Shown here piece by piece: positions 1 through 56,622 of a DNA stretch of 56,622 nucleotides; within the stretch, counting starts at the first letter, position 1, and each line of letters starts with the position of its first letter. Source of the DNA: a virus (Duplodnaviria; Caudoviricetes); the IMG/VR virus record IMGVR_UViG_3300043399_000099, positions 1 to 56,622 of that record. The stretch is one strand, 5' to 3'. The translations under genes were made by a program, and so were the position numbers. Below the pieces are notes generated by a model that saw nothing but the letters and a program-made list of their open reading frames with translations, was not told the DNA's origin and did no database searches.

Positions 1-235
1 GAGCAGTTGGATCATTCATAACTTCAAACATACTGAATGCAGCCTTAACTCCAACATGGGCAATGAACTTCTTGGTAAGCTCAGCGATCTCATCCTCAAG
101 GCTAGTCACAATGTCCTTAGTGGAATATTTATCACTGTAGCCAGCCAGCTTCTTAGCTTGTACAAAATCACCCCGTGCCTCTTCAAAGAGGACAGAAAGA
201 AATCTCTGTTGGTTATCTGTAAGCTCTCTAGCCAT
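1..235 (-). CDS. Duplicated 5' part of the putative terminase small subunit (see 56257-56619)
   Basis: Lies within the terminal overlap; ATG at 235. Confidence 0.8.
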   Translation of the reverse strand, partial: MARELTDNQQRFLSVLFEEARGDFVQAKKLAGYSDKYSTKDIVTSLEDEIAELTKKFIAHVGVKAAFSMFEVMNDPTA

Positions 236-238
236 GTT
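1..238. repeat. Terminal direct repeat, copy 1 (circular assembly overlap)
   Basis: Identical to 56385-56622 except T128 vs G56512. Confidence 0.97.
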
Positions 239-239
239 C

Positions 240-605
240 TTATCCAATCGGAATAAAAGTTTCAGTTACAGTACAGGCAGCATCCAGCCTCATTGCGCTG
301 TTGCTTGTAGCCTTAACTTTTACAGTATCCCCCGGCTGCAATACAAGAGTTGCTCCTGTAAAAAGGATAAACTCCCCAATGGAAATATTCTTTCCACCAA
401 GGAGGTGGCAGATTTCACCATCTGTTGCAGTAGTCCAAGTCACATCAATAGAAGGACTGTCTGTCACACCAACAAGAAGAAGCATGGTCATTTCAGCTAC
501 ACAGTTTGCAGGACAAGTATAGAGAGTGTAGTTAGTCCCACTTACTGTGCAGCTTATATGTAGACTTCTTGATCTAGCTGGTTTACCCTGAGATACAAGT
601 GTCAT
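240..605 (-). CDS. Hypothetical beta-rich protein, probable virion component
   Basis: 121 aa; LYTCPAN and LVLQPGDTVKV motifs; tightly packed in the late operon. Confidence 0.7.
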   Translation of the reverse strand: MTLVSQGKPARSRSLHISCTVSGTNYTLYTCPANCVAEMTMLLLVGVTDSPSIDVTWTTATDGEICHLLGGKNISIGEFILFTGATLVLQPGDTVKVKATSNSAMRLDAACTVTETFIPIG

Positions 606-608
606 TAG

Positions 609-1088
609 TTACCCTTTGTACTTAGAAAATCCACCGCCAGAGAGAATATCCCCCAGTTTTTGGAAAGGATTCTTTGCAGTGGGCTTTGTGGTAGTTTTAG
701 TGATAGCGGTTACTTTTGGTCTATTGGCTGCACGACTCTTTTCACGAGCAGCTTTAGCATCTGCCTTAGCTTTCTCCATCATGCTCATCTTAGGTGCTAC
801 CTTACCAGCAACACTACGAGATGCACCACTCAAGCTTGGAGCAGCTTTCTGACCAGAGATTTCTGCAGCTTTAGCAGGACGTTTTGCAGCAGAAGAAACT
901 TTAGGTATAGCACCTGAGGCTGAGTTTAGTCCAGCAGGTTTAGCTTTTGGTTTTGTCCCTGTAGCTGAGGCAGCTTGCTTTTTATCATCAGCTCTATCTG
1001 TAGAGTAAGACTTACCTTGCCACATGAAGGTTTTACCAGCACCTTTCTCTTTACGAGCAGCAGCGAAGGCTTCCTTAAATGTTGCCAT
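609..1088 (-). CDS. Basic Lys/Ala-rich protein with N-terminal FKEAFAAAR...GKTFxWxGKxYST motif
   Basis: 159 aa ORF in the late operon; motif recurrent in aquatic phage proteins. Confidence 0.75.
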   Translation of the reverse strand: MATFKEAFAAARKEKGAGKTFMWQGKSYSTDRADDKKQAASATGTKPKAKPAGLNSASGAIPKVSSAAKRPAKAAEISGQKAAPSLSGASRSVAGKVAPKMSMMEKAKADAKAAREKSRAANRPKVTAITKTTTKPTAKNPFQKLGDILSGGGFSKYKG

Positions 1089-1090
1089 AA

Positions 1091-1321
1091 TTACTTCTTA
1101 CCCTTCTTAGCCATACCCTTGGCTTTGGCCATGCCACCTTTAGCCATACCCATAGGCTTCTCTGCCATACCACCATATGCCATACCTTTAGTTTTAGCCA
1201 TACCACCTTTAGCCATACCAGTCTTAGGTAGCATGATTGGGGTGCCGGGTTTCTTTGGCATAGGGATAGGCTTCTTCGAGATAGGTGCAGGCTTCTTTGG
1301 CATTGGAGTAGGTTTAATCAT
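1091..1321 (-). CDS. Low-complexity basic protein with PMPKK and GMAxGG repeats
   Basis: 76 aa; 2-nt gaps to both neighbours. Confidence 0.7.
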   Translation of the reverse strand: MIKPTPMPKKPAPISKKPIPMPKKPGTPIMLPKTGMAKGGMAKTKGMAYGGMAEKPMGMAKGGMAKAKGMAKKGKK

Positions 1322-1323
1322 AA

Positions 1324-1506
1324 TTATTTCTTCCCTTTGATTTTGCCAGCTTCACTTAAAGCTATGGCGATTGCTTGTTTCCGACTCTTTACAACTCGTG
1401 CTTTCTTTGGCCCCTTAGGGTCAACACCAGAGTGTAACTTTTTATCCTTGAACTCACCTAGAACCTTGGCGATCTTGGCTTGTGCTTTGGTGGGTTTCTT
1501 AGCCAT
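1324..1506 (-). CDS. Small basic protein, DUF6496-like
   Basis: KIAKVLGEFK..KLHSG...VKSRKQAIAIALSEA motif. Confidence 0.75.
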   Translation of the reverse strand: MAKKPTKAQAKIAKVLGEFKDKKLHSGVDPKGPKKARVVKSRKQAIAIALSEAGKIKGKK

Positions 1507-1886
1507 TAGGATTTCTTTCTAAACTTAGCTGTCTTAGCTGCGATAGCCTTGGGCTGCTTTACAAACTGTTTACCTGCTGCAGTTCCAGCACGTTTTGCTT
1601 TAGTGGTAGCAGCATACTCAGAATCGGAAAGAGCTTCCCTAGCTTTCTTTGGGAGATAGCGTTCACCTGTCTTGTTGGAAGGCTTACCACTCTTTGTACC
1701 CCAGTCCTCTTTAGTCCACTTAGTCATAGACTTTTGAGCTTTGGTTTTCTCACCAGTGTACTTTCCACCAGCATCTTTATAGAGCTTACCTGCAAGTTGC
1801 ATTGCTCTGGCAGAATGTTCTCCACCCATCTTAGCTTTGGCCTTAGCCTTAGACTTTTCCCAGAGGGCTTCGTTAGTCCTGCCCAT
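1506..1886 (-). CDS. Basic protein, DUF5872-like
   Basis: SARAMQLA..YK.AGG.Y...W.KEDW.T....GERYLP motif. Confidence 0.75.
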   Translation of the reverse strand: MGRTNEALWEKSKAKAKAKMGGEHSARAMQLAGKLYKDAGGKYTGEKTKAQKSMTKWTKEDWGTKSGKPSNKTGERYLPKKAREALSDSEYAATTKAKRAGTAAGKQFVKQPKAIAAKTAKFRKKS

Positions 1887-1888
1887 AG

Positions 1889-2287
1889 TTAATCTTCTTC
1901 TTCTTCTTCGTATTCAGCCATAGGATCATTGCTTTCCCATGCTTGGCATACACGTAGGTTGTGGCAGATAAAGTCAAACTTCTTGCAGTAGCCACGGCCA
2001 CCACCAGTTGCATCAAACTCGTTGAAAGGAATCTGTTCCAAAGCTTTGAGCATCTTTGGGGTATCCACGAAGTATTCGCAGTTAGCACAAAGTTGGCGAC
2101 GAGCTTGTTTCTCCTCGATGTTCCAGACCTTAGCGATCTCAGACCAGAAGGGTGCGTTATCTCCGGGCTTCTCAGAGCCTTCTTCAGGCCCAAGCGTCCA
2201 GTATTCCGCAAGCCATTTGGTAATCTCAAGATTCTCTTTAGCTGTTGGAATCTCTTCAGTTGGAATCATCAGTCCAAGCATTGTCAT
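1889..2287 (-). CDS. Cys-rich protein with HiPIP-like Cys spacing
   Basis: CANCEYF...GYCKKF...C....CQAW. Confidence 0.65.
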   Translation of the reverse strand: MTMLGLMIPTEEIPTAKENLEITKWLAEYWTLGPEEGSEKPGDNAPFWSEIAKVWNIEEKQARRQLCANCEYFVDTPKMLKALEQIPFNEFDATGGGRGYCKKFDFICHNLRVCQAWESNDPMAEYEEEEED

Positions 2288-2332
2288 TTAACCTTATTTA
2301 TATTAAAAGCTTCTATTACCACTTAAGTCAAC

Positions 2333-2626
2333 TCACCACTTCACTCGGTGACTCCAGAATTTTGCAGATAGCTTGGTCGTTGGCTTACCTTGAGCGTTAT
2401 GTCTAGCATAGTAGCTCTTTTTTCTTGCTTTATCCTCAGCAGATTTAGGATTATCCCCTGCACCTACCACACCTTGTTGTCCAAAACGTACAAGTTTGTA
2501 CTTTTCGCCCTCTTTAGCCATCACAACATGAGATTTAGTGGGGTGAGAAGGGGTTTTCTTGGGTTTATTTACACCAGATACGCCTATTTCCGCCATTTTA
2601 TTTTTGATACGAGGTGGGACAGCCAT
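2333..2626 (-). CDS. Conserved basic phage protein
   Basis: GVSGVNKPKKTPSHPTKSHVV...RFGQQG...SYYARH...SAKFWS. Confidence 0.75.
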   Translation of the reverse strand: MAVPPRIKNKMAEIGVSGVNKPKKTPSHPTKSHVVMAKEGEKYKLVRFGQQGVVGAGDNPKSAEDKARKKSYYARHNAQGKPTTKLSAKFWSHRVKW

Positions 2627-2973
2627 AGATAAATCCTATTTCCGATGTATTGTGGTGTTGGTAGTACCCATGCTATCATCAACATTACGATAAGCCACGG
2701 GGAAGTCTCGTTGATTACAACATTTTCAACAGATTCAGTCTTAACCCTGTTATCTTGTGCTTGAATCTGCTCAACTCTATTGCTATGACCCTCAATCTTA
2801 TCAATCTTTTGATCACCACTAGTCTCTGACGTACCTATCGTTTGGGTTGCTACCTTAGCCACTTGAGTATTAGCTGCTACGTTTGGCCCCGCCCCCGTCA
2901 GGAGCTTCATTGGTAGGCTGCTGCAACTGCTTAGCCCAACTATCAAGACCAAAGGCAGCACCAAGGAACGCAA
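2584..2973 (-). CDS. Putative unimolecular spanin (lipoprotein with C-terminal TM segment); TTG start at 2973 inferred
   Basis: Hydrophobic stretch plus lipobox LSSC; C-terminal PWLIVMLMIAWVLP; directly after the holin and endolysin. Confidence 0.6.
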   Translation of the reverse strand: MRSLVLPLVLIVGLSSCSSLPMKLLTGAGPNVAANTQVAKVATQTIGTSETSGDQKIDKIEGHSNRVEQIQAQDNRVKTESVENVVINETSPWLIVMLMIAWVLPTPQYIGNRIYLWLSHLVSKIKWRK

Positions 2974-3079
2974 AGATAGGCCACACAAGGATTTCGACAA
3001 TGTTAGCATCCTTCACCTCAACGACATAAGCCAGCCAGATCAGAAGGGCTACGGCAACTTCTCTCTTGTAGGTCTTCAC
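2870..3079 (-). CDS. Putative holin
   Basis: 69 aa, two hydrophobic segments, in the lysis cassette. Confidence 0.65.
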   Translation of the reverse strand: MKTYKREVAVALLIWLAYVVEVKDANIVEILVWPIFAFLGAAFGLDSWAKQLQQPTNEAPDGGGAKRSS

Positions 3080-3312
3080 TTGATCAGTCCACCATTGATG
3101 ACCCAGACAACTGCAGCAGATATAAATCCTCCAACAACAAACAGTAGTGACTTGTCACGAAGTTCGGTTCTACGCTTCTCCGATGCACTCATATTCTCCA
3201 CTGTCTTATTCAGAACAGCGATAGTCAGATTGAGTTCATTGATGGTTGCACAGAGTCTGGCAATTTCTTCTTCCAGTCTCTCAACTCGCCTAAGCGTATC
3301 TTCCTCGGCCAT
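3076..3312 (-). CDS. Coiled-coil protein with C-terminal TM segment (XhlA/holin-like)
   Basis: Heptad N-terminus, hydrophobic C-terminus; adjacent to the endolysin. Confidence 0.6.
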   Translation of the reverse strand: MAEEDTLRRVERLEEEIARLCATINELNLTIAVLNKTVENMSASEKRRTELRDKSLLFVVGGFISAAVVWVINGGLIK

Positions 3313-3719
3313 TACTTATAGACCTTTGCAGATAGTTGATGATGGGGTGCATCCCAGCCCCAGTCCCATCCATGTTCCATCTCAATGTCTAAGTCTTTGG
3401 CAGCTTGCTTCATAGCTTCATAGATTGGCTTGTACGCATCCCAGTCATCTGAGTTAGGGATACCATCAACATCATGATCCCCTTTGTAGGGATGTGGGTG
3501 TAGGTCTACAGCATGGCCAGTAAGGTGACGAGAGTTCATGGTACGAGAAGCACCACTGGCTACCAGCCGCTTCTGACGCTCTAGGCTACGCACACCTTCA
3601 CCAACTGTAAAGTCTTGAGTGGTAGTTGTGATAGCCTTCTCGACCACCTTAATGAGATCAGCGTGGACACCCTTAAGGTTCTCTCTGGATTTTGCCCCAA
3701 GACTAAAGCTCATTCCCAT
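3312..3719 (-). CDS. Endolysin, peptidase M15 family (L-Ala-D-Glu peptidase-like)
   Basis: EGVRS..RQ...SRHLTGHAVD and DAPH motifs. Confidence 0.9.
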   Translation of the reverse strand: MGMSFSLGAKSRENLKGVHADLIKVVEKAITTTTQDFTVGEGVRSLERQKRLVASGASRTMNSRHLTGHAVDLHPHPYKGDHDVDGIPNSDDWDAYKPIYEAMKQAAKDLDIEMEHGWDWGWDAPHHQLSAKVYK

Positions 3720-3952
3720 TCCCTTTTTCGTTCTGGTTCAAAGACATCTCGTTTCTTAAGATGCCCTTCAAGATACATTGCTCTCTCAACTCTATCCAAA
3801 CTATACCTAACGCCAGTAGCTTGATGAATCGCTTCTCGAACATAGAACACATCAGAACGAGGGATGTGTACCCGTTGTAGAACCTTTTCGTCACCAGCAG
3901 CAAGTGCCTTGTAGAACTGACCTAGTACGTCTTCATCTGAGAAATACTTCAT
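3710..3952 (-). CDS. Hypothetical protein, probably translated from a leaderless mRNA
   Basis: 80 aa; ATG 5 nt after a TATAAC box; no SD. Confidence 0.7.
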   Translation of the reverse strand: MKYFSDEDVLGQFYKALAAGDEKVLQRVHIPRSDVFYVREAIHQATGVRYSLDRVERAMYLEGHLKKRDVFEPERKREWE

Positions 3953-3955
3953 CCG

Positions 3956-3986
3956 TAGTTATACTCCAAGTGTCTCCATAGTCAAG
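3956..3986 (-). promoter_or_regulatory. Late-arm promoter CTTGAC-N17-TATAAC
   Basis: Same boxes, spacing and AGTATAACTA as the capsid promoter at 47259-47289. Confidence 0.7.
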
Positions 3987-4049
3987 CTTTATCTTGAATG
4001 AACGACAATACAAATTATTTTCTAGAGGGTACTTGAAATTTGCTTTCTC

Positions 4050-4257
4050 CTACCTACGTATATACTTAATGATATACATGATGTTCTACCTCATGCTTCC
4101 TTATGTTTTTCCTATATTTATATATAAGAATAAGTAATACTTAAGGTATCATTATGAAAGCATAAGGTAGCTTAGGGTAGCTTAAGGTACCTTTATGAGT
4201 ACCTTATGTCTCTCATGATGTATCTCATCATGTATCTCTTTAAGTATACTTAAGTAA
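4050..4257. repeat. AT-rich iteron-like region (CTTAAG, TACTTAAGTA, CATGATG repeats); candidate origin
   Basis: Non-coding; many short imperfect repeats. Confidence 0.55.
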
Positions 4258-4284
4258 AATACCCGCGATCCACCCTTTTGTCAA
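4256..4284 (-). promoter_or_regulatory. Sigma70-like promoter TTGACA-N17-TATTTT
   Basis: Consensus -35 with 17-nt spacer, pointing toward the late arm. Confidence 0.6.
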
Positions 4285-4828
4285 TACCCTATTTCAAATA
4301 AATTAGAAGAAATGTACTAGGCTTCCCATGTGGGACTCTTCGAGATTGACTTAAGGAAGGTTCTGCGGGAGATACCTAAGCTTTGACCTTGGTGAATCAC
4401 CCGCCATCTGGTGTACAGCCCTAAGATAGCTAAAAGCGCCACGGAGAGAGTTGCCAGATGGGGTCTAATGGTTTTTGTAGGTGAGGGTAGCCGAGACATC
4501 TAGAGGCTCTGTAGGGTGCCTCCTAGGGCTTCTACAACTGTGGTGTCAGGATACCGTGTATGTGTGGATCATACTGGTGTTAACCATGTGACCTCTTTCT
4601 GGTTAACACTTATTGGTTTCCCTAATTTCTGGCAGAGTGTGTATACGCTAACGTGACACCCCCGTATGGCCCATGCCCGCCCCCCTGATCCGCCCGGATA
4701 GGCATAGGTACAGGGCTTCGCCCCAGAATGTTTGTCTTCGGGATGCCAACACATTGATTTTCAACAACAAAATACAGAATGAATCTTTATGCTTTACCGA
4801 AGGTAGGGGAGTTTTTGGTGGGGTTTCC

Positions 4829-4907
4829 CACATCATGCCGCAATGCAGCGAAAGCATGAACGTCATCATGCCATCATCATGTCATCATCATGCCAGCATC
4901 ATCATGT
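4829..4907. repeat. (CAT)n / CATCATG short repeat tract
   Basis: About 5 copies of CATCATG in 80 bp. Confidence 0.85.
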
Positions 4908-4987
4908 TCGCTTTTCCTTGCGCATTATGCTCGCCAAAAGATTGCCGTCTCACAGCTCCCCTTTTCGTCCCCTCTCCCTTTAGGGAG

Positions 4988-5012
4988 GATATGTCGGATC
5001 GTCCGACAGGTC
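4988..5012. promoter_or_regulatory. Early-region palindrome, copy 1
   Basis: GATA-TGTCGGA-TCG-TCCGACA-GGTC. Confidence 0.85.
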
Positions 5013-5047
5013 AGCCTTTTGGCCCACTACCTTCGGTAAAATAGGGC

Positions 5048-5080
5048 TTGACAGCGGTTTCGTTTTGAGGTTTTGTTAAT
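5048..5080 (+). promoter_or_regulatory. Probable early sigma70 promoter
   Basis: TTGACA at 5048; weak -10; upstream of the first + strand gene. Confidence 0.45.
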
Positions 5081-5134
5081 AGGCCAAGTCGGCAAATCAC
5101 TTGAAACACCCCAAAGGGGAAACGGAGAAAAATC

Positions 5135-5722
5135 ATGGCTAACATTGCTAACGTAGTTATCGCTTCGGATTCTGTCGTTATGGTCGGCAAGAAAAAATTC
5201 ACCCTTGATGCAGCGGTCAAGCATGCCGTTGCCGTCTATGATGCCATGTGGTTGCTTCAAGAGAAGCAGTTGGGTCACTACAAGGAAATCGGGGAAATCC
5301 TCCTAGGATTGCAAAGCCTGTTTGGCGACAACAAGGTTGCCTTCGGCAAGTATCTTGAGGGTTCTGACCTTGGTCAGATGTCACGTCAGGATCGTTCAGA
5401 TGCCATGTTCCTCGCCGCAAACTGGACTAAAGTCCAGCAAATGAACAAAAGCGGTGCATTGGATACTCTTGGAGTATCGGCAATCCGTAAGCGTCTCAAA
5501 GCTGCCGAAGGCAAAGGTTCCAATGGGGCTGGAAAGCGGAAAGAGGATCAGGCCGTATCCCCTAAAGGGGAAACCGAAGGTGATGCAGCCCCTAAGGCAA
5601 AGCCTTTGGCTGTACAGAACGAGGCTGAATTGGCCGCTATGGTGATGCAGATTATCGTAGATAATAAGTTCAACATGACTGTGTTTGCCAAGGCTCTGGC
5701 AGAACTGCGGAAGGGGGCGTAA
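5135..5722 (+). CDS. First early protein; possible DUF3102/ParB-like HTH DNA-binding protein
   Basis: SD GGAG; EIGEIL...AFGKYL...SRQDRSDAMFLA pattern resembles DUF3102. ORF certain, function tentative. Confidence 0.6.
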   Translation: MANIANVVIASDSVVMVGKKKFTLDAAVKHAVAVYDAMWLLQEKQLGHYKEIGEILLGLQSLFGDNKVAFGKYLEGSDLGQMSRQDRSDAMFLAANWTKVQQMNKSGALDTLGVSAIRKRLKAAEGKGSNGAGKRKEDQAVSPKGETEGDAAPKAKPLAVQNEAELAAMVMQIIVDNKFNMTVFAKALAELRKGA

Positions 5723-5727
5723 GCCCC
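5714..5727 (+). terminator. GC hairpin at the end of the first early gene
   Basis: GGGGC-GTAA-GCCCC; no clear U-tract. Confidence 0.35.
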
Positions 5728-5799
5728 CCACTACCTCACCCACATCATAGCACTGCATTAACCCCTACGGGGGTTTTTGTCGTTAGTGCAAAGCACTAG

Positions 5800-5824
5800 G
5801 ATATGTCGGACGATCCGACAGATA
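5800..5824. promoter_or_regulatory. Early-region palindrome, copy 2
   Basis: GATA-TGTCGGA-CGA-TCCGACA-GATA. Confidence 0.85.
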
Positions 5825-5857
5825 GCATCCCCTTTAGGGGATAGATTGGAGAACGAT

Positions 5858-5929
5858 ATGCGATACTGGATGCTTGCCCTAGCGGCATATGGCTTGTGCC
5901 TCACCCTTGCCTATGCGTTAATGACATGA
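5858..5929 (+). CDS. 23-aa hydrophobic micropeptide MRYWMLALAAYGLCLTLAYALMT
   Basis: SD GGAG 6 nt upstream; ATGA overlap with the next ORF; not in the ORF track. Confidence 0.55.
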   Translation: MRYWMLALAAYGLCLTLAYALMT

Positions 5930-6135
5930 TGCACAGGCGTGACCGTATGGCGCAGCGCGCTGACAAGTGGTGGCGTAGCGTGTGGCATATGCAGATGTGT
6001 ATGTCCGCGCGTGGCCCAGTGACGAGTCCCAAAACCTTGACAGACGGGGCAGATCATGCCAATGTCATTGGACTAAAGCGAAACCAGACCAGATATGTCG
6101 GACGATCCGACAGGTCGAACCAACAGGAGGAATGA
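5926..6135 (+). CDS. Hypothetical protein (uncertain)
   Basis: ATGA coupling to the upstream peptide, but spans a promoter and a palindrome. Confidence 0.35.
   Translation: MMHRRDRMAQRADKWWRSVWHMQMCMSARGPVTSPKTLTDGADHANVIGLKRNQTRYVGRSDRSNQQEE
6037..6065 (+). promoter_or_regulatory. Early promoter TTGACA-N17-CAATGT
   Basis: Consensus -35; TG extension before -10. Confidence 0.55.
6092..6116. promoter_or_regulatory. Early-region palindrome, copy 3
   Basis: GATA-TGTCGGA-CGA-TCCGACA-GGTC. Confidence 0.85.
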
Positions 6136-6136
6136 T

Positions 6137-6409
6137 ATGTGGAATGTAGTTATGGCAAAGGTGTGGATGTCGTTTGTGTGTCTTGAGTGGGAGCGTGAGT
6201 GCAATGGCATTATGCAGCACCTGAGTGTGTCGTTGTATAATGATGGGCCTATGGCTGTGCGTGTGACCTGCACCACTCCCGTCAAGGCTGACGAGTCCCG
6301 CTTCAAGCGCACCTTTGAGATGGGTGAGATGGCCCGCCGCTACCTCAAGGATGACGAGTCCCTTGATGACCTGTTCAACCACGTATTCTTTAACGGAAAG
6401 GATTGCTAA
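6137..6409 (+). CDS. Hypothetical early protein
   Basis: SD AGGAGG before ATG 6137. Confidence 0.75.
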   Translation: MWNVVMAKVWMSFVCLEWERECNGIMQHLSVSLYNDGPMAVRVTCTTPVKADESRFKRTFEMGEMARRYLKDDESLDDLFNHVFFNGKDC

Positions 6410-6410
6410 G

Positions 6411-6683
6411 ATGCTGATCACGATGAAATCCCAGATGACTGGTGTGATCCACACCAAGGACATCAGCATGACCCAAGACCAGTATGATGACTGGCTGATG
6501 GGTGCTGACCTGATCCAAGATGCCCTGCCCCACCTGTCTGACAGTGAGCGTGAGTTCCTGATGACGGGGATCACTGACGAGGAGTGGGATTCTTTAGCGG
6601 ATTCCCTCACGCTGGATGATGACTATGATGGGTGGGATCACGAGGATGACCCGTCAGAGGATGATATGCTTTGGACTACCTAA
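6411..6683 (+). CDS. Conserved acidic phage protein
   Basis: SD AAGGA; LIQDALPHLS..EREFLMTGIT.EEW motif. Confidence 0.75.
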   Translation: MLITMKSQMTGVIHTKDISMTQDQYDDWLMGADLIQDALPHLSDSEREFLMTGITDEEWDSLADSLTLDDDYDGWDHEDDPSEDDMLWTT

Positions 6684-6695
6684 CTGGTTGAAAGA

Positions 6696-6731
6696 TTATT
6701 GCACCTCAGGCTAATGCTTGGGGTGTGATGA
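6696..6731 (+). other. 16-bp RNA hairpin with G-U pairs (RNase III-site-like)
   Basis: TTATTGCACCTCAGGC-TAAT-GCTTGGGGTGTGATGA. Confidence 0.6.
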
Positions 6732-6744
6732 TAAGGCAACCAAG

Positions 6745-6769
6745 GATATGTCGGACAGTCCGACAGATA
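6745..6769. promoter_or_regulatory. Early-region palindrome, copy 4
   Basis: GATA-TGTCGGA-CAG-TCCGACA-GATA, abutting the SD of the 6780 gene. Confidence 0.85.
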
Positions 6770-6779
6770 GGAGAACACG

Positions 6780-7208
6780 ATGGACTACTTGAGCAAGACA
6801 ACACCCCTGTACACCAGTGAAGTGAATGGGTGGACGAATGTGTACCGCCATGATGAGGTGGAGTGGGATGATGGTCGTCCCTATGGACAGGCTTGCTGCC
6901 AGTTGCTGAGGCATACGGCTGATGAGCCTGCTACATGGTGGACAGTGGGCGTGTACACGCAGTATAGGCAGTATGGTGGGCCTGAAGAAGGCGGCTGGTA
7001 CTATGATGCTGGTGACATAACATGGCATGGTGCGATGAAGTTCTTCGACAACTATGATGAGGCTGAGGCTTATCGTGATAAGTTGTGGGATTCTGTTGAG
7101 AAAGAGAACGTCAAGGAACGTGGGGCTGAGGTGCGTCTGACTGTGCGCTGCACCACTGAGTCTATGCCTGACACGCACTACCCCAAGACACGACCCTACT
7201 ACAGCTAA
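6780..7208 (+). CDS. Conserved hypothetical phage protein
   Basis: SD AGGAG; YGGPEEGGWYYD motif. Confidence 0.8.
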   Translation: MDYLSKTTPLYTSEVNGWTNVYRHDEVEWDDGRPYGQACCQLLRHTADEPATWWTVGVYTQYRQYGGPEEGGWYYDAGDITWHGAMKFFDNYDEAEAYRDKLWDSVEKENVKERGAEVRLTVRCTTESMPDTHYPKTRPYYS

Positions 7209-7212
7209 ACCA

Positions 7213-7247
7213 TTGACAGGTGTGGTTCCTTGGGCTACACCTGTTGA
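7213..7247 (+). other. 16-bp RNA hairpin with G-U pairs (RNase III-site-like)
   Basis: TTGACAGGTGTGGTTC-CTT-GGGCTACACCTGTTGA. Confidence 0.6.
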
Positions 7248-7269
7248 ACCGAAACATGAGGAGACTGAC

Positions 7270-7860
7270 ATGACAACGACAGTACGTAACATCCTGAAGG
7301 TGTACAGGATGGCAACAGAGGCAGAGGTTCTGCATGGCACATCATGGTATGTCCAAGCACAGGCTCAGGCACAGGCTATGGCTGACTACCATCAGGTTCC
7401 CCTGCGTGTAGTTGTGGGTGTGATTGCCGCCCTGTCACCCAACAATAAGTGGGAGCGCAACACCAAGGATGCTGACACTATGATCTCTGCATTCCTGCGT
7501 GGTGATCCCGTTGACGTGTGCCGCCCATCCACCTACACAAAGATGCGTGACAAGGCGTGGCTGATCATTGCCTCTATGCCTGACACTGATGAGGAAGTGA
7601 TGAGCCTACTTAATGGGCAGAAGATTGTGTCCTTCTTCAAGAACATCATGGGCTATGACACTGTGACTATTGATGGTCATGCCTACAACATCGCTCGTTA
7701 CAAGCGAGTGACCTTGACAGATGACGAGACTAACATTAACAAGTCGGTCTATCTGGAGATGCAGGAAGCCTACCAACGTGCTGCAAAGCGAGTGGGCTTG
7801 AAGGTTTACCAGTTGCAGGCTATCACATGGGTAGTCTGGAAACGCATTCACAACATCTAA
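7270..7860 (+). CDS. Conserved phage protein, possibly HhH-GPD glycosylase-like fold
   Basis: SD GAGGAG; G.SWY, AALSP..KWERN, VTIDGHA, QAITW motifs. Confidence 0.65.
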   Translation: MTTTVRNILKVYRMATEAEVLHGTSWYVQAQAQAQAMADYHQVPLRVVVGVIAALSPNNKWERNTKDADTMISAFLRGDPVDVCRPSTYTKMRDKAWLIIASMPDTDEEVMSLLNGQKIVSFFKNIMGYDTVTIDGHAYNIARYKRVTLTDDETNINKSVYLEMQEAYQRAAKRVGLKVYQLQAITWVVWKRIHNI

Positions 7861-7875
7861 TCAGGAGCAACACAG

Positions 7876-8094
7876 ATGTTTATTATCTTCGCAACCAAGC
7901 CACTGAACGACCGCACACAGGGGTTCCGCTTCAACATCATGGGCCAGAAGGGTCTGACCCGTAAGCGTAAGCACAAGCGTATCCAGTGGGGCATCAAGCA
8001 TCAGGACTGCATGACCTCCATCCACATGGGAAAGCGTAGCGTGTACTTTGAACACAACGCCACCATCCGTAAGCTGTGGCACTTCGCTGGTTAA
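7876..8094 (+). CDS. Basic hypothetical protein
   Basis: SD AGGAG; 72 aa. Confidence 0.75.
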   Translation: MFIIFATKPLNDRTQGFRFNIMGQKGLTRKRKHKRIQWGIKHQDCMTSIHMGKRSVYFEHNATIRKLWHFAG

Positions 8095-8100
8095 TCTAAT

Positions 8101-8130
8101 GGTCACACTAGGCTTAGGCTTGGTGTGACT
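8101..8130 (+). other. 13-bp RNA hairpin related in sequence to the 6696 hairpin
   Basis: GGTCACACTAGGC-TTAG-GCTTGGTGTGACT. Confidence 0.6.
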
Positions 8131-8157
8131 CTGTAGGTAAATCAAACAGGAGAGATT

Positions 8158-8182
8158 GATATGACGGATCGTCCGACAGATA
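8158..8182. promoter_or_regulatory. Early-region palindrome, copy 5 (one mismatch), overlapping a start codon
   Basis: GATA-TGACGGA-TCG-TCCGACA-GATA. Confidence 0.8.
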
Positions 8183-8301
8183 AGCTGCAACTAAAGTTAC
8201 TAGAGATGTGTGAGAAGCTGCTGCCCAAGACGAGTGAGCATGGTAATCAGGCACTCATCACACTACTCAAAGACATACGCAAACAACTGGAGGGTAAATG
8301 A
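8161..8301 (+). CDS. 46-aa hypothetical protein MTDRPTDKLQ...
   Basis: SD AGGAG; ATGA overlap with the next gene; not in the ORF track. Confidence 0.65.
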   Translation: MTDRPTDKLQLKLLEMCEKLLPKTSEHGNQALITLLKDIRKQLEGK

Positions 8302-8525
8302 TTAAGCGTATTCATGTGAACCAGCACACCATCAGGGCAAACAACACGGCAGACGAGAAGCTGCCGCCCCTGTCAGTCAAGACCTACAACAGCAACACGC
8401 TGTGCTATGAGGTGACTGTGCTTGGGCCTAGCAAGATCGTGTACAGCCCAGACAAACCCCTGTCGTGTGGTGCTAAGGTGTGGATAGAAACAGAGGCAGA
8501 GGTTCTGATGGTGACAACGCAATGA
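8298..8525 (+). CDS. Conserved phage protein
   Basis: IHVNQH.IR.N...PLSCGA.VWIET motif. Confidence 0.8.
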   Translation: MIKRIHVNQHTIRANNTADEKLPPLSVKTYNSNTLCYEVTVLGPSKIVYSPDKPLSCGAKVWIETEAEVLMVTTQ

Positions 8526-8920
8526 TACCGAGTGACACACCATCAGGCAGGGACAACTGTGGCATTGTGTCTGTTGCTATGCTTGCTGGCCTATCATATG
8601 CTGAGACTGAGCGTATGTTCATGGACTTGTTCAACAAGTCAGACTACACATCTATCTGGGACAGGATGGAAGTGATACACCTGATTGGCTTGACAGTCCT
8701 TGAGGAAAAGCACTACAAGTTTAAGCCGACACTAAAGAACTGGCTGACCACAACATACAACCCAGCACATGACTACCATGTGTCTATGTTAGGACACGCT
8801 GTCACAATACGGGATCACTTGTTGTTCGATCAGGTGTTTACATCAGGTGTGCCAGCACTACAGTCACCATTCACCCGTAAGCGTATCACTGCTTACATTA
8901 AACTGAGGAGAAAGAAATGA
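8522..8920 (+). CDS. Hypothetical protein, possible papain-like (C39-type) Cys peptidase
   Basis: NCG..S.AM and GHAV motifs; ATGA coupling. Confidence 0.55.
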   Translation: MIPSDTPSGRDNCGIVSVAMLAGLSYAETERMFMDLFNKSDYTSIWDRMEVIHLIGLTVLEEKHYKFKPTLKNWLTTTYNPAHDYHVSMLGHAVTIRDHLLFDQVFTSGVPALQSPFTRKRITAYIKLRRKK

Positions 8921-9123
8921 TTGCGTATAAGAATCTGGATGACATCTGCGAGGGTGTGTCTGTGTGGTCTTTGATGAATGACGAGGGCCATGCTAAGCTA
9001 AAAAAATGTATTAAGGTATATTGGGACGCATACTATGACCCGCCTGAGGGTGTGGTTGGTGTGGGCAGGATCACATACGCAGAGCAACAGCTAGTGCTGG
9101 CACAAGAGGTGAAACAACTATGA
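8917..9123 (+). CDS. Hypothetical protein
   Basis: SD GAGGAG; ATGA coupling. Confidence 0.7.
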   Translation: MIAYKNLDDICEGVSVWSLMNDEGHAKLKKCIKVYWDAYYDPPEGVVGVGRITYAEQQLVLAQEVKQL

Positions 9124-9287
9124 TCTATGAGGAAACAGAACACTTGACAGCACTTGATGCTAAGTCTAAGGGTGAAGCATTCAAGACCGCTTGGGGGTGG
9201 GGTTACGATCCTACCTATCAGGTATACTACAACGCAACAGATGAAGTGTGGGTGTGCCGCACTAGCAGATACTCTAGCTGTGATTAG
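9120..9287 (+). CDS. 55-aa hypothetical protein MIYEETEH...RYSSCD
   Basis: SD GAGGTG; ATGA coupling; not in the ORF track. Confidence 0.65.
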   Translation: MIYEETEHLTALDAKSKGEAFKTAWGWGYDPTYQVYYNATDEVWVCRTSRYSSCD

Positions 9288-9296
9288 GAGATAGAT

Positions 9297-9695
9297 ATGA
9301 CATTGCATAATCTGACAGACCTAGCTAACGTATTGCGTGGGTTGGATAAGTATGATCCTCTCGATGGTGAGGGTTTTGACATGCGCAATGACTGGATCAC
9401 CAGAAAGGAAACAGAACATTCTTGCGGTTCAGCCTGTTGCATTGGCGGATGGGTTCAACATCACAATCCAGAAACTTTTAGGGATCAATTGGGGGTAGTG
9501 GGTGCTGTGGCTACACTACTACCTATGAGTGTGGACAAGGATGATATTATCTGGGATGAACTGAATGAACTTTGCTACCCTACCTACCTTGAGGCATGGG
9601 ATGCGACACCACAACAGGCAGCACGTGCAGTAGAAATCCTTCGTGATACTGGCAAGTGTGATTGGGAACGTGCAATGAGTGAGGAAACAAAATGA
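9297..9695 (+). CDS. Hypothetical protein with CGSACCIGGW motif
   Basis: SD AGGAG; motif common in phage accessory proteins. Confidence 0.75.
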   Translation: MTLHNLTDLANVLRGLDKYDPLDGEGFDMRNDWITRKETEHSCGSACCIGGWVQHHNPETFRDQLGVVGAVATLLPMSVDKDDIIWDELNELCYPTYLEAWDATPQQAARAVEILRDTGKCDWERAMSEETK

Positions 9696-10072
9696 ATACT
9701 TATGACTTTGGTAATGGCCCTGTAGCTGCACATAAGCACCCTAATGGTGGCGGATGGGTAGCTGATAGTGCTAAGGTATATGGTAATGCTGTAGTATCTG
9801 GTAATGCTGTAGTATATGGTAATGCTGTAGTATCTGGTAATGCTGTAGTATCTGGTAATGCTGTAGTATCTGGTAATGCTTGGGTATATGGTGATGCTGT
9901 AGTATATGGTGATGCTGTAGTATCTGGTAATGCTGTAGTATCTGGTAATGCTGTAGTATTTGGTTATGCTAAAGTATATGGTGATGCTGAGGTATATGGT
10001 GATGCTTGGGTATATGGTAATGCTGTAGTATCTGGTAATGCTAGGGTATATGAAGGGGAGATTACGGAATGA
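9692..10072 (+). CDS. Hexapeptide-repeat (left-handed beta-helix) protein
   Basis: About 16 repeats of A(V/K/W)V(S/Y)G(N/D). Confidence 0.85.
   Translation: MNTYDFGNGPVAAHKHPNGGGWVADSAKVYGNAVVSGNAVVYGNAVVSGNAVVSGNAVVSGNAWVYGDAVVYGDAVVSGNAVVSGNAVVFGYAKVYGDAEVYGDAWVYGNAVVSGNARVYEGEITE
9768..10050 (+). repeat. 18-bp tandem repeat array GGTAATGCTGTAGTATCT
   Basis: Directly visible in the sequence. Confidence 0.95.
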
Positions 10073-10212
10073 AATACCTACAGATGTTCACATACTACAT
10101 GGTTGTAGTGGCGATTGTTATTCACCATATCCCATTCCTGCGGGCAAGTTTTGAGGTTCAAACTGACTACTACTATAAGACCATGGCAGAGGAGATGGGG
10201 TTGTGGGAATGA
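10069..10212 (+). CDS. 47-aa small membrane protein
   Basis: SD GGGGAG; hydrophobic N-terminus; ATGA coupling. Confidence 0.6.
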   Translation: MKYLQMFTYYMVVVAIVIHHIPFLRASFEVQTDYYYKTMAEEMGLWE

Positions 10213-10255
10213 TTAGCTTAGCAACTGCCCTAAAATAATAATGAAAGGATAAACA

Positions 10256-10591
10256 ATGGCTTTTTATATGTGGGATCAAAACAACTCTGGTGGAAGTTTT
10301 GTTGTAAATAAGAACCTTTCACATCGCGTTGTAATTGAAGCTAAGAATAAAAAGGAAGCGGAAAGTAAAGCATCTTACTTTGGTATCTATTATGATGGAG
10401 TAGAAGAAGGTATTGATTGTGAATGTTGTGGTGATCGCTGGTACAGAGATTCTTATGAACTTGATTGTGAGGGTATGGACACTTATCTACAAAACCTAGC
10501 TGATGAATATGGTTGGGAAGACCCTGACATTATTGTACACTACCTTGACGGAACTAAAAAGACTTTTACTGGCAAGGGGTACAAGAAGTGA
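10256..10591 (+). CDS. Conserved phage protein
   Basis: SD AAGGA; QNNSGGSF...GIYYDG...DCECCGDRW motif. Confidence 0.8.
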   Translation: MAFYMWDQNNSGGSFVVNKNLSHRVVIEAKNKKEAESKASYFGIYYDGVEEGIDCECCGDRWYRDSYELDCEGMDTYLQNLADEYGWEDPDIIVHYLDGTKKTFTGKGYKK

Positions 10592-10950
10592 TAACCCTAG
10601 CAACCTTATGCCTTGCGGCTAACATCTACTTCGAAGCAAGAGGTGAGCCGCTTGATGGGCAAATCCTAGTGGCCGAGGTCACATTGAATATCGCTGGTGA
10701 AGATGGTGACATTTGTGCAACTGTCTTTGAAGAAGGAGAATTTAGCTGGACGAATGACAAGAACTTGGTTATAGAAGAACCAGAGGCGTTCAGTGAAGCG
10801 TTTGCTTTGGCACAGGAAATCCTTGAGAAAGGTTGCATCCTATGCACTAAGGCTACCAACTTCCACACTAGGAATACTGAACCTTACTGGGCTAAACACA
10901 TGACGTTTGTAGGTGCTTATGGTAATCACCTATTCTACAAGGAAGAATAA
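10588..10950 (+). CDS. Cell wall hydrolase, SleB/Hydrolase_2 family
   Basis: CLAANIYFEARGEP, FSW and GNHLFY motifs. Confidence 0.85.
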   Translation: MITLATLCLAANIYFEARGEPLDGQILVAEVTLNIAGEDGDICATVFEEGEFSWTNDKNLVIEEPEAFSEAFALAQEILEKGCILCTKATNFHTRNTEPYWAKHMTFVGAYGNHLFYKEE

Positions 10951-10954
10951 CACC

Positions 10955-10984
10955 TTGACTAAAGAATAACTATAGGTTAACAGT
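10955..10984 (+). promoter_or_regulatory. Probable promoter for the tRNA/rII unit
   Basis: TTGACT-N17-TAACAG. Confidence 0.45.
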
Positions 10985-10996
10985 GTTAACCTGATA

Positions 10997-11073
10997 CTGC
11001 CACTAGCTCAACTGGATAGAGCAAAAGCCTTCTAAGCTTTAGGTTCCGTGTTCGAATCACGGGTGGCAGGCCA
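10997..11073 (+). tRNA. trnR: tRNA-Arg (anticodon UCU)
   Basis: Acceptor stem CTGCCAC/GTGGCAG, D-arm GCTC/GAGC, anticodon loop CTTCTAA, TTCGAAT loop, encoded CCA. Confidence 0.95.
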
Positions 11074-11093
11074 ACACATTCATGGAGTAGATC

Positions 11094-13043
11094 ATGCAGA
11101 CGAACACTAATCTCCGTGTGGTTGAGAACAACAGCCACGCTACTAAAGACTTCACCATCCAAGCATCGGGCAAGATGTTCCACATGGTTATCTCTGGCCT
11201 GTACTCTAACAAGCCACAGTCAATCACACGTGAGATTTGGTCAAATGCTTTTGATGCACACGCAATGGTGGGCAAACAGGACACACCCTTCGAGGTGACA
11301 TTCCCTACCTCACTGACCCCTACGTTCTCATGCCGTGACTTCGGCCCCGGAATTGCACATGAAAACATGGAAGGTTTCTACACTGTGCTTGGTCACTCTA
11401 CCAAAGAGAACACCAACAAAGCAGTGGGTAAGTGGGGCGTAGGCCGTATGTCACCTATGTCATACACAGATACATTCAGTGTGGTCTCTCGTCACAAAGG
11501 GATGATCGCCTACTATTCCATTCAGCTTGGGCCTGATGGATCGCCGCAGCTTCACGTCATGGCCGAGCCTTCGCCTACTAATGAACCAGATGGACTAGAG
11601 GTATCCTTCCCTGTTAAACGTGAGGATATCCCATCCTTCCAACGTGCAGCAGAGATTGTAGCCTATGGGTTCAAAGTTCCACCACGTGTTAAGAACTCGC
11701 AAGACAAACAGTTTCAACCTATTGAGAAAATCATTGAGGGTGAAGGCTATTACTTCTATAGCGACAGCCGTTTGTCTGGCACTTATGCACAGATGGGGTG
11801 TGTACTCTATCCTATCAACACCAACTCCCTACCTCCAGGTTTGCTAAGCTTTAACACCCGCAATATTGTGTTCGAGTTTGACATTGGTGATCTTGAGGTG
11901 ACTGCTTCTCGTGAAGACCTAAGCTATGGTGCGAATGACCCTACCTTGGGTAACATCAAGAAGGTTATCTCTAAGGTAAAAGCTGAGATACTTGGGCAAG
12001 CACAAACAGAAATCGACAAAGAGCCAAGCTTTTATAGGGCAATCAAAAGTATCACCAAATACACACACGCGCTTGGCTCCAATAATTTCTGTTGGAAAGG
12101 TACACCTGTCAAAGAGTTTAAATTAAATCTGGTATATAAAAACTTGGACATTCACGTAGATGGCAAGGGTTGGAGAGCCAACTCCACTATTGGGTTTGGT
12201 AGCAATAGTTTGGCATTACCACACTTAGATTACACTATCTACGTGCAGAATACTTCCGACAAGGTTGCTAATGTACGGGTAGCAAAGCGTATCTCTTCTG
12301 ATCTTAAACCTAATCAAAGCCTGATCTGGGTTAAGGCTGATCTGTCTGAGCCATTGGCAAAGACTAGCCTAGCTGCGCTAATCCATGACCTTGACTACCC
12401 TGTGAAGTATGTCAAAGACCTAGCTGATGATGGGCCAGTGAAGACAGGGACACGCACTAAGTTGTCTGTGAATAGCCTAGATGAAAGCGGGTATCGCCGT
12501 TCTCTGGATATGGACGATGCGATGTTCCAGAATGGTGGCTATTACTTTCCTATGGAAGCTGGGAAATACCCCCAATATCTTATTAACCTTATACCAATGG
12601 TGAGGATTGAACTACAACAGGAAATTATTCTTGTGCCTAAACCTATGTGGAAAAAGTTTGAGTCAGCCCAACAGTGGCAGTTGATTGTACCTAAGTTGGA
12701 CAGACGGATCGCATATCAGGCACGTTTTGCACAGCTAACCCTTGGTAATAAGTATCTTCACTATAAGTATAAAAAACTACGTGGGTTCACCAGTGATACA
12801 GGTATTGTAGGTGAGTTCGCAAAGAAAGCGAATGCCCCCGACAAGTATGAATATTTAGGCTTGCCCCGTGGCACTTGGGATGCTAACTTGCAACGACTTG
12901 GACTACCTATTATCAACGATGATAAGGTGGAGCAAGAGTATAACGTGATCCTTGACAAGTACCCGCTGTTGAAGCTAGATATAAACTTCGACAAACACAT
13001 TACACACTTCCTGCAATACATCAACCTAATCAACAACGCATAA
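11094..13043 (+). CDS. rIIA: rIIA-like protein (N-terminal GHKL/HSP90-type ATPase)
   Basis: LYSNK..SITREIWSNAFDAH, RDFGPG, STK, G.WG.G motifs; followed by rIIB-like gene. Confidence 0.88.
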   Translation: MQTNTNLRVVENNSHATKDFTIQASGKMFHMVISGLYSNKPQSITREIWSNAFDAHAMVGKQDTPFEVTFPTSLTPTFSCRDFGPGIAHENMEGFYTVLGHSTKENTNKAVGKWGVGRMSPMSYTDTFSVVSRHKGMIAYYSIQLGPDGSPQLHVMAEPSPTNEPDGLEVSFPVKREDIPSFQRAAEIVAYGFKVPPRVKNSQDKQFQPIEKIIEGEGYYFYSDSRLSGTYAQMGCVLYPINTNSLPPGLLSFNTRNIVFEFDIGDLEVTASREDLSYGANDPTLGNIKKVISKVKAEILGQAQTEIDKEPSFYRAIKSITKYTHALGSNNFCWKGTPVKEFKLNLVYKNLDIHVDGKGWRANSTIGFGSNSLALPHLDYTIYVQNTSDKVANVRVAKRISSDLKPNQSLIWVKADLSEPLAKTSLAALIHDLDYPVKYVKDLADDGPVKTGTRTKLSVNSLDESGYRRSLDMDDAMFQNGGYYFPMEAGKYPQYLINLIPMVRIELQQEIILVPKPMWKKFESAQQWQLIVPKLDRRIAYQARFAQLTLGNKYLHYKYKKLRGFTSDTGIVGEFAKKANAPDKYEYLGLPRGTWDANLQRLGLPIINDDKVEQEYNVILDKYPLLKLDINFDKHITHFLQYINLINNA

Positions 13044-13052
13044 GGAGCAACC

Positions 13053-13952
13053 ATGCGTATTCCCTACACACTCTCGAATGAAAGCATCACTGTCTTTGCT
13101 GGTGGTAAGATGCACACTGTCCTGTCTGGACATAAGAACTTTGACCTACTGCGTGACCACCTCAAGCTACCTGAACATTCCCTTGAAGTGATCCTGCGTC
13201 TGTCAGATCATGAAGAGAACCTTCGCAAGTCTGCCGTTGGAGCTAAGGTAGAGATTGCAGATGGTGTTGTCTGGTATGAGGGTGAGGCAATCCACAACGC
13301 ACTCACAGACAAGCTGCTAGACCTACTGGACGAGGGCTTTGATGCTACGCCTTGGGTTCGGTTCCTTGAGAACCTTATGCAGAACCCATCGTTCCGTTCT
13401 CGTGAATGCCTGTTCAACTTCCTTGAGAACTTCAACGCACCGATCACACCAGAGGGTAACTTCATTGCCTTCAAGCGTATCCGCAAGGACTACAAGGACA
13501 TTCACAGTGGCACTATGGACAACAGCGTAGGCAATGTGGTACAGATGGATCGCCGCAAGGTGGATGATGATCCAAAGAACACCTGTTCGTCTGGCTTGCA
13601 CGTATGCGCTGACCAGTATCTACAAGGCTTTGCTGACGCAGAGAACTCGCGTACTGTGGTGGTCGAGGTAAACCCTGCGAATGTTGTGGCTGTACCTTAT
13701 GACTATGACTTTGCGAAGATGCGGGTCTGTGAGTACAAGGTGGTCGAAGAGATTGAACCTGCACGTATCCCAGAAATCCTTGACAACCAGATGTATGGTG
13801 AGTATATACCAGAGGATGACTTTGATCTCACCGAGGAAGAACACGAGTGGGAAATTGAGGAGGAAGGTTACTCTTTCTCAGATGTTGATGGAATTGTAGA
13901 GGATGATGCTGACAAGTGTGGTGATCCTGACTGCTGGTGTGTGAACTCGTAA
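13053..13952 (+). CDS. rIIB: rIIB-like protein
   Basis: F.ENL..NPS, ITPEGNFIAFK, VDDD...TCSSGLHV, V.PANVV.VP.DY...KMRVC.Y motifs. Confidence 0.88.
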   Translation: MRIPYTLSNESITVFAGGKMHTVLSGHKNFDLLRDHLKLPEHSLEVILRLSDHEENLRKSAVGAKVEIADGVVWYEGEAIHNALTDKLLDLLDEGFDATPWVRFLENLMQNPSFRSRECLFNFLENFNAPITPEGNFIAFKRIRKDYKDIHSGTMDNSVGNVVQMDRRKVDDDPKNTCSSGLHVCADQYLQGFADAENSRTVVVEVNPANVVAVPYDYDFAKMRVCEYKVVEEIEPARIPEILDNQMYGEYIPEDDFDLTEEEHEWEIEEEGYSFSDVDGIVEDDADKCGDPDCWCVNS

Positions 13953-14020
13953 TGTGGGGTATAGACTTAGCCTTTCTGGTTAATGCTATCCTGATCGTAC
14001 TACTTCTACTCTTTACATAG
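13952..14020 (+). CDS. 22-aa single-TM micropeptide MWGIDLAFLVNAILIVLLLLFT
   Basis: TAATG coupling to the rIIB stop; fills the gap exactly. Confidence 0.5.
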   Translation: MWGIDLAFLVNAILIVLLLLFT

Positions 14021-14029
14021 GACAACAAG

Positions 14030-14239
14030 ATGTACAGTGTTTACGTCAGGGATAGTGGTGATACTATTGCTTCGTCTGTGTTCGAGGGGTTGGCTGAGGC
14101 TGTCTCCTTTGGCAGAGAAGAAAGTCTTGAGGGTAATAGTATCACTGTCTATGAAGCAGTGCAAGATGCAAGTGGAAACATTCTGCATCTCAATAAGGTT
14201 CTCTCTATGGTTATGCCTAAAGAGACACCTTATGTTTAA
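14030..14239 (+). CDS. Hypothetical protein
   Basis: SD AGGA; 69 aa. Confidence 0.65.
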   Translation: MYSVYVRDSGDTIASSVFEGLAEAVSFGREESLEGNSITVYEAVQDASGNILHLNKVLSMVMPKETPYV

Positions 14240-14332
14240 CTTAAGTATTATATTCTTAAGAGATAAATACTTAAGTAATACATAAAGAGATAGAGGGTAG
14301 CACATGATGATGACTTATGCAAGTGCTACCCT
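14227..14332. promoter_or_regulatory. AT-rich iteron-like module plus 10-bp inverted repeat AGGGTAGCAC-N19-GTGCTACCCT
   Basis: Shares 9-12-mers with 4050-4260; immediately upstream of the recombinase. Confidence 0.55.
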
Positions 14333-14349
14333 TACACAAAGGGAACAAC

Positions 14350-15432
14350 ATGAAGTATACAAAGAAGATTACACTAAAGGATGGGTCAACTGTCTATAGG
14401 TTTAGTCCACCAGAAGAAGTTAGGAAGGCTGGTGTAGTTGCATCCAAGACCTTTACGGATGGTAGGGCTGCACGATATGAGATACCTAGACTACTCGAAA
14501 AGGTAGCGGCATATCGTAAAGGATATATCAAAGAGGGTAATGTAGGCCCAACCTCTAAGGTTAAACATATCATCAACTACTACCTACTATCCAAACAGTT
14601 TGCCTCTCTTGCTGGTAGTTCCCAGATCAAGTATGAGGCTGAATTGCTAAAGGTATCAGACATTTGGATGGGTGATGTGTCTGTCAATAAGCTTACTGCC
14701 AAGCTGTGCAACGAGGCATACGAACAGTGGGTGTCTGAACACTCCGTGGCTAGGGCCAATGAACGGGCAAGGCTATTCTCCGTGGTGCTAAACTTCGCAC
14801 GATCCTTGGACTTGATTAACGACAACCCTATGGGTAAGGTCAAGAAACTAAAGCATGAACCCTCTACTCCTATCTGGAAACAAGACCAAGTAGAGTTGTT
14901 CCTTGACACAGCCTTCAAGGATTTCAAGTGGAGAAACGTAGGGCTTCTCGTGATGATGTGCTACGAGTGGGCGCAACGACCTACTGACATCTGCCACCTG
15001 ACATGGGACAAGGTTGATCTGGTGGGTGCTAGGGTATCCATCAAGCAGTCCAAGCGTGGGGCCGAGGTGTTCCTGCCCATTGATGAACCCTTACTTGGGT
15101 TACTTAAGCAACAGCAGGATGATTGGGGCTTCCAAAAGCTAGTGGTTCCACACCATCGTATATCTGACAATGCTTATGTCCCGTTGACACCAGTAACATT
15201 CGGCCCTATACTTCGTTCAATAAAGGTTGCGTGTGGACTACCAGAAGACTTGAAGATTGGTCACTTGCGTAAGACAGCTATCAATGAGTTCGTGGCAGCG
15301 GGCGTTGACAGTACTGGTATCATGCAGGTGACAGGACACAAGAACATTAGCAGCCTCAACCCATACATGAGGCACACATACAATGGTGCTAAGACAGCAC
15401 AGGGTATTCGCAAGGGGAACAAAGATGCCTGA
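14350..15432 (+). CDS. int: Tyrosine recombinase / integrase
   Basis: Catalytic R (AQRPTDI), K (QSK), HLRKT, TGH and Y (LNPY); start at ATG 14350 inferred. Confidence 0.9.
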   Translation: MKYTKKITLKDGSTVYRFSPPEEVRKAGVVASKTFTDGRAARYEIPRLLEKVAAYRKGYIKEGNVGPTSKVKHIINYYLLSKQFASLAGSSQIKYEAELLKVSDIWMGDVSVNKLTAKLCNEAYEQWVSEHSVARANERARLFSVVLNFARSLDLINDNPMGKVKKLKHEPSTPIWKQDQVELFLDTAFKDFKWRNVGLLVMMCYEWAQRPTDICHLTWDKVDLVGARVSIKQSKRGAEVFLPIDEPLLGLLKQQQDDWGFQKLVVPHHRISDNAYVPLTPVTFGPILRSIKVACGLPEDLKIGHLRKTAINEFVAAGVDSTGIMQVTGHKNISSLNPYMRHTYNGAKTAQGIRKGNKDA

Positions 15433-15625
15433 CCTATCTATGTATGTACTAGTGTGCCATAATTGTGGGTCAAAGAAGTTACGCTCCTTGAGGTACGACA
15501 ATGATTATAGCATTGCATTTAGTGATAGTGGAGAATATTCTCTTGAATGTGCAGAGTGCTATATTGAGATATACCCAGCAAAGGATTTAAAACTTAGACC
15601 TAATAGAAAAGTGAACAAGACATGA
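15425..15625 (+). CDS. Zn-ribbon protein
   Basis: CHNC...CAEC; SD GGGG. Confidence 0.65.
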   Translation: MPDLSMYVLVCHNCGSKKLRSLRYDNDYSIAFSDSGEYSLECAECYIEIYPAKDLKLRPNRKVNKT

Positions 15626-16083
15626 GAAACTGGGATGAACCTACCCACTTCGAAGATGCAATGAGGTACTTCGCTGCATCCAGATACAACAGACATGACC
15701 AACAAAAGGAAAACACTATGACTGAGAAGAAACTATACCAAATCAACACCCCTCTAGACGCTGTAAAGTATGGTCACAAGCTGGCTGTAAACAGTGCAGG
15801 TAAGTGGGTGATGGAAGTCAAAGGCACTGGTGAGGTGATTACCTGTGACAAGAATGACATTGAAGAAGTCATGCCATACACTGTGTCTGTCCAGTTTGAG
15901 ACGGGTAAGCAAATCTATAGCTACCTTGGGAACAAAGATCAGCTAGAGCTTAATGCCTTCTACTTATTTGATTCACCTATGGGGCGTTGTATTGCGCAGG
16001 TTGTTAAGCTTGATACCAAATCTCCTGTTGCAACTAAGGAGTTCAAACCTCTGGCTAAGCTGAATGTTACACTATCTGAATAG
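15622..16083 (+). CDS. Hypothetical protein (alternative start at 15718)
   Basis: ORF coupled to both neighbours. Confidence 0.7.
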   Translation: MRNWDEPTHFEDAMRYFAASRYNRHDQQKENTMTEKKLYQINTPLDAVKYGHKLAVNSAGKWVMEVKGTGEVITCDKNDIEEVMPYTVSVQFETGKQIYSYLGNKDQLELNAFYLFDSPMGRCIAQVVKLDTKSPVATKEFKPLAKLNVTLSE

Positions 16084-16270
16084 GGTTGTAGTCGCACTGA
16101 GCGTCTTGTTAAATGTTATCCTTGGTGGTAGCAATAACCAGACGTTCAGTGCTAGGAATTATGACTGGCAACGCAGGGGGTATCCAAATATAGTTAAGCC
16201 TATTGACTTCTTCCTTGGGGAAGATCACTGTATGGAGTGTTGGGTTTATTGGAAAGTGAGAAAGGATTAA
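16064..16270 (+). CDS. Conserved small phage protein
   Basis: N..LGG...QTFSAR...DHC motif. Confidence 0.7.
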   Translation: MLHYLNRVVVALSVLLNVILGGSNNQTFSARNYDWQRRGYPNIVKPIDFFLGEDHCMECWVYWKVRKD

Positions 16271-16273
16271 GCT

Positions 16274-16621
16274 ATGACCGCACTTGAATTGAAGCGATAT
16301 GATTTATTTGCGACAGGCCCCGATTATGATGCATTTTTTTCGGATATAGTTGAAACACCCGAAGGAAAATACGTCCGCTTTGCCGATGTCGAAGCCTACA
16401 CCCAAGCCGCCATTGCAGCGGCTATGATGGGGGCGGCTGAACATTTATATCAGCTTATGATGGACAACAGTGACGAGGCACTGCAAGCACAAATCGACTG
16501 CCTTCTTGCCGACATGACTTTGGACGGAAACCCTAACCTTGCCGCCTATTTTAGGGACAAACTAATTGCATCTATCCCCACCGATGCAGCCACTACTTTA
16601 TCGCAAGGGAAAACAGAATGA
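16274..16621 (+). CDS. Hypothetical protein
   Basis: SD AAGGA; LKRYD...EGKYVRF.D motif. Confidence 0.7.
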   Translation: MTALELKRYDLFATGPDYDAFFSDIVETPEGKYVRFADVEAYTQAAIAAAMMGAAEHLYQLMMDNSDEALQAQIDCLLADMTLDGNPNLAAYFRDKLIASIPTDAATTLSQGKTE

Positions 16622-16863
16622 ACAAGCAAAGAATTAAGCGAGAGGGGTGGGTGTCCTGTCTATCCTGTGGGCAAACCAGCAAGACATTCATCCTTGGGCG
16701 CAGTAATGAAACCTTGGAACCAACAGCTCCTTGCCCAAAGTGTAATAATGAAGCCCACTCGCAGAGTTTCCAAGGGCTATGGTCTTTTATGAGAGCCGCA
16801 TCAAAAGATATTGCACAGATCAAACTGGATATGATTGATCTAGAGATGGATGAGAGCAAATGA
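16618..16863 (+). CDS. Zn-finger protein
   Basis: CLSC...CPKC. Confidence 0.65.
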   Translation: MNKQRIKREGWVSCLSCGQTSKTFILGRSNETLEPTAPCPKCNNEAHSQSFQGLWSFMRAASKDIAQIKLDMIDLEMDESK

Positions 16864-17045
16864 ATATCCAAAAGGCTATTGACTTAGAGATCACCCGTCT
16901 GCTAGAATTTGCAGCGGACATCCTTGAAGAGCAAAATAGGCGCTGCGATTGGGTATATGGTAGCATAACCCTTGAGGTAGTTAACCTACAGCTTGCTTCC
17001 TACAAAAGACTTGAACAAGATTTACAAAAGGACGATAACAAATGA
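16860..17045 (+). CDS. Hypothetical protein
   Basis: ATGA coupling on both sides. Confidence 0.65.
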   Translation: MNIQKAIDLEITRLLEFAADILEEQNRRCDWVYGSITLEVVNLQLASYKRLEQDLQKDDNK

Positions 17046-17692
17046 TTGAGGTTACACTGATCGACAGGATGGGGACAGACCTCAGTGTTGTTAATGCAGC
17101 ACGAGTTTCTTTTGGTAAGAAGTCACAGTTTGAAGAGGCACTAGAGGGTCGTGTTCTTTCGGGAAAAGACGTAAAGCTAATCAAGTATCTTGCAAAACAT
17201 AAGCACTTCTCACCCTTTGGCCATGCCTTTGCATCCTTCCACGTGAAAGCTCCTATCTTTGTTGCACGGCAGTTGGTTAAGCATCAATACTTACGCTGGA
17301 ATGAAATCAGTCGTCGTTATGTTGATGATGAACCTGAGTTCTATGTGCCAGAGGTATGGCGTGGCAGGTCTGTTGACAAGAAGCAAGGGTCTGATGGGAA
17401 GTGGGAACCCGATCACAAAAAACTAGATGATGCTATGTGGGAACTAAAGGACTTGTACAACCAGATGGTTTATGATGGGTGCGCTCCAGAACAAGCACGT
17501 ATAGTTCTACCTCAATCGACTATGACGGAATGGTATTGGTCAGGATCACTTGACGCCTTCGCAGATATGTGTAAGCTACGCTGCAAAGATGATACACAGT
17601 ATGAGACACGCCTTGTTGCAGACCAGATCAGCAAAGAGATGAAACAGCTATTCCCAGTGTCTTGGGCAGCATTAGTAGGAGAAGAGGGATGA
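17042..17692 (+). CDS. thyX: Flavin-dependent thymidylate synthase
   Basis: VVNAARVSF, HFSPF, APIFVARQLVKH, WNEISRRY, APEQAR..LP motifs. Confidence 0.95.
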   Translation: MIEVTLIDRMGTDLSVVNAARVSFGKKSQFEEALEGRVLSGKDVKLIKYLAKHKHFSPFGHAFASFHVKAPIFVARQLVKHQYLRWNEISRRYVDDEPEFYVPEVWRGRSVDKKQGSDGKWEPDHKKLDDAMWELKDLYNQMVYDGCAPEQARIVLPQSTMTEWYWSGSLDAFADMCKLRCKDDTQYETRLVADQISKEMKQLFPVSWAALVGEEG

Positions 17693-18024
17693 AGGATATT
17701 TCTGGCATGACTCGTGAGCAACTTCTTGAGCATATCATCTACCTTCAAGAGAAACTTTCACGATTGAATGAAGACAAGCTAGATAAGATTCAGAACGACA
17801 TTAACTGGATCGTTCAATATCTATTGAAGCAGGATAAACCTGTGCAGCTACCACCTTTTGTTCCACCCTATTACAACCCACTGTACCCTCAGGTAATTTC
17901 GCAAGAGCCGCAGTGTCCTAAGTGTAAGATGCGACTGGATCAGGTAATGGGGTATGTATGTGGTGATGTAAATTGCCCAACATTTACGAAGGTTACTTCT
18001 AACACACATATGGACAGCAGATGA
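17689..18024 (+). CDS. Hypothetical protein with C-terminal Cys4 motif
   Basis: CPKC...MGYVC....CP. Confidence 0.7.
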   Translation: MKDISGMTREQLLEHIIYLQEKLSRLNEDKLDKIQNDINWIVQYLLKQDKPVQLPPFVPPYYNPLYPQVISQEPQCPKCKMRLDQVMGYVCGDVNCPTFTKVTSNTHMDSR

Positions 18025-18323
18025 ACCATGAACTAGAAGACGAGATGTGTCCTAACTGTGTGACACCTTGGAAATGTAATGGCCCTCATATCTTAGAAGG
18101 AGATAACGAAGTGGATAAGTATGTATTGAAATGGCGTGGACTTGACGACGAGCAGAAAGCCAGCATTGCTGTAGAACTATTGACAGAACTCTTGAAAGAA
18201 GTTGACCACTTCGTCAGTTTATGGAATGAGTACCCTGAGTTTTGGAACAAGAAGGACTACAAGGCGGCGAAGCGTACCCGAGATAACCTTATTGCAGACT
18301 ATTGTCTACCCTCTGGAGATTAA
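18021..18323 (+). CDS. Hypothetical protein with N-terminal CPNCVTPWKCNGPH microdomain
   Basis: Coupled ORF; possible internal GTG start at 18111 with SD AAGGAG. Confidence 0.65.
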   Translation: MNHELEDEMCPNCVTPWKCNGPHILEGDNEVDKYVLKWRGLDDEQKASIAVELLTELLKEVDHFVSLWNEYPEFWNKKDYKAAKRTRDNLIADYCLPSGD

Positions 18324-18328
18324 GGTAA

Positions 18329-19900
18329 TTGAGTGAGTATCCCCATCAGGAGTGTCCCCTAGAGGGATGTAAAAGTTCTGACGCATTTGCTTGGAACGAC
18401 AAAGGGTTTGGTAAGTGTCACTCATGTGGTGGCAGTTACCCCCCAAAAGGAATGAAAGGGTTAAAGGATTGGGCAACAGAAAGGTATCCCGTGAAAGAGC
18501 AAGTTGATATTAAGTCTGTACCAACAACAGGGTTTACCTACGAGGGTATCCGTGGTATTGACCCAGACGTATGCAAACTATATAGCATCCAGCTACAGCT
18601 TGGCGTGGATGGCAAACCAGTTCGCTATGCGTTCAAGCATACTGACAATGTAAAGTATCGTGGGTATGACGAGAAGGTATTCTGGACGAAAGAAAAGGGT
18701 AAGCCTGTCGATGATCTCTTTGGCCCAGAGTTTAATGCTGGTACGTCAAAGAAAATCTTCATCACCGAAGGCGAGTTTGATGCTGCATCCCTGTATCAAA
18801 TCTTAGGTAAGACCTACCCAGTTAAGTCTTTGCCCAGTGCCAGCATCGGTGACAAGTTCATCAAGAAGAACTACAAGTATCTCTCCACCTTCCAAGATAT
18901 TATCTATGCTGGTGAGCTTGATGAAGCAGGGCGTAGGGCCGCAGAGATTTTGTATGCAGCCTTCCCTAAGAACTTCTGGTATGTCCCTATGTCCCAGTAT
19001 AAGGATGCCAATGAGTTCCTAATGGCAGGTGCTAGTGAGACCCTCAAGTGGGCAGCAGTAAAGCCACAACGATACACACCAGATAACTTCTTCTGTTCTG
19101 ATGATGCCGTTGAGGATGCTATCCGCAAGGAGAACCCATATAGCTATGTACCGACAGGTCATACGGGTATTGATGAGAAGTGCCGAGGTCTGGTCAAGGG
19201 TGGTCTGACCTTTATCAAAGCACCTCGTGGTATGGGTAAGACAGAGGTTGTGCGCTTCTTCGAGATGGCTATGTTGGCTGACCCTGATGAACGCATTGCC
19301 CTACTGCATATGGAAGAGATGAAGTCCACAACGTATCGTGCTATGGCTACCTATGAGTTGGGTGTTAATGTACGTACAAAGGATGATGCTCGTGATAACG
19401 GGGTGAGTGAGGATGATGTAATCAAGGCTGCACAGAAAGCAACCAAAGCAGAACGCACAATCATCTTCGAGATGCGGGTGCATGATGATCCTATGAAGTT
19501 GCTAGAGTATGTACGCCTTGCTGCATCTGTGTATGGTGCAGGTTATCTTTTCATTGACCATGTGCAACGTCTTGCTTATCTATCCAATGCTGGTGTAGAT
19601 GGTGCAACCTCGACGCTGACATCACTAGGCGCACAGATGGCACAGCTTGCTAAGGAGTTGAACATCGGTGTGATCTTCATCAGTCAGGTCAACGAGGATG
19701 GACGCACTAAGTACGCCGCAGCACTGGAAGAAGAAGCTATCATCTGTATCAAGATCAACAGAGATGTTGAGAGTGAGGATGAAGTGGAACAGAATACTAC
19801 TCATTTTGTAATTGACAAGAACAGACCATTCGCTAAACTCGGTGATGCTGGTTCACTCTACTATGATACCGAGACAACAATCTTGAGGGAAGGTTTCTAA
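18329..19900 (+). CDS. DNA primase/helicase (T7 gp4-like)
   Basis: Zn finger, TOPRIM ITEGEFDA, KDANEFL, Walker A RGMGKT, IDH, KNR. Confidence 0.93.
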   Translation: MSEYPHQECPLEGCKSSDAFAWNDKGFGKCHSCGGSYPPKGMKGLKDWATERYPVKEQVDIKSVPTTGFTYEGIRGIDPDVCKLYSIQLQLGVDGKPVRYAFKHTDNVKYRGYDEKVFWTKEKGKPVDDLFGPEFNAGTSKKIFITEGEFDAASLYQILGKTYPVKSLPSASIGDKFIKKNYKYLSTFQDIIYAGELDEAGRRAAEILYAAFPKNFWYVPMSQYKDANEFLMAGASETLKWAAVKPQRYTPDNFFCSDDAVEDAIRKENPYSYVPTGHTGIDEKCRGLVKGGLTFIKAPRGMGKTEVVRFFEMAMLADPDERIALLHMEEMKSTTYRAMATYELGVNVRTKDDARDNGVSEDDVIKAAQKATKAERTIIFEMRVHDDPMKLLEYVRLAASVYGAGYLFIDHVQRLAYLSNAGVDGATSTLTSLGAQMAQLAKELNIGVIFISQVNEDGRTKYAAALEEEAIICIKINRDVESEDEVEQNTTHFVIDKNRPFAKLGDAGSLYYDTETTILREGF

Positions 19901-19901
19901 G

Positions 19902-21113
19902 ATGGCAATATATGAACTGACAAGCGGAAAAGATTTTGTAAAGCTGGGCGACAAAGTTTTCAGTAAGTATGAAGAAGTCCCACGCAAACCTTTCCAGTTC
20001 AACGACTGGCTATATACAGACTATCAGGACTGCTGGACAAATATAGCCTTTGGCACTGACACTACCCCAGCCAAGACTCTCAATAAAAAGCTGCACGAGT
20101 ACTTCGGTTCTAAGATAACCCTACGTCTGAACGCTGCGCTATACAACACGTTCATCAAAGCAAACTTCCCCCGTGAGATTTACTTCGCAATGAGTCGTGA
20201 TGGCAGGCATTGGAATACCTTCTCTCCCTATATGGTAGCTAAGGCCACAAAGAATAAGCACCTGATTGACCAAGCAGTTAAGGATAGAACGATCAACCTG
20301 ATACCCTTGATGCTTGAGTTTGAAGAAGACCCACAGCAGTTGCGTAAAAGGTTTGGTAAAGGTTTGTGGAAGCAACTCTCACATACCTCAAAGACTAGGA
20401 TGAAGTACCTTGCACCACTTATGAGAGATATACCAGAAGCTATTTCTGTGAGAACAGGTATCCTATCTGGGATATCAACCTATGCTATATCATATCAGAA
20501 TATGAAAGAGGCACTGGTAATCTCTGCGAAGGTTGCCCCACGTATCAAAGACTTTGATCAAACATTTGATATCATAAGAGATACTGTGCGTATGGCTGAT
20601 AGGGCTGGGGTTAAGGTAAACCCTAGTTGGTCTTATCGTCGTTGGCTTGAGGAGCATGATCATCTGTCATGGGATGTAGCACGTAAGGGTTACTCCGAGA
20701 CAAAGTTTACAAAAGATTGTGTCTTTACACAGGATGGATATACCTTTACACTTCTAACCTCACAGGCTGATATTGCTACAGAAGGTATGCAGATGCGTCA
20801 CTGTGTTGCATCCTATGCACACATGGCTTCACAGGGTAGGTATGCTGTGTTCAAGATTGAGGGCAAGGAGAGGGCAACACTTGGACTTACTCTTGGCTCT
20901 GCTGTTGATGTAGACAATCCGACAGGTAACAGGGTTCCCCATGCTATGATACAACAGTGCTACGGACATTCTAACAAGACCATCTCTGATGAACTACGTG
21001 CCACACTACCAGATATTGTAAGGAAGTATAATGATACTCTTCGACTGCGAGACGGATGGGCTGCTACGCCAAGCAACGAAAGTCCATGTGCTGTCGTGGA
21101 CTACGGATGGTAA
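19902..21113 (+). CDS. PcfJ-domain protein
   Basis: HD.LS...EGMQMRHCVASY...ATL...QCYG..N motif. Confidence 0.8.
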   Translation: MAIYELTSGKDFVKLGDKVFSKYEEVPRKPFQFNDWLYTDYQDCWTNIAFGTDTTPAKTLNKKLHEYFGSKITLRLNAALYNTFIKANFPREIYFAMSRDGRHWNTFSPYMVAKATKNKHLIDQAVKDRTINLIPLMLEFEEDPQQLRKRFGKGLWKQLSHTSKTRMKYLAPLMRDIPEAISVRTGILSGISTYAISYQNMKEALVISAKVAPRIKDFDQTFDIIRDTVRMADRAGVKVNPSWSYRRWLEEHDHLSWDVARKGYSETKFTKDCVFTQDGYTFTLLTSQADIATEGMQMRHCVASYAHMASQGRYAVFKIEGKERATLGLTLGSAVDVDNPTGNRVPHAMIQQCYGHSNKTISDELRATLPDIVRKYNDTLRLRDGWAATPSNESPCAVVDYGW

Positions 21114-22908
21114 GGATCACCAGTCTACCAATAACTATAATGATATGCGTGACCTACTCACTGGGGCTGACAGTCTCATTGGGCATGACATCTGCCGCTT
21201 CGACGTACCTGTACTAGAGAAAATCCTTGGTATCACCATCAAGGCTAAGCTCTATGACACACTGCCTATGTCTTGGGTAATCAACACAGACCGCCTAGGG
21301 CAACATGGGCTTGAGTCCTTTGGTGAAGACTTCGGTATCCCTAAGCCTGTGGTTACAGACTGGGTTGGCCTAAGCTACGAGGAGTATAAGCATCGCTGTG
21401 AAGAGGATGTGAAGATCAACTGGATGCTGTGGCAGAACCTACTCAAGCGTTACAAGATGCTGTATGGTAAAGACACAGACAGCATGGAGAAGTTCTTCCA
21501 GTACCTCACGTTCAAGATGCGTGTGGCACACAAGGCTAGTGCTGCTGGCTGGCGTATCGACAAGAAGCTTGTGACAGAATCACTGGCTACGCTAGAGAAG
21601 CTACAGGTGGAGAAGGTCGAGGAACTACGCAATGTTATGCCTGATGTGATCAAGTATACCACCAAGTCTAAGCCTGAGAAGATGACCCTTAAGGATGGAT
21701 CACACAGCAAGGCTGCACTGGACTGGTTCAGGGTACTTGAGGAGAATGACCTACCCCTATTCCACGAGGGGGATGTTACTGTAGTTAAGAGCAAGGAGAA
21801 GGCTAACCCTAACTCACCAGATCAGGTCAAGGACTGGCTGTTCTCCTTTGGGTGGGAGCCATGCACCTTTGACTACAAGACCAATGATGATGGTAGCGAG
21901 AGGCTAGTCCCACAGATACGTAAGGAAGGGGAGCTTGCACCATCTGTTAAGCTACTCATTGAGGATCACCCAGAGGTGGGTGTTCTTGATGGCCTCACAG
22001 TCTTGCAGCACCGCAAGTCTATCTTCGAGGGTATGCTAGAGTCAGAGGTTGATGGGTATGTCAGTGCAGAGATTGCTGGTCTAACTAACACCCTACGCTT
22101 CAAGCATAAGAAGCCACTGGTCAACCTTCCCGGAGTTGATAAGCCTTGGGGCAAGGAAATCCGTGGTGCGCTTATTGCTGACGAGGGTACAGTACTATGC
22201 GGTGCAGACATGGTATCCCTTGAGGCTACCACTAAGCGTCACTTCATCTTCCCCTATGACCCTGACTATGTTGCAGAGATGTCAGTAGAAGGTTTCGATG
22301 AACACCTTGACCTAGCTGTACGTGCAGGGTATATCACCCGTGAAGACTATGATTTCTACACACGGGCTGACGAAGTTACTGTTAATGATATCTCGCGCTT
22401 CAAGGCTATCAAGAAGACACGCAAGAAGTTCAAGCCTGTTAACTATAGCGCAGTGTATGGCGTAGGTAAGAGCAAGCTGTCTCGTACAACAGGTATGTCT
22501 GTATCAGAAGCTGGTGTACTACTTGAGGCATACTGGGAGCGTAACTGGGCAGTCAAACAGTTTGCTAAGGAACAACAGGTGAAGACCCTTAACAAACAGA
22601 TGTGGGTAAAGAATCCTGTTAATGGCTTCTGGTACTCCCTACGATACGAGAAGGATATCTTCTCCACACTAAACCAATCCACTGGGGCATACTGCTTCGA
22701 CCAGTGGGTGGCTCACTACCTGACCAAGCGACCCAACATCATTGGTCAGTTTCACGACGAGTCTATCAATCGCATTCCACTAGGTGAGGAGACAGAACAT
22801 GAGTCAGTTCTCCGCTGGGCCATTGGGAAGGTGAACGAGAAGCTCAAGCTAAACATCAAGCTGGACATTGACGTACAGTTTGGGATGCGCTACTCCGACA
22901 TCCATTAA
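21031..22908 (+). CDS. DNA polymerase family A with 3'-5' exonuclease
   Basis: DCETDGL; motif A GADMVSLE; motif B RKKFKPVNYSAVYG; motif C FHDE. Confidence 0.95.
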   Translation: MILFDCETDGLLRQATKVHVLSWTTDGKDHQSTNNYNDMRDLLTGADSLIGHDICRFDVPVLEKILGITIKAKLYDTLPMSWVINTDRLGQHGLESFGEDFGIPKPVVTDWVGLSYEEYKHRCEEDVKINWMLWQNLLKRYKMLYGKDTDSMEKFFQYLTFKMRVAHKASAAGWRIDKKLVTESLATLEKLQVEKVEELRNVMPDVIKYTTKSKPEKMTLKDGSHSKAALDWFRVLEENDLPLFHEGDVTVVKSKEKANPNSPDQVKDWLFSFGWEPCTFDYKTNDDGSERLVPQIRKEGELAPSVKLLIEDHPEVGVLDGLTVLQHRKSIFEGMLESEVDGYVSAEIAGLTNTLRFKHKKPLVNLPGVDKPWGKEIRGALIADEGTVLCGADMVSLEATTKRHFIFPYDPDYVAEMSVEGFDEHLDLAVRAGYITREDYDFYTRADEVTVNDISRFKAIKKTRKKFKPVNYSAVYGVGKSKLSRTTGMSVSEAGVLLEAYWERNWAVKQFAKEQQVKTLNKQMWVKNPVNGFWYSLRYEKDIFSTLNQSTGAYCFDQWVAHYLTKRPNIIGQFHDESINRIPLGEETEHESVLRWAIGKVNEKLKLNIKLDIDVQFGMRYSDIH

Positions 22909-22918
22909 AGGAAAGAAC

Positions 22919-23071
22919 ATGGAAAAGAAGATCATTGGACTAAAGAAGTTGACCAAGCCAAACAGTATCCCTATGCGTATGGCTGCTGGTGGCAAGGAGT
23001 TGGTTCGGGATAACTCGAAGCAAAGAAAATATCGTGTAGCGGGTGAGAAAGCTGTTGCACAATCTAACTGA
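22919..23071 (+). CDS. Small basic hypothetical protein
   Basis: SD AAGGA before ATG 22919. Confidence 0.55.
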   Translation: MEKKIIGLKKLTKPNSIPMRMAAGGKELVRDNSKQRKYRVAGEKAVAQSN

Positions 23072-23084
23072 TACCTGCTATAAT
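23055..23084 (+). promoter_or_regulatory. Promoter TTGCAC-N18-(TG)-TATAAT for the ssb unit
   Basis: Extended -10 TGCTATAAT. Confidence 0.65.
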
Positions 23085-23107
23085 TACACATTGCAAAGGA
23101 GCTACAC

Positions 23108-23644
23108 ATGGCAACACGTAAAGTAAAACTAACTGGCATTGGCTACTGGGCTAAAGTCTTTGAGGACAACCGAGACTTGACTGGGTTTGAGAATGCCCTT
23201 AAGGATTCTGGCGGTCAATGCACCATCGACGTTGACTTGGATGCAGAGAGCATGGCCAAGCTGGCTAAGAGCAAGTCGATGCTCAAGGGTAAGGACAGCC
23301 CTGACAATGATGGGCTAACTCGTGTACGCTTCAAGCGTAAGTGGGAAGAAGCCTATGCAGGTGGCGCACCTAAGGTGGTCAAAGAAGATGGCACTGTCTG
23401 GGACTACGACGAGGATGGCTCTATTGGTAATGGTTCTACTGTAGAGGTTATCCTGAATGTCTATGATACTTCTCGCAAGAACATCATCGGCACTCGCCTT
23501 GAAAAGGTTAAGGTTACTAACCACGTAGAGTATAACCCTGACGAGGATGAAGAAGAGGCTGAGGCTCCACCACCAGCTAAGTCAACCACTAAGCCAGCGC
23601 CTAAGACTTACAAAGTAGAAGATGATGATGAGATTCCGTTTTGA
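23108..23644 (+). CDS. ssb: ssDNA-binding protein (T7 gp2.5-like)
   Basis: IGNGS, TRLEKV motifs; acidic C-terminal tail ending DDDEIPF. Confidence 0.85.
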   Translation: MATRKVKLTGIGYWAKVFEDNRDLTGFENALKDSGGQCTIDVDLDAESMAKLAKSKSMLKGKDSPDNDGLTRVRFKRKWEEAYAGGAPKVVKEDGTVWDYDEDGSIGNGSTVEVILNVYDTSRKNIIGTRLEKVKVTNHVEYNPDEDEEEAEAPPPAKSTTKPAPKTYKVEDDDEIPF

Positions 23645-24495
23645 GTAAAACACTGGACACACTTGTAGACGATATTTACAGGGTTGTCGAAGGTAAAGGG
23701 GGATGGGATGCTACATCTACAGAGTTCCTGTCTTCCTCTATTGCTACTGTTGCAGAGGCTAGGTTTTCCCAAGAGCAAGTACCACGGGATTACCTAAGCC
23801 TCTCTGGCATTGGCTCACCCTGCGACAGGAAACTTTGGTACAAGATCAACCAAAGCAAAGACTCTGAACCACTGCGGGCAGAAACTCTAGGGACTTTCTT
23901 CTATGGTGATCTACTCGAAGCCCTGATCCTGTCTCTTGCTGTAGCAGCAGGGCATAAGGTAGAGGGTATGCAGGACAGGGTGAATGTCTTCGGTGTTAGT
24001 GGACAACGTGATGCTGTCATTGATGGTGTCACTGTTGACGTGAAGTCTGCCTCTGAGCGTGGGTTTAAGAAGTTCAAGAAACATAACCTACGTCAGGAAG
24101 ACCCCTTCGGATATATCAGCCAGCTAAGCTCGTATGTATACGCAGGGAAAGATGACCCCCTTGTTAAGAATAAAACAGAGGGTGCATTTCTTGTAGTTCA
24201 GAAGGATAGGTTCAAGCTATGCCTAGACAAGTATGACTTCACAGAGGAACTTAAGGGTAAAGAACAGGAGATTAAACGTGTACAAAGCCTTGTTGCTGGC
24301 ACTATTCCTGAGGGTAGAATACCCCCTGTACCTCAGTCCGAGACTTCTGAAAACACTAAGCTATCCGCCACCTGTGGCTATTGCGAGTTTCGTAAGGTTT
24401 GTTGGCCAGAGGCAAGAACTTTTCTATACAGCACAGGGCCAGTATACCTTGTTGATGTCGTCAATGAACCTCGTGTAACGGAGTTGATCGAGTGA
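23641..24495 (+). CDS. PD-(D/E)xK exonuclease (Cas4-like, four Cys)
   Basis: SGIG.PCDR.LWY, D....G...DVKSAS, Y..QL..Y, CGYCEF..VCW. Confidence 0.85.
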   Translation: MSKTLDTLVDDIYRVVEGKGGWDATSTEFLSSSIATVAEARFSQEQVPRDYLSLSGIGSPCDRKLWYKINQSKDSEPLRAETLGTFFYGDLLEALILSLAVAAGHKVEGMQDRVNVFGVSGQRDAVIDGVTVDVKSASERGFKKFKKHNLRQEDPFGYISQLSSYVYAGKDDPLVKNKTEGAFLVVQKDRFKLCLDKYDFTEELKGKEQEIKRVQSLVAGTIPEGRIPPVPQSETSENTKLSATCGYCEFRKVCWPEARTFLYSTGPVYLVDVVNEPRVTELIE

Positions 24496-24839
24496 CAAGA
24501 GTAGCCAAACAAAAAGGTAGGCTTGGACAGAACGAGATTAGGGATAAACTTCTTGAGGTCTTCCCTGAGTTTGAACCTGACGATATCAAGTCAACAACAA
24601 TGGGTGACGGGGGAGAGGACATTCAGCTTTCTCCCGCTGCCCGCAAGAAGATGCCAATCAGTATCGAAGTCAAGCGGCGTAAGTCTGGGATGAAGATGCA
24701 ATATGATTGGATCGAGCAAGCTAAACGACACGGCAAAGGGATACCCGTGCTATTCTTTAGAGCAGATCGCGCTGATTGGATTGTCATGGTTAGCCTAGAA
24801 CATTACATGGAACTGTTGAGAGGTTGGAAAAATGTTTAA
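24492..24839 (+). CDS. Holliday junction resolvase-like endonuclease
   Basis: K.KGR, G..GEDI, SIEVK motifs. Confidence 0.8.
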   Translation: MTRVAKQKGRLGQNEIRDKLLEVFPEFEPDDIKSTTMGDGGEDIQLSPAARKKMPISIEVKRRKSGMKMQYDWIEQAKRHGKGIPVLFFRADRADWIVMVSLEHYMELLRGWKNV

Positions 24840-25152
24840 CTGGCTAAAAGAATGGGTGATGAATGTATTTGATCTACAGCCAAGAGCCTATGCACCAGAA
24901 ACCAAAGCAGAAATTTGGAGTATTATCGAGGGGCCGCAACGTGCAGAAGAGTTGGACTACTCGGAGATAGAAGGTCTAGATGTACATGACTCTGCAATCC
25001 GATTGGTGCTAAAGATTTCTGTTGATAAAGAGGTGTTCGATATCGAGGCTTGGTTTGATAGCTATGCAGATGCTAAGTATATCATTGACCACTTCAATAA
25101 ATCCATTGAGCCACTACCTATGAACCTAGGGGATTTTAATGAGTATGTCTAA
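24832..25152 (+). CDS. Hypothetical protein
   Basis: Overlapping coupled ORF. Confidence 0.7.
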   Translation: MFNWLKEWVMNVFDLQPRAYAPETKAEIWSIIEGPQRAEELDYSEIEGLDVHDSAIRLVLKISVDKEVFDIEAWFDSYADAKYIIDHFNKSIEPLPMNLGDFNEYV

Positions 25153-25921
25153 AACAGTAGTAGTCTATTCCTGCGCGCACTCTGACCCTGATGTAAACAA
25201 CATCCGCTTCAAAGCATTGGGTAAGTTCCTATATGACTTGAAGCCAGACATGGTGTTTGATCTGGGTGATGGTGCTGATATGCGATCCCTCAATACCTAT
25301 GAGGATAAATACCCTAAGGCAATTTCATCGCAGAGTTACGAACGGGATATCGTAGCCTATAACCAAGCTCAAGAATATCTGCGTGAACCCTTTAAGTATC
25401 ATCGAAAGAAACGACCATACTGGGTAGGCTTCGAGGGTAATCACGAACATCGTATCAAGTCTTACATAGCTAAGAACCCACGCAGCGAAGGTGAGAAGTT
25501 TGGGATTTCTTTCAGTCACCTTGATACGGATCATTGGTTTGATGATTACCATGAGTATGAGAATGGTGGGCCAGCAGTTGCTATGTATGACGGAGTAGCC
25601 TATGCACACTACTTCACTTCTGGTAACTCTGCCACTGCAACTGGGGGTACCCATCATGCTCATAGTGTGATACAAAACCTAAGTTGCTCTGCTACCTGTG
25701 GTCATTCACATAAGCGTGACCTACACTTCAAGGACGCAGCACTACCACGAGGGAACATTGGCCTTGTTGTAGGTTGCTTCAAAGGTGCAGCAGAGGATTG
25801 GGCAGGCCAAGCTAACGCTGGTTGGTGGCATGGTGTGGTAGTTAAGCGAGAGTTGGCTAATGGTATGTATGAACCAGAGTTTGTATCTCTTGCGCAGATT
25901 ATGAGAGCGTACGAAGAATGA
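25139..25921 (+). CDS. Calcineurin-like metallophosphoesterase
   Basis: CAH, DLGD, GNHE, H and GHSH motifs. Confidence 0.88.
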   Translation: MSMSKTVVVYSCAHSDPDVNNIRFKALGKFLYDLKPDMVFDLGDGADMRSLNTYEDKYPKAISSQSYERDIVAYNQAQEYLREPFKYHRKKRPYWVGFEGNHEHRIKSYIAKNPRSEGEKFGISFSHLDTDHWFDDYHEYENGGPAVAMYDGVAYAHYFTSGNSATATGGTHHAHSVIQNLSCSATCGHSHKRDLHFKDAALPRGNIGLVVGCFKGAAEDWAGQANAGWWHGVVVKRELANGMYEPEFVSLAQIMRAYEE

Positions 25922-26076
25922 GGTACGAGATTACGTTGGTTGTTGAAGTTGATAGAGAGGCTGCTTTTGCACGGACAGATGACGAAATGGAAAACGTCTA
26001 TAGCCTTGTGGAGTCAGCCATCTTTGATTTAGATGATCTTAAACTGTACACCCTAGAAGTATTGGAACAAGGTTAA
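25918..26076 (+). CDS. 52-aa hypothetical protein MRYEITLVVE...
   Basis: ATGA and TAATG coupling; not in the ORF track. Confidence 0.65.
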   Translation: MRYEITLVVEVDREAAFARTDDEMENVYSLVESAIFDLDDLKLYTLEVLEQG

Positions 26077-26561
26077 TGGAACAACAACAAGTAGTACTAA
26101 ATGAACAACAACTGGTTGCACAGTTTATCAAAGCTTTCAAAGGTTCTTTAGACCTTCGCCTATGGGTCAACCTTATGAAAGAAGAGCTGGCAGAGTACAA
26201 TGCAGCTTTTAAAACAAATGACCGAGAAGAGATGTTGAAAGAGATTGCGGATGTACTCTATGTAAAGACTGGTTTCCTCTTGGTACTTGGTGGGGGTGTT
26301 GGAGAAGACATCATTAGTAGAGAAGAAGAACAAGAATGGATGAACATCCTTGATGAAACTCACAAAGCCTACCTACAAGCAGAAGCAATCTTTAGTACTG
26401 CAACAATCTGGGAAGCTTTCAAGCGTGTACATACCAGCAATATGTCCAAGCTAGGTGATGATGGTAAGCCTGTCCTTCGTGAAGATGGTAAGATTCTGAA
26501 AGGGCCAAACTACAAGAAGCCCTACTTGACAGACCTGTTAGAAGTTGGTAATATTACATGA
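26076..26561 (+). CDS. MazG-like all-alpha NTP pyrophosphohydrolase
   Basis: EE..E...KEIADVLYV...VH.SNMSK...REDGK.LKG motif. Confidence 0.88.
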   Translation: MEQQQVVLNEQQLVAQFIKAFKGSLDLRLWVNLMKEELAEYNAAFKTNDREEMLKEIADVLYVKTGFLLVLGGGVGEDIISREEEQEWMNILDETHKAYLQAEAIFSTATIWEAFKRVHTSNMSKLGDDGKPVLREDGKILKGPNYKKPYLTDLLEVGNIT

Positions 26562-26722
26562 CAGTAGAAGAACTCATTCGTAAATTAGAAAGAGTGAGAG
26601 ACCAGAGTGTGCCTGTAGTACTAGTCGAATGGGATATACAGAACCCCCTAGCCAAGAAGGCTGAGGTGACTCCCAATAGGATAGTGGTGCAGGCACATAG
26701 GGTTGCAATTATCATTGATTAA
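26558..26722 (+). CDS. 54-aa hypothetical protein MTVEELIRKL...
   Basis: ATGA coupling; typical phage N-terminus. Confidence 0.65.
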   Translation: MTVEELIRKLERVRDQSVPVVLVEWDIQNPLAKKAEVTPNRIVVQAHRVAIIID

Positions 26723-26733
26723 GAAAGAACAAG

Positions 26734-26934
26734 ATGAAGAGATACTTACGGAAGAGTTGGATTATCCGATGGCTTCGCTATGTGAAGACTTGGCGTGAAC
26801 ATCGTCGGATCATCAAAGAGTTGAATGCTCTAGACGACAAGACGTTACGGGACATTGGTATCAATCGTTGTGATATTGATACGCTCATTTGGTTGGAACA
26901 AGATTTGGAAAGACGAGGGACTCATGCGAAATAA
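26734..26934 (+). CDS. DUF1127 (YjiS-like) small protein
   Basis: W...RR...EL..LDD..LRDIGI.R.DI signature. Confidence 0.88.
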   Translation: MKRYLRKSWIIRWLRYVKTWREHRRIIKELNALDDKTLRDIGINRCDIDTLIWLEQDLERRGTHAK

Positions 26935-27136
26935 GGATGAAGATTGGACTACAATTATCTCAGGTTTTCTGGCAATCTTTGCGTATCTCGCATTGTTTGT
27001 AGGGGTAATCTATGGGTATATCTGGAATATCCTTACACTGTTTAATAACATGGATACAATCTCTGGGGTAGAAGCAGTAGTACGTTCTATTGGTATTATA
27101 GTTGGCCCTGCTGGCGCAATCATGGGGTACTTTTAA
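26924..27136 (+). CDS. Two-TM membrane protein
   Basis: SD GAGG; two hydrophobic helices. Confidence 0.7.
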   Translation: MRNKDEDWTTIISGFLAIFAYLALFVGVIYGYIWNILTLFNNMDTISGVEAVVRSIGIIVGPAGAIMGYF

Positions 27137-29055
27137 TGAGCAGTAACTACCTACCTACAGATTATCAGTCCTTTATTGCAACTTCACGCTATGCCCGTTG
27201 GCTAGAGGAACAAGGTCGCCGTGAGAACTGGGGTGAGACTGTCTTTCGCTACATGGAGAACGTAGTCAATAAACTCCTTGCAAGCATTAACCACGTAGGT
27301 GGTGAGGCTATTGCTATTGAACAGGCTATCCTTAACCTAGACGTTATGCCTTCCATGCGAGCTGTTATGACTGCTGGCCCTGCGCTAGATCGTGATAACA
27401 CTGCGGGATATAACTGTTCGTATCTGCCTGTTGATGACCCTAAAGCTTTTGATGAAGCTATGTTTATCCTACTGTGTGGCACTGGTGTTGGCTTCTCTGT
27501 AGAGCGTCAGTTCATCAGCAAGCTGCCAGAAGTACCAGAGAATATGTACCAGTCCGAGACTACTGTTGTCGTTAAGGATAGCAAAGAGGGTTGGGCCAAG
27601 GCACTGCGTCAGGTTATCGCACTGCTGTACTCTGGTGAAATCCCTAAGTGGGACGTGTCTCTGGTTCGTCCTGCTGGTGCTAAGTTGAAGACCTTTGGTG
27701 GTCGTGCATCAGGCCCAGCGCCACTGGTTGACCTGTTCCAGTTTGTTATTGGGAAGTTCAAGGAAGCCAAGGGACGTAAGTTATCGTCTCTCGAATGCCA
27801 CGATATTATGTGTAAGATTGGTGAAGTTGTTGTAGTTGGTGGTGTTCGTCGTAGTGCTATGATTTCCCTATCTAACTTGTCAGATGATCGTATGCGTTAT
27901 GCGAAGTCTGGTAACTGGTGGGAAAATAACCCTCAGCGTGGTCTGGCTAACAACTCTGTGAGCTACACCGAGAAGCCAGATGCTACTAGCTTCATGCGTG
28001 AGTGGGTTGCTCTGATGGAGTCTGGTTCTGGTGAACGAGGTATCTTCAATCGTCAGGCATCCAAGAAGCAGGCAGCAAAGAATGGTCGCCGCAAGACTGA
28101 CTATGAGTTTGGCACTAACCCATGCTCCGAGATTATCCTGCGTCCCTACCAGTTCTGCAACCTGACGGAAGTTGTTGTACGTGCTACGGATACGATCAAG
28201 ACGCTGGAAGAGAAGGTTCGCCTTGCTACCATCTTGGGTACTATCCAATCGACCTACACTAAGTTCCCCTACCTGCGGAAGATTTGGCAAACCAATACAG
28301 AAGAAGAGCGTCTGCTTGGTGTGTCACTGACGGGGATCATGGACAACCCACTAATGACTACAAAGAATGCAGGTTTGTCTCAAACATTGGAGCATCTAAA
28401 GAATGTCGCTATTACTACTAATGCTGAGTGGGCTGGAATCCTTGGCGTTCCTGTATCTGCTGCTATTACTTGTGTTAAACCATCGGGAACCGTCTCGCAA
28501 CTTGTTGACTCCGCCTCAGGTATCCATGCTCGCCATAGTGCTTACTACATTCGGACTGTTCGAGGCGACAATAAAGACCCTCTTACACAGTTTATGAAGG
28601 ATCAAGGTATCCCGTCTGAACCTGATGTGATGAAGCCTACGCAGACAACTGTGTTTAGCTTCCCAATGAAGGCCCCAGAGGGTGCAGTGGTCACGGCTGA
28701 TCTTAGTGCTATCGACCAGTTGGAAATGTGGTTGGCCTATCAGCGTAGTTGGTGTGAGCATAAGCCTTCTGTTACTATTAACGTCAGAGGGCATGAGTGG
28801 GTTGAGGTAGGTGCTTTTGTCTACAAGCACTTTGATGAAATGTCTGGCGTATCTTTCTTGCCATACAATGAACATACCTACCAACAGGCTCCATACCAAG
28901 AGGTCGGTAAGTCAGAGTATGATAATCTGCTGTCTATGATGCCTAAGACTATTGACTGGGCTAAACTGGCGGACTACGAGAAAGAAGACAACACATCTGG
29001 ATCACAGACACTTGCTTGCTCTGGGGATAGTTGTGAGATTGTTGACCTGACTTAA
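27136..29055 (+). CDS. nrdJ: Class II (B12-dependent) ribonucleotide reductase
   Basis: YNC, GGVRRSA, TNPCSEI, FCNL, KPSGT, C-terminal C....C pair; no beta-subunit gene. Confidence 0.93.
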   Translation: MSSNYLPTDYQSFIATSRYARWLEEQGRRENWGETVFRYMENVVNKLLASINHVGGEAIAIEQAILNLDVMPSMRAVMTAGPALDRDNTAGYNCSYLPVDDPKAFDEAMFILLCGTGVGFSVERQFISKLPEVPENMYQSETTVVVKDSKEGWAKALRQVIALLYSGEIPKWDVSLVRPAGAKLKTFGGRASGPAPLVDLFQFVIGKFKEAKGRKLSSLECHDIMCKIGEVVVVGGVRRSAMISLSNLSDDRMRYAKSGNWWENNPQRGLANNSVSYTEKPDATSFMREWVALMESGSGERGIFNRQASKKQAAKNGRRKTDYEFGTNPCSEIILRPYQFCNLTEVVVRATDTIKTLEEKVRLATILGTIQSTYTKFPYLRKIWQTNTEEERLLGVSLTGIMDNPLMTTKNAGLSQTLEHLKNVAITTNAEWAGILGVPVSAAITCVKPSGTVSQLVDSASGIHARHSAYYIRTVRGDNKDPLTQFMKDQGIPSEPDVMKPTQTTVFSFPMKAPEGAVVTADLSAIDQLEMWLAYQRSWCEHKPSVTINVRGHEWVEVGAFVYKHFDEMSGVSFLPYNEHTYQQAPYQEVGKSEYDNLLSMMPKTIDWAKLADYEKEDNTSGSQTLACSGDSCEIVDLT

Positions 29056-29066
29056 CCTTGTAACAT

Positions 29067-29099
29067 AGCCTAGGACAGGATCAGCTTTTGTCCTAGGCT
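29067..29099 (+). other. 14-bp hairpin (processing site or terminator)
   Basis: AGCCTAGGACAGGA-TCAGC-TTTTGTCCTAGGCT. Confidence 0.55.
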
Positions 29100-29119
29100 T
29101 CATATCAAATGGAGTTAAC

Positions 29120-29350
29120 GTGTACACAATTATTGGAAGACCTGATTGTCGTTGGTGTGATAAAGCTAAGCAACTACTCACAGAAAAAGGACGAGAGTAT
29201 CAGTACATTGACTGCACTGAGAATACTTGGGTAGTGGCCATCATGTTGAAAGGCGGATACCGAAAGGTTCCACTAGTTATTCAACACACAGAAGTCATTG
29301 GTGGTTATGTAGAGCTAGAAGAGAAGTTTAAGGAACTATCCGATGGATGA
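29120..29350 (+). CDS. grx: Glutaredoxin
   Basis: CRWC, VP and IGGY motifs. Confidence 0.9.
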   Translation: MYTIIGRPDCRWCDKAKQLLTEKGREYQYIDCTENTWVVAIMLKGGYRKVPLVIQHTEVIGGYVELEEKFKELSDG

Positions 29351-30047
29351 AGGTAAGCCTAAAGGTAAACGAGTGAGTCGCTACAAGAATGCGGGGGCAG
29401 AAGCTACTGCACGTACTGTGAAACTTGTCGCTATGAATGACACACAGAAGCAGTACATTGCTGCACTAAACTCCCACAGTCAGATCATTGTGACAGGTTT
29501 CAGTGGTACAGGTAAGACTTACATCGCAGCAACACATGCAGCTAACCTTTACGCTAATCATCTGATTGACCGAATCATTATCACTCGACCTAACATCGCT
29601 GTTGGTAAAGACCTTGGGTATCTTCCGGGAACTCTAGAAGAGAAGTACACCCCTTGGATCATGCCAGTGCTTGACGTATTGGAACAACAGCTTGGTAAGA
29701 ATGTTGTTGATACCGCGATGAAAGCTGGCAATATCCAGATGGTTCCTCTGTCTGTTATGCGTGGACGCAGCTTCAATAGGGCTTTCATTATTGTGGACGA
29801 AGCGCAGAACCTTACTGTACACGAGATGAAAATGCTATTGACTCGCGTAGGTAAAGAGTGTACTATTGTTATCAACGGAGATATCAAGCAGAGTGACATA
29901 CAGACACAGAGTGGTCTTAGTAAGATTCTGCATCTAGCTAAGAAATACAATATGGATATCCCAACCATTGAGTTTGGTGTTGATGATATTGTTCGTAGTG
30001 ATATCTGTAAGCAGTGGATTATTGCATTCGAAGAGGAGAAGCTATAA
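29343..30047 (+). CDS. phoH: PhoH-family ATPase
   Basis: G.SGTGKT, LGYLPG, MRGRSF, DEAQN, GD..QSD. Confidence 0.95.
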   Translation: MDEGKPKGKRVSRYKNAGAEATARTVKLVAMNDTQKQYIAALNSHSQIIVTGFSGTGKTYIAATHAANLYANHLIDRIIITRPNIAVGKDLGYLPGTLEEKYTPWIMPVLDVLEQQLGKNVVDTAMKAGNIQMVPLSVMRGRSFNRAFIIVDEAQNLTVHEMKMLLTRVGKECTIVINGDIKQSDIQTQSGLSKILHLAKKYNMDIPTIEFGVDDIVRSDICKQWIIAFEEEKL

Positions 30048-30334
30048 TGGCTAAGTGGGATGTACTAGGTTGGCAAGAACCTGAAGAAGAAGCAAAGACA
30101 GACAATGTGAACCACCCAAAGCACTATGGTCAGGGTGATATTGAGTGCATTGATTACATTGCGGACTTCCTGACGTATGATGAATATGTTGGGTATCTAC
30201 GGGGCAATGTCGCAAAGTATCTGCATCGTTGGCGCTACAAGAATGGACTAGAAGACTTGAAGAAAGCACAGTGGTATCTGGCAAGGTTAGTTGAAGAGGT
30301 GGACAATGAAGAAAACAACCCTCATAAAACCTAA
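30047..30334 (+). CDS. DUF3310 protein
   Basis: DNVNHPKHY..IECID...GN..KY..R...KNG.EDL.KA.WY. Confidence 0.9.
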   Translation: MAKWDVLGWQEPEEEAKTDNVNHPKHYGQGDIECIDYIADFLTYDEYVGYLRGNVAKYLHRWRYKNGLEDLKKAQWYLARLVEEVDNEENNPHKT

Positions 30335-30554
30335 GGATAAACCAATTGAAATAGCTGTAATGCCCCTCGAAGAAGAAGCCAAGCAGTTTACTGCAAAGAA
30401 AAAGTTTGGTGGGCCACCCAAGCCTATGACATCCCGTATCTACCTTACGGGGATGGCAATGAATGCCCTGTTGTCTAGGTCTACGGGTCTAGTACGTAGG
30501 GAAGAGATCAAGCGTGAGGCAGAGGACTGGGCCGACTTTATGCTTGAAGACTAA
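30306..30554 (+). CDS. Hypothetical protein
   Basis: SD GAGG; last gene of the + arm. Confidence 0.7.
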   Translation: MKKTTLIKPKDKPIEIAVMPLEEEAKQFTAKKKFGGPPKPMTSRIYLTGMAMNALLSRSTGLVRREEIKREAEDWADFMLED

Positions 30555-30582
30555 CAACAAGAACACCCATACTGTAAAACTT

Positions 30583-30612
30583 AAAGGGAGCCTTTCGGCT
30601 CCCTCTCTTTTT
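30583..30612. terminator. Bidirectional intrinsic terminator between the convergent arms
   Basis: AGGGAGCC-TTTC-GGCTCCCT flanked by A and T tracts. Confidence 0.85.
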
Positions 30613-30614
30613 GT

Positions 30615-33600
30615 TTACTGTCTTCTTTGATCTGGGAAACCTTTAACAGGCTCTGTCATTTGGTTAGACCACGCCATGATAGCCTGTCTTTTTTTAACCT
30701 CTTCCTCAACATTCTCAGAAGCACCGAGGAAAGAAGCAGCATCTGCAAACTCCCCGTTAGTAAAAGCTCTTACTGCGGTGTCATAGATATCTTTCTTACC
30801 AGAACTTTTAATGGCTTTTCTTTCTTCAATGACATAAAGATTACGAACATACCCTGCAGCCAACCGAGGTTTTTTATCTAGGAGTTCAATGAAGCTTTGC
30901 TCTATTTGATTCTTAGCCTTATCTCTCTCAATAGTAATAAATTGATTTAACAGATACCTCTGATCATCAGTATTTGTAATCTCATTATAAGTCTTATCAC
31001 CAAACCTACCACCATGCTTAACTTGATCTCTCCAAGCAACGAACATCCTAGGCAGGTTCTTACCCAGAATTTCCCTCACAAAGATATCTGCAGCAGGGTT
31101 TTCTACAGTCTTGTTGCCATAGATTTCAAACTCCTTGATTTGCATACGGCTCATCTCTTCCTGCAACTGGTTAGGTTTTGCAGATGTTTGCATACCAAGC
31201 TGCTTAGAGAGGGGGTCAAAAGTACCAATAGGAGTAGAGCTGAATGGGCTGTAATAAGGGATAGCGGACTTACCGTTGTAGCTCTGTGCGTACTGTACAA
31301 AGTCTACCTCTGGCAAGAAGCGTGTTGCTCTGCGGATCATCTCATCTATGAAGTTACCTTCACCATAGGTTTCAACATTGTCCAAATCTCCACCAAGAAC
31401 TTCTCTCGTGTACGGGGTAGTACCTAGCTCAGGGTTAACCTGCCCATAGAAGTCTCGTGTTGGGGTCAGAGGATAGGTGAACGTAGCAGCAATGTCTCCC
31501 AACGACCGAGCAAGACCAACTGTTAGAACACCCTCGTCATAGCTCTTTGCTATCTCTGTAAAGAGTGGGGCATCAATACCTATGTCAGTCTGACCTACAG
31601 AGATATCCATCATGGTACTAATGATACCCTCTGTTGGTAGGTCATTCTTCCAACGATAATAAAGATCACCCAAATACATATTCATCAGCCAAGGGCCAGC
31701 AGTACGGCTTAGGTCAACAAGACCTGTATCTGTCTTGAGCTTGTCATAGTCAACAGTACCTTCAGTAGATGCAGCAGTGTATGCACCCAACATAAAAAGG
31801 GAAGCCCCTGTCATCTGCCGTGCAAAACGATCCTGACCAGTCTTGTTGACATCCCCAAAGACAACACTATCATACTTGTTCAGACCACCAGTCATAAGAC
31901 CAATAGGTGTGTAGTCATTGATATGTTCAAGGTGGTTAGCGATATAACGAGGGAATGGTATACCAAAACCTGCGGATACAACAAAGGGTAGCTTGTGGTG
32001 TGCGTCGATAACACCCTGTGCTAGCTTACCAAAGGCAGACTTGTCACCCCTGTAGGAACGCTGGAAGGTAAACCTACGAGCATCATCAATAGCCTTAGTC
32101 ATAACACCTTCTGGAAGATTATCCAGTGGGATTTTCTTCGCTAGGAACTCACCGAGATTTTTACCAATGGCAGGATCAGCAATGTCCCTCAACTGTCTGT
32201 CTACACTAGAGTAGAGGACACCCTGCTTAAACACAGAGTCCACAGTGGAGTTCAGTATGTTGACACCCCTGCCAACCTTAGCCAAGCGAGAGGTACTCTC
32301 AGAGGCTGTCTCAGCACGAGTAGCTTCATAGAACAGTTCAGAGTACTGCTCTGGTTGTTCCTCAAGGAAGACCTCTTTGAAGAGCTTTGCGTCACCCTTG
32401 TTCCAAGAGAGTCCTTTGATTGTGGATAGAGTACCACCAACCCACTTACGTTGTACTTTATCCCCAACTTTTTTACCTACAGTGACGTTGGCTACGTTCT
32501 TCCAGAATTGGTCGGACATATCAATGAGTACGTTACCAGCAGAGGTGATAGTGTTAGCAGCAGTAGTACCAAGCTGAGAGGTCATAAAGGCAATACGAAT
32601 AGAGTCTGCCTCTTTCAGTGCATTGTAGAGGGGGTTGCCCTTGTCCTTATACACGCTGGCAGCAACAGTACGCAACTCAGAATCAGCCAGAGTCTCAAGC
32701 CCGCTTGCTGCTAGGAAGTCCAAGTCTCTTGTAGTTGCCTCGACCTCTCCCTTTGCAGTAGCCTTTGCTGTGGAACGAGTCTGAGCCTGCTTAATGTAGC
32801 TTGCTTCTGCCAGTGTCTTACCAGCCTGAGACAAGTCAGCGAGGAAGATATAAGAGGTTTGTTCTTTTGATAGGCCATACTTAGTGCGTAGGTCAGTCAA
32901 GTAGCTGCTATCAATCTTACCCGACTGCAGACCTTTCGCAACAGCAGAAGAGATACGCTCGTTAGGCTTGATTTTCAAACCCTCTGTCATCTCAATAGTA
33001 GCAGCAGTGATACTACGTAGTGTATCTATAGAGAGGTTGCTTGTGATAAACCTGTCTACTTTACCATTCAAGACTTCCTTCTTAAGGAGATTACCCTTCT
33101 CAACCAACTTAGGGTCAAGAGGGTCAAGCTTAACGCCCTTGAAACGTGCATCTAAGGCCAACGCTGTAGATACAGCACGATCAGCAGCAGCAGAAACTTT
33201 TGCAGGTTCCACCGAGGCTATCGTTGTCTTAGCATTAGTAACACCAGTAGTCTTAGTCGCAAGATTTGCAGCATCACGAGCAACAAGACTATCAACAATA
33301 CCACGCTGGGTTCTTGTGTCTAACGCACGAGTGGCAGAACCTAATGCACCACCAATGGTAGCTGCAATAAGTCCATCACGAAGAAGGTTGCCTGTTGTAT
33401 ATTCTTGCCCAGAAGCTTTCTCACGAGTCTTACCCTGCAGGAAGGATTGACCAGCACCAAGAGAACCTTCTACTACAGCAGAGGATACACCCCCCATGAG
33501 GGCTTGTTTAGCGATTGTGCCTGCAACCTGATCTTTAACAGCACCAGTGGCAACACCCTTACGCACAAGCTCAGAGATAGTCTGACGCATTGCTAGTTGC

Positions 33601-34037
33601 GCAGCCTTACCCGCTGCCTTTGCAGCAAGCTTAGAACCTACACCCCAACCAGCCGTACCCACTGTGGCGAGAGTGCTGGGAGACGTAGCGAAGGCTGACA
33701 GGTAGTCTACTGCACCATCCAGCATCCCCGTGCCACCACCCTCAGCCCTGTCATAGGCCATCATGAGATTGCCAAAAGACTTCAACTCTTCTTGGGGAAG
33801 GTTCTCCTGTTTTACAAAATTGTAATCCTTGAGTGCAGTAATCTCATTGGTATCCTGCCAGCGCATATGCTCAACGAACTTATCTGTTAAACCTTCCGCC
33901 CCAAGCTTCTTCATCTCGTCGCCAGACAGGCCATAACGAGAACTTCTAAAGAACAGCACAAGGTCTTTTTGAAACTCAGGGTTATCCTTAAGTTCCATAA
34001 AGTCCTTGCCATCAACCTCTTCTAGGTAGCTACCCAT
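30615..34037 (-). CDS. Large internal virion (ejection) protein
   Basis: 1140 aa; last gene of the structural arm; Gly/Ala hydrophobic segments. Confidence 0.7.
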   Translation of the reverse strand: MGSYLEEVDGKDFMELKDNPEFQKDLVLFFRSSRYGLSGDEMKKLGAEGLTDKFVEHMRWQDTNEITALKDYNFVKQENLPQEELKSFGNLMMAYDRAEGGGTGMLDGAVDYLSAFATSPSTLATVGTAGWGVGSKLAAKAAGKAAQLAMRQTISELVRKGVATGAVKDQVAGTIAKQALMGGVSSAVVEGSLGAGQSFLQGKTREKASGQEYTTGNLLRDGLIAATIGGALGSATRALDTRTQRGIVDSLVARDAANLATKTTGVTNAKTTIASVEPAKVSAAADRAVSTALALDARFKGVKLDPLDPKLVEKGNLLKKEVLNGKVDRFITSNLSIDTLRSITAATIEMTEGLKIKPNERISSAVAKGLQSGKIDSSYLTDLRTKYGLSKEQTSYIFLADLSQAGKTLAEASYIKQAQTRSTAKATAKGEVEATTRDLDFLAASGLETLADSELRTVAASVYKDKGNPLYNALKEADSIRIAFMTSQLGTTAANTITSAGNVLIDMSDQFWKNVANVTVGKKVGDKVQRKWVGGTLSTIKGLSWNKGDAKLFKEVFLEEQPEQYSELFYEATRAETASESTSRLAKVGRGVNILNSTVDSVFKQGVLYSSVDRQLRDIADPAIGKNLGEFLAKKIPLDNLPEGVMTKAIDDARRFTFQRSYRGDKSAFGKLAQGVIDAHHKLPFVVSAGFGIPFPRYIANHLEHINDYTPIGLMTGGLNKYDSVVFGDVNKTGQDRFARQMTGASLFMLGAYTAASTEGTVDYDKLKTDTGLVDLSRTAGPWLMNMYLGDLYYRWKNDLPTEGIISTMMDISVGQTDIGIDAPLFTEIAKSYDEGVLTVGLARSLGDIAATFTYPLTPTRDFYGQVNPELGTTPYTREVLGGDLDNVETYGEGNFIDEMIRRATRFLPEVDFVQYAQSYNGKSAIPYYSPFSSTPIGTFDPLSKQLGMQTSAKPNQLQEEMSRMQIKEFEIYGNKTVENPAADIFVREILGKNLPRMFVAWRDQVKHGGRFGDKTYNEITNTDDQRYLLNQFITIERDKAKNQIEQSFIELLDKKPRLAAGYVRNLYVIEERKAIKSSGKKDIYDTAVRAFTNGEFADAASFLGASENVEEEVKKRQAIMAWSNQMTEPVKGFPDQRRQ

Positions 34038-35086
34038 TATTGTCCTAGCCCCATGTTCTCGTCCACTATACTATCAAGGGTGGACTCTGCAGTACCAGTG
34101 ATAAGCCCCTGAAGCTCTTCCTCTGTATCAGTGGGGTTAACTGGGACTACAGGAACTACAGGTGCTGGTGGGGGTGATTGTACAAAGCTTTCTGCAAAAG
34201 TCTTAGGGTCTGTTAAGACTGCATCAAAGTTGTCTACAAGAGCTTGCGCCCCGATATTACCTACAGTAACTGCAGTACGAATTTGATCTGTCACGAAAGC
34301 AGCCGCCTGTGTTGGGCTTAGGGTGGATTGTGGAGAGTAAGCTAATTCTCCTGCACGTTGTTCAGCCAACGCAAACAAGTTTGCCACCTCAGGTGCAGCA
34401 TTACTTGATACGGTGATATCCCCAGTACGCTCATTTACGGCAAAAGAGTCTGCGAACTGAGTCTGCAAAGCGGATGCAATCTGATTTTTCATAGCCTTGG
34501 TGTCAGTGAAGTCTGGGCCAGATACATAGTTAAAGTTCAAATCAAGGGGTTCCATTGGGGTAACCCCAACAGGGGCATAAACCTCTGCACCAAAGCGTCT
34601 TTGCAAATCTTCTACACTAGTAGCACTATAGATAGCTTCAGCCAGTGCCTCAGCAGATTGTTCTGGGTCTGTCGTATCTCTATCAGTAGATACACCATTG
34701 ATAAGAGCGGTTGAGATAACTTCATCACCAGCCTCTTCAAGGTACTTAGTGACAGTTAGGTTTAGGTCTTCAACATACTTCTTGTCAACTTTTTTATTCT
34801 TCTCGTACTGGTCAAGGAAAAGACTAAGCTGACCTGTACGCTGCAAAACTAACGCACTTGTGTCTGTTAGGCCAGCAATAATACCTGCAGAAAGTTCTGC
34901 TTGCATAGCAGCCTTTGTCGCTGTCTTTTTTGCAAGACGCTCAATATAACGATCCTGATAGGCTGCAAGTAGAGTCTTTTGATACTCTTCTCTCTTGAAT
35001 GCGTAGGCTCTATCTTCAGTCTCTTTTGCAGCTTTCTGATCAAGAACATACGTCAAGCCTTCGTTTATACCCTGCCAAAAACCCAT
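34037..35086 (-). CDS. Putative internal virion protein
   Basis: 349 aa; position in the ejection-protein block. Confidence 0.65.
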   Translation of the reverse strand: MGFWQGINEGLTYVLDQKAAKETEDRAYAFKREEYQKTLLAAYQDRYIERLAKKTATKAAMQAELSAGIIAGLTDTSALVLQRTGQLSLFLDQYEKNKKVDKKYVEDLNLTVTKYLEEAGDEVISTALINGVSTDRDTTDPEQSAEALAEAIYSATSVEDLQRRFGAEVYAPVGVTPMEPLDLNFNYVSGPDFTDTKAMKNQIASALQTQFADSFAVNERTGDITVSSNAAPEVANLFALAEQRAGELAYSPQSTLSPTQAAAFVTDQIRTAVTVGNIGAQALVDNFDAVLTDPKTFAESFVQSPPPAPVVPVVPVNPTDTEEELQGLITGTAESTLDSIVDENMGLGQ

Positions 35087-35586
35087 TACTTAACTCCTCT
35101 TGACATCAGACCCTTAGGCTTTTCTACTGCAACTCTTTCCGCAGGTGAAACTTCCAAGACTTTTTTAGGTGGATTCTTATCCATTTGTTTAATCATTTTC
35201 TTGGCTAAGCCAGTGTTCTTCGCCTTGTTATACTCAGCCTTCTCTTCTTTATCCTCAAACCCATCATCAGGGTTAAGTCCAAAGGCAATAGCACCCTGCT
35301 TGATAAACTCATGGATCACAGGGGAGATCAGTAGCGCAACATCAATAGAGTGCATACCCTTAGATACAGCACCACGCATGATGCCATTGGTAATGCTCAT
35401 TACATCTAGCTCATCTACCTCAATCAGATCAAGGACACCATCAAGCATCTCTGGATCAGAGAGACGAGCCAAGTGCATTTGGATTGCTTCTTCTGGATCA
35501 ACAATCTCTGGGGGACGTTCCCAAGGAAAACCTTTAGGTTCTGTAGTCAAAGATTGACCGGGGATAGGCGCACTAAACATATCCAT
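35086..35586 (-). CDS. Conserved virion-associated protein
   Basis: APIPGQSLT.EP...PWE.PP; C-terminal KGLMSR. Confidence 0.7.
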   Translation of the reverse strand: MDMFSAPIPGQSLTTEPKGFPWERPPEIVDPEEAIQMHLARLSDPEMLDGVLDLIEVDELDVMSITNGIMRGAVSKGMHSIDVALLISPVIHEFIKQGAIAFGLNPDDGFEDKEEKAEYNKAKNTGLAKKMIKQMDKNPPKKVLEVSPAERVAVEKPKGLMSRGVK

Positions 35587-35588
35587 TC

Positions 35589-36269
35589 TTACTCTCCAGA
35601 AATCTTATTGTATCTACGCAACCAGTCAGACTGGTATCTCTCAGCAGTAAGACCATTGTTAGCAGCCAAAGCTTCTTCACTCATCTTACCAGAAGGGTTA
35701 CCAGTAAACCAAACAACAGGAACTTTTGTAACATCGTTGTTGTTCGCAGCGAGAATCTCTTGCACATACTTTGCAGCTACGATATCTTGAACTTCTGTAG
35801 GTGCTTCCTTGGCAGTCTTATACTCAGTGCCAACACCATACTTACTTGACAAACTTCTCCACGTGCTATCAATAAATTGGTACCCCCCAGAGGCAGAGCT
35901 TTTAGGGTTCTTAGCACTATAGTCTCCACCAGACTCTTTACTCTTGAGTGCGGATAGAATACGTCTGATACCTTTATCTGTCACATCAGCAGAGATAGAA
36001 CCTGCCAGTTTGTTTGAGGTAGTACCTTTAGGTGATCCTGCAGGAGTAGTCGGCATCTGCTGTCTTTGTTCTGCAACAGGTGCAAATACATCACGAGAGA
36101 AGCTCATGTACTGTGGCAATAGGTCATCGAACTCTGAGAGCTTTTGCTCAGTCTTTGCCATGCGAGAAGCAAGACCAGCACCAGCCCTTACGTTTTCTCC
36201 AGAGGCAGCCGCAGAACGAATCCTTTCCACAAGGGAAGCTGCACTCTTGTAATTTTTACTATAGTCCAT
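35589..36269 (-). CDS. Virion protein with lysozyme-like / lytic transglycosylase domain
   Basis: ESGGDY.A.N..SSASG.YQF..STW...QD motif. Confidence 0.85.
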   Translation of the reverse strand: MDYSKNYKSAASLVERIRSAAASGENVRAGAGLASRMAKTEQKLSEFDDLLPQYMSFSRDVFAPVAEQRQQMPTTPAGSPKGTTSNKLAGSISADVTDKGIRRILSALKSKESGGDYSAKNPKSSASGGYQFIDSTWRSLSSKYGVGTEYKTAKEAPTEVQDIVAAKYVQEILAANNNDVTKVPVVWFTGNPSGKMSEEALAANNGLTAERYQSDWLRRYNKISGE

Positions 36270-36284
36270 TGTTATCCCTTAGTA

Positions 36285-38063
36285 TTAGAAGCCAAAAATA
36301 AGCTTGGTAAAGAAGCTGGCTTTAGCTGCACTTTCTGCAGCTTGTTCTTTTTTCTTGGCCATCAAAAACTCTGCGGCTCTTTCTTTCTCAGACTCAAGTG
36401 CAGTAAAAGCAAAGGCCATGATGTCACGTTCTTTCTGCCAGACTTGATCTAGAGCTTGGCTAGTCAAAGCGTTCTTAGTCTTAGCTGCTTCCATGTTTGC
36501 AGTATTCTGTGCAGCAGTGTTGAGAGTAACAGTATTCTGTCTCCACTGTGCGTTAGCCTGAGCAATAACCAAAGAGTTAGTAGCATTAAACTGGTCACGC
36601 TGTGTCTCTAGCTGAGCATTAAACTTCTTGGTAGCATTAGTTTCACCAGCATTGAATTGCTTGATGGCATTGCTTTGCTCTGCATTGAAGAGGCTTACAC
36701 GGCTAGTTAGGTCTTCAAAGAATTGATTAGTCTGATTCTCACTCGAAGCATTGAACTGTGCTGCAGCGTTCTTTGCTGCTTGATCTGTAAGCAATGCCTG
36801 AATGTTAGACTGAGTGCGGAACATAGCAGTCTGTTGTTCATTACTAACATTCGTCAAGTCCATCTGCAAGAACGACTGTGCATTCTGAACAGCAGCTTGC
36901 TGACGATTGCTTAGGTTAGCTACATCGAGGTTAGCAAGGGCAGCAGCCTGAGCCATCACCATAGCTTGACGATTATTCAGATTCTCCAAGTTCACCGTGT
37001 TGACAATACGGCTGTTCTCCATCGCAATGTTTTGTTCTGCGGTGAAGTTCATGTTAGCAATGTCTGAAACCTTAGCGGCATTCATAACACGAGTCTGGAA
37101 GTTCTGGTCAAACTCTTGGCCGAGGAAGGTAGCACGTTGTTGAGCAGCAAAGATTGCAGTCTGCTGTCTATTGGAAAGGTTCTGTCCCTCGAACTGTGCA
37201 AAGGTACTAGCATCAACCTGAGCAATAGGTAGCGCAGACTCCATAGCAGCCTGAATGACAGCCTGTCCAGCTAGGGATGAAGCACCAAGCCCACGAGCAA
37301 CCAGAGCAGCGTTAGCAGCCCGCATAGCCCCTGCTGCCCATGCTGGTGTCTCACCACCTTCAAACTGTTTCATCAATCCTTCAAGCTGACCTTGTACAGT
37401 AGCTTGCTTAGAAGGAGTAGCTTCGGCTGCTTGAATGCTTTCGGATAGCTTATTAACTTTGGCTGCATCAACAGCAGAACCAGAGATAATTTCCCCTTCT
37501 TCCACCTTACGCTGCACAGGGTTATTCATAAGAATACCTGTACCTTGTTCAGCCTTTAGGCCCTCTAGAGAACTCTCAGTTTGCTGTGCAGCTTTAACTA
37601 TAGCACCCTCGGTCACAGCACCTACAACAGGCTGTAGTGCCTCTGTCTCTTTCTTAACTTCAGGGGCAGCAGTAGTAGCCTGTATCAAGCTGGCAGGAGT
37701 AGGAGCAGGAGTTGCTGCTGTAGTAACATCTGCGATAGTGGTAGGAGTTACTTCTGGTGTAGCTTCAACTTTACCTGCATTGGTATCAATAAGAGTCTCT
37801 GGGGTAACTGCAATGTTAGCTACAGCAGCTTGTTCAGTGAGGCTCTCTGGGTTACGGATAACTGCTTGAGAAAGTTCATCACCTGTAGATAGACCACCAA
37901 CAGCCATACCTGTACGTTTCTGCAAGACACGAGTGAACTTACCCATACGTGCTGCTGCACCGGGATTGGACGATAGGAAAGCTTCCATCATCTTAGGGTC
38001 TGTTGGCCCATTGTAGCCCATCTGTGTGAGCAAGTTATGCTGCTGTTGGGGATTAAAGTCCAC
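36285..38063 (-). CDS. Gln/Ala/Asn-rich helical ejection (pilot-like) protein
   Basis: NLSNRQQ and QFNA 11-residue-type repeats. Confidence 0.7.
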   Translation of the reverse strand: MDFNPQQQHNLLTQMGYNGPTDPKMMEAFLSSNPGAAARMGKFTRVLQKRTGMAVGGLSTGDELSQAVIRNPESLTEQAAVANIAVTPETLIDTNAGKVEATPEVTPTTIADVTTAATPAPTPASLIQATTAAPEVKKETEALQPVVGAVTEGAIVKAAQQTESSLEGLKAEQGTGILMNNPVQRKVEEGEIISGSAVDAAKVNKLSESIQAAEATPSKQATVQGQLEGLMKQFEGGETPAWAAGAMRAANAALVARGLGASSLAGQAVIQAAMESALPIAQVDASTFAQFEGQNLSNRQQTAIFAAQQRATFLGQEFDQNFQTRVMNAAKVSDIANMNFTAEQNIAMENSRIVNTVNLENLNNRQAMVMAQAAALANLDVANLSNRQQAAVQNAQSFLQMDLTNVSNEQQTAMFRTQSNIQALLTDQAAKNAAAQFNASSENQTNQFFEDLTSRVSLFNAEQSNAIKQFNAGETNATKKFNAQLETQRDQFNATNSLVIAQANAQWRQNTVTLNTAAQNTANMEAAKTKNALTSQALDQVWQKERDIMAFAFTALESEKERAAEFLMAKKKEQAAESAAKASFFTKLIFGF

Positions 38064-38133
38064 TCTATGTCTCCAGACGTTTGTTGTATCTTACACTAAA
38101 AAGGGTTTGGTTGCAAGAGTTTATTATAGTAAG

Positions 38134-38316
38134 TTAGTCAGCATCTTGGATCACGAGCGTACCAGCTTCGGCCTGACGCATGATTTCGTCGTAGTGACGG
38201 TTGCCCGGTGCCAAGGGGACGGACCACTCGATGCCGTCGATGGTGGCCTTGATGCCGCCGATGTTGCCGTCAAAGCCGTTGACATATTGGGCTGAGGTGA
38301 TGGTCATGGTGTTCAT
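38134..38316 (-). CDS. Small tail-fibre-associated protein
   Basis: VPL.PGNRHY motif; follows a fibre gene. Confidence 0.65.
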   Translation of the reverse strand: MNTMTITSAQYVNGFDGNIGGIKATIDGIEWSVPLAPGNRHYDEIMRQAEAGTLVIQDAD

Positions 38317-38319
38317 CTC

Positions 38320-39423
38320 TTACAACTCCGCGTCCGCGACCCAGTGGCCGTAAATTGCGACAGGCACAAAAGCTGCGCCAACAGGCAGGCTTAAAATCCC
38401 GCTTTTGGTCCCCGGGAAGGGGACGGCGGCTCCGACTGCACCTGTCCCGCCGATAGCCCCAGAGCGAGTGTAGTCCCAAACATTTACCGTGCCTACATGG
38501 CGATAACCCACAAGGCTTGGGACCGCACGTTTTTGTACAGCGTAGTAGATAGTGCAGTAAGATAGGTTTGCACTATCAGACGACCCGGCGAAAACCGTAG
38601 CACCTTCCGAAGTGTTGGTTCCCGGCGCAACACCCACGCTGTAAGACTTCTCGTAATACCGCTGGCATCTCGCCAACTCTGGCCCCAATTCGGGCTGCTT
38701 GTATAGGTCAGCCGCCGCAACAGTGTGCGTACCCTGCTTGATGTGGATGCCCCACAGGTCAACGCCGATAGTTTGCAGGCCGAGGCTGTTGGTGCGGGCG
38801 TTGTAGTCAGAGCCTGCCGAGGTCCAAAACCTCAGTTCAAGGTAGTCGTTGCCATTGCTGCCAAGTGTCTTTCCAGTGATGGACGGCACGGCGATGGTGA
38901 CGGCAAACGCTGCCCACGATCCGGTGAGAGTGACGGTGGTCACGCCGATGCTGTTAACTTCGGTGGAAGGTGAGCCACCAGTGCCGAAGGATTGCAGAAG
39001 TTCGACCGCCACGTTCCCAGAACCGCTGGAACGCCTCGCCCATCCCAAGATGGTGATGGTCTGGCCAGCGTAAGACCTGACGCCTTCAATGCGTTGGCAA
39101 GTCAAAGCACCCTGTGACGCCAAAGTCTGGCCGCTGACAGTCTGCCGCAGGAAAAACGTGGGGCTGTTGTTGCCAAGCGTATCGCCAACGGTGAAGGACT
39201 GACGCGATTGAGTGACCGTCCCGCCAGTCAAATCATTGCGCCACCGATCCGCCGCCACATAGGCAGCAGAGGTGCTGCTTGTCCCCCGCTGCCAGAAGTC
39301 AAAGGCCCCGTTGATGATGCGGTTTTCAGGGTCTAGCACACCGGGACGCAAAGGTAGCCCGTTGAAGGTCGCTGTGTTACCACCAGATGCGTCAAGGATA
39401 GCGTTAGTGCGTAGTTGGCTCAT
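38320..39423 (-). CDS. Tail fibre / receptor-binding protein; start at ATG 39423
   Basis: NRIING.F..WQRG, ADRW, EL.RCQRYY, DAEL motifs; SD GAGGAG. Confidence 0.8.
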   Translation of the reverse strand: MSQLRTNAILDASGGNTATFNGLPLRPGVLDPENRIINGAFDFWQRGTSSTSAAYVAADRWRNDLTGGTVTQSRQSFTVGDTLGNNSPTFFLRQTVSGQTLASQGALTCQRIEGVRSYAGQTITILGWARRSSGSGNVAVELLQSFGTGGSPSTEVNSIGVTTVTLTGSWAAFAVTIAVPSITGKTLGSNGNDYLELRFWTSAGSDYNARTNSLGLQTIGVDLWGIHIKQGTHTVAAADLYKQPELGPELARCQRYYEKSYSVGVAPGTNTSEGATVFAGSSDSANLSYCTIYYAVQKRAVPSLVGYRHVGTVNVWDYTRSGAIGGTGAVGAAVPFPGTKSGILSLPVGAAFVPVAIYGHWVADAEL

Positions 39424-39581
39424 GCCAGTTGCTCCTCTGTCGGGCGTGGTAATGTCGGGTGATCCCAAGCGGCGATATAGTCACCACGGCCATCGCTGTC
39501 GTTTTGCAGACGGATGACAGTCAGGAAATCCTCAATGGTCAGCGCAGGGTAGAGCGCCATGATTTTATCATACAGTGTCAT
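39420..39581 (-). CDS. 53-aa XkdW-like tail-fibre-associated protein
   Basis: LQNDSDGRGDYIAAW...PRPTEEQL; coupled on both sides; not in the ORF track. Confidence 0.7.
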   Translation of the reverse strand: MTLYDKIMALYPALTIEDFLTVIRLQNDSDGRGDYIAAWDHPTLPRPTEEQLA

Positions 39582-40165
39582 CACGCAACTCCTGCCAAGA
39601 ACCCAGAGAACACGTTTGTATTTGCGTCACTTGCTCCGACAGAAAATGTTCCTGTTCCAGTTACCCAAGCCCAAAGATCAAGGTAATCGGTTGAGCCGTT
39701 GAGGTAAAAAAACCCGCTTACGGATGCTATGGCACCAGACCCACCAGAGAGGGTAATGTCGAGCATCCGCCCATAGTTATTACCCTCGATTCCGTTAAGT
39801 CGAATTGTGATAATTGCCCTTGATAAGCTGGTGGTTGCTTGAAAATAAATGCTGCCATTCGTTTGGTAATACCCAGCCACGGTTGGCTGAAAACGATAAT
39901 TTGTCGTTGAGTCAAATGCGCTAGTACTGTCGAAAGACTTTGCTTGCAGCGCCACCTTTGTAAAAGTACCAGAGGTAATTGTTTGTGGGGATGTAGTATA
40001 GGCCCGAAAGGCTGGCATTGCTTTTTGAGTTACGGTACTGGCAGTCGTCAAAACCGTTCCCGTGTTATCCGGCAGCGTGAGTGTTCTGTCCGTATTCGAG
40101 TTGGGGGCAGCGATGGTGAATGCACCCGTGCCAGAGGCGTTGCCTTGGAGTTTGATCAGCGACAT
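39581..40165 (-). CDS. Tail fibre subunit with C1q-like head
   Basis: PAFRAY, FQPTVAGYY, LNGSTDY, FSGF motifs. Confidence 0.75.
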   Translation of the reverse strand: MSLIKLQGNASGTGAFTIAAPNSNTDRTLTLPDNTGTVLTTASTVTQKAMPAFRAYTTSPQTITSGTFTKVALQAKSFDSTSAFDSTTNYRFQPTVAGYYQTNGSIYFQATTSLSRAIITIRLNGIEGNNYGRMLDITLSGGSGAIASVSGFFYLNGSTDYLDLWAWVTGTGTFSVGASDANTNVFSGFLAGVA

Positions 40166-40386
40166 TATTCAGTTTCCTCTGGGGCTACGTCAAGCGGGCC
40201 TTGGTCAGTCCAAAGCCAGCGGTCACGGCTCTCGCGCGATGGCAGAGTGCTGTCGTCCACAATGCGCCAAGGCTTACCCGCAGGCACGTCCTTATTGGCC
40301 ACAGCTTCGATCTGGTCTGAAAACTCAGGGGCTGGGATGATAACCGCAACGCCACCGCTGTTGTTAGGGAAAATGATTACTTGCAT
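40165..40386 (-). CDS. Small tail-fibre-associated protein
   Basis: KDVP.G.PW.IV...LP.R..R..W motif. Confidence 0.7.
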   Translation of the reverse strand: MQVIIFPNNSGGVAVIIPAPEFSDQIEAVANKDVPAGKPWRIVDDSTLPSRESRDRWLWTDQGPLDVAPEETE

Positions 40387-40399
40387 GGTGGGTTTCCTT

Positions 40400-40819
40400 T
40401 TAGCGAAAGACTAAGACGCAGACGACTGATCGGTCAGTTAGTACAGCACTGTTATTATATGTTTCCACACCAACACTAGTAGTGGTATAACTTGTCAAGA
40501 CTACGCTTCCTGAGGTGGAAGCATGTGACTGAGCAGTTGCGTAGTTAATGTCCTGAAGTGCTGTCGTAAAGTTCACAGTGTAAAGACCTACTCCATTATC
40601 CGTAATGCTGGACACATTCCCAGACCCACGGATAGTTACAGTGCCTGCGCCGTTAAAGTTTACCCAAGCACGGCAGGCATAGATCGGAGCAGAACCAGAA
40701 GCGTTGAGAGCGCCAGTGATGCGGGCGGCATCTACGTTACCCGTGAGATCAGCACTATCTACGGCCCCGTCAAATGTTGCCGCTGTGACCCCAGTTGTTC
40801 CGTTAATTGTGACAGTCAT
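40400..40819 (-). CDS. Tail fibre subunit
   Basis: RAWVNFNG...NVSSITD.G.G.Y.VNF motif. Confidence 0.75.
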   Translation of the reverse strand: MTVTINGTTGVTAATFDGAVDSADLTGNVDAARITGALNASGSAPIYACRAWVNFNGAGTVTIRGSGNVSSITDNGVGLYTVNFTTALQDINYATAQSHASTSGSVVLTSYTTTSVGVETYNNSAVLTDRSVVCVLVFR

Positions 40820-42726
40820 TATAGTACCACCCAGTTAGAGCCAGTAGGGATAGTAACAGTAACACCAGAGTTTACTGTAATAGGCCCTGTAGACATTGCG
40901 TTTTTATTTGTTGTAAGAGTATAGTTAGATGTTACTGTTTGGGCGTTCTCAACGAAGACTTCATCATTGCCCCCGCCAGTTGCACCACCGCCAACCGATC
41001 CCCAAGCAGCTCCGTTGTAACCCTCAAACTTATTTACGGTTGTGTTAAAGCGGAAGAAACCTGTGCTAGGTGTACCATCTCGTTGAGCTTCTGTGCCTGT
41101 TGGGATTCCAGCAGAACCAGTAGCACTTGTGCGAGGGACATAGGCTGTGCTATCAGTTGTAGCTGCTGTACCAAGACCTAGGTTAGTCCTAGCATCAGCA
41201 GCAGTGGACGCACCAGTACCACCATCGGCTATAGCTAGGTCAGTAATCCCCGTGACAGAGCCACCCGTAATACTCACGTTGCTAGAATCTTGAGTAGAGA
41301 TAGTTCCGAGACCTAGGTTAGTTCTTGCACCAGAAGCAGTAGACGACCCCGTACCACCATCAGCTACAGCAAGATCAGTGATACCTGTGATTGAACCACC
41401 AGAGATACTTACATTATTACTATCCTGTGTGGAGATGGTGCCAAGACCTAGGTTAGTTCTAGCGCCCGAAGCAGTAGATGCACCAGTGCCACCATCAGCT
41501 ACAGCCAGATCAGTAATGCCAGTGATAGTACCTGCACTGATAGTAGCAGTATCAGCAACCAAGGAGTCAATGTTAGCAGTACCCGTAATGTACAGGTCTT
41601 TCCATTCGCTACCAACAGCGCCAAGATCGTAGAGGTTATCTGCAGAAGGGATCAAGCTGGATGCAACATCAGCCGTAATAGTTACAGTATCCGTAGCAGC
41701 ATTACCTAAAGTAGTATTACCGTTTACAGTAAGGTCAGCAGTGATGGTAGCTGATTCATCAACTTGGAGTGTGTCTACTTGAGCAATACCATCAACATAG
41801 ATGTTGCGCCATTCATCAGTAGCAGTCCCAAGATCGTGTGTGTTATCCACAGAAGGGATTAAGCTAGAGGCCACATCTGCAGTGATCGTTACGGTATCTG
41901 TCGCAGAATTGCCTAAGGTAGTATTACCGTTTACAGTAAGGTCAGCAGTAATAGTAGCAGACTCATCTACCTGCAGGGTATCTACCTGAGCAACACCATC
42001 AATGTATAGGTTACGCCACTCATCAGTAGCAGCACCAAGGTCATAGGTATTATCAATAGAGGGGGTCAAATGGGATGCAACATCTGCGGTGATAGTCACA
42101 GTGTCAGTTGCTGCATTGCCTAGCGTAGTGTTGCCGTTGACAGTGAGGTCAGCAGTAATAGTAGCTGATTCGTCTACCTGCAAAGTATCTACTTGGGCAG
42201 TACCATCAATGTATAGGTTACGCCACTCATCAGTAGCAGCACCAAGGTCATAGGTATTATCAATAGAGGGAATTAGGTCAGATGCTACATCAGCAGTGAT
42301 TATGACAGTATCAGTTGCAGAGTTACCCAAAGTAGTATTGCCGTTTACTACAGTGTTACCGACGATGGTAGCATTACCACTTACAGTAAGATCAGCGGCA
42401 ATGTTAGCTGACTCATCCACTTGTAGCGTATCTACTTGAGCAGTACCATCAAGGTACAGATTCTTAAACTCAAGGGTACTGGTACCTAGGTCAACAGTGT
42501 TGTCAACTTTGGGGCGCATTGCTGTGGTAGTGATAACAACATCTTGCACTGGGCCGAGGGTAACAACAGGAGCGCCGCCACCAGTAGTGCCATCGTGGGT
42601 GTGACCATCAATAGCATTCATGGCAGTTTGGATTGCGTCAAACTCTCCATCAAGGTCTGAAGCATTGATTAAGTTGCCATTGGAGATATTGTTAGCTGTG
42701 TCGTTACGAGTATAACCTGTTGCCAT
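40819..42726 (-). CDS. Main tail fibre protein
   Basis: Podovirus-type N-terminus (GHTHDG); 69-aa and 45-aa internal repeats; RFNT....FEGY. Confidence 0.85.
   Translation of the reverse strand: MATGYTRNDTANNISNGNLINASDLDGEFDAIQTAMNAIDGHTHDGTTGGGAPVVTLGPVQDVVITTTAMRPKVDNTVDLGTSTLEFKNLYLDGTAQVDTLQVDESANIAADLTVSGNATIVGNTVVNGNTTLGNSATDTVIITADVASDLIPSIDNTYDLGAATDEWRNLYIDGTAQVDTLQVDESATITADLTVNGNTTLGNAATDTVTITADVASHLTPSIDNTYDLGAATDEWRNLYIDGVAQVDTLQVDESATITADLTVNGNTTLGNSATDTVTITADVASSLIPSVDNTHDLGTATDEWRNIYVDGIAQVDTLQVDESATITADLTVNGNTTLGNAATDTVTITADVASSLIPSADNLYDLGAVGSEWKDLYITGTANIDSLVADTATISAGTITGITDLAVADGGTGASTASGARTNLGLGTISTQDSNNVSISGGSITGITDLAVADGGTGSSTASGARTNLGLGTISTQDSSNVSITGGSVTGITDLAIADGGTGASTAADARTNLGLGTAATTDSTAYVPRTSATGSAGIPTGTEAQRDGTPSTGFFRFNTTVNKFEGYNGAAWGSVGGGATGGGNDEVFVENAQTVTSNYTLTTNKNAMSTGPITVNSGVTVTIPTGSNWVVL
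41170..42460 (-). repeat. Tandem coding repeats: ~207-bp units (about 4-5) and ~135-bp units (3)
   Basis: For example, a >60-bp identical block at ~42000 and ~42207. Confidence 0.85.
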
Positions 42727-42727
42727 T

Positions 42728-44701
42728 TTACTGCCTGTCGTTATTAAGATACTCGATGGTGATAGCGTCCAAAGAGAAAGGAGGTGTTATGCTGGAGAAA
42801 TTATACTGAAGACTTATAGTGAACCCAGAGCCAACCATCTGGGATGTAAACGAGTAGGTCAGTCTACCTCCGTATGTTGCAGTCCCGTAGGTAGCTGCGC
42901 CGTAGAAGAAGGAACTGTCCGCAGTGTTTTCCAACACGATCTGTGGGGGTTGGATCACACCAATCTGACTGAAGTTTAAGTTTGGGTTAACTGTACCAGA
43001 GATAGAACCTTCTGGGTTAACGTAGGTGGTAAGTTTATACAGAGTTTTCCTAACTCTAGGATCACTCAAAGGTAAGTGTGGAGTAAAGTACTGTGCAGGA
43101 ATAGCACTTCCATCAAAGCTGTTTCCAGATTCTAGGTTGTACACATAACCATCTTTATTAGCAAAGATAATCTTCTCCGAGGAGTCTACAGAGGAATAGA
43201 TACCATCTGCAACATAAGCAAGGATACCATTGATTTCCGCCCAAGCCATACCTTGTGCCGTTTGGTCAGCAAACTGTGTAGCGATAACACCCACAGAAGT
43301 AGCTGCTGTTCTATTCGTAGCATACCCAAAAAGTCTATACTGGTTTTTACCACGAATAACACAAGAAGTAAAGCTGGTATTTGAACTTACAAGGTTATCT
43401 ACTTCAGATTGGATTGGACGAGATGCAACTGCAAAACCAAAGTCACCAATTCTATCTGTTGCGCTAAGAAGTCTAACACCATCTGGCCCAAGGAAAGCAA
43501 TGTCACCACCAACTTCTTGAATGGTATCTGTTCTAACGCAACCAATGTCAGCAGAGATAGGCTGTAGTTGGAAGTCTGAGATAGTATTACCAACAAGTCT
43601 GTGTATCTGGTTTGTGCTAAAGATGATTAGCTGTTCACGAAAAACAATCAGACCTGTAACTGTGTGGGTCAGGTTAATAGTGCCAGCACCATTTGCAGGA
43701 GTAAAATCAGTATCTGTATAAGGCGCAGTGAAAGTTAGGTTTGTACCCTTAGCAAAGAACAAGTGGTTCTTAAACTGTACTACGTGAGTAGCACCAATAA
43801 CATCTGAAGGTGCGCTAGTGATTGTTGAGTAGGTAGAGTTAAAATATCTGAAAGGTCTATTAGCACCATCGACACCAACAAGAGTGGGAGTACCTGTGAA
43901 GTTATAGCGTTCAAACCTCATCTTCGTGCTGTTAGGACGGCCAGAGTTAATGAAGGTGATAGCTGCATTATCAGTTGGCGAAGATGCAAGTGCAGGGGAG
44001 ATTGTCAGAGTTGCACTGCCAGAAGTCACAGTAACACTGTTAGTGATAAGGTAAACTTTCTGTACACCTGAGATAGTAAAGGTATCACCTTGTTGTGGGA
44101 TATCTGTCAACCCATCAACGACGAGACTTGTACCTGTTTGGCTTCCACCATTGACAAGCACAGTGCCGTAGGAAGGAGTATTGATCTTTGTCCAACCTGT
44201 ACCTTCGGACGACCAAAGATTACTACCACGAGCAGCAATAGCTTTCTGCCCAAAGTATACAAGACCCTCGATCAGGCTTATGTTATTACCAAAAGTAACC
44301 GCTGCCTTATCTGCAGGAGAGGAACTCAGGGCGAGGTTAAGTGTAAGATCAGCAGTTCGGGCTGTGCTATTAAAAGTTACAGCAGATACACTATACGTAC
44401 CAGTTACCCCTGCGATAGTTATGGTATCACCCACAAGAGGTGTCTCTAGTATGTTTGCAATAGTGAGGGCTGTACCTGTCTGACCACTGCCTTGTACGAG
44501 GGGTTGACCATAAGGGGGGACATAAGCAGTATCAAACTTTGTATAGCCTAGGATACGCTTATAGCCACCCTCGATAGAAGGTTCAAAGTTGACTAAACGT
44601 CTAGCCGATCCCGGAGCAGTAATACCTTGTTGAAGTGGGGAGATGTTTGTGACAAGACCCCCTTTAACTTCAATAGGATAAGTTTCCCATGCTGTTGGCA
44701 T
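42728..44701 (-). CDS. Tail tubular protein B / nozzle
   Basis: GGL.T, NFEP...GGY.RI.G, IGC...TIQE.GGD..FL..DG.R motifs. Confidence 0.8.
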   Translation of the reverse strand: MPTAWETYPIEVKGGLVTNISPLQQGITAPGSARRLVNFEPSIEGGYKRILGYTKFDTAYVPPYGQPLVQGSGQTGTALTIANILETPLVGDTITIAGVTGTYSVSAVTFNSTARTADLTLNLALSSSPADKAAVTFGNNISLIEGLVYFGQKAIAARGSNLWSSEGTGWTKINTPSYGTVLVNGGSQTGTSLVVDGLTDIPQQGDTFTISGVQKVYLITNSVTVTSGSATLTISPALASSPTDNAAITFINSGRPNSTKMRFERYNFTGTPTLVGVDGANRPFRYFNSTYSTITSAPSDVIGATHVVQFKNHLFFAKGTNLTFTAPYTDTDFTPANGAGTINLTHTVTGLIVFREQLIIFSTNQIHRLVGNTISDFQLQPISADIGCVRTDTIQEVGGDIAFLGPDGVRLLSATDRIGDFGFAVASRPIQSEVDNLVSSNTSFTSCVIRGKNQYRLFGYATNRTAATSVGVIATQFADQTAQGMAWAEINGILAYVADGIYSSVDSSEKIIFANKDGYVYNLESGNSFDGSAIPAQYFTPHLPLSDPRVRKTLYKLTTYVNPEGSISGTVNPNLNFSQIGVIQPPQIVLENTADSSFFYGAATYGTATYGGRLTYSFTSQMVGSGFTISLQYNFSSITPPFSLDAITIEYLNNDRQ

Positions 44702-44702
44702 A

Positions 44703-45425
44703 CTACCCTACCCGCATGTTTACTGAAGTACCTTTCAAGATACGGGTATCTCTGATATATTCATAGCGATTGATATAGAGAGTCCGCATATCCTTGATAC
44801 CATCATTGAATTTCTGTAGGTGCAAGGTTGCATCTTGAGTATTACCACGGAAAGTGTATGCGTAATACATAGCCCCATCTACAATGACAGGGCGAAACTG
44901 TTCTGGATACACAGGCACATCTGTGGCATTATCTAGATCAATGGTATTCTTGTAGTATTCATATACCAACGTGTACGCATTGTTAGGCACAGGGTGTACA
45001 CCATAGCCTTGATTAGGAGTTCTAAAGACTCTCTTAGGCAAGCTACGAATGGAGGTGTTGGTAGTGTTATACTCATCATCCAGATAATTATCAAGGTAAT
45101 CCTCATAAGAGATCACTTGAAGTTTCTGGGTGGTATTGTTAAAGGTATCATTACGTTTGATACGGAAGGACTCAAAGTCTACTGTCTTTGCATCTGTAGG
45201 ATAAGCATAACGAACTGTACCAGCAGTCAGAGCCTGTTCCTTCACAGCATGGTTGAAGGGCCACTCAAACTGGTTCTGTCCAAGATACTGGAGAGCAGAG
45301 TTGATGGAGTCTTTGGCAGAAGAATAGAAACCGACAGCAGAAGCAAAGTTGCTGGATGTCAACTCTACTTCATTGAGCCTACGATTCACATCATTCACAA
45401 GGCCAAGAAAATTATAGGCTGACAC
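44703..45425 (-). CDS. Tail tubular protein A / adaptor
   Basis: FL.LVN.V..RLNEV, WPF, P.P...Y motifs; GTG start with SD AAGGA. Confidence 0.8.
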   Translation of the reverse strand: MSAYNFLGLVNDVNRRLNEVELTSSNFASAVGFYSSAKDSINSALQYLGQNQFEWPFNHAVKEQALTAGTVRYAYPTDAKTVDFESFRIKRNDTFNNTTQKLQVISYEDYLDNYLDDEYNTTNTSIRSLPKRVFRTPNQGYGVHPVPNNAYTLVYEYYKNTIDLDNATDVPVYPEQFRPVIVDGAMYYAYTFRGNTQDATLHLQKFNDGIKDMRTLYINRYEYIRDTRILKGTSVNMRVG

Positions 45426-45452
45426 GTTGTCTATCCTTAACAGGTAAAAGTT

Positions 45453-45480
45453 AAAAGAGTACCCCCGTGAAGAGGTACTC
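45453..45480 (-). terminator. Intrinsic terminator after the capsid operon
   Basis: GAGTACCTC-TTCACG-GGGGTACTC-TTTT. Confidence 0.75.
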
Positions 45481-45498
45481 CTTATTAGCTTAGGCTAG

Positions 45499-45906
45499 TT
45501 AAGCCAGCAGATCACGATCAACTTCTGCAGCAGCCAGAACGCAGTCGTTCACGTCGATGGCCACAACGAACACACGAGCAGGGATAGCACCGGGGCTACC
45601 CGTAATGGTGGTCACAACGTCAACAGTGTCAGCAGTAGCAATAAAGCCAGCAGTCGTACCAACACGGATCGTATTAGCAGCAGCAGCGTCCAACGAAACA
45701 TCGTTAGCAAAGACAGTCGTACCATCCGTAACGTCAGCGGTGTAAACCGAGACATCAGGAACAGCCGACAGAACTTCAACGCCAGCAGCCAGTACCAGAG
45801 TACCAGCAGGAACCGACACACCTACGTTAGTGCCAGCAGTACCCGACAGGGTAATATACTTCTCAATAACCACAGCACGGTTACGGAGGGATTGCGAGAT
45901 AGCCAT
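45499..45906 (-). CDS. Probable capsid decoration / minor capsid protein
   Basis: 135 aa, beta-rich, highly biased codons, directly after the MCP gene. Confidence 0.7.
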   Translation of the reverse strand: MAISQSLRNRAVVIEKYITLSGTAGTNVGVSVPAGTLVLAAGVEVLSAVPDVSVYTADVTDGTTVFANDVSLDAAAANTIRVGTTAGFIATADTVDVVTTITGSPGAIPARVFVVAIDVNDCVLAAAEVDRDLLA

Positions 45907-45940
45907 GTTAAATCCTTTCCTAGATTGATGGCAGAGTTAA

Positions 45941-45964
45941 GAGGTACCCCCGAAGGAGTACCCC
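45941..45964 (-). terminator. UUCG hairpin / weak terminator after the MCP gene
   Basis: GGGTACTCC-TTCG-GGGGTACCT, related to the 45457 hairpin. Confidence 0.55.
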
Positions 45965-45978
45965 ATAGTAACTTAGCA

Positions 45979-47052
45979 TTAAGCTAGGTTGTACTTTGCA
46001 GTTGCCAGAGCTTCTGGGCGCAGAATCTTACGACCATACAAGTGCATACCACGGATGATGTCTGCAAACGAGTCAGGATCACGGTAGGTTTCGGTCTTGT
46101 TGATCTGCTCAGCGGTAGCTACAGCCGAGTCATGACCAGCAACGATCACACCGTAGTTTGCGTTCTGGTTTGAAACGCCAGTCGTAGCAGCACCCGTACC
46201 AACCGAAGGCAGGTTGTTCGAGACGTACACACGGAAGCCGTTCCAGTTCGTCAGAACCAGACCATTACGCAGAGCGCCCGAATCACCATAGTCAGCATTC
46301 AGGAAGCGCGAGTCTTCGTCCATCAGTACTTCCATCAGAACGGGGTCGATCACGATCCAACGGCCAGCCTTATCGACATTCTGTTGATCCAACAGACGGC
46401 CCATACGGTTAATCAGCATGACAGGCGATACGTACTCGGTAGGAAGAGCAGTAGCACCGGGCAGACGAGCAGCCACAGGGATCGAGTGGTCACCCTTCGA
46501 AGCAGTCGTGATGTTGCCGAAGCTATCCTTACGGAGCTTCATCGAGGTCAGCAGTTCGTCGGAACCAGCAGTCGTGATAGCCTTCGTGCCATTCACAACG
46601 TCATTGACAGCGTTTGCGTTCGAACCCGAAGCAGTCTGCTTGTAGCCCGACAGGTAGCCCAGAACTTCTTGGTCATGCTGGTCAGCCAAGCGGTAAGCCG
46701 CACGGTTGGTAGCCAAGTCCATGAAGTTGACATGCGAGTGAGCTTCTTCGATGTCGTCGATCTTGAATGCAAAGTAGTTAGCTTTGTCGATCACCAACGA
46801 GAAGTCAGCATCTTGCAGGTCTTGTGCTTGCACCTGAGTGCCACGAGCATAGGACGATACCGAGATTTCAGGCTCTTTGATAATACGAACAGTATCACCC
46901 TGAGCAGCGATCTCACCGAAGTAGTCCGAATTAGTAATATCGCCAACGATGGTTGCTTTACGGAAAGCAAGTTGGACTTTTTTGGAATAGATAACCGAAG
47001 AGAAGTTACCATTTGGCAAGTTGCCATAACCAGCAGCAGATTGGAAAGCCAT
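45979..47052 (-). CDS. Major capsid protein
   Basis: IYSKKV...ITN.DY.GEI...GDTV.I, E.YRDPDSF.D..RG...YG.K.LRPE motifs. Confidence 0.92.
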   Translation of the reverse strand: MAFQSAAGYGNLPNGNFSSVIYSKKVQLAFRKATIVGDITNSDYFGEIAAQGDTVRIIKEPEISVSSYARGTQVQAQDLQDADFSLVIDKANYFAFKIDDIEEAHSHVNFMDLATNRAAYRLADQHDQEVLGYLSGYKQTASGSNANAVNDVVNGTKAITTAGSDELLTSMKLRKDSFGNITTASKGDHSIPVAARLPGATALPTEYVSPVMLINRMGRLLDQQNVDKAGRWIVIDPVLMEVLMDEDSRFLNADYGDSGALRNGLVLTNWNGFRVYVSNNLPSVGTGAATTGVSNQNANYGVIVAGHDSAVATAEQINKTETYRDPDSFADIIRGMHLYGRKILRPEALATAKYNLA

Positions 47053-47258
47053 GAGAAATACTCCTATGATATTTGGCTTTGATAAGAAGCTAAACAGAGC
47101 GATAAGAGGCTGAATCTTTCCGAGGGTGCATCTTCTCTTTAGGTTGATCGACCTTTGAGAGACGGGCCTGTACTTGTCAGGTGAGTCTTATTTAGTTTAG
47201 ACTTGAAGTAGGCAAGTAGCATTGGGTAGTCTTGATCAGAGTCCTACGCTACTTGCCC
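47053..47258 (-). ncRNA. Structured 5' leader RNA of the capsid mRNA
   Basis: GGCAAGTAGC/GCTACTTGCC stem plus a multistem domain closed by CTAAAC/GTTTAG and ATAAGA/TCTTAT. Confidence 0.55.
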
Positions 47259-47289
47259 TAGTTATACTAAGTTTGTCTTAGATGTCAAG
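47259..47289 (-). promoter_or_regulatory. Capsid promoter CTTGAC-N17-TATAAC
   Basis: Matches 3956-3986. Confidence 0.7.
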
Positions 47290-47291
47290 AG

Positions 47292-48155
47292 TTATCTTGC
47301 ACCACCACTCATATCGTAAACAAAAGTACCCTTTTGCATTGCAGCTTGAATACGCTTTTCCATTTTAGCAAAAGTATCCATACTCATCTTAGCAACATCA
47401 GACTCACTGATAGTCTCATTACCACCATCCAAGTCCACACTCGCTTTACTCTTTGTAACAACAGACGATGCAGCTTCTTTGGCACTAGCTTTTTTAGCTG
47501 CGGGGTTCAAACCTTTGTCAACTTTGTACAGGTCGATAACACGAATGACAGCACGAGCATCTTCTTCATTCTCATAAAGAACATCTTGTACCCACTTTGG
47601 TTGTTCATCTGCCCAATCATGGAAAGCATCTGACTTACGTAGATCATCAAAATCAGGGTGGCTTTCACGAATAGTATTGAGAGCTTTATTGCGAACAGTC
47701 TCAGCACTCAGTTGTTCGTACTCAGTAAACTGCCGTTCATACTTCGAGAGTTGTTCAGCAGCTTTCTTGTTAGCGATAGTCTCCACGATAGAAGCTACGT
47801 CAGGATACTTACGCGCCCACTCTGCGATATCTTCATCAGACTTGGGAGGAAGAATAGGGCTATTGTCTGGCTGGGCTTTAAGCAGTTCGAACTTCTTCTC
47901 CCACTCTTTTTCCTTTTCAGACATATGACGACGAAGATCACCATAACGCTTTTTAAACGAGCGTTCCTCTGGGTCTGTAGGTTCTACTTCTGCAGCAGGT
48001 TTCTCTGCTTCAGTTTTAGCTTCTACAGGTTGATCCTCTTCAGGTTCCTTACCCTTCATTAGATCATTTAGTTCCTTCTCCGAGTCTGCAATACGTTGCC
48101 GATTACGGCGCGAAGAAGAAGAGTTTGGGTCTACGTAGACTTGAGTGATAGCCAT
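47292..48155 (-). CDS. Scaffolding protein
   Basis: FKKRYGDLRRH motif; charged helical protein upstream of MCP. Confidence 0.8.
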   Translation of the reverse strand: MAITQVYVDPNSSSSRRNRQRIADSEKELNDLMKGKEPEEDQPVEAKTEAEKPAAEVEPTDPEERSFKKRYGDLRRHMSEKEKEWEKKFELLKAQPDNSPILPPKSDEDIAEWARKYPDVASIVETIANKKAAEQLSKYERQFTEYEQLSAETVRNKALNTIRESHPDFDDLRKSDAFHDWADEQPKWVQDVLYENEEDARAVIRVIDLYKVDKGLNPAAKKASAKEAASSVVTKSKASVDLDGGNETISESDVAKMSMDTFAKMEKRIQAAMQKGTFVYDMSGGAR

Positions 48156-48172
48156 GTGTTATCCTTTATAGT

Positions 48173-48196
48173 GGGGTCAGCCGAAGCTGAGTTGCC
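48173..48196 (-). promoter_or_regulatory. UUCG hairpin with C-rich internal loop in the scaffold leader
   Basis: GG-CAAC-TCAGC-TTCG-GCTGA-CC-CC just upstream of SD AAGGA. Confidence 0.55.
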
Positions 48197-51100
48197 TTAT
48201 TGTTTTCCGCCAAGACCTTTTGACTTGGGGTTAGTCTTCTTTGGTTTAACTACAAGACCGCCTTCAGCGAATCTTTCAGAGCCGGGTCTTCCTGTGACAG
48301 GCTTAGGGGTAGGTCTAGGGCCATCTACTCCACCACCAAGGCTAGGTTTAGGGGTAGGCTTAGGGGTAGGTCTAGGGCCATCTACTCCACCACCAAGGCT
48401 AGGTCTAGCAGGGGTCACTATTCTATCCTTGTTTGAACTTCCCCCAACAGAAGAAACTCCACCACCCCCACGGGTGCCTGTACCTTCTCTACGTTCATCT
48501 GCAGATTGCCCACCAAAACTCTTTGCAGCAGGTGCAGCAGCAGGAGTTGTCGTCACAGGAGAAGCGGCAGGTGCAGCAGCAGGAGTTTGTTTTGCTTTCT
48601 CTTCAATGGCCCTCATGTAGGCATTACCAGTACCCGCAACTTTAGAAAGTACCAAGCCTTGCTCTAGTGGAGAGATTTGTGCAACGTAAGCTTTAACCTT
48701 TTCAGTCAGTATCTTATAGTTTTCACTACCAGTAAGACCTTTAGATTCCATAATTTTCAAAGCAGCATTTGCATTTGCAATATTTTGAATGTCTTTATCT
48801 TTTCCTGTAAGGATGCCGATAAGTCCACCAGCCAAACCTTTTGAATCAGCTTCTTCTTGAGGCTGAAGAGCATTCATCCCAAACTCAAAAGGGTTACTGG
48901 TGATAGCATTGTAGTTTTGGTCTGCCCAAGAAGAGTATGCAGCAGAAGGGGTTGTATCTCTCTTATTGTCATCTCTCGATTTTCTTGAAGATTTTGGTTT
49001 TGTCGCACCTTTATTAGCGTCATAGGTATCTTGCAAGAATTGTGTCCAAGGAACAAAACCCGCAGGGATACTTCCCATTGCTGTACCAGACATGAAACTG
49101 ATGTTTGTTTTTTCACCTGTAGTAGGGTTAAAGTAAAGACGCTCTTCAACAGGACTACCTACACCAGTACTACCATAGTTAGGAATTGTAAATTCTGTGC
49201 GGTCAAACGCAACACCGCCCTCAGCCATACCAGATGGTAGAGACATAGCTTGTGCCAGCATCTGTTCTTCTTCAGGGGTAAGCTCCTCGTCTTGCCCTTC
49301 CACAGGTACACCGCTATCATCTACAGGAACACCACCAATGCGTCCCTCAGACTCCATCTCCATCATGCCTTGCTTAGCCTGAGCGCGTAGGTCTTCGAAG
49401 AACCTTACACCATAATAACGCAGCACATCTGCAGGCACAACATATTCTCCGCCAGACAGCTTTGCATCTACATTATCACGAACTTCAGAAGCCAAAGCTC
49501 CGGGAGGGATGTTGTTGCCAGTTACAGGTTCTCTTGACATACCATCATCGGCCATGCCACCCTCTTGCATTAGTCTGTTCATCTGTTCGTCCTCTACCAT
49601 GCCACCTTCGGCGTATCTGGGTTTAGTAAAATCAAATCTAGTTTTAGCTTCACTGATATCAATAGCTGTTCCGGGGGTATCTACTGGAAAAGTTTCACCG
49701 TAGGTATTTATAGCATCCCTATACGCGTGTTCTTTAAAAATCTTGTACCAGTCGTCCTTATCCTTATTAGCATAGTTTATCTCCCTTCGATAGACACTTA
49801 TAAAGTCCTCATACTGATCCTTTGTAAGACCTGACTGGCTTAAGAATTTTTCAAAGGTGATCTTATCCTTATAATAGTTACCAAGGAGTTGAGCAGTCTG
49901 CATATCTTTTAAAAAAGACTGTGCTATGTTCTCAGGAAGTCCTGTGTATTCTTTAGACTTCTTTTTATTAGAAGCCATTGGTGTAGTATTTCGCGTTTCT
50001 TTAGAGACTACTGCCCCAGTCTGTTTTGCTAAGTCTGCAGTAGCTTTTTCAAGTCCGATTACATATGTATTGTAAAAATTTGATCCGGGATTGACAGCCT
50101 CAAAAAAAGCAAGAGAACCCGGTGCATATCTTTCTGCAGCAAGTTGTTCAATAGAAGGTATAAACACCTTGTCTACGTTAGAGTCTTGAGCATACCCAAG
50201 TACACCATCAAGAAGGTTTTCCACGGAGTCTTTAACATCTCCTATAGGAAGTTTTGTAGTGCCTTTGTTTTGTTTTTTATTGACCTCATCTGAAACACCT
50301 TCCAACTCGTAGATGATGTTGTTAATCCTATGGATGTCCACTCCTTCAGAACGTAGCAGGTTTTTAAAATCTTGCCTTACTTCATAGTCTACATATGGAG
50401 TTTTAGCGTAGGTTTCAAATATATTAGTAATGGCATTTTTTGATACTTCTGAGAGATCATCGGTTGGCCCGTCTTCAAGGTCTTTAGTAAGAATCCTTGA
50501 GAGTGCTTCTTTTTTTACTGCATCTGCGTCTTTTGCAGGCGTAGCTCTACTTGCACCTTTTTGCAGGTAGTCACTCTGAAATTCGTAAACAACTACTTCT
50601 TTGCCCCCAGTTTTTATATTCTCTTCTGTACCTATTCTTGTGTGTGCGACTACATCGTCTGGAAAGTGATATTGTCCAAACTTCTTTTTACTTTCTTCAG
50701 AGAGTGTAAAAGTAGGTAGGTCAGAGTTTTTCCTGTTTACGCGCAACAGAAGTTCTTTATACTCACGTTTAGTTGGGTCATACTCTTCATAATCTCGTAC
50801 TTGAACACCCTCGTGTTTTGGTAGAGCTAAAACCTCAATCTTAGTCTCCCAAGTATTTGGTTCAATGGTAGTGAGTAATTCTTCCTTTGAGTAAGATTTA
50901 TTTTTGTCTATCCCAAGATCAACAGTGTTATACTGAGCAGCCTTTGTAGAGGGAGACTTGTCCAAAAATTTAATAAACTCAGAACCTTTTAGGCCATTTT
51001 TTGGAAAGGTGATTTCATCAACAACATCTACCACTGGATTTCTGTAGGTGATATTAAAGGTCTTTTCAAACCTTTTCCTATCGAACTTTCCGCCATAAAT

Positions 51101-52102
51101 TTTGTTTTTATTTAAGAACTGTTGATAATCCTCAACAGGTTTAGCTATCTCAAAAAGATCAAGGTAGTGTCTGAGTGCTGTGTTCTCATTTTCATACCCC
51201 CTAGACTTAAGGCCCTCAGTATCAAAAGTTACACCATAGTCCTTTTTTATTTCCTCAAGAACCTCTGGACTAGAGTAACTTTTATCTGCCATCTCTCTGA
51301 TAGTTGAAACAGGTATATCCCCAAGATTTGAAAAAGGTATAATACTGTCTCTTGCAAAAGAAGATTCCATGTCTGCAAACACTGAGCTTGATGGGGATTT
51401 TTCAAAATTCTCATACTTAATGAGTTGCTCTTCTGGTACAGTGTAACCCCTAACAGGTTTCTCAAACTTACCCTCAAAGAATCTACTAGTTTGTTTCTTT
51501 GTAGGAACTTCTCCTAAAGCTTCCCTAGTTTGATTTGCGCCTAAAGGTAGTGGCAAACTACCAGACTCATCTGCTATGAACTTCCTTGCAGTCTGGGCCG
51601 CTTCTGGAAAAGCATCAACAGCGCCCTTAGCCACTAGCCCAACGCCTTTAACAGCAGGGATAACTCCCGCTACGGTCATCACATCACTAGCAACAACTTC
51701 TCTTGCTTTAGTCACCTGATCAGGAGTAGCCTCTTCATAGCTTACTCCGTACATACGGTTTAGTTTTTCATCTAGGTCTTCTGTAGCAACTCTTTTGATA
51801 CTGCCAGCAGTGTCTTCAACGATTCCCTTGACACCTTCATAAGGATTTCTAACAAAATCTACAATGCCCTGTGCAAGACCAGTAGCCATATTCCCTAGTG
51901 TGCCATAGGTGTCTTCTCTAAGGGCTTTCTTTAGAGTTTCACCAGTGGACTCATACTCGTTATCAAGACCGTAGATGTTATCAAAGAAAAGGTCTGAGTA
52001 AGACAAACCTTTTTGTTCTGGTGTCTCTGCCCTAGCCTTTAGGTACGCGTCCCTACGATTTGACGGAGAGAAGGCACTCTGTGTTTGCTCATTTTGATCC
52101 AT
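48197..52102 (-). CDS. 1301-aa mosaic head-region protein: ExQSD-motif domain plus AEGG/GEYVV virion module
   Basis: Between portal and scaffold; HF..AHTR..EFQSD; YAEGG..D.V.A.LS.GEYVV; Pro/Gly-rich tail. Confidence 0.75.
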   Translation of the reverse strand: MDQNEQTQSAFSPSNRRDAYLKARAETPEQKGLSYSDLFFDNIYGLDNEYESTGETLKKALREDTYGTLGNMATGLAQGIVDFVRNPYEGVKGIVEDTAGSIKRVATEDLDEKLNRMYGVSYEEATPDQVTKAREVVASDVMTVAGVIPAVKGVGLVAKGAVDAFPEAAQTARKFIADESGSLPLPLGANQTREALGEVPTKKQTSRFFEGKFEKPVRGYTVPEEQLIKYENFEKSPSSSVFADMESSFARDSIIPFSNLGDIPVSTIREMADKSYSSPEVLEEIKKDYGVTFDTEGLKSRGYENENTALRHYLDLFEIAKPVEDYQQFLNKNKIYGGKFDRKRFEKTFNITYRNPVVDVVDEITFPKNGLKGSEFIKFLDKSPSTKAAQYNTVDLGIDKNKSYSKEELLTTIEPNTWETKIEVLALPKHEGVQVRDYEEYDPTKREYKELLLRVNRKNSDLPTFTLSEESKKKFGQYHFPDDVVAHTRIGTEENIKTGGKEVVVYEFQSDYLQKGASRATPAKDADAVKKEALSRILTKDLEDGPTDDLSEVSKNAITNIFETYAKTPYVDYEVRQDFKNLLRSEGVDIHRINNIIYELEGVSDEVNKKQNKGTTKLPIGDVKDSVENLLDGVLGYAQDSNVDKVFIPSIEQLAAERYAPGSLAFFEAVNPGSNFYNTYVIGLEKATADLAKQTGAVVSKETRNTTPMASNKKKSKEYTGLPENIAQSFLKDMQTAQLLGNYYKDKITFEKFLSQSGLTKDQYEDFISVYRREINYANKDKDDWYKIFKEHAYRDAINTYGETFPVDTPGTAIDISEAKTRFDFTKPRYAEGGMVEDEQMNRLMQEGGMADDGMSREPVTGNNIPPGALASEVRDNVDAKLSGGEYVVPADVLRYYGVRFFEDLRAQAKQGMMEMESEGRIGGVPVDDSGVPVEGQDEELTPEEEQMLAQAMSLPSGMAEGGVAFDRTEFTIPNYGSTGVGSPVEERLYFNPTTGEKTNISFMSGTAMGSIPAGFVPWTQFLQDTYDANKGATKPKSSRKSRDDNKRDTTPSAAYSSWADQNYNAITSNPFEFGMNALQPQEEADSKGLAGGLIGILTGKDKDIQNIANANAALKIMESKGLTGSENYKILTEKVKAYVAQISPLEQGLVLSKVAGTGNAYMRAIEEKAKQTPAAAPAASPVTTTPAAAPAAKSFGGQSADERREGTGTRGGGGVSSVGGSSNKDRIVTPARPSLGGGVDGPRPTPKPTPKPSLGGGVDGPRPTPKPVTGRPGSERFAEGGLVVKPKKTNPKSKGLGGKQ
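48300..48404. repeat. 48-bp direct repeat, two copies (48300-48347, 48357-48404), encoding PSLGGGVDGPRPTPKP
   Basis: Directly visible. Confidence 0.9.
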
Positions 52103-52289
52103 CTACATTCACCTTGTCACGAAGTTTTTGTAGTTTGCGTAGGGCAAGTAGTTCTCCCTGAGCGCGATATACCTCAATAGGGTCTTTCACCTGTTCCAGA
52201 GTTTTATAACACAGTTGGATCATAGTGTCAAGTTCTTTGAGGAACTCTGGCCACAGCTTAGGGTCATTCACAAGAAGCTTTAGACTCAT
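52089..52289 (-). CDS. Small conserved protein after the portal
   Basis: YRAQG...LR.L..LR motif. Confidence 0.75.
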   Translation of the reverse strand: MSLKLLVNDPKLWPEFLKELDTMIQLCYKTLEQVKDPIEVYRAQGELLALRKLQKLRDKVNVDGSK

Positions 52290-54367
52290 TGCATAGCTCC
52301 ACCAGTGTTGGCACTAAAGCCCTGCTCTCCGGGAACAGGCACAGAGCCAGTACCCATGTTACCACCACCAGAGCCAGTAGTATCCTGAGCCTGCACTCCT
52401 GCGGGAGCCTGTTGCCCTTGAGGAGCCTGAGGCTGTTGTGGTTGAGATGCTTGGAAGGTCTTAAGGATTTCAGCTTGGATAGCTGCACGTTGCATAGAGT
52501 TCGATACCTTATCAGGATCAAGCTCCATCGACTTGGCAATCTCACGAACAATGTAATCCAGTCGAGCAAAGGGTGCAAGCACTGGGTTTTGTACAACACT
52601 AAGGAACTGCATCAGACGCTGAGAACGTACTTCATTGGCCATCAAAGACTCAGTACCAGCAGCCTTCACCTCTAGGTCACCCTTAATCTCTGGGTCAAAG
52701 TCAAACTGCATGTTGAAGCTAAATAGTGCCTTACCAAGTGGGGCCAATAGATAATCATCAATGTTCTTCACTACAGTGCGGATAGAGCCGTTAGCTGCTG
52801 ACATAAGCATAGAGATACCAGAAGCGGTACGACCTACACCAGAGATACCTGTCTGTCCATGTGCAAACGAGGGGAAACCAGTAGACTCATCCGCCAAGAC
52901 ACGAGCCTTGTCAAACATCTGCATATTCTCGTTAGACACGTTAGGGAACTTTGTACCAAAGATAGCTTGTCCCGGAGCGCCACCTTGACGACGAAACACT
53001 TTTCCGGGGTAAACTGTAAGGTCTTGTCCGGGAACCAGATTGGTTTCATCTACTTCAATCAGTAAGTTACCGCTAAGTGCTGCGTTATCTACAGCCATAC
53101 GCATGAAGCCATTCATCAAAGTCTGAGTGTCGTCCATGTTCTCAGCAACGCCTACACCCCACATGGAGTAAGGGTTGACCTCATAAGGAACAACAAAGAA
53201 TGGGATAATGCTGGGGGTAAAGGGGTTAAGGACTAGACGTAGGATACGGCCATTGCAGAGCCAGATGTTTACAGCAATATTGTCTTTGTCTTTCAGTTCT
53301 TTGGGGATATCGACTTTGTGTTCTTCAAGAGTTTTTCTTTCGACATTACCCCAGAACTCTAGAACCTCGAAGCGTTCAGTGGCAACTTGCTGAGCAGAGT
53401 CTTCCATTGCCTGCTCCCACCACTCTTTAGTGTAGCTAGGGCCAAACTTAAGTGCAGTCTCAATCTCATTCTTACGGAAGAAGGGGCGTTTGCCTAGCTT
53501 ACGCAATTCGCTGTAGGACATCTTATGACGCTCAATAGCGTACTCAGCCTCTTCCATATTGTGTGCGTCCGGGTCAGGGTAGAAGTTCCAAACGGATACA
53601 TTAGATACCATTGGTACAGTTTTGATAGTTGGTGAATAGGTACCTTCATCATCCCACTTGGGGTATTCCTTATCTACAGCAAATGGCCCCTTCATAATGC
53701 CAGTACCAAACAGGGCGCACTCTAGAGCAGTAGCACGAAGATGTTTGTTTGCCGAGGATTCTTCCAACTGATCATGGATTTTCTTTTCCATCTTCTTAGC
53801 TGCAATCATAGCAGGCTCGAAGGTGACCTGTGTAGGAGTCATACCGGGGCCACTACGAACTTCTTGAATAGGGCCAAGTTCATTCTTCATAGAACCAATA
53901 CGTTCCATGTAAGTCTGCATGGTTTCTCCGGGAAGCAGCGGCTCAATACCAACAGCTTTCTCGGCCTTCTTAACCTCGTCGTTAGTCTCAATGTGGAATG
54001 ACTCGACTACACCTTCTGGCAAGGTCGTAGGGTCAATAACAATCGGGAACCTACCATTACCAAAAAGAACTTCAGACATTTGACCATAGGCAGCAAGCAC
54101 CTTAGTCTTAGTCACCTTTACAAATACACGAGACTTTTCCGAGTTGTTAAACTTTACATCTTCACCATAGATACCACGATAATTTTTGTATGCGGTAATC
54201 CAGCGAGTCTCTTCTGTCTTACGGGAAGTTTCTGCTTTACTGAAACGCTCCTCAACATATGCTACGATACCACCAGCAGGTTTATCTAGAGGTGTATCCC
54301 CAGAGGTATCTTCTACAGCCAGCATCTTAATGCCATCAGTCGAGAGGTTGTCTTCTTCCATCTTCAT
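52286..54367 (-). CDS. Portal protein
   Basis: S.VFVK.TKTKV.AA, GTG..KGP, W.FYPDP, RTASG.SML motifs. Confidence 0.92.
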   Translation of the reverse strand: MKMEEDNLSTDGIKMLAVEDTSGDTPLDKPAGGIVAYVEERFSKAETSRKTEETRWITAYKNYRGIYGEDVKFNNSEKSRVFVKVTKTKVLAAYGQMSEVLFGNGRFPIVIDPTTLPEGVVESFHIETNDEVKKAEKAVGIEPLLPGETMQTYMERIGSMKNELGPIQEVRSGPGMTPTQVTFEPAMIAAKKMEKKIHDQLEESSANKHLRATALECALFGTGIMKGPFAVDKEYPKWDDEGTYSPTIKTVPMVSNVSVWNFYPDPDAHNMEEAEYAIERHKMSYSELRKLGKRPFFRKNEIETALKFGPSYTKEWWEQAMEDSAQQVATERFEVLEFWGNVERKTLEEHKVDIPKELKDKDNIAVNIWLCNGRILRLVLNPFTPSIIPFFVVPYEVNPYSMWGVGVAENMDDTQTLMNGFMRMAVDNAALSGNLLIEVDETNLVPGQDLTVYPGKVFRRQGGAPGQAIFGTKFPNVSNENMQMFDKARVLADESTGFPSFAHGQTGISGVGRTASGISMLMSAANGSIRTVVKNIDDYLLAPLGKALFSFNMQFDFDPEIKGDLEVKAAGTESLMANEVRSQRLMQFLSVVQNPVLAPFARLDYIVREIAKSMELDPDKVSNSMQRAAIQAEILKTFQASQPQQPQAPQGQQAPAGVQAQDTTGSGGGNMGTGSVPVPGEQGFSANTGGAMQ

Positions 54368-54379
54368 TTCCCGTCTAGG

Positions 54380-55828
54380 TTAGTAACCAAAGGTCAAATC
54401 AGCAATCTGAGAATCATAGTTGCTGTAGCTTGTATCCATATCAAACATGCCAGTACTTGGGCGAGTCATTACACCGTACCGCAGAGCATCGTAGAGGTGG
54501 TCTTCAGAGTTTGTATCCACATCTTCAGGGTTAGACTTGCTGAGGGGTATAGAGGGTAGCTGAGAGATCAGGTTTCGGCATGTATTAAAGATAACCATAC
54601 GGGGTTCTTCCGTATACTCATCTATCTGTAGTCTTCTATGTATCTCGTTCTTACCTGCGATGCGTGATCCACGGCTTCTATCTGCAGGTCTCCAACGGCA
54701 TCCCTTAAGGATCATACGTTCTGCAATACTTGGGCCAGTGTCACCACGCTTGTGCCAGAGAGAGGAGTCAAGTACACCATAACGAATCTTTTCTCCATAC
54801 TCTGCACGAAGTACTTGGTCAGCCAAATCCTCTGCCAAAACTTTAGATACATAAAGTTCTCTATACACAATCAACTGACCACTAGGAGCAACAGCAAACC
54901 ATACAATACCACTATAAGAGCTATAACCATAATCTGCTGCACGGAATCTTGGCCAATTACTTGGGATATCAAAAGGTTCAATCGTATGTATCTTGCGGTT
55001 AAACTCTGAGAATGCTGCACCTTCTGCTACATCCCAGTTGCCTTCAAGAAGTTGTTTACGTTGATGCTCAGGTAGAGACATCAGGTTAGCTTCGTACATC
55101 CCATCTTCGGCAAGGTATGGGTTATCATAAAGAGTAGCAGGAATAAACCTGCGTTGAAACAATGGCTCACCAGCACGAACATGGTTGTCTGGCCACTTAA
55201 GTATCTCACCTGTTTCTGGATCAATGGCCCAAAAAGCTTTACCCGGTTTTGCAGGGTCGATGAAAGCTTTCTTTACCCAACCATGTCCAGCACCACCGGG
55301 GTTAGTTGTTGCTCTTTGGTATAGTTTTAGTCCACTTGCTTTGGTAGTACGCAAACGAGAACGCATGTAGTTCCAAGCAAAAGGACTAGCCCACTGTGTA
55401 AGCTCGTCGAAACCAATCCAGTTGTACGCTTGGCCCTGATAGCGAGTAACGTCATCATCAGCATCAAGGTAACTCATCCAGAGTGTTGCACCAGATGGGG
55501 CTACCCAAGTCTTATCTCTCTCAAGAAACTTAATTCCGGGGATAGCCTTGGGGTACAACACTTTCGAAACAGACACAAGTTCCCTAAGTTCTTCCGTAGA
55601 CTTACGAACCAGAAGCATCTTAGCGTGTTCGTTGTTGAGAAAGCGTACAGGGTCTGCTAACATAGCATAAGATTTACCACCACCAGCAGCACCACCATAC
55701 AAAACTTCTTGTTCATCAGCAGAAAGAAAGGCTGTTTGAGGGCCATCATTAGGCTTAAAGATTACTTCTCTAGCCTTCTTTTCGTCAATCTGCTGTGGCT
55801 TCGGCTGTGCTGGTACTGTTAGTTTCAC
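54380..55828 (-). CDS. terL: Terminase large subunit (GTG start at 55828 inferred; frame open to 55945)
   Basis: YGGAAGGGKS, FDEL, TTNPGG, DYGY, EDH.YDALRY. Confidence 0.93.
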   Translation of the reverse strand: MKLTVPAQPKPQQIDEKKAREVIFKPNDGPQTAFLSADEQEVLYGGAAGGGKSYAMLADPVRFLNNEHAKMLLVRKSTEELRELVSVSKVLYPKAIPGIKFLERDKTWVAPSGATLWMSYLDADDDVTRYQGQAYNWIGFDELTQWASPFAWNYMRSRLRTTKASGLKLYQRATTNPGGAGHGWVKKAFIDPAKPGKAFWAIDPETGEILKWPDNHVRAGEPLFQRRFIPATLYDNPYLAEDGMYEANLMSLPEHQRKQLLEGNWDVAEGAAFSEFNRKIHTIEPFDIPSNWPRFRAADYGYSSYSGIVWFAVAPSGQLIVYRELYVSKVLAEDLADQVLRAEYGEKIRYGVLDSSLWHKRGDTGPSIAERMILKGCRWRPADRSRGSRIAGKNEIHRRLQIDEYTEEPRMVIFNTCRNLISQLPSIPLSKSNPEDVDTNSEDHLYDALRYGVMTRPSTGMFDMDTSYSNYDSQIADLTFGY

Positions 55829-56225
55829 CTCTGGTTGCTGCTCCACCGACTCTGGCTTCAAGCTTTTCGGCTTTCGAGATGGCTTCTTTGTACCTTTCGG
55901 CAAAGTATCTGTGTGTTGCAGCTTCTGTCTTACGCTTGTACTCAAGTTTAATCCTCTTATACAGACCTACGTGAGAGATTACTCTTCCACTCTGTTCACT
56001 AAGCCAAGCTGCTACTGCACGATATGAGTAACGCTTAAGGTGTTTCTTTGCTTGTTCAAGAAGTTCCAATTCCTTAACGACAGGAAGCAGAACATCCTTA
56101 TCTTCTGTGTCTTCTACATACCCAAAAGGTACTTGTCTACCTATACGAACAACTGGCTTCCACTCGAAGTGGTCACCATGATCTGTAGGTTTAGGTAGCT
56201 TCCATTCTTTTTTGATTTTTGTCAT
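55785..56225 (-). CDS. HTH-like protein (recombinase DNA-binding-like PFGY motif), probably leaderless
   Basis: VPFGY...SYR.VA.WL...GR.ISH.GL. Confidence 0.7.
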   Translation of the reverse strand: MTKIKKEWKLPKPTDHGDHFEWKPVVRIGRQVPFGYVEDTEDKDVLLPVVKELELLEQAKKHLKRYSYRAVAAWLSEQSGRVISHVGLYKRIKLEYKRKTEAATHRYFAERYKEAISKAEKLEARVGGAATRGETNSTSTAEATAD

Positions 56226-56231
56226 GTGAAA

Positions 56232-56260
56232 TTTATACTATGAATGGCTCTACTTGTCAA
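56232..56260 (-). promoter_or_regulatory. Promoter TTGACA-N17-TATAAA
   Basis: Near-consensus boxes; ATG 6 nt downstream. Confidence 0.7.
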
Positions 56261-56619
56261 TCACTATTTTTAGCAGGAAGGATAAACAGTGGGGTATCAG
56301 TCTCAACTTTAATTTCTTCTTTAGCCTTGAAGCCACCACGATCTAGGATATCCTTAGCCGCAGTCATCTTCTCCTTGTTACCAAGAGCAGTTGGATCATT
56401 CATAACTTCAAACATACTGAATGCAGCCTTAACTCCAACATGGGCAATGAACTTCTTGGTAAGCTCAGCGATCTCATCCTCAAGGCTAGTCACAATGTCC
56501 TTAGTGGAATAGTTATCACTGTAGCCAGCCAGCTTCTTAGCTTGTACAAAATCACCCCGTGCCTCTTCAAAGAGGACAGAAAGAAATCTCTGTTGGTTAT
56601 CTGTAAGCTCTCTAGCCAT
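56257..56619 (-). CDS. Putative terminase small subunit
   Basis: LT..Q..F....A...AGYS and A...LDR.G motifs; upstream of terL. Confidence 0.7.
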   Translation of the reverse strand: MARELTDNQQRFLSVLFEEARGDFVQAKKLAGYSDNYSTKDIVTSLEDEIAELTKKFIAHVGVKAAFSMFEVMNDPTALGNKEKMTAAKDILDRGGFKAKEEIKVETDTPLFILPAKNSD

Positions 56620-56622
56620 GTT
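56385..56622. repeat. Terminal direct repeat, copy 2
   Basis: Matches 1-238 with one mismatch. Confidence 0.97.

Follow-up and report, generated by a model that had tools for sequence, protein, structure and literature searches.

A palindrome repeated among the early genes of a freshwater podophage varies in step with one residue of its candidate reader

The window, a stretch of 56,622 bases, is the whole record of an uncultured freshwater HMO-2011-type podophage (CheckV 100%), and five copies of a 17-base palindrome, TGTCGGA-NNN-TCCGACA, stand among its early genes. This raises the question of what reads the palindrome, in which form, and to what effect. The original prediction had named, in descending order of likelihood, operators for a dimeric phage protein, hairpins in RNA or single-stranded DNA, and points of recombination.

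The palindrome and its surroundings

Searching the window for TGTCGGANNNTCCGACA with up to two mismatches gave 5 matches, compared with a mean of 0.07 in shuffled windows, and none of 100 shuffles reached 5 or more. Four copies are exact (4992, 5804, 6096 and 6749), and the copy at 8162 carries one mismatch (TGACGGA), a variant that recurs at the matching place in the relative G002. No sixth copy was found in the whole record at up to one mismatch, and the backwards-read control of that search gave 0 matches. The copies, located by sequence search, and the features to which they are related below are as follows.

4754..4786, plus strand: conserved promoter-like block, TTGAT ... ACAGAATG, found by alignment about 200 nt upstream of copy 1
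4988..5012, plus strand: copy 1 (core 4992-5008, centre TCG)
5048..5053, plus strand: TTGACA box preceded by an A-run (consensus match, invariant in 8 aligned relatives), the probable -35 element of gene 5135
5135..5722, plus strand: first early gene, 195 aa, proposed from site-protein covariation to encode the reader of the palindrome
5760..5780, plus strand: intrinsic-terminator-like hairpin (5760-5775) with a T run, 3' of gene 5135
5800..5824, plus strand: copy 2 (core 5804-5820, centre CGA)
6037..6042, plus strand: TTGACA box upstream of copy 3 (consensus match)
6092..6116, plus strand: copy 3 (core 6096-6112, centre CGA)
6745..6769, plus strand: copy 4 (core 6749-6765, centre CAG)
8158..8182, plus strand: copy 5 (core 8162-8178, left arm TGACGGA, centre TCG)
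14317..15432, plus strand: tyrosine integrase (profile match)

All five copies thus fall in 3.2 kb of the 56.6-kb genome, and the complete relatives G006 and G007 likewise have all 5 in a 3.3-kb part of the early region. From the end of copy 1 it is 39 nt to the TTGACA box before gene 5135, and in all 14 loci that hold this first copy it stands 30-43 nt before a TTGAC box. Copy 2 is placed just 3' of the terminator-like hairpin and 37 nt upstream of a 23-codon ORF (ATG 5858), copy 3 lies 59 nt past its TTGACA box and 24 nt ahead of ATG 6137, copy 4 adjoins a Shine-Dalgarno sequence (AGGAG) 14 nt ahead of ATG 6780, and the ATG of a 46-codon ORF (8161-8301) falls inside copy 5. Of 69 copies, 37 are followed after 13-38 nt by a start codon with a Shine-Dalgarno sequence, and some copies lie inside genes. 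TTGAC boxes also occur as consensus matches 29-62 nt before many other copies. The promoters near the copies are consensus guesses, a sigma-70 scan of the window having returned 10 sites where 12.6 were expected, which is not above chance.

The flanks keep a single orientation in every copy of the window (ATA-arm...arm-G(A/G)T), with an A constantly opposite a G beside the arms and 2-3 further complementary positions beyond, which in copies 1 and 3 include T.G. The original prediction had therefore described the locus correctly as to the number of copies, their confinement to the early region, the one-sided flanks with longer arms and a constant A.G mismatch, the spacers (TCG in copies 1 and 5, CGA in copies 2 and 3) and the positions near promoters, as far as these are consensus matches, against a Shine-Dalgarno sequence or over a start codon. 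Its view of the spacer as flipping between copies 1/5 and 2/3 calls for a correction. All 146 copies seen have a 3-bp centre, which is Y-N-R in every one of the 113 distinct copies (C-N-G 58, T-N-G 36, C-N-A 19, T-N-A 0), the central base being any of the four. Since a Y-N-R centre is its own reverse complement, the apparent flip is, as far as sequences can tell, ordinary variation of a symmetric centre, and an inversion mechanism is not needed.

Conservation and covariation with the 5135 protein

The palindrome is a conserved element tied to homologues of the 5135 protein. Its inner core, CGGA-N3-TCCG, occurs in 34 of the 35 records that encode a homologue (the window and 34 loci), and in the sole exception, L099, the sequence ends inside the gene. 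Conservation in relatives, on which the original prediction had staked itself, is thus borne out. Conversely, the core has 0 copies in the 5 GenBank HMO-2011-type genomes searched, and the homologue is absent from GenBank phage records.

When sites are recognised from their inner core alone, residue 84 of the protein partitions bases 1-3 of the two arms in every one of 34 loci: R is paired with TG(T/A), K with AGT, F with (T/C)(A/C)T and T with (T/C)CC. For R84/S88 proteins (25 loci, 224 half-sites) the counts are TGT 181, TGA 30, CGT 7, CGA 4 and TGC 2, so that position 2 is G in 224 of 224. Half-sites of K84 proteins are AGT in 16 of 16 cases, those of F84 proteins TAT (8), CCT (9) or TCT (5), and those of T84 proteins TCC (4) or CCC (2); within the F lineage, one half-site may change without the other. 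Residue 88 appears to matter as well, as R84/T88 proteins have TGA in 14 of 14 half-sites; against this, one R-type protein with A at residue 88 also has TGT arms. With 85-92% mutual identity, the K, T and F proteins fall together in a single clade (support 94/99), and the partition accordingly amounts to about three independent changes at residue 84, plus one for residue 88. Among 21 distinct R-type proteins 33 columns are invariant, and of these columns only residue 84 differs in each of the proteins with F (3), K (2) or T (1). R-type proteins, by comparison, retain the same arms down to 36% identity. As residue 84 and the outer arm bases change together, the protein that docks on the palindrome is most likely the product of the first early gene of the phage itself.

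The protein itself has no family match in Pfam, NCBIfam, PHROG or PDB sequences. In its structure model a helical part is joined by a basic, disordered linker to a second, small helical part at the C-terminus. Residues R84 and S88 belong to the most conserved stretch, MSRQDRSDA, and open a predicted helix (84-95; pLDDT there 87-92), which comes after a short helix and a turn. In the fold search no solved DNA-binding fold was matched, either by the whole model or by domain 64-127 (Foldseek E at least 0.7; best VIA Z 4.3 and 3.8, respectively).

Double-stranded operator, hairpin or recombination site

Several observations bear on the form in which the palindrome is read. Across relatives' copies the arms keep their sequence while the centre varies; within the stem, the inner pairs never change, and the outer ones do so only together with the protein. 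The Y-N-R centre carries the symmetry across the midpoint of the site, and a 3-nt loop would not require this. Paired cells make up 94.4%, compared with 81.9% in shuffles (0 of 500 reach it), and in 4 of 9 pairs changes are found on both sides, the double changes preserving dyad symmetry. Predicted folding spans -12.2 to -3.8 kcal/mol among the 16 copies folded, and 4 of these fold no better than shuffles, namely copy 5 of the window (z -0.25) and copies 1-3 of L091 (z -0.2 to -0.6). Fixed arms around a variable centre, the constancy of Y-N-R in 113 copies and the weak folding of several copies would fit an operator in double-stranded DNA, read by a symmetric dimer, better than an RNA hairpin.

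Alternatively, the 5135 protein could read an RNA hairpin in early 5' leaders, as a translational repressor, a stabiliser or an N/nut-like antiterminator, with the purine-purine mismatch beside the arms opening the groove and letting residue 84 reach the outer stem pairs. We consider this unlikely, although several observations fit it. Protein-site covariation is also compatible with it, and most copies lie close to a Shine-Dalgarno sequence, which would suit an RNA operator too. A terminator is located between copies 1 and 2, and copy 1 would be transcribed if the promoter-like block at 4754..4786 is active. A purely symmetric reading also has to face a polarity. Within the lineage of the window, copies keep one orientation with respect to transcription, and the arms are invariably flanked by A to the left and G to the right, a conserved mismatch followed by two covarying pairs (AT/AT vs TA/TA). 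Similarly, TGA half-sites number 26 on the left vs 9 on the right, and T-N-G centres outnumber C-N-A. T.G cells exceed C.A cells by 16 to 5, an excess that reduces to roughly 6 events vs 2. Against the hairpin, in addition to the weakly folding copies, stands an A.A in mid-stem in 13 of 60 distinct copies, and the deepest lineage has G.G, C.C or C-G at the flank mismatch before same-strand genes. A fixed stem with a free loop, whose ends are complementary in kind, is the opposite of what structural RNA elements show: a stem that drifts with pairing kept, a conserved loop and a stable fold in every copy were not found here, and Rfam has no match for the element. The hairpin reading of the original prediction is thus disfavoured.

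Much the same geometry could perhaps point to single-strand hairpin promoters for an unrecognised phage RNA polymerase, with transcripts starting a few bases before each Shine-Dalgarno sequence. In phage N4 such a promoter is a short stem with a 3-nt loop that is read by a virion enzyme, and the palindrome would offer a 3-nt loop on a 7-bp stem, placed 13-38 nt before start codons and in one case directly past a terminator; two large proteins of the virion module (1301 and 1140 aa) also lack a family match. This is very improbable, as no RNA polymerase, sigma factor or protein of that kind was recognised among 60 ORFs (Pfam) or 32 (PHROGs), all four bases occur at the middle of the loop, copies are in some cases intragenic or weak as hairpins, and the covariation points to a 195-aa early protein that would not be in place before the first transcription.

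Recombination has left traces at the copies. Copy 4 and its Shine-Dalgarno sequence form a repeat of about 38 nt (window 6745-6782), and G003, L109 and the run X3 contig hold an extra gene cassette of about 240-270 nt bounded by two such motif-plus-Shine-Dalgarno repeats. In the run X5 contig, 6005-6091 is swapped for 84 other letters ending exactly at copy 3, and further breakpoints are seen at 6131 and 6738 (L089) and at 5786/5797 (L110). In L092 and L095 one gene encodes 124-130 aa and has a copy inside it; its G003 counterpart encodes 79 aa and ends at a copy. Insertions and replacements between relatives do end at copies, as a check proposed with the original prediction had asked, and as direct repeats of about 25-38 nt the copies may also act as crossover points, between which cassettes are probably gained and lost by homologous recombination. 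That the palindromes should be chiefly recombination modules for shuffling early cassettes, with protein binding secondary or with the tyrosine recombinase acting on them, is nevertheless hardly probable, as this alone would leave unexplained both the tracking of arm bases by one residue of the 5135 protein and a core that stays fixed down to 36% protein identity, and breakpoints fall at gene borders anyway. All three motif-bearing genomes that were tested (G002, G006 and G007) also have the integrase, but no link between it and the palindromes was found. Core sites of tyrosine recombinases have two binding arms around a crossover region of 6-8 bp, and with its 3-bp centre in every copy the palindrome was rejected as such a core or as an attC-like site. 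A Pfam scan of 60 ORFs showed no Y1/HUH transposase, the partner of REP elements. The recombination points of the original prediction therefore stand as an evolutionary side effect, with nothing to tie them to its tyrosine recombinase.

The closest parallel for such shuffling are the promoter-early stem-loops (PeSLs) of T4-type phages, described in PMC2839356 as a strong sigma-70-like promoter combined with a terminator stem-loop. Both are short regulatory repeats among small early genes that bound insertions, deletions and replacements in close relatives. In contrast to that composite as described there, the present element has no promoter hexamers inside it and no T run after the stem, and it covaries with a phage protein.

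A candidate regulator of early genes and its relatives

On balance we think it probable that the five palindromes are operators, double-stranded binding sites specific for the product of 5135-5722. The protein would bind as a symmetric dimer, with the helix from residue 84 reading each half-site, residue 84 reading bases 1-2 and residue 88 base 3. Its gene would form a separate, terminated transcription unit, and the product would come to occupy sites just upstream of the ribosome-binding sites of the early genes that follow, as well as one upstream of its own promoter, and may in this way hold back or stage early transcription. Such a mode would resemble a Cro-like or immunity repressor with several operators acting partly as roadblocks. 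What the sequences show is a conserved, dyad-symmetric site that covaries with the protein; the double-stranded form and the dimer are inferred, and repression rather than activation more weakly so. The first proposal of the original prediction, with the 5135 protein as candidate, is thus favoured by the covariation of residue 84, and the shut-off of early genes is the part that we infer.

Lambdoid Cro and CI bind dyad-symmetric operators of about 17 bp with a less constrained centre, arranged in two clustered tripartite operators. The present system shares the length and symmetry of the operator, a regulator gene beside a divergent control region and a specificity that differs between relatives. 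Its copies are, however, spread over 3 kb before individual genes, and membership in a helix-turn-helix family could not be shown for the 5135 protein. Global regulators of the KorB/ParB type have dispersed palindromic sites at varied distances from promoters, as here, and the predicted helical DNA-binding part, basic linker and small C-terminal part are reminiscent of them. Yet no partition ATPase was seen by Pfam or PHROGs among the window ORFs, and the KorB DNA-binding domain ranked only 26 in the fold search (Z 3.6, not significant).

A further comparison is with the stoperators of Cluster A mycobacteriophages (L5, Bxb1, Trixie), which, according to PMC6550527 and PMC9283540, are asymmetric 13-bp sites, about 30 genome-wide, bound by a monomeric repressor with two domains. 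In these accounts, as in our phage, one phage protein has many short sites in short intergenic spaces, mostly outside promoters and oriented with transcription, and motif and protein diverge jointly between related phages towards different specificities (PMC6550527, PMC9283540). Compared from sequence alone, the present site differs from the stoperators described there as a palindrome of 17-23 bp in 5-7 copies, limited to the early region and served by an unrelated protein. Membership in the stoperator class was rejected on the palindromic site and on the 5 copies within 3.2 kb, G006 and G007 being alike. No prophage came to light, and nothing thus speaks for lysogeny.

More tentatively, the 5135 protein may found a new family, possibly with a new fold, of sequence-specific DNA-binding regulators in which a single helix residue, 84 (R/K/F/T), sets the operator code together with S or T at residue 88, residue swaps lead to heteroimmune groups and operators double as crossovers. 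If so, swaps at residue 84 together with matching operator changes would create regulatory groups that are mutually blind, and such groups would arise within lineages that are otherwise 85-92% identical, in an abundant and uncultured freshwater clade of HMO-2011-type phages.

Palindrome copies at the head of the early genes

The complete record of 56,622 bases has just five sites at no more than one mismatch to TGTCGGA-NNN-TCCGACA, in agreement with the original prediction of five copies and none elsewhere, and the eight-base inner core, CGGA-N3-TCCG, is confined to the same five places in the whole window. Five matches were reached in none of 100 shuffles (shuffled mean 0.07). The flanks, the constant A opposite G beside the arms and the spacers of the individual copies also read as originally described.

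Palindrome copies and the gene of their proposed reader:
4992, copy 1, exact core, spacer TCG
5135-5722, plus strand, first early gene, encoding the 195-aa 5135 protein
5804, copy 2, exact core, spacer CGA
6096, copy 3, exact core, spacer CGA
6749, copy 4, exact core, spacer CAG
8162, copy 5, one-mismatch form with left arm TGACGGA, spacer TCG

The copies stand at the head of a plus-strand gene block (about 5.1 to 30 kb) and are preceded by an 850-base non-coding stretch, which parts this block from the leftward genes. When 60 distinct 27-mers were compared with a symmetry model in which a three-base centre is enclosed by seven pairs, then an unpaired position and two outer pairs, 94.4% of positions were paired, as against 81.9% in shuffled columns (0 of 500 as high) and 25-40% with slid partners, and changes on both sides were seen in four of the nine pairs. 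The position adjoining the arms is usually non-complementary (45 of 55 distinct 25-mers). All 113 distinct copies have a Y-N-R centre, and T-N-A never occurs. The spacer had been singled out as flipping its orientation between copies; as Y-N-R is its own reverse complement, TCG/CGA and CAG/CTG are simply allowed variants of a symmetric centre, and the apparent flip needs no inversion process.

Several other identities for the motif were rejected. It lacks the fixed spacing to a -10-like box of an ECF-type or MotA-type promoter, its copies are too scattered (across 3 kb) for replication-origin iterons, and reading frames from the ATG within it stop after 13-17 codons, copy 3 excepted, which speaks against a leader peptide. 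A search of Rfam gave a tRNA as its sole match.

In its capsid protein the window shares 83% identity with Roseobacter phage CRP-13 and 70% with Puniceispirillum phage HMO-2011, and near-identical DNA occurs mainly in sequencing runs labelled freshwater, which places the window among uncultured freshwater phages of the HMO-2011 type, a dominant aquatic group. Its genes include rIIA, rIIB, a tyrosine integrase, ThyX, a primase-helicase, a family A DNA polymerase, a Cas4-like nuclease, ribonucleotide reductase, PhoH and a podovirus structural module. An ORF of 403 aa with a PcfJ-like domain (19902-21113) shares about 80 bases with the beginning of the DNA polymerase ORF (21031-22908); in CRP-13 and CRP-9, one polymerase gene of roughly 650 aa is annotated after the primase. 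Two large proteins of the virion module were considered as a hidden polymerase; neither matched a family or a PDB sequence:
30615-34037, minus strand, 1140 aa, no match in PHROGs, Pfam or PDB sequences
48197-52102, minus strand, 1301 aa, no match in PHROGs, Pfam, PDB sequences or the Atlas

Other repeats were seen in the window. The word TTAGCCATACC occurs four times in 100 bases of the leftward gene block (1107-1209), and about 14 tandem 18-base repeats (9781-10040) lie within gene 9692-10072, the product of which gives a match to the YdcK beta-solenoid repeat and a weak one to bactofilin. A tRNA-Arg (TCT; 10997-11073) directly precedes rIIA; relative G002 carries a sixth palindrome copy between the tRNA-like 3' end and rIIA, a place without a copy in the window.

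Exact matching against IMG/VR revealed four related contigs with multiple copies of the motif, in gene orientation every time. A profile of the 5135 protein retrieved 17 IMG/VR and 17 metagenome loci, some of them the same contigs filed twice, and the core is present in all but one (146 copies in total), the exception, L099, ending inside the gene. Each of two complete relatives, 59.1 and 58.9 kb long, has five copies, all of them inside 3.3 kb of the early region. A close relative, L109, has seven in all, including two at the copy-1 position that are 39 nt apart (2-60). The most distant lineage has one copy within the proposed reader gene (L102 5435, L104 5435, L098 5276, L100 444, L101 4241), in the part coding for a disordered linker with the peptide ATDGPSD. 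The eight-base core has no copy in the five GenBank HMO-2011-type genomes searched (CRP-1, MW202701, CRP-345, HMO-2011 and CRP-13), and the 5135 protein is not encoded in any GenBank phage record; megablast of window positions 4000-12000 against phages likewise gave no match. No recurrent hairpin or comparable repeated word was found in CRP-13 (whole record) or CRP-9 (1-12000 and 49000-56157), and CRP-13 gp01 and CRP-9 gp02 were dismissed as homologues of the 5135 protein at an identity of just 18-20%.

Covariation of the 5135 protein with the palindrome arms

In an alignment of 5135-type proteins, a single column separates those whose genomes carry TGTCGGA arms, which all agree, from those with other arms: R84 in MSRQDRSDA. 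With sites defined by the inner core alone, the outer three bases of the arms sort by residue 84 and, within the R84 proteins, by residue 88.

Table. Outer bases 1-3 of palindrome half-sites in IMG/VR and metagenome loci, by residues 84 and 88 of the 5135-type protein
Residues; loci; half-sites
R84/S88; 25; TGT 181, TGA 30, CGT 7, CGA 4, TGC 2
R84/A88; 1; TGT 10
R84/T88; 2; TGA 14
K84; 2; AGT 16
F84; 3; TAT 8, CCT 9, TCT 5
T84; 1; TCC 4, CCC 2

Thirty-three columns are invariant in 21 distinct R-type proteins, and of these the F, K and T proteins each differ at residue 84 alone. The K, T and F proteins group in a single young clade (support 94/99; mutual identity 85-92%), and the arms stay the same among R-type proteins as distant as 36% identity. 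Of 120 database homologues, 89 have R at residue 84, 14 have F, 8 have K and 4 have T; the remaining 5 did not fit the search pattern. Independent changes number about three at residue 84 and one at residue 88; though few, each is paired with a change in every site copy of that genome. This covariation suggests that the 5135 protein is probably the partner of the palindrome.

The predicted partner matches nothing in PHROGs, NCBIfam, PDB sequences or Pfam, the last of which was also searched with 20 family members at E up to 10. Neither its whole model (pLDDT 72) nor its conserved 64-residue domain (64-127; pLDDT 84) resembles a solved fold above noise in searches of the PDB by Foldseek and by VIA wide and of BFVD, where the best match was unnamed (E 0.016). 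The nearest named Atlas cluster, DUF3102 (0.93; 29% of members), serves as a lead that Pfam does not confirm. From the N- to the C-terminus, the model comprises a small sheet, a 40-residue helix, the conserved helical domain, a disordered basic linker and two helices. A short helix and a turn lead into a further helix, predicted with confidence, at whose start residues 84 and 88 are spaced by one helical turn.

Duplex DNA or RNA hairpin

A hairpin and a symmetric duplex site would both keep complementary arms, so pair counts agree with either. The sequence patterns nonetheless favor duplex DNA, clearly the more probable form in which the palindrome is read. Its centre is free and its arm sequence fixed, the opposite of structural RNA elements, and the symmetry runs on into the centre. 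In the F lineage half-sites vary independently and the outer stem is often broken, A stands opposite A in mid-stem in 13 of 60 distinct copies, and in the deepest lineage the flank mismatch becomes G.G, C.C or C-G before same-strand genes. Folding energies predicted for the RNA lie between -12.2 and -3.8 kcal/mol, with copy 5 of the window and three L091 copies no better than shuffles. A strand-specific RNA hairpin, rather unlikely by comparison, would account for the constant polarity within the window's lineage, for the excess of T.G over C.A (16 vs 5 cells, about six events vs two), for the left bias of TGA half-sites (26 vs 9) and for the closeness of copies to Shine-Dalgarno (SD) sequences, with 37 of 69 preceding an SD-preceded start codon by 13-38 nt. 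Polarity can, however, also stem from copies spreading as direct repeats along with their SD.

Next to copies 1 and 2 stand small hairpins with loops of 3-4 nt (5020-5045, 5783-5797 and 5826-5843). They vary between relatives by compensatory substitution, one set as ACC-TTC-GGT, ATCC..GGAT and ACCC..GGGT and a second as AGTGC-AAA-GCACT and TGGGC..GCCCA, and thus behave like structural elements, whereas the palindrome does not.

Predicted regulation and exchange of early genes

Gene 5135 has a TTGACA box with a preceding A-run, and in 14 of 14 loci the box follows the first copy at a distance of 30-43 nt; a terminator-like hairpin stands 3' of the gene. The remaining copies lie 29-62 nt past TTGAC boxes or directly before ribosome-binding sites, too tight a spacing for a promoter to fit on their downstream side; the promoter scan overall was not above chance (10 sites vs 12.6 expected). 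From these predicted promoters we infer a layout that would suit a self-regulating blocker of early genes. The 5135 protein would be made from its own transcription unit, would block initiation or elongation into the following early genes when bound, and would feed back on its own gene. None of the sequencing runs listed with near-identical DNA is marked as RNA; X20, a possible RNA run, covers only 6 of 30 bins, as short contigs.

Upstream of copy 1, the long non-coding stretch at 4300-4990 has blocks conserved across relatives: a promoter-like TTGAT...ACAGAATG (4754-4786), a terminator-like hairpin (4792-4808), CATCAT-rich repeats (4860-4905) and a near-palindrome GCAT(T/A)ATGC (about 4925) with a lineage-variable centre. 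This stretch could be a leader or small RNA. An AT-rich region at 4100-4260 with repeated CTTAAG-containing words (gcttagggtagcttaaggtacc), which has CTTAAG hairpins in the same place in L092, L094 and L095, may be an origin or divergent control region.

As the original prediction held, no CI-type repressor is evident: PHROGs and Pfam reveal an integrase and no recognisable repressor, which makes an immunity role of the 5135 protein possible. A search of 185,579 species genomes with the protein profile found no prophage and one spurious low-complexity match (L126).

The copies had also been proposed as recombination points, possibly served by the tyrosine recombinase. In close relatives the repeats do mark exchange points. 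An extra cassette of about 240-270 nt, which encodes a 79-aa ORF, is found between two motif-plus-SD repeats (window 6745-6782) in G003, in L109 and in a contig of run X3; in a contig of run X5, 6005-6091 is replaced, the replacement ending at copy 3; and further breakpoints fall at 5786/5797, 6131 and 6738 in other relatives. A gene of 124-130 aa with an internal copy in L092 and L095 is 79 aa in G003, ending at a copy. The 3-bp centre argues against action of the tyrosine recombinase.

PeSLs of T4-type phages likewise mark exchange points (PMC2839356) but have a promoter and a terminator, of which the palindrome has neither. Nearest in behaviour is the repressor-stoperator pair of Cluster A mycobacteriophages, in which protein and multi-copy site diverge together (PMC6550527, PMC9283540). 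Stoperators are asymmetric, read by a monomer and spread genome-wide (PMC6550527), which excludes the palindrome from their class. Literature searches, covering main texts, turned up no account of a regulator or of a repeated motif for HMO-2011-type phages; the main comparative paper (PMC9038755) reports integrases in some subgroups, and a term search of it found neither repressor nor promoter nor palindrome.

The sequences thus point to a predicted phage regulator with several operators, a protein outside known families and an unusually clean natural recognition table. An orphan early protein is matched with its probable site, and four residues are set against four operator variants. If true, this phage lineage alters its regulatory specificity by one residue while rewriting five to seven sites, which would provide a small orthogonal set of protein-operator pairs and would explain the places at which early gene cassettes are exchanged.

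Follow-up and report, generated by a model that had tools for sequence, protein, structure and literature searches.

The window analysed here, a stretch of viral DNA of 56,622 nucleotides, holds the complete genome of a marine podophage of the HMO-2011 type. The initial annotation had described a 1301-aa ORF at 48197-52102 following the portal gene, and this ORF (gene X, protein P0001) was found at exactly these coordinates. On its 5' side lie the portal gene (phrog_332/1216) and then a 66-aa ORF (orf66), which overlaps the portal gene by 4 nt and gene X by 14 nt. On its 3' side, after a gap of 41 nt, a 287-aa head gene (phrog_13678) holds the putative scaffold position and is followed by the P22-type major capsid gene. 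The tail genes are of the podovirus type, with a phrog_10775 tail protein and a 657-aa protein matching phrog_5107/1302, and elsewhere the genome encodes a separate group of proteins that are probably internal to the virion, one of them transglycosylase-like (30615-38063). The locations of the genes and of the modules of gene X are listed in Table 1.

Table 1. Genes and modules at the gene X locus (positions in the window; aa numbering of P0001).
Feature	Coordinates	Strand	Remarks
Gene X (P0001), 1301 aa: N-module + cassette + MOD + tail	48197..52102	-	
N-module, aa 1-182, conserved, adaptor-like N-terminus	51557..52102	-	97.1% nt identity to L008
Exchangeable cassette, aa 183-830 (AT-rich middle)	49613..51556	-	0/1944 nt alignable to L008; 89.5% to L004
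Most widely conserved ExQSD core, aa 346-720	49943..51067	-	holds the invariant residues
GNAT-like structural alignment span, aa ~417-830 (model residues 218-631), with helical insertions	49613..50854	-	
Junction motif PRYAEGGMV, aa 828-836	49595..49621	-	constant right-hand recombination break
MOD, aa 835-930, the family's most conserved segment	49313..49600	-	
Conserved stretch, aa 965-1025: confident beta-hairpin (aa 985-1004) + FVPWT motif	49028..49210	-	
Helical subdomain, aa 1052-1172, pLDDT about 80-97	48587..48949	-	
Second variable low-complexity stretch, aa 1123-1272, Pro/Thr/Gly-rich, SLGGGVDGPRPTPKP x2	48287..48736	-	
C-terminal tag RFAEGGLVVKPKK...KGLGGKQ, aa 1277-1301	48200..48274	-	
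orf66, small conserved ORF overlapping portal gene and X	52089..52289	-	in every related locus spanning the site
Portal gene	52286..54367	-	context
287-aa gene, scaffold position (putative), phrog_13678 (annotated function unknown)	47292..48155	-	
Major capsid protein gene	45979..47052	-	context

An AT-rich middle had been noted in gene X at about 49620-51500, and the GC content in 300-nt windows agrees with this, with values of 0.353-0.413 between about 49550 and 51500 and of 0.43-0.53 on both sides. Codon-based GC is 0.377 for aa 183-830, 0.454 for aa 1-182 and 0.470 for aa 831-1301. Since GC3 differs little within the gene (0.306 in the middle against 0.352 and 0.312 in the flanks), the low GC of the middle is largely a matter of amino acid composition. 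The heavy codon use suggested for this part held for AAA, which makes up 44/66 of the Lys codons in aa 183-830 compared with 99/265 for a set of nine further structural genes (p=2e-5, Fisher test), but was weak for AGA (10/27 against 44/222 of the Arg codons; p=0.049), a codon also used in the flanks of gene X (4/9 and 12/22). The reported motifs were all located: the series YKELLL...HF...AHTR...EFQSD runs from Y448 to D511 (50570-50761), the YAEGG joint occupies aa 830-834 (49601-49615), and the module of the D.V.A.LS.GEYVVPADV type corresponds to DNVDAKLSGGEYVVPADV at aa 876-893. The motifs of MOD are GN.IPPG, SEVRD, LS.GEYVVPADV, FFEDLR and GRIGG. In Pfam, the sole match to P0001 at E<=1 was the sub-threshold T5_p143.

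The order TerL-portal-orf66-X-287aa-MCP recurs in 32 related loci wherever it is spanned, and the 287-aa head gene has identities of 37-86% among the loci extending that far. Comparison with the closest relative, L008, revealed nucleotide identities of 100% for orf66, 97.1% for the N-module and 93.7% for MOD, with none of the 1944 nt of the cassette aligned, and comparison with L004 gave 80.8% for the N-module, 89.5% for the cassette and 79.3% for MOD. The right-hand break falls at aa 827-844 in all five loci without the window's cassette (L008 and L011-L014), and the left breaks of the same loci lie at aa 1, 28, 44 or 182. The recombination cassette spans residues 183-830, its right-hand break always falling at the YAEGG motif, and these mosaic identities and breakpoints corroborate the earlier proposal of a swappable cargo that meets a conserved C-terminal module at YAEGG. 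Collinearity over the full length in every relative, named beforehand as the outcome that would refute the proposal, was absent, as cassettes are replaced among relatives. The tail of another protein, P0053, is 100% identical (276/276) and its MOD 98% identical to those of gene X, and its core shows 26% identity. In a comparison of 54 locus pairs with portals at least 90% identical, some of the loci coming from the same contig, the core was less than 40% identical in 27 pairs, and the median for MOD was 95%.

The portals of L008, L011, L012, L013 and L014 are 92-95% identical, yet the contents of these loci differ: L008 has a divergent ExQSD allele, L011 and L012 have a zincin HELQH cassette, L014 has both an ExQSD allele and the zincin cassette, and L013 has neither. 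LPD23 was detected in 14/43 allelic proteins at E<=0.01, with 8 over Pfam's cut-off, and a DUF6782/M78-like zincin in 3/43. The presence of LPD23 and a zincin-like HExxH domain in alternative cassettes ties the locus to the published class of polyvalent proteins. CRP-738 gp40 and the LPD23-zincin alleles likewise begin with the N-module.

Eleven residues (Y404, Q434, H479, R489, E507, Q509, D511, P619, P649, R658 and Y680) are invariant in 132/132 ExQSD domains, and G370 and H487 are kept in 131/132, at an overall identity among the proteins of about 25%. Because of this invariance, and because 199 related proteins contain 355 YAEGG-type motifs where 50 shuffles gave 5.7 on average, the motifs of gene X are not chance features. 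The domain is represented by at least 94 clusters at 50% identity, and a relative of it is encoded in 169 IMG/VR stretches. The domain is present in 78 IMG/VR loci: in 24 of them it is part of a fusion with MOD, and in 50 it has its own gene, with one small gene between the two. In 70 of the loci the portal gene comes directly before it, and the other eight have at most 245 nt of upstream sequence. The ExQSD domain thus always lies next to the portal gene, and among the accessory genes found there in this group it is the commonest, more often separate than fused. The cargo is exchangeable, as had been claimed, but it is not an occasional payload. Sequence comparison indicates that gene X fuses two proteins which in most relatives have separate genes beside the portal.

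Pfam, PHROG and NCBIfam have no model for the ExQSD domain. Of 50,697 GenBank phage records, 14 gave matches, but in none of these did the cassette itself match at E<=1e-5, so the domain is known only from metagenomes; CRP-738 has only the N-module and MOD in common with gene X. A structural search with the predicted model (pLDDT 87.8, pTM 0.82) returned GNAT-type entries, judged from their titles, in 47 of the 50 top rows. The structural relatives in BFVD are large phage proteins, several of them named 'large polyvalent protein associated domain-containing'. No GNAT or acetyltransferase family of Pfam matched P0001 at E<=1, and PF00583 gave 0 matches in six frames over the whole genome, while 14/14 control genomes were positive. 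The canonical acetyl-CoA pyrophosphate loop of GNATs, Q/RxxGxG/A, follows strand 4; on inspection it was absent after the putative strand 4 (KEVVVYEFQ), where the family consensus is QSDLLQ.G..KP. The original guess of a GNAT-like domain received support at the level of the fold, but neither the sequence profile nor the loop motif agreed with it. The model suggests that at the core of the cassette lies an enzyme-like domain that had no name before, with a fold resembling that of GNAT acyltransferases and with His/His/Arg/Glu/Gln/Asp/Tyr as its invariant residues.

The C-terminal half (aa 831-1301) corresponds to the universal stand-alone protein of HMO-2011-type phages, and consists of the strongly conserved MOD of about 95 aa, two small folded subdomains, long disordered Gly/Pro/Thr-rich linkers and a basic C-terminal tag. 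Among the matches listed, MOD is present in 2828 clusters at 90% identity, 1662 of them of 30-714 aa and 1166 of 715-2277 aa. It starts within 15 residues of the N-terminus in 104/120 listed short clusters (median length 486 aa), and the short stand-alone form is the base form. In the predicted model of the C-terminal half (pLDDT 64; 177/476 residues under 50) it looks like an extended, non-globular, largely disordered virion protein. A structural search with the helical subdomain gave no informative match, and the second variable stretch has no nucleotide similarity to L004, L011 or L012. The C-terminal tag has the form hydrophobic-A-x-G-G-L-V, a motif type that ends 98/199 related proteins, and a GGLV-basic tag was common to 27/27 proteins inspected; this shared tag is only a candidate signal. 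Since the ExQSD domain is usually a separate gene without MOD (50/78 loci), MOD cannot be its general carrier. A likeness to tape-measure proteins, also claimed before, was found in weak form: phrog_3547, annotated as tape measure, matches aa 875-1141 at E 1.1e-5 to 1.3e-6, and eight mycobacteriophage tape-measure records match over 33 aa at a non-significant E of 0.08-0.09.

Gene structure, mosaicism, breakpoints, synteny, the alternation of fused and split forms, fold likeness and residue conservation were established directly. The explanation that we propose, and to which we give even chances, is that gene X is a polyvalent-type, head-associated fusion carrying an exchangeable enzyme; its packaging, ejection, catalysis, target and selective driver are what we infer. 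The C-terminal half would be an extended protein of a head-internal or ejection type, produced along with the prohead genes, and the N-module and cassette an accessory passenger. Gene X would be co-translated with the portal and orf66, brought into the prohead by its C-terminal half and expelled together with the DNA, so that the enzyme would reach a new host early and could modify a host (or phage) target by group transfer. Under host counter-selection, the cassette would be replaced by very divergent alleles or by LPD23 and a zincin peptidase, through recombination at the conserved junction motif. Points against this proposal are the separate group of probable internal virion proteins that the genome already encodes, the lack of matches to GNAT profiles and of the loop motif, the usual encoding of the domain apart from MOD, and its occurrence in metagenomes only. 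The swapped module probably enters the host as a passenger, its delivery being predicted; a literature search for virion proteomics of HMO-2011-type phages found none. More tentatively, and with more doubt than conviction on our part, HMO-2011-type phages may keep a hyperplastic 'payload locus' by the portal. MOD and tail and/or the GGLV-basic tag would then be a new non-MuF capsid-targeting/delivery device, and the passengers would be exchangeable enzymes, mainly of an unrecognised GNAT-derived family (His/His/Arg/Glu/Gln/Asp/Tyr site), whose alleles might be exchanged among nearly identical phages because host immunity targets them or is inhibited by them.

The place directly after the portal is the classical prohead protease/scaffold position in HK97- and lambda-like phages, and gene X occupies it. 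The ExQSD domain could accordingly be a morphogenetic or producer-cell enzyme that works on head proteins, scaffold or packaged DNA during assembly and is not delivered. Its portal-adjacent (70/78 loci), mostly stand-alone (50/78) occurrence fits such a role, and the hydrophobic-AxGG repeats at module ends and C-termini (355 against 5.7 shuffled; 27/27) could be a processing site. We nevertheless consider this rather unlikely: HMO-2011 gp49, CRP-603 gp62 and L013 are without the domain, which is thus dispensable, and its alleles are 24-30% identical while the portals are 95-97% identical, whereas an enzyme with a head substrate should co-evolve and not swap. In addition, no known protease family matches (prohead protease and peptidase families of Pfam, PHROGs and NCBIfam gave no match on P0001) and the fold likeness is to transferases. 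A whole protein of purely structural nature (internal head, plug or ejection), the middle of which is a non-catalytic spacer or binding domain varying for structural or host-envelope reasons, is in our opinion improbable. The C-terminal half is indeed extended and disordered like tape-measure or ejection proteins, MOD weakly resembles phrog_3547 (E 1.3e-6; tape-measure records at 0.08-0.09), and GNAT folds are also known as non-enzymatic domains. However, eleven residues invariant in 132 sequences at about 25% identity form the pattern of an active or ligand site and not of a spacer, and the alternative cassettes bear the HExxH zincin signature.

Immediate proximity to the portal and modular exchange at a conserved linker motif would also be expected if the cassette were the toxin of a MuF-type polymorphic system for bacterial competition. 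No Phage_Mu_F domain of Pfam was found in the whole protein at E<=1 or, at E<=0.1, in any of its three parts. What varies is the N-terminal/central part and not the C-terminal one, and the gene that follows is not a variable immunity-like gene but the conserved one for the 287-aa head protein. Given the missing MuF domain, the reversed polarity and the lack of a linked immunity gene, gene X was rejected as a MuF protein and the toxin reading is very improbable; the earlier description of it as non-MuF at the MuF position was accurate, and the gene adjoins the portal via orf66. An assembly chimera or sequencing artefact might be suspected because the two parts are encoded separately in most relatives (50/78), but this is scarcely credible. 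The same fused ORF occurs in independent contigs, whole in L004 and L005 and as the C-terminal 979 residues in L006, P0002 is 91% identical over aa 200-830, and fused forms are present in 24 loci and 1166 protein clusters of 715-2277 aa. Moreover, orf66 lies upstream of the fusion in fused loci and not between its parts, so simple read-through cannot explain the fused form.

HMO-2011-type phages are described as one of the ocean's dominant phage groups (PMC9038755). If the proposed explanation is true, very abundant marine phages carry an unnoticed, rapidly exchanging set of virion-associated enzymes, which would give direct access to the conflict of early infection in hosts that are of ecological importance and hard to culture (SAR116, Roseobacter RCA). 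It would also define a new enzyme-like domain family (at least 94 representative clusters, 169 IMG/VR stretches), a new carrier module (2828 listed clusters) and a junction/terminal motif marking module boundaries, with a role comparable to that of polymorphic-toxin linker motifs. At the least, the portal-capsid 'hypothetical proteins' of the group can now be divided into named modules with mapped recombination breakpoints.

Among known systems, MuF toxins are reportedly the subject of a 2017 paper by Jamet et al. Like those systems, gene X lies just downstream of the portal (only the 66-aa ORF is between them, as in related loci spanning the site) and fuses a conserved, putatively virion-associated part to exchangeable enzymatic parts. 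Its polarity is reversed, with aa 1-830 variable and the C-terminal part conserved, it has no immunity gene, and the hosts of its group are marine alphaproteobacterial lineages, not Firmicutes. MuF-domain fusion effectors such as SPP1 gp7 and Mu gp30 are described in PMC5512222. With the tape-measure/ejection proteins of phrog_3547 gene X shares the LS.GE(Y/F)VV.A region and the extended disordered architecture, but it was rejected as a tail tape-measure gene for its position in the head module, not between tail genes, and for the podovirus-type tail genes.

The T4 internal proteins (IPI-III) are packaged and injected, and their hyperplastic locus is freely replaced among close relatives, presumably under host-defence pressure; T4 targeting relies on an N-terminal capsid-targeting sequence that is cleaved by the prohead protease. 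T4 Alt is an accessory protein that is packaged into the head and enters the host along with the DNA (PMC5512222). Gene X resembles Alt and IPI-III as an accessory protein (with packaging predicted) at a locus freely replaced among close relatives. It differs in that no protease and no N-terminal targeting signal are evident, the candidate being the C-terminal GGLV-basic tag. AcrVA5 is an anti-CRISPR acetyltransferase of GNAT fold involved in phage-host conflict. Neither it nor the other GNAT conflict enzymes, Mu Mom (8bv8) and the tRNA-acetylating toxins AtaT/TacT (6gtp, 7ak7), show sequence similarity to the domain of gene X, which differs from them in its large helical insertions and in lacking the canonical acetyl-CoA loop motif. 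No GNAT signature is known that has the form of its invariant set, His-x7-His-x-Arg ... Glu-x-Gln-x-Asp.

Phage polyvalent proteins carry GNAT, zincin and LPD domains, are encoded with portal-terminase genes and are predicted to be packaged (Iyer, Burroughs, Anand, de Souza, Aravind 2017, PMC5512222). Unlike them, P0001 itself is without Pfam domains, LPDs included, and its GNAT-like domain belongs to a new family by sequence, distinct from the RimI-like GNATs of that paper (whose domain tables may list relatives). MOD and tail, like the N-module, also differ from the anchors MuF, portal and DarA that are named there. Like them, gene X is large (1301 aa), has at least four modules and lies between the portal and capsid genes, its modules are shuffled between relatives, and its allelic cassettes contain LPD23 and a zincin-like metallopeptidase. 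GNAT is also among the enzyme classes listed there, and the predicted logic of packaging and early action in the host is the same (PMC5512222).

Among 29 related IMG/VR loci that were retrieved, we computed nucleotide identities segment by segment between the window and its two closest relatives, L008 and L004. The 1301-aa ORF X consists of an N-module (aa 1-182), a cassette (aa 183-830), a conserved module termed MOD (aa 835-930) and a tail. Identity to L008 and L004 was, respectively, 91.2% and 87.3% in TerL, 100% and 88.6% in the small gene orf66, 97.1% and 80.8% in the N-module, 93.7% and 79.3% in the MOD region (aa 831-1025) and 92.3% and 88.8% in the major capsid gene (MCP), whereas in the cassette 0 of 1944 nt were alignable to L008 and identity to L004 was 89.5%. 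The two relatives give opposite patterns: against L004, no part of X is better conserved than the cassette. These values show that X is a mosaic, combining flanks like those of L008 with a cassette like that of L004. The five loci lacking the window's cassette (L008 and L011-L014, whose portals are 92-95% identical to that of the window) all have their right-hand break at aa 827-844, that is, at the motif PRYAEGGMV, and the left-hand breaks fall at aa 1, 28, 44 or 182. The initial annotation, whose coordinates were all correct, had proposed a swappable middle joined at YAEGG, and this is what the comparison shows. The related protein P0053 is identical to X in the tail (276/276) and 98% identical in MOD, and only 26% identical in the core of the cassette; for P0054 the values are 91% in the N-module, 25% in the core, 83% in MOD and 84% in the tail. 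Among 54 locus pairs with portals at least 90% identical, 27 had a core identity below 40% (minimum 24%) and the median for MOD was 95%; these pairs derive from 36 loci with near-full portal and domain, some of which share a contig, and are not all independent. We consider the mosaic structure of X, as well as the new domain family in its cassette, to be solid.

Positions in the window of the genes and sites discussed
Feature	Position	Strand	Remark
TerL	54380-55945	-	late region
Portal	52286-54367	-	late region, after TerL; overlaps orf66 by 4 nt
orf66, 66 aa	52089-52289	-	between portal and X; overlaps X by 14 nt
X, 1301 aa	48197-52102	-	after orf66
Motif series Y448-D511	50570-50761		in X
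YAEGG	49601-49615		in X
Met841	49580-49600	-	in X
Second hypervariable stretch	48287-48736	-	aa 1123-1272 of X
287-aa ORF	47292-48155	-	after X; family unknown
MCP, P22-type	45979-47052	-	after the 287-aa ORF, then tail genes
Tail protein, 657 aa	42728-44701	-
ORF cluster	30615-38063	-	1140, 349, 166, 226 and 592 aa
Small basic ORFs	609-2626	-	159, 76, 60, 126 and 97 aa
76-aa ORF	1091-1321	-	Lys/Pro-rich, in the preceding run

The same position holds different contents in these relatives. L008 has an allele, 25% identical, of the ExQSD domain, the conserved enzyme-like core of the cassette (E507-x-Q509-S-D511); L011 and L012 have a cassette with a HELQH zincin signature, L014 has both an ExQSD allele and the HELQH zincin cassette, and in L013 the slot is empty, the gene opening with MDNLMQEGG... 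and running straight into MOD. Pfam searches of 43 allelic proteins detected LPD23 in 14 at E<=0.01 (8 above the curated cut-off) and a DUF6782/Peptidase_M78-like zincin in 3. In phage CRP-738 the locus is split, with MOD on gp39 and the N-module on gp40. The latter (835 aa, L001 4941-7448) starts with the N-module (33% identity, E 2e-28), continues with DUF7178 (E 5.4e-24) and adds, in a cultured phage, a third passenger type to this locus; between the two lies DYGAGLG, which by eye resembles SAM-methyltransferase motif I. MOD is found at the start of HMO-2011 gp49 and CRP-603 gp62.

The middle of X is AT-rich, as had been noted from the sequence, with a GC content of 0.377 (aa 183-830) versus 0.454 and 0.470 in the flanks. 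The heavy use of AAA reported with it holds (44/66 versus 99/265 in the nine structural genes used for comparison, p=2e-5); that of AGA is weak (p=0.049) and is also present in the flanks. GC3 is almost flat along X (0.306 for aa 183-830 versus 0.352 and 0.312), so that the dip stems in large part from a Lys/Asn/Glu/Tyr-rich as against a Gly/Ala/Pro-rich composition, and foreign origin was rejected as its cause on these grounds. The cassettes of L008 and L011 do show a lower GC3 (0.268 and 0.230 versus about 0.31). The second hypervariable stretch of X is rich in Pro, Thr and Gly and contains a tandem SLGGGVDGPRPTPKP repeat; it shows no nucleotide similarity to L004, L011 or L012 and 83.8% nucleotide identity to L008.

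With a CheckV completeness of 100%, the window of 56,622 bases represents a whole virus record. Its TerL, portal and capsid share 66%, 63% and 70% identity with their HMO-2011 counterparts, and the 14 GenBank phage records matched by tblastn, out of 50,697, are all HMO-2011-type marine podophages, none of which reached 80% coverage of X. The order TerL-portal-orf66-X-287aa-MCP is kept in all region-spanning members of the 29 loci. The orf66 product, which has no family match and is conserved in all related loci (48-100% identity), could be a chaperone or adaptor of the MOD protein. Elsewhere in the window, the only family match of the ORF cluster listed in the table is that of its 226-aa member to a transglycosylase (phrog_4067, E 1.2e-9); these ORFs are probably T7-type internal virion proteins. 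The 657-aa tail protein has as its top PHROG phrog_5107 (E 3.8e-48), whose label 'amidase' may be misleading, and also matches families of distal-tail and internal-virion proteins; in all probability it represents a tubular tail B-type protein.

An IMG/VR scan with an alignment of stand-alone homologues returned 169 stretches, the best 80 of which were kept as loci; with the single protein P0009 as query the scan returned none. The core was detected by tblastn in 78 of these 80 loci. In 24 of the 78 the domain and MOD share a single ORF, as they do in the window; in 50 the domain is a separate gene of 470-600 aa that starts where the portal gene ends; and MOD was not seen in the other 4, of which 3 are truncated at the end of the locus. 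In 70 of the 78 loci the domain has the portal gene directly upstream, the remaining 8 having at most 245 nt of upstream sequence. Split loci are ordered ExQSD gene, orf66 homologue and MOD gene, and in fused loci orf66 stands between portal and X. In locus L033, a 1055-aa ExQSD ORF (3490-6654) follows the portal gene, and MOD was not detected in about 3.3 kb of downstream sequence.

The junction motif also marks module ends. All 27 stand-alone ExQSD genes inspected, a subset of the 50 split-locus genes picked against obvious duplicates, end in ...(K/Q/T)GGLV.RP.K, and among 199 family proteins the motif hydrophobic-A-x-GG-(L/M/I/V/T) forms the C-terminal end in 98 and is internal, at the junction, in fused forms. 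It was observed 355 times in the 199 proteins versus 5.7 in shuffles. From this placement and excess we take it to be a module-end signature, which may serve for docking, for cleavage or solely as a recombination linker. The junction DNA of X reads GAAGGTGGC ATG ... GAGGACGAACAG ATG, and the motif might be kept as the ribosome-binding site of an internal start; we rejected this as the main cause because the motif also occurs at C-termini without a nearby start codon. Met841, which GAGGACGAACAG precedes in the window, is an invariant residue at which many stand-alone MOD proteins start, and it is conceivable that internal initiation there would let the fused gene also yield MOD as a free protein. 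The sole other site in the window with this motif is the 76-aa ORF, which has three GMA(K/Y)GGMA repeats. It belongs to a run of small, very basic, Lys/Ala-rich ORFs that, should the record be circular, would lie upstream of the terminase genes, and that may encode packaged or DNA-binding proteins.

An exhaustive phmmer search with aa 200-830 recovered 94 representative proteins at E<=1e-3 with a common core at aa ~350-710. Y404, Q434, H479, R489, E507, Q509, D511, P619, P649, R658 and Y680 are invariant in 132/132 core proteins, and G370 and H487 are kept in 131. A Pfam scan of 46 cassette homologues gave no family at E<=1e-4 for any of them, P0001 (the X protein) and its parts gave no informative family in Pfam, NCBIfam or PDB sequences by phmmer and profile searches, and the ExQSD domain is absent from PHROGs and NCBIfam. 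A match to T5_p143 (16-17.6 bits, cut-off 27) inside a helical insertion was disregarded. The AlphaFold2 model of the cassette, built on a 69-sequence alignment, is confident (pLDDT 87.8, pTM 0.82). Foldseek found no PDB match at E<=1e-3; the ESM Atlas gave only unnamed viral clusters (scores 0.83-0.87, under the 0.9 lead level); in BFVD there were 18 matches at E<=1e-3, to large proteins of uncultured phages, several named polyvalent-protein-associated. Judging from the model, the domain probably has a GNAT-like fold, and acyl transfer as its chemistry is a more tentative proposal. Two results speak against GNAT membership: GNAT profiles matched neither P0001 (Pfam) nor the window genome, and the canonical acetyl-CoA loop motif was not seen in the domain by inspection.

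MOD-containing proteins comprise 1662 clusters of 30-714 aa and 1166 of 715-2277 aa. In 104 of the 120 short ones listed, MOD starts within the first 15 residues (median length of those, 486 aa), which indicates that MOD + tail is what the universal gene encodes, the N-terminal extension being an optional addition. A census of 199 proteins, a sample biased by having been gathered through cassette and MOD searches, gave 83 ExQSD-MOD, 32 ExQSD only, 31 N-ExQSD-MOD, 18 MOD with unknown upstream sequence, 10 LPD/zincin-ExQSD-MOD, 8 LPD/zincin-MOD, 7 N-MOD, 6 N-LPD/zincin-MOD and 4 other architectures. The likeness of the segment LS.GEYVVPADV (aa 882-893) to tape-measure proteins is weakly borne out: the sole family match of the conserved half of X is phrog_3547, annotated tape measure (E 1.3e-6), and the only GenBank phage matches outside the HMO-2011 group, to 8 mycobacteriophage tape-measure genes, are non-significant (E 0.08-0.09).

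The alternation of adjacent and fused genes suggests, by the Rosetta-stone argument, that the ExQSD and MOD proteins act together. Extended, partly disordered, highly conserved and made with the prohead genes, the conserved half fits an internal or ejection-type virion protein; given the putative T7-type proteins, X would then come in addition to other internal proteins. Two complex predictions of the portal (693 aa) with X aa 826-935, run without controls, scored 0.00 and are neutral on binding. With moderate confidence we read X as a carrier associated with the head, whose enzyme passenger is exchangeable. The main rival, under which ExQSD is an enzyme of the producer cell or of morphogenesis, seems unlikely to us. 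The observation behind the initial annotation is confirmed, and its interpretation partly supported; delivery to the host and an anti-defence role are putative.

Gene X is not discussed in the searched passages of a comparative paper on HMO-2011-type phages (PMC9038755), and among the literature matches listed none joined HMO-2011 to polyvalent, MuF, hypervariable or effector themes. The system is a non-MuF one, as proposed: it does not pass as a MuF toxin, X having no MuF domain, a reversed polarity and no immunity gene. Among described classes, phage-type polyvalent proteins come nearest. According to passages of PMC5512222, they are large, shuffled and multi-domain, are encoded with portal-terminase genes and carry LPDs, zincin peptidases and in some cases GNATs; the prediction there is that they are packaged and function at an early stage of infection. 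The X locus departs from the polyvalent proteins described there in three respects: its carrier consists of MOD + tail and the N-module in place of MuF, portal or DarA, its enzyme family is new, and its junction motif is sharply defined.
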